From contig CDROCS010001432.1 in assembly GCA_977020255.1 (NCBI GenBank), forward strand, positions 372,001 to 436,000: a stretch of 64,000 bases of DNA, read 5' to 3'. The notes beneath the pieces were generated by a model. The model saw only the letters and a list, made by a program, of their open reading frames with translations. It ran no database searches and was not told the DNA's origin. Positions 1 to 64,000 of this stretch are shown in pieces. The DNA is from Obrimoposthia wandeli. Lineage: Eukaryota. Position numbers and translations under genes: made by a program. Position 1 is the stretch's first letter. Every line of letters begins with the position of its first letter.

Positions 1-184
1 TTAGGGTGCTTTATAATTTGAGTTTCATTATGTCTTATTCATATATCCTTATATAGAACTCACACGAAATATAAACAAAATGAGTAATAATAACATACAT
101 TCATGAATACAACCAAACAAATCCTCAACCAATCATGTGAGGTTAGATAGAATATAAACAATTCAGACATTATTTCTGATCACA

Positions 185-697
185 ATGTTGATAAACATCG
201 AGAAGAAGATAGCAATATCAGTGAAGAGGATCAATTCCATTGCATTGAAGAAAAGAAGCAAGAAACAGTCTATGGATTTTATTCAACAATTAGATATCTT
301 CAATGATGTCATCAAATTGAAGAAACCGAAATTTCAAGATCCTTATCATAAATTCGGATGGAATATGTATTTACTTGAAAATCCTATAACATTCCACTTC
401 TCCAATCATGTCAATGTAACGAAAATCAAGTTTGACTATATCATCAGAGATATCTATGAAGAAGATGTTATACAATTGAATGAACTCATGCAACAATTGG
501 ATATTGGATATAAAATCCATAGAAATTCTATATTGGTGAGAGCTGATGAAGGTATTTTTGCAGATTATTGGAATGTTGAAAAGGATATGAAAAATGGAAA
601 ATGGACTCTATTCATCATGATTCAAGGATTTATGATCAAAAGTGATGGAAGTTTAAAACCTATATGGAAGATTACCGAAGGATGTATAATGTTATAG
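185..697 (+). CDS. Unknown 170-aa protein, divergent paralogue of the Polinton-associated ORF X/ORF Y family
   Basis: Intact ORF. The C-terminus (WTLFIMIQGFMIKSDGSLKPIWKITE) matches the motif in ORF Y (WTVTIRLYGYKKDEIGTKLPMWKIE) and ORF X (WNISIRLNGYFADDGKMQPLWTLSE). The preceding LVRADEGIFAD resembles ORF Y YIRGADAAFLD. Confidence 0.6.
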   Translation: MLINIEKKIAISVKRINSIALKKRSKKQSMDFIQQLDIFNDVIKLKKPKFQDPYHKFGWNMYLLENPITFHFSNHVNVTKIKFDYIIRDIYEEDVIQLNELMQQLDIGYKIHRNSILVRADEGIFADYWNVEKDMKNGKWTLFIMIQGFMIKSDGSLKPIWKITEGCIML

Positions 698-3600
698 AAA
701 TTATTAATAAATATTGATGTTTTATCTTACGAATTTATGTCCAAATATAGACATGTACACATGTACCAACTTCCCTTGTTCTTGTCATCCAATTAGAAGT
801 TTGCAATATTTTGTCAATACTTGCATCAACCAATCAGAATATGCACATCTTTACATATATTATGTGCAAATATAAATATGTTCAGCAACTCTCCATAAAC
901 ATCTTAACCACCATGAGATTTTCCTCTTCTTAACCCTATAAAATAATCTATTTTTAGTAACATTGTATCATCTATTCTTATTGGTTAATCTGAGTCTCAG
1001 TTTTATATAAACAAAGATATATTTAAATAAACATGTAAGCTGATTTATAGCAACGTCATCATATTATTCATGGAAACACAAGAAGAAAAATCCAATATTA
1101 TGATGTCATTTTCCGGAATATCAATGGATCAATGTCTACCCAACTGAATTACAATGGAATATACAAGATTGCATCCTGTGGCTTAGTGACTCCTGTTTAG
1201 ACTCTATGGAATTAACTAATAAAGGTACATATTTTCTCCTTTATATTTATTAATATTTTATAAGAAGTTCGAAAGTTAAGGATATATTGATGTGAATATT
1301 GATATTTATTGAATTAGATGATTTATGAAACGTTAGTAATGAAAAGTAATATCTTAATAAAATGGTGAGAAACTATGCTATCTTTAGAAATATTAAACCT
1401 AGCCCCTAGATTCAATAATCAGTAGCTACTTGATAGAATAGATTAATCAATAAAATAGTTATGATGAATTATTGTTAAGGTTTTACTAGGATTTACAACA
1501 TGTGTTAGGATATAGATGAAATATGTGTATTATCGATAATTTTGGTATAAGATAACCTAGAAATTATTATATATCGAGAATATTCAAACCTACTTTTTAT
1601 TGTGGAAGTTGCTCAATAATAAAAATAGAAAAATCTATATTAGAAATTACAACAAAAATCTAATTATATGACACAATACACAAAAAAATACCTAAGAATA
1701 AATTAGCACTCACCACTAAAGAAAACATACAAAATCAATTAATTATTCAATAAAAAAAAATTCAAAATTCACCAATTTATAATTATAACATATTATAGCC
1801 AACACAAATATTTAGAAAATAAATATCAAGCTCAACTCATAATGATAGAAATGTTGATTAAATATCTAGCATTATCATATGAACAATAATAAAAGTTAAA
1901 ACGCTAAAAAATCAATCCATATTCGTAAACTTTACTGAATTCCAGGTCCAATAATGACATCCATAATACCAAGTGTCATAAATTCATACAACACATCAAA
2001 AATACAGTAATTCGAAAATCATATAAATGAAAGAGACAATACTCTCTGAGTTAAACACAATAAGAAAAACAATAGTGCATTTAATAAAAATAACTTAATT
2101 AATGTAAAAACAAATTGAAGAAAACCTAAAAACTTGAATAAACAACAACAAAAATTAATCACATATAAGAAATAACAACAACAAAAAATAACTCACATGC
2201 AGTAATTAGTAAATAAAAAGCTGTAAACTGAATAATAATAATAATATTATATAAAAGAACATAAGAAAGAAAATGACGACAATAAGAATAGTAATATTAG
2301 TAATATCAAATAATGAGACAATTCTCGTAGTTAAATGATTTTTTGTTGTGGGAAAATTACACTATTTTATATTGGAATGTTTTTTAATTTTACTGATTGA
2401 CTCCTTTTATTTTTTTGACTTACAAAAATATTTACATTTGCATGAACACTGACATTTTTATTCTAATTATGTGCCATATTCTGAGAACCATTCATAGTGT
2501 AGTAAGACATATTTGATTTTTTTTGATTAAGAATGTAATCTGTATTATTATTATTTATACAATTTAAGTTTCAATGAAAAAATCAACTTTTAATTAATTA
2601 TGATACTTTTATGATTTTATTACTTTAACGTCAGAGGTCTGACTTTGATTTCCACCATATTGTTGGTAATTGAAATAAATAGTTTAATTTAATTTATCGA
2701 AGTGTCCACAGTCGAACAGCGATTTTTTAAGACAGTGATAACCAGTTTTTATCTTTTGTTACGCGGTGAGAAAATTGCCCGTGAAATAGGAGATAACACA
2801 GAAGGAATTATTGCATCCACTATCGATTTTTCTGCCAACCCAATTTTAATTGCACCCCATACACACACTTTTTTTTATTTTACTGCCTTTATCTGTGTTT
2901 GGGTGCCGATTTACATGTGTGTGCCTGCAAATTTATAAAATATAACTTACGACAGAAATATTAATATAAAAATTGTTTAGTATGGAGAGATTTGATATAA
3001 TTTCTAAGAACAATTATTAAATTACTACAAAAAAGAAGAATTATTGCTGACCATATTTATTACTGTTATTACATAATTTAGAAATTATTACTGTTATTAC
3101 AGAAAACCGAAATTATTACTGACCATTGTTATTGCATTTACTGATTAAAACAGAATTTTTACTGATCATTTCCTCAAAATCTGCTTGGCTGATGACAGCC
3201 AGTCACTCATTGTTGGTACGTTGAGATGATGACTCAGCTACAGGCATGTAATATGGAAAGACGACGGATTACACGATTTCATTACCAAAAGCAGTTGTTG
3301 AGTCGAATTTATCTGCTGGTGCTGATGCTGGATCATTTGAAGAATATTTCACCAAATTACTGATGATATGTTTCTTTTTCTTGTTGGCCGTGAAATTGGA
3401 GGGGTGAGCCTGATGTTCAGCGAATAACATCAGATAATCCTTGTCCTTCATTGTTCTGCAGAATGGACAGACGTAAAATTCCTTCCATAAAGCCTTGTCT
3501 GATAGTAAGCAGACATTGTGTTAATGCAGGCTTCTCCTCCACGTTTAGCCAAAGCACCCCAATATACTGGAAACAGGAAGTCTAGAAAAAATATAAAAAT

Positions 3601-3894
3601 ATTAAATTATTAAAGTTTTAAAAATAAAAGTAGCTTACCATATTTATACTTTCCAAATTCAGATATTGAAATGAAAAAAATGAGAGCTTATTTACTAAAA
3701 GTTACGCACACACAATAATTTAATTGAGTGAACTAAATAATTTTTATCTCATTTATTCCTGCAATCATTAGAATTGTTTATTTACATGTCAGGTATAGTA
3801 AGATAGACTTATGCACTTCTTATATGCACAATGTTTACCATAGTCACGACATGGACAGCAAATATTATTTGAATTCTTAATAAATAATCAAGTG

Positions 3895-4092
3895 AAATAT
3901 TAAAAATGTTTAATCCTTATTTTGGAAAAAACTTTTCAATACATTTTGTCATTCATTTCATCTAAAACATAAAAAACAAAATTTACAATATGTCAAATAT
4001 TAAAAATGTTTAATCTTTATTTTGGAAAATACTTTTTCAATACATTTTGTCATTCATTTCATCTAAAACATAAAAAACAAAATTTACAATAT
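3895..4092. repeat. Tandem duplication, about 97-bp unit, period 100
   Basis: aaatattaaaaatgtttaatc...aaatttacaatat occurs at 3895 and again at 3995. Confidence 0.9.
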
Positions 4093-4854
4093 TTCATTAA
4101 AAATACAAATTTCAAAAGAAATTGTTATAATATTTGACTGTAATATTTAGACTTCGTAAGGATATCGACTCTCTTAAACATAAAGTATTTTGTTGAAAAT
4201 ATAGAATAGAATAACACAGTTTGTTGATTGAGAAGTTTCGTATAAAAAGAGTAAAATTATTAGAGGGTCATCCCATTTCCCAGAGTGTTGGAATTAATTA
4301 AGTTTATTTGTAGACGTTCTTACTCGTATAATTGTTAGACATTTTAAGTTGTGTTTTGTAAATAAATTGTTTCCTAAAAACCAACAAGTTGATCTATAAG
4401 CCACCAACCACATAGACGTAAACACCACGAATCTATAGGTCAGTCGAGGGACAACCACGTGACGGTGTTTCAAGCACTGGGGTATTAGAGGAATGTGTGT
4501 CCCAATATTACCGGAGGAACATCGTTATCGTCGCTTGGTTCTGGCTCTTTGTCATTCATTTTGGCCTAGGTTTCTAACCAAACCTTTCCTGAAATTAAAC
4601 TCTTAACCTCTAAATACATACAACACTACATTACTTTTTGGACCCTACTAACTCGATCTTGAACACAACTCCTTTAACGCAAGACAATAAGACACAAGAA
4701 ACCCTTCAGATTTGAGATTAGAATTAAGTGAGATAAGTACAGGTAGGCCACATCCATATGTAAGCCATATCGCTACAGAACTCACGTTTGGGGCCTCCAT
4801 ACGAGGATCTACTTGAAAAAGAGTTTCAAATAGAAACCCCAACAAAATCATAAA

Positions 4855-5930
4855 GATACGATATATAGATTAATGAGATAGACATTGATTCTTCAAAAAT
4901 ATGATATCGATATAAATAATAGAAAATGCAAGTCAAACGCTAACACTGATTGTCTATCTCGAATAAGAGACGATATAAACATATTAATTTATGATGAGAC
5001 ATAAATAAATCTTTTCACAATAATTAAAGCTAAATATGTCGAAAAATTAATTACCGAACTTCAAAGTAAATATGTTGAAATTCAAAACATAATGAAGTAC
5101 AATACCATAAATCAAGTGCAAACAGATAATGCATGAATCACTATATACATATAGTAACGAAATAATAGATTATTGTAATGAAAAACTCTATATTCTCTAG
5201 TAATTCCTAAAGGAATTCAGTGCCAATTACTTCTTCAATATCATAATGGAACCCTAGGAGGACATTTATAATCGAAAAGGACATATACAAGATTAAATCT
5301 AAAATATTATTGGGTCGTCTTGAAAGAATATGTAAAAAATAGTGTTAAACTTGTGAAATATGTCTTGAACAGAAAAATACTTTACGTACCACAAAGATCT
5401 ATTCGACCTCCATGGGAACTCTTACCATGGATATGAGAGCTATTACCTTAAAAACCCCGAGGAAATCGCTACTTAATAATATTTTTTAATTATTTTACAA
5501 GATGGCCACATGCTTTTTCAACAATAAACCATAAAGTTAAAACTCTCACAAAGGTTTTGATTGAATTTTTTAAAAAACTTTCAGTGACCCCAGAAAATTA
5601 TTAACGGACTATTAACGGACAAATAATAATAACAAATTAGCATAAATTGCTGAAATATTACAAATAAGAAAAAATCAACACATCACCATACCAGCTGCAA
5701 ACATATGGTTTAGTAGAGAGATTCAACAGAACTCTCGAGGATATGACTTCATACACAAATAACAATGAAACAAGCCGGGGACTACATATCGCACCTTGTT
5801 TATTTGCTTACATAGCATCAGTATATGCATCTACAGGATCAATATCATTCTACTTTATATTCATTAGAGATCCTACAATGCATATTTTTCTCCACACAAT
5901 ATCCAGGAAATATCAGAATATAAAATAGAA
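4855..5930 (+). mobile_element. Decayed Ty3/Gypsy pol remnant (RNase H end plus integrase)
   Basis: Broken frames give ILQKYDIDINNRKCKSNANTDCLSR (RNase H end), QYHNGTLGGH...YYW...CEIC (HHCC zinc finger) and TSPYQLQTYGLVERFNRTLEDM...IAPCLFAY (integrase core). Many stops and frameshifts. Confidence 0.85.
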
Positions 5931-7646
5931 ATTATAGAAAAATCAAAACTACCATTCGTTTAAGTTTAATAATAGTTAAATAATAAAATGTTACAAAATT
6001 TATTTTAAATTTCAAAATAAATTTAAAGTAAATAATAGTATAAACTTTAATTTTATTTATATGAAAAAATGTATAAATTTTTCATTAAGATAAATTATAT
6101 ACATAATTGTAGAAAATAAATCCTTAAAATACAATTTTGCTTGAAATGTTAATTATTTAAGATATTCTTTAAAACATAATTTGGATATTTTAATACGGAA
6201 TTTCTAAGTTTTTACAGGTATTTAGCAAATATGAATGATAAAATAATTTTTTTTAAATATTTTTTTTATTTTAAAATTTATAATTTTAATATCCAGATAC
6301 ACCAAGTTGAGATTATTCCCTTGTAAATCTCCTTACAAAGTAGCTGCATTCTGTTTTGAGATAAAGACGATTAAATTCTCGAGTTAAAATTCGAACAAAT
6401 CATATTGGATAATAAAACAGAAGACATTTGAAGGAATTGAGAATTTGGTTTATTGAGAACTTTCTATTTTTAGACAGTTTAATACAGGCAGATAATTCTG
6501 GTTATCTTGCATATAAGCCATGACCATTTTCTTTGATAAGAACACACTCTACATCCATATCTTGGTTTCGGACATCTGTTAGTAGAAGTTCTGCAACTGA
6601 ACCAAAACTTTGTATCCACCTGTTTGAGATTGTCGTGTGCTGCGTCTACAATGAGATAATGTAATAATTAAGTTATAAAATTGTGACTATTCATTATTGG
6701 AAGTTTCGTGTGTGGCTAATAAATCAATGCAGAATACCTAATCTCCAGTCGAATGAAACACGAGGTTTCAGCAACAATTGGAAGCAAAAGTGCAGAAGTT
6801 GCGTTAAAATGAAAATTTACAATAAGATAAAAAAATAGCCGCAATATAAATAGAAACGAGATTTCCACTTACACGAAAATTTATTGACAATGACTATGGA
6901 GGCTTATCTGTATTTGTACTACAAAATGATATCCAACCCTTAACCCTTCATATTTTTATATTTTTGAAAATAAATCTATATCATAATAAAACCTAATTCG
7001 GGAATTAATTTAAATTTTATTTCTAATCAAAAAATTACAAATTGTTCTATAACTTTGTAAATTAATATTTTGCAAAGTTGTGACCGTCACAAAGTTATAT
7101 AATTCACCATTTACTCACCCAATTTCACGGATTTTTCTTGTAGATCTTCTTCCAAAGCATCATCTAATTGATCACTACCACACAGCGTCACAGTTACGCA
7201 AACTGCAAACAAAATAAAGAAGGTATAGAAGTTCATGTTATTGAAACCCTGTTATGGACAATTTTATATAGTCTGCTATGAACAAACAACGTCTAAAGAA
7301 GTTAACAGGTTTGACATTGACGGCGTCTTTTATTTGCCGCATTGCACACCTAAGATACATTCGTGTTTAGTTTAAATCTTGAAACGAGCAAATACGACAA
7401 CAAATGAAGATTGAAATACAAATAGTGTCATATGCAAATCTTTCTACAGGCTTCATTATTTGTTTGTATCAAAAAATATCTGATATATTGACTTACTTTC
7501 ACCTGTCAGAGAAAAGACGAGTTAACCTTATTTTATGTTCAGGAATATAAATTGTTAAAAGGTTTCTATGTCGTCTTTTAATCAAAGATTTATAAATGTT
7601 TTAACTAAAGTTGGTATCTGTATTTTTAAATTATTGAAACAACGAG

Positions 7647-7940
7647 AGTAGGTGGATGAATCCGGTCTAATCCACACCCCCTCACTCCAACTGTCCTTTA
7701 AAACCGTACATGTGTGTGGAGTGAAATTTTGTCTATGTGTGTAGGGGAAAAAATTGAAAAATTGAAAAGTAATGAAGGGAAAGGGTGAGGGTGTACCCCA
7801 ACCCCAAAAAAAATTAATATTTTACTTTGAAATTTAACTCGAAAGTGGTTAGAGAAGACCACGGGAATCCATATTGGACCCGGCGGTTTATTGCACATGT
7901 TAAATATTTAGTTCAAATTTATAAGAGAAAAATTAGATCA
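7647..7940 (+). repeat. Terminal (probable TIR) region of the Polinton
   Basis: Homology with 35643-35970 begins abruptly at AGTAG. Its first 42 nt or so also match the reverse complement of 22431-22473. AG/AGT starts are typical of Polinton termini. Confidence 0.75.
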
Positions 7941-8000
7941 CTATATAATTTAGAGGAGAAAAAACAAAATACGAGTCAAAATTATTTTTCAAAACATTTA

Positions 8001-8453
8001 TTAAACATAAAACAACATATTGGCTTCACTCAAAGTCCAAAGAGGCTGCATTTTCCCGTCATCAGCAAAATATCCATTGAGACGTATTGAGATATTCCAT
8101 AGTTCTTCATCTAGAATTGGAGCAATTAAATATCCTAGATCATCTTTAAAATCCAGACTGGGATCAGTTTCAAGCTCGAAACAATTTCCTTCATATACAT
8201 AATCAGGAAAATAAATTCCCAAAATATTTTTCAATTGCTCAATATCAGATGTTGTTAAAATTTCGATAAGATATTTATTCTCCACTTTTGATATTTTCAC
8301 AGGATTCATAACTCGTATAATTTGATGCCTATTTAATATATTACATAGTTTTTCTTTTGAAATTCTGTCTGGATAATAAAAATTTGCTACACATCTCTTA
8401 TCCATTCTAAAATAAGGAAACTGATTAAAAACAATGTTTATAAAAAAATTCAT
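8001..8453 (-). CDS. ORF X, unknown Polinton protein (about 135 aa from MDK)
   Basis: Open in A and D (61026-61466), broken in B. Conserved C-terminal W-x-I-x-I-R-L-x-G-Y...P-L-W motif. Confidence 0.7.
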   Translation of the reverse strand: MNFFINIVFNQFPYFRMDKRCVANFYYPDRISKEKLCNILNRHQIIRVMNPVKISKVENKYLIEILTTSDIEQLKNILGIYFPDYVYEGNCFELETDPSLDFKDDLGYLIAPILDEELWNISIRLNGYFADDGKMQPLWTLSEANMLFYV

Positions 8454-8547
8454 ATAAGATACAAATCAGATAAAAATAAAACTGATTATTAAATGAAAGA
8501 AACATAGTAAAACCGATTACAATTTATTACACGCAAAAAGTTAAAAC

Positions 8548-9011
8548 ATAGAAATATGAGCACGTTCAATTTTCCACATAGGCAACTTTGTTCCCATTTC
8601 ATCTTTCTTGTAACCATAAAGTCGAATTGTTAGAGTCCATTGTTTGTTTTTCGGAAACGCATCAATAAGCGGTTCATCTAAAAATGCTTCATCGGCTCCT
8701 CGGATATAAAATTCGTTCTTATTGAAAGTAAAATTCGGAACTGCCTTTTCAACTTTCTGTTTAAGATATTGAAAATCTGGTTTTCGAATATTTTATAGAT
8801 AGTAGCTGAACTTTCTTCTTTCAATTGTCACAGGATTTACTAAAGCAATCAGTTGAACCTTCTTCAAGAATCTGACTTTGTATTTGAAATATTGTTTCAC
8901 TTCTTCATACTTATCCTTATCTGATTCTTCAAATATTTCTATATCTTCGTCATCGCTTAATACCCGTTGGCTATCGTCCATCATTGATAATTGTCTTTGA
9001 TATGAATGCAT
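8548..9011 (-). pseudogene. ORF Y, unknown Polinton protein, frameshifted near 8790
   Basis: Homologous to 36524-36937 and 60553-60891. Confidence 0.7.
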
Positions 9012-9261
9012 TTACTGTGATTTGTCCTCCAATGGCGCATTATTTTATACTAATTTCTAACAAAAAACATGAATCTCATTGGTTAATATAACTAAAGCAT
9101 TGAATTTGATTGGACTAAATCCATATTAAAAATCAAATTTTATTGGAAGAAATATATCATCCAATTATAATAGGTTTGCAAGATAATTACAAGAAACGTG
9201 CAATAAAAACACAGGTTCAGACATATATAAAGAACATTTTATAGAATACAATTTTAGTCTA

Positions 9262-9585
9262 ATGAAACTCGTACATATAAATTATAAAGGTAGAACAGAA
9301 GATGATGTTTCGTACTTACCATTCAATGAATGGAAGCCGAGACAATATGTGGAAAACTTTGACAATTTCACAGTTGTTATTTTTCCTACAGGTTAGTTTT
9401 TTATTTTATTTTCATATTGAATTCTTTTAGGAAATTGTCGTGTTATGGGATGCAAAATACCAATGCTTGGGTTCAATTTACCATTTGGAATTCGAATCAC
9501 TGCAATACAATCAATCACGATTTCGGCTAATCTTGGGAAACAGATAAATCTTTTTAAAATTGCAGAGAAAATAAGGATTGACTAT
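9262..9585 (+). pseudogene. TBP-like gene: exon 1 (9262-9391), 39-bp intron (9392-9430), start of exon 2
   Basis: MKLVHINYKG...KPRQYV...TVVIFPT/G-NCRVMGCK aligns with TBP repeat 1 (TALIFSSGKMVCTGAK). The intron is GTTAG...TTTTAG and contains an in-frame stop. Confidence 0.75.
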
Positions 9586-11299
9586 TATAGTTAATAATTT
9601 AATATATATTTCAAATTATATTATTTATATCAGAAATTATAGTAATTTAAATATAAAATTTAAGTAGTTAATAAAAATATAAAATTTAAATATATAATAA
9701 ATTTTCATTTAAAAATAATAAATAATTGATTTAGTTTCAAATAATTAATTTTTTAAAATAAACAAAATTAAAATTCGATAAATACAATATTGTGAGTAAT
9801 TTTTGTGATATTTTAACTTTTAGACAACTAATGAATGGATTTAATATTCCAGGTAAGTTTTTTCACTTTATTAAAAATAATTATTTTATATGAGGATGAT
9901 GAAGGAATGTGATAATGAAGATGATAAGATTAAGGATAATGAAAATGATGAAGATCGAATGATGGACTATGATGAGGATGAAGGATTCTGATAATGATAT
10001 TATGATATTGTTATCGCTTTGTGTTTGAGAACATCGAGTGTACGGCTAAATTATTTATACGCTAAGGAAAAGGTTTTTAGTCGGTGGTATCAAGGTTTGG
10101 TTGGTTTGCATAAATATATTCACTTTTTTGTTTGACGAATATGTGATGTGTTGAACTATTTGCTCGTACGTATAATTTTATGGGATACGTCTGGGTGTAT
10201 CGTCGACATTCTCGTTCTTGCATCTTACCTCTTATAGGATGTTCAGATGTTCTATCTCTGTCTACGTCGATTGATAATATAAGAACTGATCCTCTAGTGA
10301 CACATATGAATGTGTAGGTAAGTGTCATGTACGTCTTTGTTTGTTAGTGACAAGAATTATACTCTTCTTTTTATGATGCTGTCATATTTAAGTAGGTTTG
10401 GGATATCCTGAACGTTTGCATATACTATAAGACTCGGGCATTTACTTTATTCATTGCTAAATGTGTGGAACATTACAAGAAGTAATTGATGGTAGTCCAT
10501 GGTTGGAGGGTGTTTGGGGTTCGATCCTTTTAAAATATTAAAAGCATCAAATAACTTTACAGGTACTAAAATAAACATATTCATTTCAACAATAAAACAA
10601 TACATATTTTATAAATTTTTTGATATTCATTTACTGCTACGCAGTATCATATCAACTATTGCCTCATGACATAGCCAATTTATTCATAATTATTCCCATA
10701 ATTACAACCATATACACTGTATACACAATTACAATAACATACACTGTATACACAATTACAATAACATACATAATTCGTTAATCTTAAACAGAGGGTTAAA
10801 TTCGGCCGTTTACATTCAATATCGAATTTAAGTACAACACTTCTATTTACTAATATTCTTTTTTTATTTTAAACTTATTTTATTTACCAATCATGATAAA
10901 GTGGGGAAAAACGGAATTCTTCAATTAATAATAAATAAATAAGTGTATTATGAAAAACTAAGTAAATAAAAAAAATGAATACAAACTGTCTGAATTATGT
11001 GCAGATTGATAACCAAAGGGTGGCAGTCAGAGTCAGGATTGTTTAGGTTAAAATGTTGAGTTGTGTCAGCAGTGGTAAGGTAATCAGGAGATTGTCCATA
11101 AGATGGAGTGTCATAAGCTCATGGTGCGTTGTCAATTAATTCTTAGTGTCATAGCTCAACATGATCTTCTTTTTTCAGAACTTTCGGCTCTCCTAGTCAT
11201 AATCTTTAATGCCACGACATTGTTCTGGTTCTGTGAATTTTTATATATATATATTGTTTGTTGTTGCAATGTATCTTTATATAACCTTTATCCGCAAAT

Positions 11300-12060
11300 C
11301 AAACATTTTTAATTGAGAGGATATTGGGTTTCGTAAATGACTATTTTCATCACAACATAAAATGATTCTGGCTCAAGTTCTTCACTTTGTGTGACTGGTA
11401 TTCTCTTTGCTAAGTTATATTATCTTTTAGCTATTTGTATTAAGGAAAATCTCGGCATTGGTCTCATATTATTTTGGTTCTGTGCATCCCTATTTATGTG
11501 TCGTTTTCTTCATTAACATATCTTCTTTCTGAATTTTTGTTCGTGTTGTTTGAAATATGAGAACCGTTGAATCCTCTTTTTAATGTATTAGCATATGTAT
11601 TCTGGAGTTGCTCGACCTAGTTTTTTCTCTAAATTTCGCTCTAAACCTTGCCAATGCCTCCACTTCTTCTTTTGGCATCCTCGGTTTTAATATAAACTGT
11701 TCCTTCAGTTTTTTGCTGTGTAACCTATCTTTAATAAAAGTTTCAGTCAGTTCATCTTTGCTAACGTTGTTTTCCATCATTGCCTCAAAGAGCTTTCTAA
11801 ATCTAATGCTGAATGCTGAGAAACGTTCTCCTTCTACTTGCCGCAAACTTTGCGAGTTTGCATACCTTGTCAACTATCGATATATTTTCAAAGACATTTT
11901 CTTCAAACCATTTTTAACTTCAATTGCTGAATTTACTGCTTCATTGGCATTCTTCCATTATAATGCTGATTCATCGGACAACAGCAAATCAAATGCATTC
12001 CCGAAATAATTATAATTTGTGTTAACCGAGTCTCCTATATCTTTTAACCATTTTAACCTT
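11300..12060 (-). mobile_element. Decayed Ty3/Gypsy gag-like remnant
   Basis: SLRQVEGERFSAFSIRFRKL...FIKDRLHSKKLKEQ resembles the retrotransposon gag capsid motif. A degenerate CLICG knuckle-like segment follows. Confidence 0.45.
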
Positions 12061-13949
12061 CCTTTGAACTCGTTCCCGCATATCTTCTTATGTTGTACTG
12101 CAATGTCATTCTAGTCTCTTTGGATATAGACTCGAGAATGTTCTTCTTTACTTGATTTTTCGTCACTACATTTATTTTGGCGTGGTCACCAGTTATCTTT
12201 TTATCGTAGACATAATTCAAAATAGTTAGATTCTACAATTACAATATATATTTACACATGTATACATGGCACTTTATAAACAAATCTTTTCGGTAGGATA
12301 TTTCTGATTACATAACTTATATATTGCAATGTATTTTTATGTAGAGTATGAAGATTAAGATTTGCAGAGTAAAGTCAAGTTTTGAAGAATCCAAAATAAA
12401 ATAGTTGAATTAGTTATGCAGTTCAGGTAGAATGATTCAGTTTAAATCATAAGAGGAAGGTAAATTGTCTTTATACATATTTAATTACGACATGGTACAA
12501 ATACATTTTTGTTTATTGTTTATTTCTACAGTATAACTTTTTATAATTACGTTTACGTACAGCTTACATTAGATACAATTACATGGTTACTATTTTTTAC
12601 AACACTTATTTTCTTTTTTAATCTAACATGGCTGTTGTGTGGTTGAATTTCGACGTGGCTTCGGTGGCAGTTTAGAATTTTACGCATTTTACGATGTTCC
12701 AGGATTATTATAGTCGTAAATATTGTTATTAGGAAACTTACTAGATACTGAGTACATTGAGAAACATCAGACATGTCATTAACTTTACCAACTTTGTTTT
12801 GTCTCCGAGATTTATCGGGTTTATTTACATCAATTATAATTTGGACTTATTTAGTGTTATCATCGATAGCTTGTTTTGGTGATTCCACCAATGGGATGGG
12901 GTTAAAATTGATAATCTTTTTTGTTCCTCGTTTAAAATCTAAATGTAATTGTTTCTCATGTGTACAGGTAAGGTTTATGGGTTTGTTTTCCTTAAACCAA
13001 TGATTCGTCTTAACAATTAGGGGTAGAGAGTAAAGTATTCCTATTTGGTATTGTAATATTAGTATGTCGATTTTTAAAGGTATATTAAATCGTTAATACT
13101 CACAATCCAATGTGGGTTGTTTCAATGTTGCTCTAGAATGAGGTTTTGGGTATACTTCTCCTTTTTTTGAGCATTTTATGATAACCGTTTCAGTGTGATC
13201 TAGTGTTAATTCAAAAGGAAAATATATGTCCTCCACAACTGGCTTTAGTTCACACGTTGAATGTTTCTCTGATTTGTATCTTATTTGTAGCAGATTTAAT
13301 ATTTTATTGTATAGAACTCTTAGCAAACTTGGTCTATGATTGTGTTTAATTTTCATAATCTTTGTAGTTTTCCAGTGACAGTCTGATTGCTTCAATTATT
13401 TTGTTTTTGTGTGTTAACATTTTTCTGAAAACTTTCACCAGGGTGGCTCTTACACTTCCTGCACCAAACAATCATTACATGTTCTGGTTCTATGTCAAGT
13501 ATGCTTGTTTGGAAATACATGTGTCCTTTTGATACTACATATATACTCAGACATAGCTCGTGAGTTTTGTGGAAACAGAGTTATTACCATCATCATGATT
13601 ATCACTTCAGTTACTTTAAATTAACTATGTAATATTGTTTATTCGGGAAAATAGGGTTGGTTCCCTGTGTTGTAATATAACATAAACTGGTATATTGGTG
13701 CAGATTTATCCAAAATCAATGGTGGGATAAGTAACGGTTGTATTCGAATGGTTTATGCTTCCATTTGCGTTTACTGTTATTTTGAAGTTTATATTTCTTC
13801 TTATTTCTATTCCAAACACAACACATTATTATGAAAATACTTAGTAGTATAGTGGCTGTCACTGTAGTGATCTTTTGATGAGTTATGTGTTAATTCTTGA
13901 TTACCAATTGTTTAGGTTTAATTATTGATGCGTGAGAGCGGGATAGAGA

Positions 13950-16100
13950 GCGTGTCAGTAAATATATTCCTTTTTTTAAATGAATTGCAGTATCATGGAA
14001 TAGATTTTCCTGTGTGATTAACTGCGATATCAAGATTTTAACACCTTAATAACTTGAGAATTAATGTATTCAAATATAATACTGATATCCCAGTTAATGT
14101 ATCAGATGAATAATTTTTTAAAAATCCTTTTGTAGATGTAATATATAGGAGCAAAAGTGAGGGGACTCTGGTCAACTTTATTTTGCTCGAACATAATAAG
14201 AAATTCCATTATGCTGCAATTCCCAATTTAGATCGTCTTCTAAATTTATATAATGGAGCCTTACCAGTTAGGATAAGGTGTAAGTGGTGTCATAGATGTT
14301 TGCATGGATTCCGATCCGAGCTCTCTTACAGCAAACATCTGACATTATGTACACTGAATCCTGATGATAATACGCTATATAGCATGCCTAAGGATAAGGA
14401 TTTAAAATTCAGGGATTGGGCAAAATGTTTACCCGTGGAATTCAGGGTGTATGCGGATTTTGAGTCAATTCTAACATTTCACGACCAGTATGAGAGTATT
14501 CATAGCCGTCACTCCCTAAATAACCACGCATTCCCATGGTGTTTCATAATCTCAAATGATATAATTTGCATCATATACTTAAATACGTGTTGGGTACATA
14601 GGGATGTTGGGAAATTTCATGTATACCTCAAACTTCAGAGAAATATTTATCTTTAACTGTATATACTGAATTCTGCAGTTTAAGATTTAAAGATTCTCTG
14701 CAGTTTTTGAGTGGTTCTTTGAAAATATTTAACGGCATCTTTAAATGCATGGCCAATTACACAGTCAGTGTTCCCAGCTTTGGTTAATGATAAAGGGATT
14801 TTTCCGTATAAATTTGCAAAAACCATCGAAGATTTAGAAAATACCACAGAAATACCACCCATAACTGAATTTGAAAGTGTAAGTCTTTAAGACTATAATG
14901 ATGCCGTACATTTTGGGAGAATAATTGTCGAAATCTTCTAGATTATATGCTTTATTATATGAAGTTAAACATTTATCTTTTAGCTGATGTATTTGAGTCC
15001 TTTCGTGTAAAATCTTTAGCAGAAGATGGGCTAGATCCCATACATTTCTTTAGTTTACCTGATTTTTCATGGGAAATGGCAATAAAAACTCTTAATATTA
15101 ATATCGTGTTACAGCAAGATCCTGTGTTGTATCAAATGTATGATTATGGTATACGCGGTGGAATGACTTTTGTAAACAAACATCATGTTGTCAAAAATCA
15201 ATCCACGGAGATTCTGTACATCGACATTAATCATTTTTATGGGTGAGCGCTTACTCAACTTCTACATCATGCAAACTTTAAGTGGGTTTATGAAGAGGAA
15301 GATTTGAAAAGGTTGATGACATATTTGGCTACTGATGATACAGTTTCATCAAACGTCGGCTATTTGGTTGATGTTAACTTAAAAATCCCTCTTAATGTGC
15401 ATGATAAATTAGATGATATTCCAGTAGCCCCTGTTCATCAATATCCACCTATTTCAAAGGCTAAGAAATTATTGTTTACACATGAAGAAGACAAGTTGAA
15501 CTATGTGGTGCATTGGCGGCTTCTTCAATTCTACTTAAATTTAAGAGTGAAAGTCACTCGAATTCATCGTGCTATAAGCTTCAGTCAAAACTTTGTGTTT
15601 AAAGACTACATTGAGAAGAATTCCAGAAAACGTAATTTGGCCACTAGCAAATTCGAGCGGGATTTTAACAAGTTAGAAAGTAATAGTCTCTTTGGAAAAA
15701 TTGTAGAGGACTTGCGGAAACGTATTTGTCTACGGTTTTGCAATGAAGCGCGTAAACTAATAACATATACTAGCAAGTACAACTTCAAGCGTAGTTTTAC
15801 AATTGCAGATGACTTGGTAGCAGTGCTATTAGGAAAACAGAGTATTTGTCTCGATCGACCGAGTTATATAGGTCAAACGGTTTTAGACATTTCTAAACTC
15901 AGAATGTACGAGCTTCAATACATAGAATTAGAGAAATATCGACAAGAATTCGATTGTATGATCAAAATCGCAGCTGGGAACACTGACTCTTTCTTTTTAT
16001 AATGTAAAAATGTTAGTTTAGATAATCAATTATTACCGGTATTGTTTAGGGATAACTTATTTGATATCCATAAATATCCCGTTAACCATCCTCTACACTT
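13950..16100 (+). pseudogene. Protein-primed family B DNA polymerase (pPolB), fragmented
   Basis: RVYADFES, LLADVFESFR, GIRGGMTF, YIDINHFYG (DxNxLYG), KLESNSLFGK (KxxxNSxYGK) and AAGNTDSF (DTDS) motifs. Frameshifts, an internal deletion near 14495 and the C-terminus missing. Confidence 0.92.
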
Positions 16101-16354
16101 TTAATTTTTTGATTTTTTTAGTTTAGTTTTTTTAATTTTACATCCCTATAACTTTTTGACTCTAACTTTTTGTTATTTCAATACTTATTTAGGTTGGGCC
16201 TTATCTTTACCGACAGATCTCGTTGTGATATTGTGTTTAATAAATGTATTAAAAAAATTCGTCTTATGTCTTTTATTATTTTACCCATATATTTTAATTT
16301 TGTAGGGTTTTAAAAAAAATCAAAATAAAACATGTTTTTAAAAAATATTAATTT

Positions 16355-16740
16355 TTATAACACATTAATCGTTTTACAACGATAACCATAAAATTCATAA
16401 ATGTCCACAGTTTCTCGTCGCAGGATCCTGATATTGTATCTTTTAGTAAAATACTCTTCTTCGTCCTTTTTGAATAGTCGAAACCAGTTTGTGAGGATAA
16501 TACATTGCAAGTGGATCAAATACATGTATTGTCCACTCTCTAACATAAATAGCTATCCAATGTTCTCCTGGTAAATTTGAAGTATGAGTATTGATAATCT
16601 AACCTCCAGGTTGAAAAAATGGAATCATATCAATAGGATAAACTCCATTGAATTTATCACCCAGGACATTCTTTGCTGATTCTTGTACTTGTACTGAACT
16701 AAATAAAAATTAATAAATATAAATTTTAAAAATGTCTCAC
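16355..16740 (-). pseudogene. Adenain-like cysteine protease with short intron
   Basis: YIINTHTSNLPGEHWIAIY on the minus strand; homologous to 42470-42850. Confidence 0.8.
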
Positions 16741-16769
16741 CTTATTCTATAATATGACAGTTCTGTTTT

Positions 16770-17945
16770 AATTGATTTGTATTTCCGAATCAAATACTCC
16801 GTAAATAAGCATCGTAGTAGGATGTGTTAAAGCGGCATTGAACTTAATTTCTAGTCGTAAATTTCCATCCTTTGGTAGTTGGCATTGGTTTATATCAAAG
16901 TCTGGTGCCAAAACAAATGTGAAGAATGGACAGCTGCTTTTAAACTCAGTGAAAGAAATACCATTGTTTATATTTTTATTTAGTTGACCCTAATTCCGAA
17001 TAATAGATTGCGTATAAGCCAAAGCATAAGCGTTACCTTCGAAATCTGTTTAATATCTTTCACGACAATCAGTATTTCTTGAAAGTGTCACTGAACCTAC
17101 ATTAAGATTGTCAAATTGAGTTACATCTGTCATATAATTTCCTAGAAACTTTGCAGTTTTTCGAAAAGAAATTAAAACGTATTTCAGTAATCTTACATCA
17201 CCAAAATTTTGATCCTTATTAAAAGCTTGTGTACCCTTACTTAAAGAGTAGGTTATAAGTTTAGTTTCTCTAATAGGATAACAAGCATTGTTTTTTTCAA
17301 TTCCTATATTATGTACCATTAAAACTGATTACTCGGTTTAACTCTTCAGACATATAATTTTGCATCCAAAATATCAAGTTTAGGATTTAGAACGTCTGTG
17401 CTTATCAAAGAAAAATTCCATTTATTACGTTTTAAACGAAGATGTACATTAACACCGGGAATTAAATATTTCAGTTGTTCAAAGAAATTCAATCTCAATT
17501 AAATCTATTCTTTGCGAGTTGCAACCGTTTTATCATAACCAATGGTTGCCAAATTAGTATTTTGAGTATCAGTACTTTAATTCAAAAGACTTTCAATCAA
17601 AGCTTTATGAGCATAGGAAGAATTTCCACCTTCAATTTTGACTATATTAAGAGTAACAATGGCATCACTAAATAAAGAATTAAAGAGATAATTTACAGGT
17701 GTTATATCTGCATTTTCATCTAAATTAGTACCATCCCGATTTAATACTTTTATTTGAACATAAAGCAAAGTATCATTCAAATCTAAATACTCGCTATTGG
17801 AACCATTAATATTAAATTCTAAATCGGTTAAAGTGGTTCTTGAAACTGAGTTAACTGAAAATATTTATTCAAAGGAAGCATTATCTACAACTACTTGTGC
17901 AAGTGGTTTATCAAAAATACACAATTCGGTTTTGGCGCAACTCAT
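16770..17945 (-). pseudogene. Major capsid protein (double jelly-roll, Polinton PY/hexon-like)
   Basis: MSCAKTELCIFDKPL...YLDLNDTLLYVQIKV; homologous to 41240-42447, frameshifted. Confidence 0.85.
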
Positions 17946-18807
17946 TTTGCAAAAATTGTTCCTTCAACTTTCTTACGTTTGTTTATATTATTTTTTGCTT
18001 CTTTTTACGTTTAAATCTACTACCTCCTTGGCTTTAATTTGATTTATCTTTTCTAATTTAATTAACAAAGTTTGGGTAAAACATTATCAAGTTTATCAAG
18101 TGCATGCTTTTTAAAAGTTGGTATTAGTTTATTGTCATTAGATCTTTTTGCTAATTTTGAAACTCCTGTGTAGCCAATCGGATCTTTTGGATTGAACCAT
18201 ATCTTCTCCATTACAACAATTTGAATATATAGAAAATTTAAATTTATGTAAAGAAGGGTTAGCACCCATATCTTTAACTGATTTTAAAATTAATTGTTTA
18301 TGTACGTGTCGCAGCTATAATACTACTGATAATTGAAGCAACAACTGCAATAACAGCCCCTATGAAACTACCAATATGTTTAAGAATAATATTTCGTTTC
18401 CTTTTTTTACTTTTTACATTTGCCAATATTTAGAAGAGTTTTTCTATATTTTTTAATACATTTTCCGTTTTTCAACTTTTACTCGACCCAAAACTATATT
18501 ATACAAAACTTCCAATAAATCATATACAACAAAATATGGAAATGCTTTAAGAATACTCATTCTCTTATGAGAAGAGGCTTTGACCAAAGCTTTAAAATAA
18601 AGTAGGCGTCTTTGTATTTTCTTCATTTAATAAAAAGTTCAATTTTAATATTGTTTATATTCGAAGCCATTTAAGTTTTCATTTATTTCTAACTACAGAT
18701 TTGATTAATTTATTCACTTCTTTTTTCTTAAAGATTCTTTTTTTAATTTCTTAGACTTTACTTTACGTTTACGTTTCACTATGAACTTCTTAAAAGGCAT
18801 TGCAAAT

Positions 18808-19455
18808 TTACTTTTTATAATTGTTCTCTATTTGTTTATAAACAGTTACTCCCTTAGAATTAAATATGTCGGTTAAAACACGTAAATCATTTGTGCAAGC
18901 TTGTGTAAATTCAATAAATATATACCCATGTGATTGTTTAGCAGCACCATGGAATGAATCAACTAGAAAGTTCTTATTTTGGGGAAATGCCTGTCTGGCT
19001 ACGAAATCTGCAACTGTTTGATCTCTAGGATGTTTAAATAAAACTAAGTAATGTACATTAAGATTTCTTGTTCTATGATGGCCTCCTAGTTGAAAAAGAT
19101 TTGGAGTGATAAATATAACTGTTACTTCACGATGTCTTGCAATCTTTGTAAATAAATTATTAAAGTCCGATTCCTTGTTAGCTTCCTGATACAAATCATC
19201 AATTATTATTACATCTTCTTTTATCAATCTTTCACACCAACTTGCATCAAATCCTTCAATAAATTGTATTCCCTTCAACTTGCAAACTTCTGTTTTGGTT
19301 AATCCGCTTTCCCCTCCTCCACCATGATGCCAATAAATGTTTTGGAAACTAGATTTGTAAATAAATTCACATTGCAACAATTTTCTTACGAAATGTGTCT
19401 TTCCACTTCTAATGGGACCAATTATTTGAAATACAGCATTATTATTTAGCTCCAT
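18808..19455 (-). CDS. A32/FtsK-like packaging ATPase
   Basis: Walker A GPIRSGKT, Walker B IIIDDL, KIARH and ITPN motifs; open reading frame of 215 aa. Confidence 0.9.
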   Translation of the reverse strand: MELNNNAVFQIIGPIRSGKTHFVRKLLQCEFIYKSSFQNIYWHHGGGGESGLTKTEVCKLKGIQFIEGFDASWCERLIKEDVIIIDDLYQEANKESDFNNLFTKIARHREVTVIFITPNLFQLGGHHRTRNLNVHYLVLFKHPRDQTVADFVARQAFPQNKNFLVDSFHGAAKQSHGYIFIEFTQACTNDLRVLTDIFNSKGVTVYKQIENNYKK

Positions 19456-19491
19456 TGCATATACTCTTTCATTTTAATATTGTTTATATTA

Positions 19492-20321
19492 TCATAGAAA
19501 TTTTCTTATTGAAATTTATAATGTTAGAGCTATTGTAGATGAAATACAAAAATTAATTAATGAAGATTTGAATTAATGAAGATTTGAATATAATTTTATT
19601 TATTTGTGTTCAATTTCTAAATTCTCGAATAACGTGTGATCTAACCAATATATCAGTATTATCTCTTGTTATATCATTATTTTTTAATTTTGATAAAATT
19701 TGTTTACCCCTAATTTTTCCAGAAAATATTTCGTCGACAAGACGATCCACTTCATTGTCTGTATTTATAGTATTATTCATCTGAAACAATAGTTTTAAAC
19801 GGGTTTGTTTATAGAAAAAAGATAACAAGATGCGATAAGATATATTTTCTAAAATCAAATCAACAATGTCTGGATAATCAAAATTTTTCAATCCCAATTT
19901 CATAACTTTATCATTGAAATATATATTTACACATAACGGTTTAAACTTCAAATAACTGAGAGCAGGAAAAATTTCCGGTTCATACATGCATTCTTCTTTT
20001 ATTTTTTCTGCAATTTTAAAAAGATTTATCTGTTTTCCAAGATTAGCTGAAATCGTGATTGATTGTATTGCAGTGATTAGAATTCCAAATTGTAATTCGA
20101 ACTCAAGCACAGGTATTTTGCATCCTATAACACGATAATTTCCTAAAAGAATTCAATATGAAAATAAAATAAAATAAAATAAAAAACTAACCTGAGGGGA
20201 AAATAACAACTCTGAAATTGTCAAACCTTTTCACATATTGTCTCGGCTTCCATTCATTGAATGATAAGTACGAAACATCATCTTCTATTATACCTTTATT
20301 ATTTATATTTACGAGTTTCAT
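19492..20321 (-). pseudogene. Most complete TBP-like gene: exon 1 20321-20192, 49-bp intron, exon 2 reading through into a helical C-terminal domain
   Basis: Repeat 1 VVIFPSGNYRVIGCK; repeat 2 IQSITISANLGKQINL...MYEPEIFPALSY...VNIYFNDKVMKLGLK versus TBP YEPELFPGLIY...LIFVSGKVVLTGAK. Late stop and small duplication near 19560-19610. Confidence 0.8.
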
Positions 20322-20989
20322 TAGATTAAAATTGTATTCTGTAAATTCTTCTTTATATATGCCTGAACCTGCTTTTTATTGTACATTTCTTGTAATTATC
20401 TTGCAAACCTATTATAATTGGATGATATATTTCTTCCAATCAATTTTGATTTTAATATGTATTTAGTTCAATCAAACTCAATGCTTTAGCTATATTAACC
20501 AATGAGTTTCATGTCTTTGTTACAAATTAGTATAAAAGAATGCGCCATTGGAGGACAAAGACAATTATCAATGATAGACGATAGCCAAAAGATTTTAAGC
20601 GGCGATGAAGATTTAAAAATGTTTGAAGAATCTGGGGCTCCTATTGCCTTGAGTTAGTATGCGCGATTTCAAAACTTTTTGCAGTTAAAAGGTAGAAATT
20701 TGAGTCATTTTGAGTCATTTTAAGCCACTTTACACAATTTTTAGACATTTTAACGACATTCTGTCTAAAAAATGACAGTATGCAGAATTTTTAGGCACTA
20801 TAGTGTTGGTACTAACTCAAAGGAACAAGCCCCCCGGCTATAACCTACTGTGAACCCTCAAGGGTCCAAACCTTCAACATTTTTATTTTACTACTTTTTA
20901 AAGTTATATAATAGTGTTGATCTGACTTTGATTAGACCTTCGAGGGTGGACCTTCAAGGGTCAAAAACCTTCAAAAATCTATCAAAATC

Positions 20990-21425
20990 TATCAAAATAT
21001 ATCAAATTGGGTGAACATATCAATAAATTCTCTAGAATCCCCTAAATATCATAGATTTCCAGAAAATATCAATTATTTATCTTATAGAACCACTTAAATA
21101 TCATAGATTTGTTGAAGTTATCTTTAATTTATCTTATAGAACCAGTTAAATATCATTGATTTCCTGGAGATATCATACATTTATCTTCTAGAATCTGCTA
21201 AATATCACGAATTTTCTGAACACATCATAAGTGTTTCTTCTTGAACCATCTAAATATCAATAATTTCCTAGATATTTAATTAATTCTATCGCTAGAACAA
21301 TTTAAATATCATAACATTCCCTGAACATATCATTACTTTCTCTTCTAGAATCACCTAAATATTGCAAATTTGCTAGAAATATCATTTATGTTTCTTCTAG
21401 AAATACCTAAATATCACTAATTTCT
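20990..21425. repeat. Degenerate 52-bp tandem repeat, about 8 units, with 26-bp sub-periodicity
   Basis: TAGAA/TTGAA anchors at 21033, 21085, 21137, 21189, 21241, 21293, 21346 and 21398. AATATCA-like motifs recur about twice per unit. Confidence 0.85.
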
Positions 21426-22119
21426 GTGACCTCTTGTAAACAAAATGATAAAAGCAGTCTTCTTAGTATAATAAAGTCTTCCAATATTATTTTCTAAGAT
21501 TGTTAAGTATATCATGTAATTCATTCAGGATACTTTCATTTACTTTCATCTAATTGATCTGGGTGAATTTCTATTGGCATTATCAAAATATATTCACCTT
21601 CAAAGTTAATAATAATGTTGATCGATAAATATCCTTCACCTGCGAATTATTCAATCATCACATTGGGAACAATTCCATAGTAGATCCTTCTGTAAGGATA
21701 TGAAAGCGCGCGCAATCCTATGATAATATCTTACTTGGAGAATATATTGATAAGTTCAGTCATTGTTGTAAGCACATCTGAATCCAATAAAGCCACATAA
21801 AGAGATTCATACTTTCTCCACCATATTGATCACATTTTTTTTTCTGCCGCTTTTCTGCCGCTGGATGGATTTATGCTGCAGTATTCAGGTAAGCTTTTAT
21901 TTATTTTTTTATTCTGTTGCTGTGACAATCTTGATTAAGTTTTATTTTTATTGATTTAATTTCAATTTATGATTGACAAACGCAATAGAAGAACAAATGT
22001 CTATTGATTGTTGTCCTTCGATTGTGTTTTTCAAACATTATTTGAATAATCGTCAATCTATATTTGATCAATAATCCTTTTAGATGATGTGATGTGATTG
22101 GAAGTCTGTCTTTCATGGC

Positions 22120-22473
22120 ATGAGCTAATAGTGAGCACATGGGCTCATGAATCTTGATAGCATGCTAACCTTATGATAACCTTGGGCTCATGGTGTGCAC
22201 ATGAGCTCATGATCTTATAATAACCTTGGGCTCATGGTGAGCACATGGGCTAAAGCGATGAGTAAAATAAAACAAAGGACATGAGTCATAACCTTGAAAT
22301 GATCTTGAAAATTAGGTATACTGGAGAGAGATTTTACCTACATCACATGACCTTGGCCTAATGTGACGTTGACCTTGAAAAATCAGGTGTACTCGGGAGA
22401 TATTTTACTTTAACATGACCTCATATGACCTCTGGGGAGGGGGGGTGGATTAGACTGGACACATCCTTCTACT
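22120..22473 (-). repeat. Terminus of a related Polinton-like element with subterminal repeats
   Basis: The reverse complement begins agtagaaggatgtgtccagtctaatccacc...ctccccc, matching 35643. Inward are repeated catgagctc, gataaccttgggctcatggtg and tgacct motifs not found in copies A or B. Confidence 0.65.
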
Positions 22474-24558
22474 TTGATGATGTTATTTATTATTCCATTA
22501 TCTAAATATACTGGAATATTCATTGATGGTTTTAAAAGTTCTTGTATTTCCTTTGTCTTGAATCCATTCGGAATATCTACAGGATATTTACTCTTGTTTG
22601 GATATTTCCATATCGATATTGATGTAGAGATCATTAACAGCGTTGTGGAGAATGTATACATAAGTGGTAAGGTAGGTGTGTATATTTGTGTTGTGGGTGT
22701 TTGGGATTTGTTTGTGGATTGTGTTCCGCTGGATACGTTGATCAAGTTATATAGTGTAAAGATACACATTAAGTTGTTGCATATAATCCTATGATTGCGT
22801 GTGAATTGTTACTCATAGTTTGTTTTTATCTGTCCTTCTGCAAAAAGACGAGTTATGTACTGAAATAAGTTGTTATCTCTACTTTAATCCTATTTTGTTT
22901 AACATAATATTTTGCTCCGTCCATTGAGAAGTTATTTTAATCAATTAATAAAGTCATACAAACCATAAGTTCCATCATACAATTTCCTTTCCTTATGTTG
23001 GGCTTAATTTAATTATAAAAAGAAAATCCAAAAATTGTAATATAATTTTATTACATACAAAAAATCAGGGGGCCAACAATTTTGAGAGTTCTAAAATAAA
23101 AATTTTAATATTTTAATACATAACACATTTTAAAATAAAAATATAAAAAATAAAAATAATGACCTGTAGAATTATTCGTAGGAGGCCAGTCACGATGTCC
23201 AGTAAAATTATTGTGTTTTATTTCCAAAAACCCAGGTTTTTAATATCCCTTTGGCTCTCATGCAATGCCTGGGTCTTCCTGTCGGGACTTTAGATTTAGA
23301 TGAATTACTCTAAATTGAGTTTGGTCATATAGATAATTTGCCCACTAAGGTTTCATCGGGTAACCCGTTAGTAGGCGTGTCTGCCTGTTAGTATTGTAAA
23401 GTTTTATGTACTTTCTTATACTATAGGACTTTTTTACCCAAAGGTGTGATTTTGACGATATTACATTTTTGTGGTTCTTTCTTAATATGAAAGTTGAACA
23501 CTTTCGAGCATACATGAAACAAATCGATATTTCATTACTAATTTATGTGTAGTTCAGATTTTGAGCTAAGGTCTTTCTTTAAAAAGTTATTCGTAAAAAG
23601 TTGAATTCTACATAAAATTAATTAATATTTTAAAACTATTATTCTTTATTGTAGGTCACTTAACATTTTATTACGTTTTTTGGTATAAACTGTATGCATA
23701 ACTTAAGCAATTGTTATTTATTTGGTTTATATATTTTAAGGAAAGTCATTTAAGTATTTTTTATTTTAATGTTCTTTTAAATTTAACTCTAACACTTACT
23801 TTGTTATTATTATTTAGTTCGTTTCTAATTAAGACATTCAACTTTTGTAGGTGTTCTCTAATTTTGGATAACTGTCTTTAGGATGAATGAACAATCTCTT
23901 GTTTATGTGTTTTTAGATTTATTAATTCAATCATGTATAAATCACGTCAATTGTTACAGAGATATCATAGAATTTAAGTTCAATTGCATTTGTATCTCTC
24001 ACATGACATATTTATACGTTAGTTAACATTTCTGATGTTTTAATTTGGTAGATTGTAAGAAATTATTTTTCATCGATTCTTCCGGAATAACACACAATCT
24101 ACACTTATCTTGTTCGATTTGATACTTTAAAAATCTGTCCCAGAAAATTCAGGCTTGGTTAACTATACTTTCACGTTTTTGTAAGTGTTTTAACATCTTT
24201 CTGATTTACTAAATAAAAATAATTAAAAATCTGTCCCGGGAAATTCTGGCTTGGGTTCACATCTGGTGATAGTTGTAATAATACCTTTGTAACAATGTAT
24301 AAAACATTTTATTTGTTCTTTATTTCTTTTTATTGCTATATATGTTCTATCAAAATGTATCTTCATAACCTCAATTTCATTGTCTTTCATATTAATTGTT
24401 GTATAGTTTAATTCCCTTTAATCAAGTTCATGTGACTATATTACATTTATAACGTGTGTTACTCCTAGGTTTGATAACTTTAATTCGTTTATAGTGCCTT
24501 CTATATTACCTAAATATAATTGATTTTCCAGAATTTCTGATAACTGTGGTTCCTCTAT

Positions 24559-24839
24559 GTTATCAGTTTCTACCTCGAATTCTATCATAGGTTTAATAGT
24601 TAACTTTTTAAGTGTATTTCTATTTAACTAATCATTTTTATGGATTGGTGGAATTATTTAAAACTTAATTACTTCCTCCTTGTGGTAGGTTATTTTATCA
24701 GTTATCAGTTTCTACCTCGAATTCTATCATAGGTTTAATGGTTAACTTTTTAGGTGTATTTCTATTTAACTAATCATTTTTATGGATTGGTGGAATTATT
24801 TTAAACTTAATTACTTCCTCCTTGTGGTAGGTTATTTTG
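24559..24839. repeat. Tandem duplication, period 142 bp
   Basis: gttatcagtttctacctcgaattc...ggtaggttatttt at 24559 and 24701. Confidence 0.9.
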
Positions 24840-26444
24840 TGTTTTGTATCATTTGTAGTTTCTAACTGTGCGTTGTGATATTTATCTTGTATTTCTGCAA
24901 TATTTTAAACTGATTTTTATTATTGTTAATATTAGTGTATTGGAGAATAATATAGTGATTACTATTACTAATACTATTATCTCTAGTAGATTTCGTAAAG
25001 TGTTTTACATTTGAAGCATGATTGGTTTGGTCGTCACCATATACTATGTCATATAGTATGTTATATTTAATGTTAACTAGTATTTTAAATCTTATTTTGC
25101 AATAAATGTTCAATATAGTAATGTTTATCCGGTTTCTATTGTTTTCAAACTAAAATTCAATTTAAAATGTCGCATAAATTTATGTTATTTCAATAAAAAT
25201 AACTTTGACATTCCATGAAAACAATTTTGGCTAGTATATAAAAATGCTTTTAATGAAATGTGTTATATGGAATATTCAGTATTTTGCAAGTCACATGCAA
25301 AGTAATGTAGTGAAGAAAATGCTTTTCACAATAATTTATAAATAATTTTAAACACAATTTTCATTTAAAATTTACACTTTATTTATGCAAATTGATTTAA
25401 TTGATGCAAACAAATTGTTTTTCTCTTCTGATGAAAAATATAAGACTCCATTGTGAGATCAACAATTTTACTATCAGATTATAACTTTTACCAGTTCAGA
25501 AAATGGACTGTTATTCTAGTACCAAAAGCTTACAGATAAAAATAATGAAACCATTAAGGACATTATTCATGGAACCTTTAAATTGTTCACGCTGATTTAC
25601 TGCAATTGTTGGTGAGACCAACGTCTTAGTCAGCGTGAATAATATACGTTTAAAATACCTCATCAGAAAATATGTTACATATATGAAACTGTTTCTCAAT
25701 CTCGTTAAAAGAACAAAAGAATAATTCACATACTTTAACAATATATAAACCTTTTCATTTTAATAACTCGGTGCTGTTTTGAATCACATAATGGATTATT
25801 TAAACACAAAATTTCTATATTATATGAAAATCATCGCTGATGACAAAGATTATCATATAGCTTTAGGAGTTGTATACAAATAAAACACCATATTTCGTTT
25901 ATTTGAAGTTTATGATATATATTAGCAATATGATTTTTTATGTAAAAAAGTGCAAACCCTAAAAAATTATTTCTCAATAACTTCTTAGAGGCAACATTGC
26001 ATATTCTTGTGATACATTTTCTGTAAGTGTTTCAGAGGCATTTTAATGGATTCTAGGCTAATTCATAGAAACTGCAATTAATCGCAGTATCTTAATAGTT
26101 GAGATAAAAATTATTAGGTAAAAATTAAATATTTTAAATAAAATCAAAATTCATAATCTTTATCAATATTTGCCAAGTTAGTACAATAGGAAGTCATAAT
26201 AATACGGTATATTGAACAACAGCAAGTGATAAATATGTCTTAATTATAATTGGATTTGTTTGCTGAAGAGAAAACCATTTAAATAATGAAAATGATTAAA
26301 TTTATCATTTGGTACACCTGAGTAAGTGTTTTATTTTAAAAAGAAGCTGTGATGAATAACTTTGCGATGAACTAACCGGGTAAGATTTATAGGGCAATTT
26401 ATAGATTTTGCAACGAAAGTGGGTGGCTTCAAGAAAGGACGGGT

Positions 26445-27385
26445 CTACCGCGACCGGGTCGTAGTAGACTGGTTGTTATACACACTGGTACCGGGATGGT
26501 TTTTGGAGACGTACAAGACTGTCAGGACAACCACAACGATTGTGGCCCCAAGGATACGGCTACGCCACAATTTGGCAGAGTGGATTTCTTTCTGTGAGTC
26601 GTGGTGACCATTCATCCCAGAGTAGCCCGTCTGGTCAGAGGTGGGTGCTGCGTTGGGTCGTCTGCGCATGTGCTGGCTATGTTTGCGCACCAACTCCAGC
26701 GACTGCTGCGCATGGCCGTACATGTAGTGAGAGTGGGAGTAGTGTGCAGACATTGTCCGGTTACGCGGATCGTGTCGGTTCCTGTACAGCATCAGTCATT
26801 CGGCAATTGTGACCAGTAATCAGTGTAAGGTCCTAAGAGAATATATTCAATTGCGCAACTAAATCCCACTGCACTGGTGTTTATTGTGCTCGCCTGAAGA
26901 CCTCCAGTGAAACATTCATGCCCCATTCCAGAACAATTCTAAATCACACAGACACTCACATGATACGAGTATTCTGCAGTCCAATAAGGACAAAAATTAT
27001 CAAATAGGAGGTGATGTAAGCCCTTCTCATGACAGAGCATCGCTAAACAGATGTAGCACCTGGCGAGGCTGCGATGATCCGTACTGTGGTTGTCCTCGTC
27101 AGCGGCTTGTCCGGGCGTGGGGTAGCCCTCGCGCAAGTCGTACTGTCGCCGCCGAGCAGGGTTGCCCAGCACCTCGTAGGCAGCGCTGATGTCCTTGAAC
27201 CGGGCGGCAGAGTCAGTCCCAGGTCTGTCGGGGTGATGCAGCCGCGATTGCTCATAAAAGGCCCTCTTGATTGCTGCCTGGTCATCGCCTACCCGCACGC
27301 CCAGTAACTTGTAGAGACAAGACTCTCGGCTGCCAACACTGTCACTGGTGGAGTAGCATCGACACAGCCGTTGAGATCGCATCAT
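26445..27385 (-). CDS. DnaJ/Hsp40 J-domain protein with C-terminal TM helix (DNAJC30/DNAJC4-like); exons 27385-27060 and 26781-26445
   Basis: LYKLLGV...IKRAFYEQSRLHHPD...FKDISAAYEVLGNPARRRQYD. Phase-2 GT...AG intron joins the frames. Arg/Ser-rich N-terminus (possible mitochondrial presequence) and hydrophobic ILGATIVVVVLTVLYV. Confidence 0.9.
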
Positions 27386-30300
27386 GAGCACTGTGAACAA
27401 GAGGAGGAGCTGAGCAGAAAAAGTCAAATCGCAAGCTGCCAAAAACGAGTGTTATTTTCCGGTGTATTGGATGCCCTGGTTATACAATGTCAATTTTGGC
27501 GCAGTAATAAACCTAACTCAAATAATGTTTTCTGATTATAGACGTAACATTTTTTAACTTGACCCGATTCGAAATTGTTGCATATTCCGTATTAAATCAT
27601 AAATTCATTTCTTGAACTCAAAATTTGCGTTTGTTTAAGTTAACATTTTGGGAGTTAGGATAGACTTCACGTCTTGTCGATAATCCCATATTGTTAAGGC
27701 CCAGGAATTTACACGCACATCTAGCTTAATAATTTAATTTGACATACTTATTTAAATTGGTTAAACTGCTGTAAATGTATTTTAATTAATGTGTAAATTA
27801 CCCAGCAAGGTCATATTCATAAACTTCATGCATAACCCGAATTAGCCTGGCACGGAAACCACGAATAACACACATAGGATTTAGGAGTTCTGACGTCAAT
27901 GTTAATATAATTTTTAGACGATTTGATTCTGTGAACAATCTGTAATCTTTATATACTATTCGAAACTTTTGTAGTATTAAAACTTTCTTTTAAATTGCCG
28001 AATTTTGTGCATTCTGAATTATCCATCTCGACAGTACCCGTATAGGAAGAACCCTATTTTAAACATAATATTTTAACCTTCGGAATCAGATTAGATCCTT
28101 TAGTCAGACATATACATTTATGAACTCACTAGTTCGAGGCTTTCCTACGAAGTGCAATTGCTCTAATCCCAACAATATTGGTGAACTTGATGAAAAATTC
28201 GAAAAATCTCAAGGAGTCATCGTGGTTTCAATCGAGATCCTACGATTCTGGCCAGAATATTCAGAACTATCAGTATCTCGCCGTTCAATGCTCAATACAC
28301 GAAGTTCTCTCACACTGTACCATTTTTTTCTCTGGGCAACAACTAACTATTGTAACTCCTCGTGGATTTGAAAAGAATTGCTGGAGAGTACATAGTTGGA
28401 GCTCTCCTTCAAGAAACTTTCGTGCAGCGTATGATATACCCCATACAGGTGCTGTTAATCACGCAATCTCAGCAGTCCCTGAAAGACTAAGCACATCAAC
28501 ATCTGGGTTGCAGAAATTAGCATTCCAGATAATATCCAAGAACAGTTTAATGCGATGTCTGAGAAATTAGACAAGTGACTTTTGAAAAGTATCTCATCAG
28601 AATAATTTGGTAATAGAATATTGCTCGTTAACAGGGAATTCGGAAAGAAATCCAAACAACGGTATCTACAATGTAAGCTTTCAGGTAACAAAAGTCTCAC
28701 TCCCAACCTACGGCGAGTGCAACTTGATCTTCAAGCCACTCTACGTTCGTCATGAGCCGATTAACAAACCGATGTTTTGTGAATTCCGATGTTGAAGACA
28801 GTATCACCCTCAACCCAAGATCAGACCAGACCCCAACAACCGAGCAATATACACTAGTAAACCACTTGCTGATCAAATTCGAGACAGTTGGAACTCAATC
28901 AGTTGGAATTTTATCAATCTTTCCACCGTTAAGGAACACATACAATCTACAAGCTAGGCTGGATCACAAAGTTTTCCCTTAGAGGAAACTAGTTTACTGC
29001 CGACTCAGAAGACTACAGAAAATGCATGTCTCTAAAAAGAAGTTTGACTATATGTTGACGGCCGCTCTAGTTCGAAGCACTAACAGCATATGAGAATTCA
29101 CTCTTCATATCGTTTCCAAATAGAAGACCCTGCAAGAATAGCACCCAGGTGGAAACTATCGGGCCATGAACATAACGACTCTTAATCTTTACCCAGTAAC
29201 TGCTGCCCATTTTTTCTTAAAATAGGTTATTTTATTCATTTGTTCTAGCCTGACGGTTATCAACTCCGTTTAGAAAAAAGGAAAACAAAGTTTTAAATCC
29301 ACTTTTCATTGAATTTCATGATATAAAGCACATAAATTGCTCTATGATTATATTTACGCCTAATGAAAACAAAATCATTCAACTCGCTAAATTATTCAAT
29401 TACTTTAAAATAGTTAATCAGATAGTTTTTCAATTTATTTGGTAACTCATTCTTAATTATTTAAACCTCTAATGCACTTTTTAATGTAATTCCCAAAAAT
29501 AACAGTTGATATTTTAAATAGCTAAGTTTTTTTAGTCAATTCATTTAAAACATCTATTTAAAAAAACTTACATTGAAAATATTTTGGCATGTTCTTACAC
29601 ACTGCTTTCTCTAAAGCATTTAATTTATTTTCATCATTTTTGAATTAATCAGGTAAGAAATTTTTAATTCTGAAATATGGAAAATAATTTGATTAACTCT
29701 AAAAAATCGTACTACAATTTAAACTACATTTTAGAGACTAATTTTAATGTTAAAAATATATGTAGAAAATGACTTTAGAAATTTTGGATGTAGGTCACAA
29801 CTATTAAAAATATACTAAAAATCATTATTATAAAAATCATTATTATTGTACAATTTGATGAGTAAATATAATAAATAAATAATATTAAGGGCAATAATAT
29901 TAAACAATAATAGAAGCTATATGCACGTTATAATAAGCCATATTAGAATTTGAAGTATAATTGTGAGTTTATCAAATTTTAAGCTTAGTATATGTTTCTG
30001 ATCAATTTTAATATTTTGGAGGAAATTATTGGATAAGGAAATGTCACTTAATTTTATAGTGGAATTTGGTTAATACTACATTGCTTAATATAATATATTG
30101 GATAAAATGGTCAAATTAAAAATAATAAAATATTTCTCTCAATATGATATATTACTTAATGTAATGATTTTTACTAAATAAATATTGTATTTTCAATTGT
30201 TGATATGTTATAGAATTATATTCATTTTAGTTTCAAGAACACAGATTGACACAAAGCAAAAATCAAATTGTACTTGTTTATTTTTGGATAATAAAAACAA

Positions 30301-30399
30301 ATTGTCTTCTTTATTTTTGAAAATTAAATGAAAACATCTTCTTTATTTTTGGGATATTAAGTACTAACGACCTTTTTTGGAGAGGAAAAAATACCTTTA

Positions 30400-31315
30400 A
30401 ATGCGAATTTGTTACTGCCAACATGGTAAGTTTCTCTCTCAGGAAAGCTCCTGCTAGTGCTCAGGGGCATGATCGGATAAAATACTTCGACATCAGGAAA
30501 CAAGACCCAAATTGCAATGAGATAACGTCCTTTTTTAACAAGATACTGTATGGAGAACCTTCAGAACCAAGTTTATTCCAAAAGCCAGAAAAGATTCTTA
30601 TAGCGACATTTCTGCGTGGAGACCAATTGCGACTATGAGTTGCCTTTATAAAGTACTGGCAAGTGTTATTGCTTCTGAACTACGAAACAGGTCATGGAAA
30701 GAAAGATTTCTACATCCATCTCAAAAGAGCATTTTGCAGGTTTGAGGGCTGTTTTGAGCACAATGCAGTACTCAATCTTGTCGCCAATGAGTGTCTCTGA
30801 AACAAAAGATCCTGTCATGTTGCATTCCTGGATATCACTGACGCTTTTGGGTCAGTTCCCATAGACTTCATCGTGGGAATGATGTTGAAAGTTATCATTT
30901 CTGAGAATATATGTAATATACAGTATCTACGAGGAGAACAAAACCGACATATAATGTGGAGAAACTAAGATTGTTGTCCATTGTCCATGATTATATTTAA
31001 TCTCTGTATTATTCCCGTCATTGAGGTAGTGAACAATGCTGGGTTCAAACTTGGTTCTACACATTTTGCTACCCTAGCATATGCAGATGATCTTGCCTTT
31101 CTCGCTGAGAACAAATCTGTACTGAAGACGATGGTGGATACTGCAGCCAGGATTCAATTGAGATTCAGACCTAGCAAATGTTGAATACTCAGAATTCCCT
31201 TCAGGGGCAGAAATAATAGAGATGTAAAGAAATAAATCAAGGAGATCTTACTCGACGGAGACCCTATACCTGCAGTAACTACAGATAGTACCTACAGATA
31301 CCGAGGTATGAACAG
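30400..31315 (+). mobile_element. Decayed NeSL/Utopia-type non-LTR retrotransposon RT fragment
   Basis: EGCFEHNAVL, AFLDITDAFGSVP, TLAYADDLA, LRFRPSKC and TYRYRG; colinear with the RT at 45.6-47.0 kb but diverged. Confidence 0.85.
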
Positions 31316-31900
31316 GAATGCATTTGAATTGTATCGTCTGGCTTCTTCACAATGACCAATTGTGAGTTCCAAGTACTTTAAGAACGCCTAATTACGTTTA
31401 CTTTGAGTAAATATTCAATCATTTCATCAACTTAGTTTTCTAAATGTATCGGAAGTCGTATAGAATTTTGACAAATTGGATCGGAAATAGTCTCAATCTA
31501 ATGAATGAAAATTTTGATATATCCTAGATCAAATTTAAAACACAAATATTTTCTCAAATTCCTCTATATAATGTCCTAGAATTGAGTCTCTATCGCATTT
31601 TAAAGAATTACATATTTTATATGTTCTTTCATTAGAGGAAATTGTTTTCATCATGCAAGACGAGTCCAAATTACATACTTCCTTCATCTTTATCCCAAAT
31701 GTTTTCAATGAATCGATTCCATCAATAAAATCTGGTTTAATTTCTTCTACAACGATTATTTCCAAAACATTCTCCTTTCCATTCCACAACACTTTAGTAT
31801 TAAACCTACTTAAATAGTGTTGTTAACTACTCAAAAAACTCCACTCCGATATAAAAGACTCTTTCATTTTGTTACATCCTACTTTCTTCCATCAATCCTA
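31315..31900 (-). mobile_element. Decayed Ty3/Gypsy protease end and RT start
   Basis: EIIVVEEIKPDFIDGIDSLKTFGI, then DLGYIK..H.IET..DPICQNSIRLP...VDEMIEYLLKVNVIRRS.STWNSQLVIVKKPD. Confidence 0.8.
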
Positions 31901-34039
31901 ACTCATTACAGCAACTATTGCTCTGGGGTCTCACAGCCTTTCAACATCAACATAATTAATCATCATTATAGTCCATTTACGACTATCATTTTTCATATAC
32001 ATCTTTTCATTTCGCTTTGGTTCTATATGCTCGATCCCACTGAAGAAATGTGAACAATGGGATCGCTCCCGTTTTCTTTATTAACATCATGTATTGCCTG
32101 TTGTAACTATTGCAATCATCTATATATTCATTATTTACTCAACCTTTTCTGTTACACAAAATACTCCTGAAGTTCTGTGGGTTTTTAAAAAAATACCAGA
32201 TGTTAAGGTTGTGACCTTTTCTGCAAATCAAACATTTGTGATTGAGAGGTTATTGGATTCAGAAATTACCTTTTTCATCATAACAAAAACATGCTTCTGA
32301 TTGTAGTTCTTCACTTTTTGTGACCGACAGTAATATTTTATTTTAGTTATTTGTTTCAAGAAAAACATCAGGATTAGTCTCCTATTAATTTTGTTGTGTG
32401 TGTCTCTATTTATGTATCTCTTTTCTTCATTAACATATCTTCTTTCTTCATGAAAAATTATTTATCCCAAGTGACTACACCTGGGTCGTCAAGTATATAT
32501 CTTCTCCAGTTTTCCTCTCTTTCTACAAGTTCAGTAGCACTGCTATCAGATTTTCCAGTCTCCCTGAACTATCTAAGCGATTTAGACAGAGATCTCCCTA
32601 CATATTGTCGCAACGGTGGCAACATGTGTTTCCCTCTCTCGCTTCCAAACTGGTTGGTATTTGCGTGACCAGTCTAGCGTGCTGCCATATATGTCTTCCT
32701 TCATGAACAGCTGCCAGTCTCGCTCCCTAAAAGTAACCAATTGTCACTATCTATCTCTTTACCCACTGTATACCGCTGCTACTTCCTCTCATACCCCTCT
32801 CTCCCAACAATCTCTGCGCAAAAATTCCTTCTCTCACACACACACACTCTGATTTTTCACCCTCGCACTTTTACATTGGGTGTATCTGGTTCTGCTGTTG
32901 AAAAGTCTGCAAATGCAAATCTGACTGATATGTTGGTAGCGAATCAGTTACATAAATTCTGACCACAGATTAAAAAACAGCACAATTAAGTTTAGACACA
33001 AGAATCATAAACTGAAAAATTAAATACTTCAAAAACAAAAAAAGTTGGATGATAATTTCTACGAATGAAAAAGACAACTACAAATTTTATTTTGATTAAC
33101 AATAAATGTTTGTTTGAAAATAATTTTTATTTTACCAATAATTGAAGATTTAATATTTTTACATCAACATGATACCTAAAACAAAATTTACAAACTCACC
33201 TTTTTTATATGTATATTTATCACGACAGTTCAAATACACATTTAATACTCACATATTACATTACTATTCTTATTTCAAAAGTTTACGTTATGCATGATAC
33301 AATGTGATGCAAAATTATAATAAAAATAAATTTCACGGTACCTAAATAAAAAAAATGAAAAGACTGTATTTTCAGTCGAATCAACTAAATCAATCATAAT
33401 AATAACACATGTTCAAAAGCCTCAAAAGGTGTAATTAGTATATGAATTTTGAGAGCGATGGACTAGGGTTAATATGTAATTTTAAATAGGTAAAATATAA
33501 AATTTATTATAACTTATAAAATTGATTAGTTTAATATTCAGAGGCTTAGTTGAGAGTATTCCTTTTCTAATCTTAAAAAAATATTAAAATAGGCTTTTTT
33601 CATACATTTAATGTATTTATAATAGCCAAATTAGTAATTTTCTATTAATGACACGAAATGTGACAAAGAATTTTTTTAACAATAATAAAATACTTTAATA
33701 AGTTATATTAATAAATTAAATACATTTTATTGTTTACATAATATTTCTGAAAATGATTCAGTTGCAAATTTGAATATTTAATATGGTTAAAATTTTAACC
33801 AAAACAATAAATGTTCGTATATAGATTGTATTAATTAATTAACTTTCATTTGTTTATATACATTCATAATGAAAATTATATAAATTAGTATAATTTGAAA
33901 TTTACACATACACATCCAATTATGTCTGACTTAGATAATCTGTTAGACTCTGCAGTTGAATCAAACGAAGACTTCTTACGAGAGTTAGATTTTTCTATTA
34001 CATAATTTAATTCTAACTGTAATTAAAGTTTACAAACAG

Positions 34040-37000
34040 AGTTACTCGATGAGAACGGCCTAAGTCGGTCTCTATCTGACGTTAAGATCAGTGACATGAT
34101 GAACATGTTACCCAAACGTCAGACCGATGATACTAACGGATGGGAGTTTTCACAGATTGATCCGTTCTACAAGCCTAAGGCGTTCTGTGGTCCGAGTGAG
34201 ATCAACTTCGACGGAATGGACATAATGGAGATGGATCCCGGCTGCCGATCGGAGTCACGCGTGCTTGTGCTCTACACTGGAGGCACCATCGGCATGCGCA
34301 TGAAGAACGGATCCTATGAGCCAGAGAGCAACTATCTGTGTCGAGCACTCAGGAAGCTACCGATGTTTCATGACCCAAATTTGAAGTGAGTATGGATAAA
34401 TATTTATTGTGGATTTAATAACTATCCGTATTACACGTTTCAAACTCAACAAAGAACGTCTGGGACTGAATGGTGCCGGTCATTTCCTCCGTTTATCACG
34501 AAGATAAGCCTCAATGAATTCATTATTAAAACGTCTAAATCAGCGTTTCTTAACCTTTTAATGCCGTTTATCCCTTTTTTAGGATTCATTTAAAAGATTC
34601 GTCAATTATTATTAGTAGTTGAAGTTCAATTCATCTAATTTGCACATATATGGCTGTGTACCAAATATGGGATTTTCATTGCTGGGAGACCCGAAAAACG
34701 AAACTGAAATCATAGGATAATTGATCACGAGGATCACAAATCACCATGGATCAGATACCAAAGCAGCTCTAAACTCCCACTTGGCCAATCCATTTGCAAT
34801 AACTTGAAGTTTTGTGCTATGCCTTGTGGATTGGAGTCACCCTAATCTAATAGTAGAAATTTCTGCACCCCATTCTCTAAAATTCATCCCTAAGGGCGTG
34901 TGCCCCCGGTTAAGAATCACTGGTATGGATCAAAGAGTAATAAACAAAATATTGAAATCGATAATTTATAAATATAATATTAATACTATACTAATAATGT
35001 TTGCATACGGTCGTACGCAGATGTGAGGCACTGTCACAGTTCAACAACCTGTTCATCATGCCTCGGTCTCGTGAAGGCAGACGCGTGGTGTACGTGGTGA
35101 ATGAGTACGATCCCATTCTTGACTCCTCCGACATCACCATGGACGACTACGTCCACGTGGCTAAGGACATCGAGAGCCAGTACGACTTCTACGACGGCTT
35201 CGTGATTCTACACGGGACTGACACTCTCTCCTACACTGCCTCTGCACTCTCATTCATCCTGGAGAATCTCAGTAAGCCCGTCATCGTAACTGGCTCCCAG
35301 ATCCCCGTCTTTGAGATCCGTAGTGACGGCCGGGAGAACCTACTCACATCGCTGATGCTGGCTGGTCACTACCAGATCCCGGAGGTCACTGTCTTCTTTC
35401 ACGAAAAGGTATGTAGTCTAAACCAAAATTGCTCACATTAGTAATACTATAGTATCAGAATGGTCTACAGATGGAGTTAAATTGATAAAATTTTGATAAA
35501 ATATTTCTTATCACGAAGCTTTAATCTATCTACTCTTTCTGTACATGATGAAACAATTTGTTGAAAAAATGATTAAACAAATTACTTTTATTGACTTCAT
35601 AAAAATATTTTTGTAATGCAAATAAATTATTACTGACACTACAGTAGGTGGATGTGTCCAGTCTAATCCACACCCCCTCCCCCACTGTCCTTTAAAACCG
35701 TGCATGTGTTTGGAGTGAAATTTTGTGTGTAGGGGAAAAATTGAAAAGTCATCGAATAGGAAGGAAGGGGAGGGGTCCACTCCCCCCATTATTTTTTATT
35801 TTACTTAGAAATTTATCTCAAAAGTTGTTAGAGAAGACCACGGGAATCCATATTGAACCCGGCGGCTTATCGCAGAAGAGATTTCAAATATATTACTACT
35901 ATTTTTAAGAAAGATTACTACATGTTAAATATTTAGGTCAGATTTATAAGAGAAAAATAGATCTATATAATTTAGAGGAGAAAAAACAAAATACGAGTCA
36001 AAATTATTTTTTCAAACATTTATTAAACATAAAACAACATATTGGCTTCACTCAAAGTCCAGATAGGCTGTATTTTCCCATCATCAGCAAAATATCCATT
36101 GAGACGTATTGAGATATTCCATAGTTCTTCATCTAGAATTGGAGCAATCAAAGATCCTAGATCATATTTAAAATCCAGACTGGGATCAGTTTCAAGCTCG
36201 AAACAATTTCCTTAATATACATAATCAGGAATGTAAATCCCCAAAATATTTTTCAATTGCTCAATATCAGATGTTGTTAAAATTTCGATGAGATTTTTAT
36301 TCTCCACTTTTGATATTTTCACAGGATTCATAACTCGTATAATTTGATGCCTATTTAATATATTACATAGTTTTTCTTTTGAAATTCTTTCTGGATAATA
36401 CAAATTTCCTACATATCACAGAAGAGGATCTATTCTAAAATAAAGAAATGGATTAAAAACAATGTTTATAAAAAATACATAAAATATACAAATATTATGA
36501 AAATAAATAAAACTGATTACAATTTATGACATGCAAAATGAAAGAAACATGGTAAAAGAAATAGGGATAAAAATAGAGAAATGAGTACGTTCAATTTTCC
36601 ACATAGGCAACTTTGTTCCAATTTCATCTTTCTTGTAACCATAAAGTCGAATTGTTACAGTCCATTGCTTCTTTTTCGGAAACGCATCAACATATATTTC
36701 TCTTCCATAGTCATCTAGAAATGCTGCATCGGCTCCTCGGATATAAAATTCGTTCTTATTGAAAGTAAAATTTGGAATTGCCTTTTCAACTTTTTGTTTA
36801 AGATATCGAAAATCTGGTTTTTGAATATTTGATAGATAATAGCTGAACCTTTTTCTTTCAATTGTCACAGGATTTACTAAAGCAATCAGTTGAGGATTCT
36901 TCAAGAATCTGACTTTGTATTTGAAATATTGTTTCACTTCTTCGAATCACTGCAATACAATCAATCACGATTTCGGCTAATCTTGAGAAACATATAAATC

Positions 37001-40000
37001 TTTTTAAAACTGCAGAGAAAACGAAAGAAGAATGCATGTTTGAACCATGCATTTTTCCTGCTATCAGTTATTTGAAGTTTAAACCGCTATGTGTAAATAT
37101 ATTTTCCAGTGGTAAAGTTATGATATTGGGATTGAAAATTTTTGATTATCCAGACATTGTTGATTTTATTTTAGAAAATATATCTTATTACATCTTGTTA
37201 TCTTTTCTATAAAAAAAAACCGTTTAAACTTATTGTTTCAAATGAATAATATTATAAATAGAGACAATGAAGTGGATCGTCTTTCCGACGAAATATTTTC
37301 TGGAAAAATTAAGGGTAAAGAAATTTTATCAGAATTAAAAAATAATGATATAACAAGAACAAACATTGAAATATTGGTTATATCACACGTTATTCGAGAA
37401 TTTAGAAATAGTACACAAATAAATAAAATTATAGCCAAATATTCATTAATTAATTTTTGTATTTCATCTACAATAGCTCTAACATTGTACATTTCAATAA
37501 GGAAACTTCTATGATAATATAAACAATATTAAAAAAATGAAAGAGTATATGCAATGGAGCTAAATAATAATGCTGTATTTCAAATAGTTGACCCAAGTGG
37601 AACTGGAAAGACACATTTCGTCTGTAAATTGTTGCAAAATGAATCTCTTTTCAAATCTAGTTTCAAAAATATTTATTGGCATCATGGTGGAGGAGGGGAA
37701 AGCGGGTTAACCAAAACAGAAGTTTGCAAGTTAAAGGATATAAAATTTATTGAAGGATTTGATACAAATTGGTGTGAAAGATTGAAAAAAGAAGATGTAA
37801 TAATAATTGATGATTTGTATCAGGAAGCTAACAAGGAATCGGACTTTAATAATTTATTTACAAAGATTGCAAGACATCGTGAAGTAACAGTTATATTTAT
37901 CACCCAAAATGTTTTTCACCAAGGAGGTCACCATAGAACAAGAAATCTTAATGTACATTACTTAGTTTTATTTACAAATCCTAGAGATCAAACAGTTGTA
38001 GATTTTGTGGCCAGACAGGAATTTCCCCAAAATAAGAACTTTCTAGTTGATTCATTCCACGATGCTGCTAAACAAGCTCATGGGTATATATTTATTGACT
38101 TTAGATAAGCTTGCCCAGATGATTTACGTGTTTTAACAGACATATTTAATTCTAAGGGAGTAACTGTTTATAAACAAATAGAGAACAATTATAAAAGATA
38201 AATTTACAATGCCTTTTATGAAGTTGATACTAAAACGTAAAGCAAAGCCTAAGAAATCAATAAAAGAATCATTAAGAAAAAAGAAGTGAAAAAATTAATC
38301 AAATCTGTAGTTAGAAATAAGACAAAACTTAAATGGCTTAAATAAACAATATTTAAATTGAGGCTATTTTATTAAAATGAAGAAAATACAAAGAAGCATA
38401 CCCTATTTTAAAGCTTTAGTCAAAGCCTCTTCTCATAAGATAATGATTATTCTTAAAGCATTTCCATCTTTTGTTGTAGATGATTTATTGGAAGTTTTGT
38501 ATAATATAGTTTTGGGTCGAGTAAAAGTTGGAAATCGGAAATATATATTAATGAAATATAGAAAAACTCTTCTAGATATTGCTAATGTAAAAAGTAAAAA
38601 AAAGAAACGAAATATTATTCTTAAACATAATGGTTGTTTCATAGGGTCTGTTATACCGGTTGTTGATTCAATTATCAGTAGTATTATAGCTGTGACACGA
38701 TCACAAACAATTATTTATAAAATCAGCTAAAGATATGGGTGCTAACCCTTCTTTACCTAAATTTAAATTATCTTTCTATTCAAATTGTCGTAATGGAGAA
38801 GATATGGTTCAACCCAAAAGATCCAATTGGCTACACAGGAGTTTCAAAATTAGCAAAAAGAACAAAACGAAATTACAAGAAAACGTAGAAATGGCTGAGC
38901 GACCAGTTAGCCTACAGTCTGAACAAGCCGATGAGAAGAAGGTTTCCAACTAGAGCTTACAAAACCAGCGGCCCTAATAATTTATGGCAAATGGATTTGA
39001 TGGAGATGATCCCATATTCTTCCATTAATAAGGGATATCGATATATTTTAACATGTCTTGATGTATTTAGCAGGTTTGCATGTGCAATTCCAGTTAAAGT
39101 AAAGTCTTCAATAGCTATGCTTGAAGACATTAAAGAAATATTAAAAGAGGACATTCCACAAAATGTGCAAACTGATTTAGGAAAATAATTTTATAATAAG
39201 CAAGTTCAATCATTATTTAAACAAAATAATATAAATCACTACTCTGTGTTTTCACAGTACAAAGCAGCAGTAGTAGAAAGATTTAATCGTACTTTAAGAG
39301 ATCGAATAAAAAAGTATTTCACAAAAGAAGGAAATAAAAAATGGATCCAAGTTTTACCTAAAATAATACATGCATATAATCACTCGGAACATAGAGGTCT
39401 CAAGGGAATGAGACCTGTTGATGTTACTAATAAAAATTCTATGGATATTTGGATGGACAGGAATAAAAAAGAAACTATTAAAAAAACTAAATATAAGAAA
39501 AACGAATATGTCCGAATTTCGAAAATTAGCTCTACTCCATTTATTAAAAAATTTAATTAGAATTGGAGCGATGAAATATTTTGTATAAGTAAAATTGATC
39601 AAAAGAGTAATCCAATAATGTATACTATTAAAGACGTTGACAATAATATCGTTCACGGTAAATTTTACGAGCAAGAACTACAAGTAATATCAAATAAACC
39701 TAGCGTTTTCCGTATTCAAAAAATATTAAAATCTAAGGGTGCCGGTAAACATAAACAATATTTTGTTAAATGGCATGGTTATTGAGATCCAACTTGGATA
39801 TAATATAATATGAAGTCTATGTATATAGTTTTACCTAGTAACGGATGTCCGATGACTCAACCAGATAATTACGCTAGTGGCTTTATTATCGATTGGGAAA
39901 ATCTTATAAATCTCCAAGGAGAATGGGAAGCGGCTTTAACAGAATTTTCCTTTTATTATTCTCCAATTACTATCAGAAAATTCACATATTTCGTTTACAA

Positions 40001-43000
40001 AAGAAGTTGATCATGAAAAATCAATTGAAGTTGTGATTGGGTTTGATAGTAAAGGAAAATTCTATTACAATTGTATAGATAAAGAAGTGAAAGTAATATA
40101 TGAAAAAAACAAAGTCAGATTTAAAAATCGACTAAAACATTTTTCAAAACCTATTCAAATTATATTTGGATCTGATAGAGAAGCTCTTCAATTTGGTTTT
40201 GACAGTGGACATGTAGTAGGTATGAAGAGATCTGATATAGCTTCATTTAAATCGTTTAAAAATGTTCCTGATAGAGTAACAAAAAGTGTTTTTAGTTGAA
40301 ACGAGACCAAAGTATGTAGTGGAACTGAAAATGTTTTATAAAGATTATAAATTAGATAGTGAAGATAATTTCTGTAAATTAATACAGAAGGTATGTAGTG
40401 AATATTTCGATAAATGTTTAACATTAAAAATTGGTAAAATAACGTTTACAGTAAAGAGCAATATAATACGAGTTTTATTTGATGATAAACTCGCTAAAAA
40501 CCTTGGTTTAAACAGAAATACCTTTGAAACCCATACAATAAAAACCATAAAAGCTAAAAATAAGGCAAAACTTTCAAATGCTGTTAATCATTTATATATT
40601 TATACTAATTTAATAGAACCAACGCTTGTAGGAGGACAGCGAGTTCCACTTTTGAGAACAATATGGATATCTAAAAATGAAACTAAAGATGGGGACGCTG
40701 TCGGTATGTGTATAGATCAACCAATGTATCTTCCAGTTTCCCTCTTTTCTATAATTAATATTGAAGTAAATATTAGAGATGATTCCGGACAACTAATAGA
40801 TTTCACGTACGAGGCCAAGACAAGTTTAACAATACATTTAAGAAAACAAAATGGCGAATCCAGCAATAATTTAAGCTTATAGTAATTAAGCTTATAGTAT
40901 AGCCAACAAGGTGGAGAATTACCATATTTTGTTGGTAAACAATATGGATCTGGCTGGCTTAGAACATTAGGTAAATTTGCATTTTCCTCTTTTAAAGAGA
41001 CTCGGGCGGTTTATATCAAAATTAGGAAAGGATTACCTTTCATCTAATGACAATAAACTAATACCAACTTTTAAGAAGCATGCGCTTGATGAACTTGATA
41101 ATGTTTTACCTGAAGTTGCTAATTTGATTAGAAAACGTAAATCAAATAAAAGCCAAGGAGGTAGTGGATTTAAAAGTAAAAAGAAGCTAAAAATTAATAT
41201 AAACAAACGTAAGAAAGTTGAAGGAACAATATTTGCAAAATGAGTTGCGCCAAAACTGAATTATGTATTTTTGATAAACCGCTTCCACAAGTAGTTGTAG
41301 ATAATGCTTCCTTTGAAGAAATATTTCTAGTTAACTCAGTTTCAGGAACCACTTTAACCGATTTAGAATTTAATATTAATGGTTCCAATAGCAATTATTT
41401 AGATTTGAATGATACTTTGCTTTATGTTCAAATAAAAGTATTAAATCGGGATGGTACCAATTTAGATGAAAATGCCGATGTAACACCTGTAAATTTTCTC
41501 TTTAATTCTTTATTTAATGATGCCATTGTTACTCTTAATAATGTCAAAATTGAAGGTGGAAATTCTTCCTATGCTCATAAAGCTTTGATTGAAAGTCTTT
41601 TGAATTATAGTACTGATACTCAAAATACTAATTTGGCAACCATTGGTTATAATAAAACGGTCGCAACTTGCAAAGAATGGATTGCAGGTTCTAAAGCTTA
41701 CGAAATGTGTGGGTCTTTGAGATTGAATTTCTTTGAACAAGTGAAATATTTAATTGCCGGTGTTAATGTACATCTTCGTTTGAAACGTAATAAATGGAAT
41801 TTTTCTTTGATAAGCCCAGACGTTCTGAAACCTAGACTTGATGTTTTGGATGCAAAATTGTATGTCCGAAGAGTTAAAACCGAGCAATCAGTTTTAAGGG
41901 CACATAATATAGGAATGTAAAAAACAATGCTTGTTATCCTATTAGAGAAACTAAACTTATATCCTACTCTTTAGGTACGGGTACACAAGCTTTTAATAAG
42001 GATCAAATTTTTGGTGATGTAAGATTACCGAAATTCATTTTAATTTCTTTTCAAAAAACTGCAAAGTATCTATGAAATTATACGACAGATGCAACTCAAT
42101 TTGACAATCTTAATGTAGGTTCAGTGACACTTTCAAGAAATACTGATTATCGCGAAACATATAAAACATATTTCAAAGGTAATGCTTATGCTTTGGCTTA
42201 TATCCAATCTATTATTCGGAATTTGGGCCAACTAGATAAAAATATAAACAATGGTATTTCTTTGCCTGAGTTTAAAAGCAGCTGCCCCTCCTTCACATTT
42301 GGTTTGGCACCAGACTTTGATATAAACCAATGCCAACTACCAAAGGATGGAAATTTACGACTAGAAATTAAGTTCAATGCAGCTTTAACACAACCTACTA
42401 CGGTGCTTATTTATGGAGTATTTGATTCGGAAATACAAATCAATTAAAACAGAACTGTCATATTATAGAATGAAGTAAGACATTTTTTAAATTTATATTT
42501 ATTAATTTTTATTTAGTTCATTACAAGTACAAGAATCAGCAGAGAAGGTCCTGGGTGATAAATTCAATGGAGTTTATCCTATTGATATGATTCCATTTTT
42601 TCAATCTGGAGGTTATATTATCAATACTCATACTTCGAATTTACCAGAAGAACATTGGATAGCTATTTATGTTAGAGAGTGGACAATACATGTATTTGAT
42701 CCACTTGTAATGTATTATCCACACAAACTTGTTTCAACTATTCAAAAAGGACGAAGAAGAGTATTTTACAACAAGATACAATATCAGGATCCTGCGACAG
42801 GAAACTGTGAACATTTATGTATTTTATGGTTATCGTTGCAAAACGATTAGTGTGTTATAAAAATAAATATTTATGGGTATCAAATAAGTTGTCCCTAAAC
42901 ATTACCGGTAATCATTGATTATTTAAACTAACATTCCTACATTCTAAAAAGAAAGAGTCAGTGTCCCCAGCTGCGATTTTGATCATACAATCGAATTATT

Positions 43001-46000
43001 GTCGATATTTCTCTAATTCTATGTATTGAAGCTCGTACATTCTGAGTTTAGAAATGTCTAAAACCGTTTGACCTATATAACTCGGTCGATCGAGACAAAT
43101 ACTCTGTTTTCCTAATAGCACTGCTACCAAGTCATCTGCAATTGTAAAACTACGCTTGAAGTTGTACTTGCTAGTATATGTTATTAGTTTACGCTCATCA
43201 TTGCAAAACCGTAGACAAATACGTTTCCGAAAGTCCTCTACAGTTTTTCCAAGTAGAATTGAAGAAGCCGCCAATGCACAACATAATTCAACTTGTCTTC
43301 AACAATAATTTCTTAACCTTTGAATTAAGTGGGCATTGATGAACAGGCGCTACTGAAAGATCATCTAATTTATCATGCACATTGGAAGGGATTGTTAAGT
43401 CAACCTCAATCAAATAGCCGATGTCTGATGAAACTGTATCAACAGTAGCCAAATCTGTCATCAACTTATTCAACTCTTCCTCATCATAAACCCACTTAAA
43501 GTTGGCATGAGGTAGAGGTTGAGTAAGCGCCCACCCATACAAATTAATAATGTCGATGTAGAGAATCTCCGTGGATTGATTATTGACAACATGATGTTTG
43601 TGGACAAAAGTCATTCCACCGCGTATACCATAATCATATATTTGATACATCGCTGGATCTTGCAGTAACTCGATATTAATTTTAAGAGTTTTTATTGCTG
43701 TTGCCCATGAAAGACATGGTAAACTAAAGAAATTCATGGGATCTAGCTCATATTCTGCTAAAGATTTTACACGAAAGGACTCAAAAACATCAGCTAAAAG
43801 ATAAATGTCTAATTTCATATAATAAAGCATATATTCTAAAAGATTTCGACAATTATTCGCCCAAAATGTATGGGCCTCATTATAGTCTTGAAGAATTACA
43901 CTTTCAAATTCAGTTATGGGTATGATTTCTGTAGTATTTTCTAAATCTGCTTAGTGTATCCAACGCATAATTAAGTATATGATGCAAATCATATCCTTTG
44001 AGGTTATGAAACACGATGGGAATTCGTGGTTTTTTAGGGAGACGACAGCCAAGGTTACAGAGGTTGCACAGGTTGCACGCCGCTCCCAAGTATCGCCCCG
44101 TAACATGATCGTGATCTCTGAAAAACTTAGACTGGGTTCCACACAAATAACATAATCTACAAGAATTAAAATTAACCCAGTCTATGCCTGTCATGATCAT
44201 TGCTTGATGAGCATTAAGATCATACCACGGTTTGACAATTGTTGTTCCTAATTCTTCTAATTTTAACATAAAATCTAAAATACAATTTGGACCGGAAAAT
44301 TTATGATACTGTGTAATATTGGGGCCTAAGAATAGTAGTCCTGCCGAAGCCGGTAGGTTAATACTCTTATACTGGTCGTGCAATGCTAAAATTCCTAACA
44401 AATCTGTTCGATTGTTGATAAAAGGTCTCTTTTTTGCATACGAATCCACTGCTTCCTCTAGACTAGTGTTGTTCTTTGCCATTACAAATTTGTCGATAAT
44501 ACCAGACAGTATCTTTGCGCACTCCTCGTTGACATCGTAGTTTCGCAGTAACCCAAAAATATCGTCTTAGGCCCCCTGCAGGAAGTTATAATTACTCCCG
44601 TTGTTTACCTGCGCTTCATTATTTCTCTTCCTGCCCATGTCAAAGTTTTCAGATCTTATTATTTTTATTCAGAATTTTTAAACAAATTTTTTGTTTTTTT
44701 GTTTGTTGGATCATTGACAAAATGCTCATTTTCAGGCACACGAATCCGCTGTTGTTTGTTGTTGTTGTTGTTGTTTTTTTAAGGGCCTTTTCTACTTTAC
44801 GTAGGTCCAGGTCTCAATCTTCTCCAGTTCCTTGGCTGACAACCTATCCAGGGTCCCAGTTGTATGACTCGAGAATTTAGCCCACGAGGCCGCTGTATGT
44901 TCGATGGTTTTCAGGGTTAGTCGGATCTTGATATCCTTGATCTCCTTTGCTTTAAACCAGCATTTGCAAAGATCCGGTTATTGATTTCAGGCCAGTAGCC
45001 GAGGGTCCCGATCTTTAGCGCGTAGAGTTGCACGAGTTTTTCTGCGTGGCGGGTCTTTAGCATTTTAACGAGCTCCGCGTATTTGGACATAGTTTCGGTG
45101 AGCCTCAGATCAAATGACATGACAGAGTCAAACGGGATCTTGATCTCTATCAGCATCACCTTATAGTCAGTCTCGATCGTTATGTCTGGTCGTGGTCTGC
45201 GGCTGTTTCCGTTATCGTCTACACATAAGTGGGTCAGCTCTTGAGTTACCTGTCCTGGATATTTTAGTTCCATGACCCTTGCAGTTTCCCGGCAGATCAT
45301 GTCGTGTCTTTGAATTCGTAGTTTTGCTATGAGCTTACAACCAACGATTGCATGGCTCATCGACTCTCGCTCCTGGCATCCCTTCCTGCATGGGGCGATC
45401 ATATCAGTCCTGGGGCCTCGTACCTTCATGCGCCCGCACCTTGCGCGGTGGATGAAGAACCACCCTCGGTACGTCAGAAGGCCCTTCATGATGGCCCGGT
45501 TAATGTCTGTGTCTGATGTGGCGTTCTTATATATTGGACTCGCTAGCTTGTCTTCGAGAACCTTGTGACTCTGGCTGAGTTGCACAATGTTATGCATGGC
45601 CTTACTTGTGGCCTTGTAGGCCTTGAACTACATGAGAAAACTGCGTCCACGGGCGCTGGTTATGAACAGATTGAGTGCTTGGTCCTTCTCAATCAGTTCT
45701 AGTTTGATATTTAGCTCATTCTGGAATTTCTTGGCTGCGTGGAACAGCCGCGTCCAAAGTCCCGTATCTTTCATGTTAGTGGCTAGGGTCCCTTCATTAA
45801 ACCCCTGAACTGCTTCGGAGAAGGTCATTGGCAGATTAGGAAACTTCAATTGTTCGGTGAGCTCACGCCTGAATAGGTTCTTCAGGTCCCTGTCGCGTGC
45901 ATTTGCCATCTTTATCGTCTGGATGATGGACTGGATGTTATATTCGTCCTCAATCCTTGTCAGCCCAAGACCTCCACGGTCCTTGTGCACATAGAGAACT

Positions 46001-49000
46001 CCGATAGGGCTGTTGGCTAAGTCTAGTCCAGCGATTGGTTTTATGACTTTCCTTAGGAGTCCTTCTAAGCCCCTTTCGTCTGTTCGGTTGCAGGATAAGC
46101 GGGAGTGTACCAGGTTTCCCTGTCTGAATACAAATATCAGCTTTGAGTGAATGAAGGTATTGTATGCGTCAGTCTTTTGATACGGTCTTAGTTCGCTTTT
46201 TGCCACTGCCGTGGTCAGTCGAAGCACCTCAGCCAACAGCTCCTCGCAATGTTGCTTGGCGTTTGCAGTCCTGTCGTTGCCAAGGTATCGGTATGGCGTG
46301 TCCGCAGTTACCTCTGGTATTTTTTCTCCTCTCAACATGAGATTGTCAGCTAGTTTGTCTTTCCTGTAAGGTATTCGTAGGACACCACACTTGCTGGGCC
46401 GGAATGTCAGCTGTAGTGTACTCGCAGTCTTGTCAGCGGTATTGATCAGGGCCTGGAGTCCTTCTTTGGAGCTAGATATGAGTGCAAGGTCATCGGCGTA
46501 TGCCAGGGTCCGGATTTCTTCACCTGTTTCAAATCTGTATCCTGAGCCATGGCTTTGGTTTGTGGCCTCTATTACCGGATTGATGCTCATATTAAATAAG
46601 AGCATCGATAGTGGACACCCTTGTCGCACTCCTCGTTTTATTGGGATCCGGTTGATTTTCCTGTCACCACAGACAATGTTGGTCATATTCTGCTTATATA
46701 CATCTTCAAGCAGTCTGATAGCGGCTGGGGCCACGTTAATTCTTTCCAGCATTCCCCAAATGAAAGAGACTGGCACCGATCCAAAGGCATCGGCCAGATC
46801 TAGGAAGGCGATGTAGGCGCAGCCTTGGTTCCTCTTTCGCAATACTTCTGAGGTGATCAGGCTAATCACCGTGTTGTGCTCATAGCACCCCTCGTAGGCA
46901 CCAAGAGATTTTTGTCGTGGATCCAGTATTTTATTCTTCCAGGCCCAATCACTCATCCGTCTTGTGATGATTGACGCAAATATCTTGTAGACGTTAATTT
47001 ATGATACTGTGTAATATTGGGGCCTAAGAATAGTAGTCCTGCCGAAGCCGGCAGGTGAATACTCTCATACTGGTCGTGCAATGCTAAAATTGACTCAAAA
47101 TCTACATACACCCTGAAATCCACGGGTATGCATTTTGCCCAATTCCTGAATTTTAAATCCTTAGGCATGCTATATAGCGTATTGTCATCAGGATTCAGTG
47201 AACATAATGTCAGATGTTTGCTGTAAGAGAGCTCGGATCGGAACCCATGCAAACATCTATGACACCACTTACACCTTATCCTAACCGGTAAGGCTCCATT
47301 ATCTAAATTTAGAAGACGATCTAAACTGGGAATTGCAGCATAATGGAATTTATTATTATGTTCGAGCAAAATTAAGTTGACCTGAGTCCCCTCATTTTTG
47401 CTCCTATAAATTACATCTACAAAAGGATTTTTAAAAATTTCTTCATCTGTTACATTAACTGGGATATCAGTATTATATTTGAATACATTAATACTCAAGT
47501 TATTAAGGTGTTCAAATCTCGATATCGCAGTTAATTTAACAGGAAAATCTATTTCATGATACTGCAATTCATTTAAAAAAGGGGTATATTTACTGACACG
47601 CTCTCTATGCTCAGTAATTACATCCCTTTTGAGGATGGCCAACACGCTATACAGAAAGCAAAGGTTATCACTGTTTTGTATGTTAACAATGAAACGTGAA
47701 AGTTGAAGAGATCTAGGTGAAGGAATGTATGAACTCCCCGAAAGATATATCATGTCAGTGAACTTTGTTAGAACAAAGCTAACATCGTGAATTCTAACTA
47801 GAGTCCATCCACTACTTAACTCGCTATAATTAGCAATTTTCTCCTCATTGACATTTTTAAACTGCACTGTTGTGCAAAATTAGCCTGTCCTAATTTAGTC
47901 ACTTCTAATTTTAAAAGATTTTCATTATTTGAATCTACACCTACGTTTAATAAAATTTCATTTCCTAATGGCACCTTAACTATAACATATTTATTATTTA
48001 GGTGATACTCTATAGTAGCACCGTTTTCTCTACGTTTTTTGGGTGGGACCTTATTAAGAAATTGGCCTCGTCTCTTTCTTCCTACAGTCGCTGACAAACC
48101 TCCCCCTAATTGAACGGAAAGACAACTATTTATATTAAATGTTGAAGTGGTGCTGCCGATATTGAGGCAATCGCAGCTGATGTGGAAGAGGCTGCTATTG
48201 GACATGCTGCCGATGTTGATGCAATCACAGCTGATGTAGACGGTGCTGCTATTAATGGTGCTGCCGCAGATGATACAATGGCAGTTGTAGATGCTGCATT
48301 TGGAGTAGTAGCAGGCATTGTCGATGCATTTTCTCGATTAATATCAAAAGTTAAAAATCAGATGTATAAACCACTTACTTGAACAACATCGATAATATTG
48401 ATAACATGTACATAAATATGTTGAACTACAACATTAGGCTCGTTCATATGCTCACCTACAATGTTAAGTCCAACCTTAATATGAGGTTAATTTAAAATCA
48501 AGTTGGAAAACTATCAGACAGACCAACAAACTCACTATCATTGTCAATCAATGAAGTTTAAAGTATTTTGACTTAATTCGGGTTCCCAACTATGTACAAC
48601 TGTAAAATCAATTGTTTCTAGGTCTAAATCGTAATTATTTATTTGTATTTTTAAAGAATCTTTAAACTGCAAACATTGTTAACTGGGTTCTATGCCGTAT
48701 AAAAATCGGTACAAGTTAAATATGTAAATAGTTTATCGCATGATGAACAAATAAATCGGTAATAAACATCATCTCTAAAATTAGGAACTGGTAATTTTAT
48801 TTGTTGAATAAATATCTTCTCATTCTCAATCAAATATACAGAGTTAAGATTTACCATAGGCCATAAGTAAGCTTATATTGTTACAGTATTATGACGTTTG
48901 TTTATAGTAGAACGTCGTCGTCGTCCACTACCTCTTTTTGCTCTGCAATTGCTGCTGATGGATGTGATTCAATATTCTGCTTTCGTTACTGTCGCTTTTT

Positions 49001-52000
49001 TAATAATGATATATACATTATTTTTTGCCGACCTAGCTTCGGGTATCATACCACCGACTTCATACATATATATACTACCTAATCCATTCAATAGTGGAAA
49101 GCAATACGTGCAAGATTTTAAAGCCATTCTGAAACATACTGTTTATATCTAAAATAAATTTATCGCCATGTTGACTCGCATTATGCATATTGACTATACT
49201 CATACTGGTTTAAAATATAATGTACTTTGGGTTTTCGCTTCGTATGAAAATTCTGGAAATTGACCACTATCATCACAAATATTAATTTCAATATTGTTTA
49301 TAGATGCAATTGAAACAGATAAGTACATTGATCCATTGATACATTTGAACATTCACAACATATCCATATCTTTTGTTTGGGTCCACCCATGTTGTACCCA
49401 ATAGTGAAACGCGAAGGTCACGTACTAACATCGTATCTACAATTCTCGAGAAGGCTTTTGTTTATATACATAATGACATCCTTATGTAAAAATAGAAATA
49501 TGTAACTATGTGGTTGCATCTTTAAACGAATCAATTAAATATTGTCTATTAGGTGGAAAAGATTTTCGTGCTTCAAAACCAATAACAGTCTAATCTCTTA
49601 ATTTCCTTAATAAAATCAAATAATGAACGTTTAAGACTCCTGTACTATGTTGACAACTTTGATGAAAAATGTTTTGAGTAATAAGTATAACTGTAACATA
49701 ACTATGCCTGTCTATCTTTGGAAACAACTTATTAAATTCCAAATGTTTATTAGTTTCTTTATACAAATCATCAATAAGAACATCATTAGATTTTAGTTGA
49801 TCTGAACAACTTTTGTCAAAACCATCTATAAATATAACGGGGTTTAGTTTAAATAGTTCAGACATGACAAATACATCATAATGTCAATAGATTTCGTTAA
49901 AGTTCTAGTAAAATACTGTATTATCTTGCAGTAATTTGATTATATAATGGGTTTTACCACTACCACTTGGTTCAACTATCTGATAAACTAGATTATTTTT
50001 TAAATTTCTTAACCCCTAAATATAGAAATCATCAAGACAAAAGATTGTTTATGATATACCTTTTATTAACAAATACAAACATGTAGAACTGAATAATGTG
50101 ATTGAAGTCATGACTATGATTGAATGAATCTTGTTGAAATTGAAAAATATATCAAAATCCTGACACCACTTGATATCTCGATACTGGTAAGTATGCACAA
50201 CTGCTTTGACATTGGCTCGATTACATTCTCGTAATGACCACAAATATCCGTGATGGGCTGGGTTCCATTCATTATTTCATCGACAAGGCATTGAACTTTA
50301 TTATCGTATTCATTCTTATCAGGATATAAATTTCAGTTGTTTATACCATGAAATTTAATATTTCTAACTCGATGTAAAAGAAAACAGTTGCACAAGAGAC
50401 ATGTAATGAATTGTTTTGAACATTTAATACATTTGAACTTTTCGATGCATCTTATTCATGATTCGGTCTGCTTACCGTACATTGCAATGCACATTGTACA
50501 TTTGACATTCTGCATTTAAATATACAAAGTTGTCACTTTCTAATAGTTTCTGTCTTTCAATTGCAGCTGTACCGCGGAAATAGAACCTCAAAGATGTCGT
50601 CAGTACACTTCGATGCATTTGATTCTCCCAACTACCCGGCACTGGCGAGTCTGGGTGTGGAGGTGGTGGTGCACTCTCAGCTAATTCGCTCGAGTCCTGA
50701 CGGCCACTTCAGAGTCTCAACCAATCTCTGTCCCGATGTCAGCGTACTGCGCATGTTTCCGTCCATCACCACCCAGACCCTCGCAGCATTTCTCACCCCA
50801 CCTGTACAAGGTCCGTCACTATTCTACATAATTATATTGACATTTGTATGGTGATTTTGACAATACATTACTTATATTTATAAGTGATATATTATTTACC
50901 ATTTCAATCAAATTAAACTGTTATTGTTAAAATGTTGTCTATGATTTATTACCCAATATTGCAGGAGTTGTGCTGCAGACCTATGGGGCCGGTAATGTAC
51001 CTCTGTCTCGCAAGGACATTCTGCGCCTATTTCGAATGGCCACCAACAACGGTGTCATCATAGTCAACATCAGCCAGTGCTGGAAAGGCGGAGTAAAGTC
51101 GATCTACCGGACAGGATCCATTCTCGCCGAATATGGAGTCATTTCAGGCATGGTGAGACACTCGCAGGAAGACTTACACGTACAAGATCCTATAATTTAC
51201 AAAGAAATTCCCATACTGTTAATATTGTTAATGCATTTAAATTTTTATTAAACAAACTTCAGTAAATGTTTAGAATATTTTTTCAATTAGTTAATTTTAT
51301 GTATTACTTTCACCTTTATGGTAATGAATGGTGATATTTTCCTGACTACAAGGCGCGGCTTTTTAACTTTTAAGATGCCAATAAAACAATAGTTTGCTTA
51401 TTAAAAAGTCGTTTCTAATATTTTAATCAGGTAGAGGGATTATTTTGATATCTGATTAATATATGATGTGCACTTTTGTAATAGGCGCACTTCTGTTTTA
51501 TTGGCATTCCAACAGTTACAGAGCCGAGCCTTATAGTCCGGAAATCGGTAATTATTGTGCAAAGCCTGAAAGAGGAACCCGGCTCTCAGGATATGACACC
51601 AGAGGCTGCTCTGTTGAAGCTGGCATACGTACTAGGCAAGTCCGACTGGTCGCTGGAGCGCAGGCGACGAGCTATGCGAGTGTGTCTGTGTGGAGAGCTC
51701 ACGAATCAGCAACCGGCCACTAACTTCAGCAAGGGTCGTCGCCAGAGCCACGACAGCCAAACCCCTGTCAGTGGTTCCAGCGGCCAGTCGTCGATGGCTT
51801 ACGAGCGGCAGGGAATCATCGCTACCGCCATGTGCTCTGCCGCTCGTGCCGGCGATGTTGTGATGCTGACGAGGCTCGGTACCAAGTACAACTGCTGGGA
51901 GGTGAGATTGCGGGGACACTGAAACTCTCGTTCCAAATACCAGACACCGTCAAAGGCAGTGAGAGACAATATATATTATATTACGCGAGAAAGGAATTTC

Positions 52001-54052
52001 AGTAATAAATGAATTATTATTTTGTATGCTGAACTTATGATGTAATGCTAGTCTATGGAATGTATATAGTGTAAATACTGGTGCGCGGACGTTTCGGACT
52101 GCCTGTTTTTTAAAGTAGGACTTTTAAGAATTTTTATCTTCTAATTTTAAGATTTATAAGATATTTTGTGTCAATTACATTTAGTTGAAAATGGTGTTTG
52201 TTCTACTAAGTTTTTTGGACATTTTTTAAGATTTTTTAGGTCAATTTATAAGATTTTAATTTTATATAATTTAATTTAGTTGAAGATGCTGTTTGTTATT
52301 TTTTGGATTTTTATGAAAAATTTAGATTTTAGCCAATTTATATGAAATTGTTTTATTTTTGTGTCCAATTATTCATTCCATTCAGAAACAAATACAAAAA
52401 GGAGATTATCAATAACATAAGAGGGGACATAACGCTTTGTTTAGGTGGCTTAATATATACTATTAAAGTTATAATGAAATCGAAAGATGAAAAAATCTGG
52501 CGTTGTGTGAAACCTCAGATTTGCAATGGTGTTTTTAAAACAAACAAAGTGTATATGAATCATATTCTTGGCAAAGAGCATAGTCACCATGCAGACAAGA
52601 TAGCAATAGATATTGAACTGTGTTGCCATTCAATGAAAAGTCAAGACAGATCTTCCAACGACAAACCCACACCAAAGCTTCACATTCTCTAATGCTGCTG
52701 CTCTAGATGAGTTCAAAGCCATACTCCCAGTTGCTGATACAGTTAAAAGAGTACTCCGTCTTGCCCATGCTGCTCACCGACCCAAACATCCACAGACTCT
52801 ACAACAGTTGACTATTGCTGATCATTACTGTCAGAGCACTAGTGATAACCCTATCAACTTCCAACCTAGTAGAACGAACACCATCTTCAACTAAACGCAA
52901 ATAACACAAAACATCTTATAAATATTAAAATTATAAGATAAAAATTCTTAAAAGTCCAAAACGTCCTACTTTTAAAAAAGATCAGACCAAAATGTCCTAG
53001 ATTCATCAACACTACAGCCAAAAACATCTTTCTATAAGGCAGCCGATGTCAATGTAAAGGAAACTGTAGTAAATATAATACTATTTTTGGACATCCTGAT
53101 TCTTTCTAACATGGACAGAAGCCACCAAAAAGTGTTAATTGTAATTTATGTAGACCTAGCATTTATTAGAGAAAGAAGCTTTTTAAACACCAGTGTTTAT
53201 AAAGTTATTTAACTCAATAACTTCTATACATGTTAGAAGAGTATCTTTACAACTTTGAATTGCGTACAGCCTCACAAGCATGTCCACACTCTCACTCAGT
53301 CTCACTTGTGTGATCACACACAGTCACCCAAATCCCAATATGAATCAACATCCATGACTCTCAAATCACTCTCAGTTTCCAAACCACCCCTGGTCTCCAC
53401 TGGAAGCTGCAATTAACGCCAACAGACTGGCTGCAGTGCGACTACTGCTGCAGCACACATCTCCCGAAAGCAGTGAGTCTAGTCTGAACCGGCTTGATCC
53501 CCAGTCAGGGCAAACCTGTCTACTGCGAGCATGTCTCAATGCGGATTCAGACCCAGACTTGCTGACCTTGCTCGCAGACGCAGGAGGTCTCATAGACCCC
53601 GCTCCTCTCGATTCGTCCTCATCTAGCGCCATCTGCGACAGGGTATTCGAGGCGGTCCAGAACGGCGAGATCTGGCTCCTCAGGAGGCTCCATCATGCTC
53701 GCTATGGTCTTGCACAGGTACATATGAATAAGCGGTGACTACTTGTTAGCATCTCAAAAAATATTTTTCCATGTTAATCTGTTGTTTAAATGACTTGATT
53801 TGAAGTGAATTATTGGACAATTACAATACTCGACAGATCGTTGACGGGGACAAGAACACCCTGCTACACACAGCCGCCATCTTCAACCACATCGAGATTG
53901 CACGTGTTCTTACCTTGGAGGTGGCCATCAACCCATCATTCCTAAACGCTGCTGGCCTTACAGCGGAAGAAGAGGCTGATCGTCACGGGCATAAAGACCT
54001 GGCTCTTTTCCTGCACTCTCGATCCTCACTCACTCTCTTCTACACTCCCTAA
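34040..54052 (+). CDS. ASPG: L-asparaginase / 60-kDa lysophospholipase with ankyrin repeats; exons 34040-34385, 35021-35408, 50567-50810, 50965-51152, 51590-51901, 53376-53717, 53837-54052 (5' end uncertain, possible ATG at 33922)
   Basis: VLVLYTGGTIGM, LDSSD, GFVILHGTDTLSYTAS, TGSQIP, LYRGNR, TYGAGN, DMTPEAALLKL and ankyrin motifs (SPLEAA, NTLLHTAA). All listed junctions are GT-AG and phase-compatible. Confidence 0.93.
36022..36940 (-). pseudogene. ORF X (broken) and ORF Y
   Basis: Homologous to 8001-9011 and 60430-61466. Confidence 0.75.
36944..37514 (+). pseudogene. TBP-like exon 2 remnant plus C-terminal helical domain
   Basis: MFEPCIFPAISY...VNIFSSGKVMILGLK; a 2-nt loss in a T-run before 37210 breaks the read-through seen in C and D. 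Confidence 0.75.
37554..38196 (+). pseudogene. Packaging ATPase (late stop)
   Basis: DPSGTGKT, IIIDDL and ITQN motifs. Confidence 0.9.
38209..38345 (+). pseudogene. Small Lys/Arg-rich protein (putative DNA-condensing core protein)
   Basis: MPFMKLILKRKAKPKKSIKESLRKK...; also present in copies C and D between the ATPase and the 117-aa ORF. Confidence 0.4.
38377..38730 (+). CDS. Conserved small Polinton protein with basic region and C-terminal G(G)FIG hydrophobic tail
   Basis: Present in B, C and D; LEVLYNIVLG...KYRK.LL...NGGFIG pattern typical of Polinton small core genes. Confidence 0.65.
   Translation: MKKIQRSIPYFKALVKASSHKIMIILKAFPSFVVDDLLEVLYNIVLGRVKVGNRKYILMKYRKTLLDIANVKSKKKKRNIILKHNGCFIGSVIPVVDSIISSIIAVTRSQTIIYKIS
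38793..39803 (+). pseudogene. Retroviral-type (c-)integrase with C-terminal chromodomain
   Basis: WQMDL, YILTCLDVFSRF, VQTDLGK, KAAVVERFNRTLR and YFVKWHGY; internal stops. Confidence 0.92.
39810..40882 (+). pseudogene. Minor capsid protein (penton/PX)
   Basis: MYIVLPSN...WEAALTEFSF at the N-terminus; LYIYTNLIEPTLVGGQRVPLLR...YLPVS...IEVNIRDDSG at the C-terminus. Confidence 0.85.
40851..41243 (+). pseudogene. Conserved Polinton core-like protein preceding MCP
   Basis: QQGGELPYFVGKQYGSGW...FPLLKRLG and a basic tail with GGSG. Confidence 0.7.
41240..42447 (+). pseudogene. Major capsid protein
   Basis: MSCAKTELCIFD, YLDLNDTLLYVQIKV, GNLRLEIKF and YGVFDSEIQI; frameshift or stop near 41920-42070. 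Confidence 0.9.
42470..42850 (+). CDS. Adenain-like maturation protease; 5-nt exon 1 (42470-42474), 42-bp intron, exon 2 from 42517
   Basis: ATG AA|GTAAGA...TTTAG|T gives MNSLQVQE...GVYPID...YIINTHTSNLPEEHWIAIY...FDPL...QYQ...NCEHLCILW. Confidence 0.82.
44298..47091. repeat. 96-bp direct duplication (44298-44393 and 46996-47091) flanking the retroelement
   Basis: Read base by base: 3 mismatches in 96 nt. Confidence 0.93.
44394..46995 (-). mobile_element. 5'-truncated NeSL/Utopia/R2-superfamily non-LTR retrotransposon (RT, CCHC knuckle, restriction-like endonuclease) plus extra 3' sequence
   Basis: EGCYEHN, AFLDLADAFGSVP, GVRQGCPLS, LAYADDL, CRKGC...SHAIVGC, RHD and PDITI...IEIKIPF motifs. 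GC-richer than the flanks, with an A/(CAA)n tract at about 44780-44750. Confidence 0.92.
48400..50330 (-). mobile_element. Older, divergent Polinton structural module (helical ORF, ATPase, penton C-terminus, core-like gene, MCP N-terminus)
   Basis: Broken frames: DNKVQCLVDEIMNG; IVEPSGSGKTH...VLIDDLY...ITQN; MYLSVSIASINNIEINICDDSGQ; KQYVSEWL..ARIAFPLLNGLG; MAYGKS*LCIFD (48864). Confidence 0.8.
52087..52997 (+). mobile_element. Non-autonomous Mutator-like (MULE) element with FLYWCH remnant and about 90-bp imperfect TIRs
   Basis: LGGLIY...IWRC....CNG..KT.....HSH. The left end ggacgtttcggactg...gatattttgtgt is the reverse complement of the right end acacaaaacatc...cagaccaaaatgtcc. No TSD was recognised. 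Confidence 0.78.
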
Positions 54053-55479
54053 CACATCCACTCATGATCCAGGATAAGTCACTTCCAAATGGATTTGTTT
54101 TCGTCCCACACTAATTTCCTCATTTTGCAAATCTTTTAACATTAACTGCCTTTGTTTCATTCATCTCAAATGATCGACTAAATAACCGTAAGTAATTGAT
54201 ATATATACGGATAACTGCAACACTAACAAATGTTTTAATTATCTTTATTTGTCTATCTTACATTAAAATATTTGAAATGATGCAAATATTTATACTCTCT
54301 TGTAACTTTATTAGAACTAAGAAATTCTTATATAAATAACTAATATGTAAAATGCATTTTATACAAAATCCCTTAAATGAAGCATGTTTTAAAACTGTAA
54401 TTCATCATCATGGATGGCTGACGGTACAGTTTCCTTTAATGTCTAAACTAACATTATTCCAGCTAAGCCAACACTAACGGTTTACAAACTTTCAATTCTC
54501 TCTAACATCGAGGTGTTATTTATAAGACATATATTTACTTTATTATGATAATTATGTACAACAAATAGATTCCATCAAATAGTACAAATCCGTCAATGTT
54601 TTGTATCTTTGAGGCTCATTTTCAGATATTGAACAATAATTTTATTCTGAGAGATCGAACTATAAATTAAAAGCGCCTGAGAATCGATGACGCCGTAATT
54701 AAAGTCTAAATGAACACACCTAATTGTTAGTCATCCTTACGTAACATTTTAGAGAGACAACAAGGCGTATTAGATATGTAGTCATAGATCATTGTAGCAC
54801 TACTTAACTATCTTATCATTGTGTCTTTTTATGACACAATACCGAAATATATAAAAATTTGTTTCTCAGAAAAAATTGTCATAATCTAGGAAATAGCTGA
54901 ATAACAGTCATATTCATCAATTATTTTTAGCGTTTACAAAATAAACACTGTTTCACGATGATTAAAAAATAATATTATAATTAGGTATTAATTTATTTTC
55001 TTTCGATATTTAGAATATTGTAAAAATGATGCTTTATAAACTTAATATCTGTGTTTGATTTGATACTGATTCAGAAACCTTCAACTTTAAACAAATTAAA
55101 TACAAAAAACATTTATTTATGACATTATTTCGCTTTATTTCACTATCAATAATAAATTATACCACGCAGTTCATTAAGCCAATCATTTAGCATTGCAAGT
55201 AGGTCATTGTGCCTCTCATATAAATTGATATTAGTCTAAATACTCCATAATAAAGTTAAAGTAGAATAAAGTTATTCATACTAAACACTCTCCATTTCAA
55301 CACTCAAACACAATTTTGTACATTCTGGCAGTGCCCTCGTTTTCATGTTGCAAACTTTATGCCATTTTCGTTGAAAAATATACTATTGATTCATCTATTG
55401 TTTTATTTTATTCAAATTATATACATTTTTTAATCGTTTTATATATATTGTAATCATTTTAACTATTATTGGACCTTAA

Positions 55480-58400
55480 TTTCATCTAATCTTTCACTTT
55501 TTGACAAATTTTATCACTATTCTTAAGAAACGTCAATCATTTTTTACCATGATAGGAAATTATTTAAGAGTTCTAGATTCTCTGCAGTTTTTGAGTGGGT
55601 CTCTAAAAAATTTAACGGCATCTTTAAATGCATGGCCAATTACACAGTCAGTGTTCCCATCTTTGGTTAATGATAAGGGGATTTTTCCGTATAAATTTGC
55701 AAAAACCTTTGCAGATTTAGAAAATACTACAGAAATCCCACCCATAACTGAATTTGAAAGTGTAAGTCTTCAATACTATAATGAGGCCCGTACATTTTGG
55801 GAGAATAATTGTCGAAATCTTCTAGATTATAAGCTTTATTATATAAAGTTAGACATTTTTCTTTTAGCTGATGTTTTTGAGTCATTTCGTGTAAAATCTT
55901 TAGCAGAAGATGGACTAGATCATATGAATTTCTTTAGTTTACCTGGTCTTTCATGGGCAACGGCAATAAAAACTCTTAATATTAATATCGAGTTACTGCA
56001 AGATCCCGCGATGTATCAAATGTATGATTATGGTATACGCGGTGGAATGACTTTTGTCAACAAAAATCAATCCACTGAGATTCTGCACATCGACATTAAT
56101 AATTTGTATGGGTGGGCGCTTACTCAACCTCTAACTCATGCCAAATTTAAGAGGGTTTATGATGAGGAAGAGTTGAATAAGTTGATGACAGATTTGGCTA
56201 CTGTTGATACAGTTTCATCAAATGTCGGCTATTTGGTTGAGGTTGACTTAAAAATCCCTCCCAATATGCATTGATAAATTAGATGATCTTCCAGTAGCAC
56301 TTGTTCAGCAATGTCCACCTAATTCAAAGGTTAAGAAATTATTGTTAACACATGAAGACAAGTTGAATTATGTGGTGCATTGGCGGCTTCTTCAATTCTA
56401 CTTAAAGTTGGGAGGGAAAGTCACTCGAATTCATCGTGCTATAACTTTGTGTTTAAAGACTATATTGAGAAGAATTGGTATTTCTTGAAAGTGTCACTGT
56501 ACCTACATTAAGATTGTCAAATTGAGTTACATCTGTCGTATATTTTCCTAGAAACTTTGCAGTTTATTGAAAAGTAATTAAAACGAATTTCAGAAATCTT
56601 ACATCACCAAAATTTTGATCCTTACTAAAAGCTTGCATACTCATACCCAAAGAGTAGGTTATAAGTTTAGTTTCTCTAATAGGATAACAAGCATTGTTTT
56701 TTTTCCATTTCTCTATTATGTGCCATTAAAACTGATTGCTCGGTTTTAACTCTTCAAACATATAGTTTTGCATCCAAAATACCAAGTCTAGGTTTTTAAA
56801 TGTATGTGCTTATCAAAGAAAAAATCCAATTATTACGTTTCAAACGAAGATGTACATTAACAACATGAATTAAATATTTCGGTTGTTCAAAGAAGTTCAA
56901 TCTCCATTCTTTGCGAGTTGCAGCCGTTTTATCATAACCAATGGTTGCAAATTAGTATTTTGATTATCAGTACTATACTTCACTAGACTTTCAATCAAAG
57001 CTTTATGAGCTTTATTTCCACCTTCAATTTTGACATTATAAAGAGTAACAATGGCATCAATAAAAAAAGAATTAAAGAGGTAATTATCAGGTGTTACATC
57101 TGCATTTTCTGCTAAATTAGTACCATCTCGATTTAATACTTTTATTTGAACATAAAGCAAAGTATCATTAAAATCTAAATACTCGCTATTGGAACCATTA
57201 ATATTAAATTCTAAATCGGTTAAATTGGTTAAATTGGTTCCTGAAACTGAGTTAACTAGAAATATTTCTTAAAGGAATCATTATCTACAACTACTTGCGG
57301 AAGAGGTTTATCAAAAATACACAATTCGGTTTTGGAGCAACTCATTTTGCAAATATTGTTCCTTCAACTTTCTTACGTTTGTTTATAATACTTTTTTGCT
57401 TCTTTTACGTTTAAATCCACTACCTTCTTGGTTTTCATCTGATTTACCTTTTTTAATCAAATTAGCAACTTCAGGTAAAACATTATCAAGTTCATTAAGT
57501 GCATGCTTCTTAAAAGTTGGTATTAGTTTATTTTCCTTAAATGAAAGGTAGTCCTTTCCTAAATTTGATACAAATCACACGAGTCTCTTTAAAAGAGGAA
57601 AGGAAAATCTAGATAATGTTCTAAGCCAACCGGATCCATATTGTTTACCAACAAAATATGGTAATTCTCCACCTTGTTGGCTTTGACTATAAGCTTCAAT
57701 TATTGCCGGATTCACCATTTTGTTTTCTTAAATGTATTGTTAAACTTGTCTTGGCTCCGTACGTGAAATCTATTAGTTGTCCAGAATCATCTCTAATATT
57801 TACTTCAATATTGTTTATAGAAAAGAGAGCAACTGGAAGATACATTGGTTGATCTATACGAATACCGATAAATCGAGTACGATTAAATTTTTCTACTACT
57901 GCTGCTTTGTACTGTGAAAACACAGAGTAGTGATTTATATTATTTTGTTTAAAAAATGTTTGAACTTGCTTATTATAAAATTATTTTCCTAGATCAGTTT
58001 GCACATTTTGTGGAATGTCCTCTTTTAATATTTCTTTAATGGCTTCAAGCATAGCTATTGAAGACTTTGCTTTAACTGGAATTGCACGAACGAACCTGCT
58101 AAATACATCAATACATGTTAAAATATATCGATATCCCTTATTAATGGAAGAATATGGAAACATCTCCATCAAATCCATTTGCCATAAATTATTAGAACCG
58201 CTGGTTTTGTAAGCTCTAGTTGGAAACCTTCTTCTCATCGGCTTGTTCAGACTGTAGGCTAACTGATCGCTCAGCCATTTCTGCGTTTTCTTGTAATTCT
58301 GTTTTGTTCTTTTTGCCAATTTTGAAACTCCTGTGTAGCCAATTGAATCTTTTGGATTGAACCATATCTTCTCCATTACAACAATTTGAATATATAGAAA

Positions 58401-61400
58401 ATTTAAATTAAAGATAAAGAAGGTTTAGACCCATATCTTTAGCTGTTTTTAGAAATAATTGTTTATGTACGTGTTGCAGCTATAATACTACTGATAATTG
58501 AAGCAACAACTGAAATAACAGCCCCTATGAAACCACCATTCTGTTTAAGAATAATATTTCGTTTCCTTTTTTACTTTTTACATTAGCAATATCTAGAAGA
58601 TTTTTTCTATATTTCTTTAATACATTTTTCTGTTTTCCAACTTTTACTCTACCCAAAACTATATTATACAAAACTTCCAATAAATCATCTACAACAGAAG
58701 ATGGAAATGCTTTAAGAATAATCATTCTCTTATGAGAAGAGGCTTTGACTAAAGCTTTAAAATAGGGTATGCTTCTTTGTATTTTCTTCATTTAAAAAAA
58801 GCTCAATTTTAATATTGTTTATATTCGAAGCCATTTAAGTTTTCTTTTATTTCGAACTACAGGTTTGATTAATTTATTCACTTCTTTTTTTTAATGATTC
58901 TTTTTTTTGATTTCTTAGACTTTACTTTTCGTTTACGTTTCACTATAAACTTCTTTAAAGGCATTGTAAATTTAATTTTTTATAATTCTCTAATTGTTTA
59001 TAAACAGTTACTCCCTTAGAATTAAATATGTCGGTTAAAACACGTAAATCATCTGGGCAAACTTGTGTAAAATCAATAAATATATACCCATGTGCTTGTT
59101 TAGCAGCACCATGGAATGAATCAACTAGAAAGTTCTTATTTTGGGGGAATGCCTGTCTGACAACACAATCTACAACTGTTTGATCTCTAGGATTTTTAAA
59201 TAAAACTAAGTAATGTACATTAAGATTTCTTGTTCTATGATGGCCTCCTAGGTGAAAAAGATTTTGAGTGCTAAATATAACTGTTACCTCATGATGTCTT
59301 GCAATCTTTGTAAATGAATTATTAAAGTCCGATTCCTTGTTAGCTTCCTGATACAAATCATCAATTATTATTACATCTTCTTTTTTCAATCTTTCACACC
59401 AATTCGCATCAAATCCTTCAATAAATTTAATTCCCTTCACCTTGCAAACTTCTGTTTTGGTTAATCAACTTTCCCCTCCTCCACCATGATGCCAATAAAT
59501 ATTTTGGAAACTAGATTTGAAAAGAGATTCATTTTGCAACAATTTACATAAGAAATGTGTTTTTCCACTTCCACTGGGACCAATTATTTGAAATACAGCA
59601 TTATTATTTAGCTCTATTACATATACTCTTTCATTTTTAATATTGTTTATATTATCATAGAAGTTTCCTTATTGAAATGTACAATGTTAGAGCTATTGTA
59701 GGTGGAATACAAAAATTAATTAATGAATATTTGGCTATAATTTTATTTATTTGTGTACGATTTCTATATTCTCGAATAACATGTGATCTAACCAATATTT
59801 CAATGTTATCTCTTGTTATATCACTATTTTTTTAATTCTGATAAAATTTGTTTACCTTTAATTTTCCAGAAAATATTTCGTCGAAAAGACGATCCTCTTC
59901 ATTTTCTGTATCTATAGTATTATTCATTTGATACAATATGTTTAAATGGGTTTGTTTATAGAAAAAAAACAAGATGTAATAAGATATCTTTTCTAAAATC
60001 GAATCAACAATGTCTGGAAAATCAAAATTCTTCAATCCCAATATCATAACTTTATCACTGGGAAATATATTTACACATAGCGGTTTAAACTTCAAATAAC
60101 TGAGAGCAGGTAAAATTTCTGGTTCAAACATGCATTTTTCTTTCATTTTCTCTACAATTTTATAAAGATTTATTTGTTTTACGAGATTAGCCGAAATTGT
60201 GATTTTTTGTATTGCAGTGATTTGAATTCCAAATGGTAAATTGATCTCAAGCAAAGGTATTTTTATTATATTTCTTCCAATTAAATTTGATTTTAAATAT
60301 GGATTTAGTCCAATCAAATTCAATGCTTTAGTTATATTAACCAATGATATATATGTCTTTGTTACAAATTAGTATAAAAGAATCGCCATTGGAGGACAAA
60401 TCCCAATAAATGCATTCATATCAAAGATAATTATCAATGATCGACGATAGTCAACGGATATTAGGCGGCGATGAAGATTAAGAAATGTTTGAAGAATCGG
60501 ATAAGGATATAAGGAAGAAGTGAAACAATATTTCAAAAAAGAAGTCTGATTCTTGAATAAGCCTCAACTGATTGCCTTAGAAAATCCTGTGACAATTGAA
60601 AGAAGAAAGTTCAGCTATTATCTATCAAATATTCCAAAACCAGATTTTCAATGTCTTAAACAGAAAGTTAAAAAGGCAGTTCCAAATTTTACTTTCAATA
60701 AGAACGAATTTAATATCCGAGGAGCCGATGCAGGATTTCTAGATGAGTATGGAAGAGAAATAGATGTTGATGCGTTTCCGAAAAGGAAGCAATGGACTGT
60801 AACAATTCGACTTTATGGTTACAAGAAGGATGAAATTGGAACAAAGTTGTCTATGTGGAAAATTGATCGTGCTCACTTTCCTATGTTTTAACTTTTTTTT
60901 TCATTTTGCATGTAATAAATTGTAATCGGTTTTATTCATTTTTACTATGTTTCTTTCATTTGGCAATTAATAATCAGTTTTATTTTTCATAATATTTGTA
61001 TCTTATATGTGTTTTTTTATAAACATTGTTTTTTAATCAGTTTCCTTATTTTAGAATGGATCCTCTTCTGAGATATGTAGGAAATTTTTATTATCCAGAA
61101 AAAATTTCAAAAGGAAAACTATGTAATATATTAAAAAGGCATCAAATTATACGAGTTATGAATCCTGTGAAAATATCAAAAGTGCAGAATAAATATCTCA
61201 TCGAAATTTTAACAATAACTGATATTGATCAATTGAAAAATATTTTGGGATTTTACATTCCTGATTATGTATATGAAGGAAATTGTTTCCAGCTTGAAAC
61301 TGATCCCGGTCTGGATTTTAAAGATGATCTAGGATATTTGATTGCTCCAATTCTATATGAAGAACTATGGAATATCTCAATACGTCTGAATAGATATTTT

Positions 61401-61535
61401 GCTGATGACGGGAAAATGCAGCCTCTTTGGACTTTGAGTGAAGCCAATATGTTGTTTTATGTTTGATTTAATAAATGTTTTAAAAATAATTTTGACTCGT
61501 ATTTTGTTTTTCTCCTCTAAATTATATAGATCTTA
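55480..61535 (-). mobile_element. Polinton copy D (reverse orientation), multiply deleted
   Basis: polB fragment 55501-56475(+), MCP 5' half 56476-57345, core-like gene, penton-integrase fusion at about 57870, 117-aa ORF, ATPase about 58955-59620, TBP-like 59664-60290, ORF Y, ORF X; ends before the terminus. Confidence 0.92.
61026..61466 (+). CDS. ORF X, intact copy (Met at 61057)
   Basis: Open frame, closely similar to 8001-8453. Confidence 0.7.
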   Translation: MFFNQFPYFRMDPLLRYVGNFYYPEKISKGKLCNILKRHQIIRVMNPVKISKVQNKYLIEILTITDIDQLKNILGFYIPDYVYEGNCFQLETDPGLDFKDDLGYLIAPILYEELWNISIRLNRYFADDGKMQPLWTLSEANMLFYV

Positions 61536-64000
61536 TATTGTCTTATATTGTCCACCCCTGCTCTATCAAATTGTCTAACTTTTATATTCATTAAAATGAA
61601 CAGATATATTGGTAAATAAAAACAAATTCTTGTATCATACAAATTATAAAAGTTTTAAGAGAATAATTTAGAAAATGTAGTAAAAAGTAATTTAATTCAA
61701 AGTTGACTACAAGCTTATTTTTATTTACTAGAAATCATTTAATGACAATACATTCAATTTACATATATTTTAAATTTACGATCAACCACTTAAAGCTTCA
61801 ATTTGTAAATTATTGAAAAATAGTGGCTTGTCACAAACTAAACCATTAAATTCAGAAAAGTGGTAATTATTTGTAAAATGGAGTATTCTTGCATTCAATT
61901 GTAAAAAATAAAATATTTAAAATTCTTAACAGTTTGCCTCCTGGTCACTGGTTACTCAATACTGTATTTTTACAGGTTTGTTTGAAATGTGTCCTTTTAA
62001 CAATTCGCATGTTAAGAAACAATTTTAGAAAACAATAATTAACTCATTTTATAATATAATTCTATACTTAAAAACTTTCAATTTTATTATTCTTGAAAAT
62101 AATTCCAATAAAACTTCTTTATAAAATGTCAATATTATTCATATTCAATTGTTAATTAATAATTTATGGCTTAATTTTAATTTAAATTTTACTATTTTAA
62201 TTTTCATTATATGAAGTATTATTTTATTACTTTTAACCCTGAACGAATCAATACCAAAGTAAATATATTAAATTATTACTAGTCTGTAACAGTTACCATA
62301 TTAGAAATAATTATTTTAAGTGCTGTGATTGGATGAACTATGATTTCTCATGTCACGAAAGTTTGGAATCGTTTGGTTAAATCAATAAGTCATAAATTGG
62401 AATGTATATCAACCGAAATATGAATGTAATTTCGCAATTTTCAGATTGCCACAAAGTACACAGAGACAAAACTTGGTTGGTAGTCATTTCAAAGTTTTTA
62501 ACTCATTTTGCCATCATACTGTCTTAGCTCTGATGTTCAATGGAGGCGGTGAAAAACGTAATTAGTATGGTACAAAGTTCATTTCCTTGTCGGGTTACTG
62601 AGTCAAATTTGGCGCTATAAATCTCGATATCTCGACCCTTTTCCAGGATACTGAAGCCCGAGTCTGTGTATACAGAATTGGTTACATCATCGAGTCAGTA
62701 TCAATCGGATTGTCGAATGAAAGATTAAACATCTACCAAGAAGTTGTTTGTTCAACCGATATCATATTCAAGTCTGGTTATGATAACAAATATAATCTCA
62801 GACAATCAGTCAGTCTAGTCAAAAATAAAATTATAAAGCACCAACCAATGGAATGGCAATTATTGTAAAATAAAAGTTAAATTGGGGTAAAAATACGAAA
62901 TTGGGTGATGATATTGAAAAAAGAACCACAAAAGCGCTGAACTTTTGACAGATATGTCAAAAATAACATAAATCTAACATCAATTTAAATCCAACTTAAA
63001 TTCAATCCTAAAACTTTTGATTTTTACTAAAGATACGAAATATTTCTTCAAAATTAGAAAAATACAATTATCAATACTTTCACCTCAAACATTAGTAATT
63101 AGCTAAACGTCTTAAAATTTATAAATTCGCTCTCTTTTACATTTAGACAGCGTCCAACCGCCTTTGTTGTGAATGAAAACATGTTTTTCTATAGAGTCAT
63201 TAGAAGGACTTGCAGACATATTATGCAAGTTTCAATGTTATAGGGGTTTTATCTCAGTTCCAGAAATACGGATCTTCAAAATAAAGGTTTTTTTGTTAGG
63301 ATAATAATGAGGAAAACATCGATAGACTGGAAGTAGCTATGAACATATGCTTTTGTCATAAATAATTTTAAGACAACAAAATGCGCACAACAAATTCAGA
63401 AATTGTAAAAATTACAAATGGAAATTAAATTTCAAATTTGTTTTTTAATTTTAATAAAAAATTTAAAAGTGTAAAAAGAGTAAAACTTTAAAAACTTTCA
63501 CAAATTCAATCACTTGACTTACTTAATTTCAATATATTTTCAAGCTAATGCTAAAAGTTGTAACATTGTCAGAATTATTTTATTTTCTCAACTTCCGTAA
63601 ACCGAGATAATAATAAGTGTCAGTATTTGACTCCTTGATCAATTTTCATCATTTGTTGACACAAGAACATTTCTCACCGGATTAACGAAACGGTTATTAT
63701 ACAAAGTCATCTGAAGAATCTAGAAAACATATTGTACAAGTTAAAGTGTCATAACATACTTTGATATTGTGCCAGAACCTTCGATGTTTATAATATTGGG
63801 ATGTTTTGACTCAAAATTATGTACTAATCTTTAAAGTTGGTAGTCAATTTGAGTCAATCACTTTGGAAACTATGTCACAATAAACTTTAAAATGTGACGC
63901 AAAATATACTAAAAAATTAGATAAACAGTAGAGAAATATTTATAAAACCTTCATTTTTCCTTCCAACTTCCAAAAAACATAGTTTTTGAAATATAAAATA

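Follow-up and report, generated by a model that had tools for sequence, protein, structure and literature searches.

The window analysed here, a stretch of 64,000 nucleotides from an AT-rich 1.35-Gb animal assembly, contains a single Polinton/Maverick family in four copies, all of them decayed and rearranged and mostly 83–96% alike over long stretches. They hold pieces of PolB (PF03175) at 43291–43950 and of an rve integrase (PF00665) at 57984–58424, together with parts of a packaging P-loop ATPase whose Pfam score is below the cut-off and a protease that matches that of a related element (L056), itself above the cut-off for PF00770. Conserved ORFs of 408 and 340 amino acids in the expected place are putative capsid genes; neither matches a sequence in Pfam, PHROG or the PDB, and the putative capsid identity of the 408-aa protein rests on gene order and size. 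The terminal motif (AGTAG...) of the copy described below lies at 7647–7675 (+) and recurs at 22473 (−) and 35643 (+), three matches compared with none in 100 shuffles. Neither a matching far terminus nor a target-site duplication was found within the window. PolB, rve integrase, packaging ATPase and adenain-type protease are shared with known Polintons/Mavericks (adintoviruses), to whose termini the AGTAG motif may correspond. The family is very abundant, and three genome searches returned 42,667, 19,768 and 43,089 first-look candidates, which are not copy numbers.

A host asparaginase-like gene with ankyrin-like exons spans 34027–54052 (+), recognised by Pfam for 34998–35438 only and by inspection for the rest, and the third Polinton copy appears to sit in an intron of this gene. 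Inside the PolB of that copy lies a non-LTR retroelement (44298–47091, −) with RVT_1 followed by a restriction-like endonuclease ORF identified by inspection. It is flanked by a 96-nt direct repeat (97% identity), which is long for a target-site duplication.

The gene under study encodes a protein resembling the TATA-binding protein (TBP). In its first copy, exon 1 (9262–9391, +) begins with an ATG at 9262, comprises 130 nt (43 codons plus 1 nt) and encodes strands of the helix-less N-lobe. The intron (9392–9430, +) is a 39-nt GT-AG segment in phase 1 with a T-rich tract and the in-frame stops TAG and TGA. Exon 2 (9431–9574, +) is broken off before the C-lobe stirrup; from about 9574 homology to the other copies is gone and unrelated AT-rich DNA follows. 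The original prediction had placed a TBP gene at 9262–9585. The ATG, exon 1, the intron and the start of exon 2 are indeed there, but the homology stops at about 9574, and this copy is a dead, truncated fragment of the gene. The second copy, called copy C in that prediction, retains a 130-nt exon 1 (20192–20321, −; ATG at 20321), a 49-nt GT-AG intron (20143–20191, −) and exon 2 (19610–20142, −), which scores above the Pfam TBP cut-off, has a degenerate last strand motif and runs in frame into the next gene. The third copy preserves only the 3′ part of exon 2 (36941–37212, +) and ends at the box of the next gene, and the fourth preserves exon 2 only (59930–60263, −); in both, exon 1 and the intron have been deleted. 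No undamaged TBP gene is present among the four copies in the window.

A joined protein bearing both YEPEIFPALSY and IFSSGKVMILGLK had been read from the first copy, which contains neither motif. YEPEIFPALSY comes from the copy at 20321, in which the IFSSGKVMILGLK motif is degenerate, and IFSSGKVMILGLK comes from the copy at 36941, itself without exon 1. Each piece is real, and the whole is a composite of several damaged copies. Pfam TBP (PF00352) recognises the exon-2 frames of three copies at 33.1, 41.9 and 31.0 bits against a cut-off of 22.9; the fragment at 9262, read with X, reaches 14 bits and falls under it, and exon 1 alone gives no match. The score derives from the C-lobe only, and relatives of the protein score 48–63 bits. 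A family profile, by comparison, matches exon 1 of both copies that possess it (E values of 1e-11 and 3e-11).

The protein of the window family measures about 153 amino acids, in line with relatives of about 150, and other Polinton families of the same genome have intronless TBP genes of 144–145 amino acids. In 14 of 29 genomic copies selected on their 5′ part, the open frame of exon 2 extends over 109 residues, with the stop falling inside the TATAAAC box of the next gene. A C-terminal fusion with a 210-residue exon 2, for which the first genome query had favoured read-through, was rejected: only 1 of the 29 copies reads on for 210 residues. The part downstream of the TBP frame is a separate boxed gene, and it is also separate in L052 and L054 (weak similarity, E value of 0.005). 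In the window this next gene encodes about 90 amino acids with a hydrophobic C-terminus, and its TATAAAC box at 19807–19813 (−) lies 33 nt before the ATG at 19780. The box overlaps the TBP stop codon in two families, here and in L108 (2436–2442, −). The T-run ahead of the overlapping box varies among copies, so that some TBP frames run on into the next gene.

Two further genes lie beside the first TBP copy. orfY (8541–9011, −), interrupted in this copy, stands head-to-head with the TBP gene, and its paralogue orfX (8001–8405, −) has a TATAAAC box at 8436–8442, 37 nt upstream of the ATG. They form a conserved paralogous pair beside TBP and differ in the copies of this genome, in which orfX has the late box and orfY has TATAAAAG, a canonical one. 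A short GT-AG intron seems to divide orfY in several metagenome loci (among L036–L062). The idea that orfY is a TBP-like or TFIIB-like partner was rejected, as it matches neither the TBP family profile nor any PDB entry; in the Atlas it gave a weak lead to Rep_trans-like clusters with low recognition.

The original prediction had described a phase-1 GT-AG intron with an in-frame stop, 39 bp long in one copy and 49 bp in another. Both lengths were found, each after the same 130-nt exon 1 (copies at 9262 and 20321). Removing the segment yields a protein that matches contiguous homologues, and in alignment with six intronless relatives (39–51% identity) the segment falls in an exact 13-residue gap. 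Among 30 genomic copies that were chosen by their exon 2 and include the window's own, the segment measures 34–49 nt (38 in most) and exon 1 has 130 nt in 29. In the 29 further copies picked on the 5′ part, exon 1 has 130 nt in 28 and the intron 38–39 nt in all, ending in AG in 29/29 and beginning with GT in 24/29. A distant element on a metagenome contig (L060) has a 40-nt GT-AG intron at 376–415, in the same glycine codon and with an unrelated interior. These comparisons support the 39-nt segment as a spliceosomal (U2-type) intron that would be spliced out, and such an intron would imply nuclear transcription by the host's Pol II. Host TBP genes have introns of 47 and 48 nt, which we also count in favour of the intron. 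The 38–39 nt of the Polinton intron are fewer than in both host introns measured, a point that we count against our preferred explanation. The intron-joined form was not among the 15 matches listed of 101 (four runs of one sample, contigs of unrecorded kind), which is uninformative.

In the tree, L060 does not come out as a sister of the window family, and the intron may therefore have been gained twice. Given this placement and an insertion site of the CAG|G junction type, two independent gains are as likely as one gain followed by many losses. Among 150 listed representatives of the profile matches, 13 start at profile position 50, just past the intron site, and could represent other intron-bearing elements in which only exon 2 was called as a gene.

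The decay among the copies is rich in C>T/G>A changes and has damaged all those in the window, intronless TBP families coexist in the genome, and the window family lacks an Arg that its relatives conserve. This combination could be read as a dead remnant, in which the 39-nt segment is a never-spliced, inactivating insertion and the copies were spread with the help of the families with intronless TBP. We consider that reading very improbable. An insertion of this kind leaves to be explained the GT-AG ends, the T-rich tract and the exact codon boundary at a point where relatives are contiguous, as well as the different intron at the same site in the distant L060. It also sits poorly with a segment that ranges from 34 to 49 nt while exon 1 keeps its 130 nt in 29/30 and 28/29 copies, and with an exon 2 that stays open to the same stop in 14/29.

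The gene belongs to an old, widespread family of TBP-like Polinton proteins of about 150 amino acids. A profile built from seven relatives found 618 proteins at E≤0.001, of which the best 120 are 136–267 amino acids long. Among representatives it matched 2,772 at 1e-3, 476 at 1e-10 and 53 at 1e-30, with a tail that takes in cellular TBPs. In 57 metagenome loci with TBP, many on contigs of only 1–2 kb, matches to the window's other genes comprised the ATPase in 16, orfY in 15, the protease in 11, the integrase in 10, the putative capsid in 9 and PolB in 2; PolB and integrase both adjoin TBP in L044 and L054. For the tree, 65 rows chosen by us from the matches were compared over 179 columns with a midpoint root. 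A branch with 100/100 support divides the tree, with the 47 rows of the family and its remoter compact relatives on one side and 18 rows of eukaryotic, archaeal and NCLDV-like TBPs on the other, and the window gene falls inside a group of 31 rows (100/97). The phylogeny called for by the original prediction thus sets the family apart from all three, and the 100/100 split from cellular TBPs argues against a recent capture from the host.

Matches to TBP in IMG/VR (L031–L035) were discarded as family members: they share 24–31% identity, and those inspected or placed in the tree fall outside the family. Two of these loci (L032 and L034) are NCLDV-like contigs that encode a 566-aa protein with a TBP-like start and a long, basic, repetitive tail. 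The host itself has at least five TBP-like loci (L093–L102), of which contig C238 has two head-to-head and C968 a single one, while those on C60 and C1092 are divergent, lack introns and are nearly identical to each other.

To describe the fold we used an AlphaFold2 model of a natural relative (P0003; 51–54% identical to the window family, 120 sequences). The model has a pLDDT of 96 and a pTM of 0.85, with strands only in the N-lobe and two helices in the C-lobe. A model of the window family itself, read with X, reached a pLDDT of 59, and the fold is thus based on the relative. Foldseek returned 44 matches at E≤0.001, of which all listed ones are TBPs, with a match across both lobes at an E value of 3e-9. 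Superposition with TBP (VIA) gave a Z score of 13.7 and an RMSD of 2.7 Å over 151 residues, in the form of a two-lobed saddle with a continuous β-sheet. A profile search of the PDB matched TBP in two stretches, and a similarity search with P0003 in the Atlas retrieved TBP-family clusters only. The fold prediction, for the relative, and the profile comparison that had been proposed for this gene came out as TBP, and the claim of a TBP encoded by a Polinton is borne out by Pfam, by the PDB profile matches over two stretches, by the fold of the relative and by the gene neighbours of the relatives.

Of the four helices of TBP (H1, H2, H1′ and H2′), only the two of the C-lobe are present, and an alignment with TBP from pig, soybean and archaea is gapped where H1 and H2 would lie. 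The prediction of two TBP core repeats thus holds for the two-lobed fold of the relative, but the N-lobe is no normal repeat, having no helices and having lost the first intercalating Phe. For individual residues we counted columns in the 120 relatives, mapped onto cellular TBP by alignment, with yeast numbers counted from PMC1636458. The equivalents of F116, F190 and F207 are Phe in 120/120 relatives. The fourth, equivalent to F99, is mostly Lys/Pro/Ser or a variable residue depending on the register, so that the predicted intercalating Phe positions are conserved at three sites and not at this one in either register. At V71, V122 and T124, which face the DNA, the family has Asn (117/120), Arg (119/120) and Met (120/120), respectively. 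The positions of I194, V203 and L205 are occupied by Arg (119/120), Cys (120/120) and Asn (120/120), and these three are the residues altered in yeast TBPm3, which reads TGTA (available text of PMC1636458). The same text assigns the 3′ half of the TATA box to the N-lobe. The intron-bearing family of the window has Ser at the I194 position, and because this Ser replaces the conserved Arg, its protein may be weakened. TRF2 has likewise lost an intercalating Phe and does not bind TATA (PMC10005294, available text); we count the loss of one Phe against our preferred explanation.

Compared with cellular TBP (PF00352; eukaryotic TBP/TRF and archaeal TBP), the Polinton protein shares the two-lobed saddle, a C-lobe with both helices, the EPE.FP stirrup, three of the four intercalating Phe and the Asn of the first strand. 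It differs in its length (about 150 rather than 180 amino acids), its N-lobe without H1/H2, the lost F99 equivalent, the invariant polar residues at V71, V122, I194 and L205, an identity of only 20–25% and a separate long branch. The C-lobe stirrup glutamates, which contact TFIIB, are Glu in 115/120 and 120/120 relatives. According to the available text of PMC7221094, two C-lobe glutamates bind TFIIB, and a basic patch on N-lobe H2 binds TFIIA, Mot1/BTAF1, Brf1/2 and TAF1.

The genes of the element fall into two promoter classes, TATAAAC before structural and packaging genes and an ordinary TATA with an initiator before TBP. TATAAAC occurs at 48 sites in the window, compared with 24.1 ± 4.8 in shuffles. 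Boxes lie 32–42 nt before the ATPase, a small basic ORF, orfZ, the putative capsid, orfX and the gene after TBP, and none lies before TBP. The box of the packaging ATPase (19482–19488, −; also 37518+ and 59651−) is 33 nt upstream of the gene, and that of the putative major capsid gene (17981–17987, −; also 41198+ and 57387−) is 42 nt upstream. It is absent at two starts checked in the third copy and at orfY. The TBP gene has instead the ordinary TATA box TATATAAAG at 9224–9232 (+), 38 nt upstream of its start, and of 58 genomic copies inspected 54 have this box.

The same division is seen in metagenome loci, which were dereplicated at 85%, the box being sought 15–70 nt from the ATPase start. 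(T/C/G)ATAAAC precedes the ATPase in 12/12 dereplicated loci (shuffle mean 0.41, maximum 3) and the putative capsid in 5/7 (0.34, maximum 2). TATAAAC precedes TBP in 0/35 loci, and canonical TATAWAW does so in 19/35 (shuffle 5.3, maximum 11). For the other 16 of the 35 the stretch scanned contains no canonical TATA, which we count against our preferred explanation. Initiator-like motifs lie 27–34 nt past the TATA in 17 of the 22 TATA-bearing regions among 36 distinct TBP upstream regions, a count without a shuffle control. Across 13 loci an ORF begins 30–41 nt after TATAAAC at 38/78 sites, compared with 3/78 for the reversed box. The corresponding values for other boxes are 2/73 for TATAAAA, 3/62 for TATAAAT and 1/36 for TATAAAG (6/171), and 0/21 for GTAAACA. 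The spacing is 32–40 nt at 47 of 61 boxed starts, and the logo of the box extends to TATAAACA with A in 53/61 sites. A distant element (L105; 24% ATPase identity) has neither a TBP nor a box before ORFs of at least 90 amino acids, and is too distant to count as a control; scans of IMG/VR yielded no usable TBP-less Polintons for such a comparison. That TATAAAC would impose a Hoogsteen pair in host TBP is a point for which we found no paper and which carries no weight in our analysis.

Pieces of at least one other Polinton family in the window, at 48900–50350 (−) and 70–1010 (+), have an ATPase about 70–75% alike at the DNA level and TATAAAC boxes; no TBP piece was found in them, and the second contains an orfY-like ORF at 185–697. 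In several loci (L044, L047, L054, L060, L064 and L106–L108) a small Met-Gly ORF with its own late box overlaps the start of the integrase in another frame, the integrase itself being without one; a possible myristoylation could be envisaged for its product.

The link between the TBP protein and TATAAAC is one of co-occurrence in the sequences. We propose that the gene is probably the late-promoter factor of this Polinton lineage, an early viral TBP that directs host TFIIB and Pol II to the late genes. The host machinery would transcribe the TBP gene early, from the ordinary TATA and initiator motifs present there, and the host spliceosome would remove the short intron. The protein presumably keeps the ten-stranded DNA-binding saddle seen in the model of its relative, and its invariant polar residues at several DNA-facing positions could allow it to read the variant box TATAAAC(A). 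Such boxes stand 32–40 nt before the genes for the packaging ATPase, a small basic core-like protein and the putative minor and major capsid proteins, and would be the sites of action. If this is correct, DNA containing TATAAAC would be favoured over TATAAAA/TATATAAG by the family protein. Host TFIIB, and hence Pol II, would be recruited through the two kept stirrup glutamates. The TBP–TFIIB interface is DNA-dependent. Because both N-lobe helices are lost, the protein may escape TFIIA, TAF1, Mot1/BTAF1 and Brf, and would be neither held, evicted nor used by them. The original prediction had guessed at service to late capsid genes, for which the TATAAAC box is now a candidate target site. The wider proposition, towards which we lean only slightly, is that a widespread Polinton clade runs an early-to-late cascade through a one-protein switch composed of a minimal TBP without the N-lobe regulatory face, host TFIIB and a private TATAAAC box.

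The box could also be read by another factor, either from the host (TBP, a TBP paralogue or a forkhead protein) or from the element (such as orfY), with the viral TBP bending DNA elsewhere, for example to repress early TATA promoters or to act at the termini. The host does offer candidates with its five or more TBP-like loci. ATAAACA resembles a forkhead motif, and the extension of the logo to TATAAACA (A in 53/61 sites) fits such a reader, but GTAAACA, the best forkhead site, had no ORF at that spacing in any of 21 cases. orfY adjoins TBP in 15/57 loci, yet its homologues were not seen in loci with TBP after the protease, where the box is still there. The box moreover has the strict orientation and the spacing of a core-promoter element (38/78 forward against 3/78 reversed). 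We also weigh against this alternative that yeast TBPm3 disfavours C at TATA positions 6–8 (available text of PMC1636458), and regard another reader as unlikely overall. A decoy or shut-off factor, which occupies TATA boxes or sequesters host TFIIB and so damps host transcription without activating viral genes, would account for the retention of the TFIIB-contacting glutamates along with the absence of co-activator surfaces. It leaves unexplained the invariant DNA-facing changes and a matching box before structural genes only, and seems to us improbable, if slightly less so than the dead remnant.

The proposed late-promoter factor has analogues among viral TBPs that are already known. KSHV ORF24, EBV BcRF1 and HCMV UL87 are the TBP mimics of the beta/gamma-herpesvirus vPIC, which acts on TATTWAA late promoters (PMC6541308, available text). 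The logic would be alike, in that a viral TBP fold is combined with host Pol II and with a variant TATA some 30 nt ahead of the late genes for structural proteins. However, the herpesvirus mimics are large, bind Pol II directly and work in a six-member complex with five partners, as far as that text describes them, whereas the Polinton protein is a bare 150-aa core with the TFIIB stirrup kept, and its box is TATAAAC rather than TATTWAA. BcRF1 shows weak structural similarity to P0003 (E value of 3.7e-3).

NCLDV and poxvirus TBPs (available text of PMC7221094) are likewise two-lobed viral TBPs in which the N-lobe regulatory signature is not conserved, and P0003 matches NCLDV TBPs in Foldseek at 2e-8 and weaker. 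Their TFIIB glutamates have mostly diverged and they are paired with a viral TFIIB, according to the same text. The Polinton TBP, unlike them, has kept both glutamates, has had its N-lobe helices deleted outright and has no detected TFIIB in its element. No TFIIB match was found among the element ORFs scanned, several small ones of which are without assignment, and PF00382 has only 12 matches genome-wide despite the great abundance of the element. The main text of PMC7221094 does not mention Polintons, Mavericks or adintoviruses.

For the adintoviruses of animals, the available text of Starrett et al. 2021 (PMC8502044) lists TBP neither with the hallmark genes nor with the accessory ones, and the animal maps (Fig. 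S2) carry no TBP label in that text. A 'TBP' gene label does appear in its section on non-animal datasets, in the legend of Fig. 5, for MELD viruses with adintovirus-like PolB; the text describes no family, structure, intron or promoter for it. While viral TBPs as such are known, the Polinton TBP family with its helix-less N-lobe, intron and TATAAAC late box is undescribed in the literature searched, which included few subscription papers and no Repbase reports. The bare label in the MELD map, which may denote this family or another, is an earlier mention of a TBP-like gene in a Polinton-related element, and the gene family is old, widespread and found well beyond the element studied here.

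It has long been debated whether Polintons/Mavericks should be seen as transposons or as viruses whose life cycle is regulated, and in the literature searched we met no account of what activates their capsid genes. With a dedicated TBP and a matching late box, this activation becomes directly testable. If the proposed mechanism is true, no smaller late-transcription system would be known from a eukaryotic DNA virus, it would be a natural orthogonal TBP–promoter pair, and it would give a sequence handle on endogenous Polintons that enter a virion-producing phase. A natural TBP stripped of the surface for TFIIA, TAF1, Mot1 and Brf is also useful for the question of a minimal platform for Pol II initiation, and the sequences suggest a way in which changes at known positions can redirect the specificity of a TBP. 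Among the more distant relatives that group with the Polinton family, proteins of 155–185 amino acids (P0214, P0216, P0218, P0223 and similar) have shortened N-lobe helices in the alignment, which suggests that the helices may have been lost stepwise.
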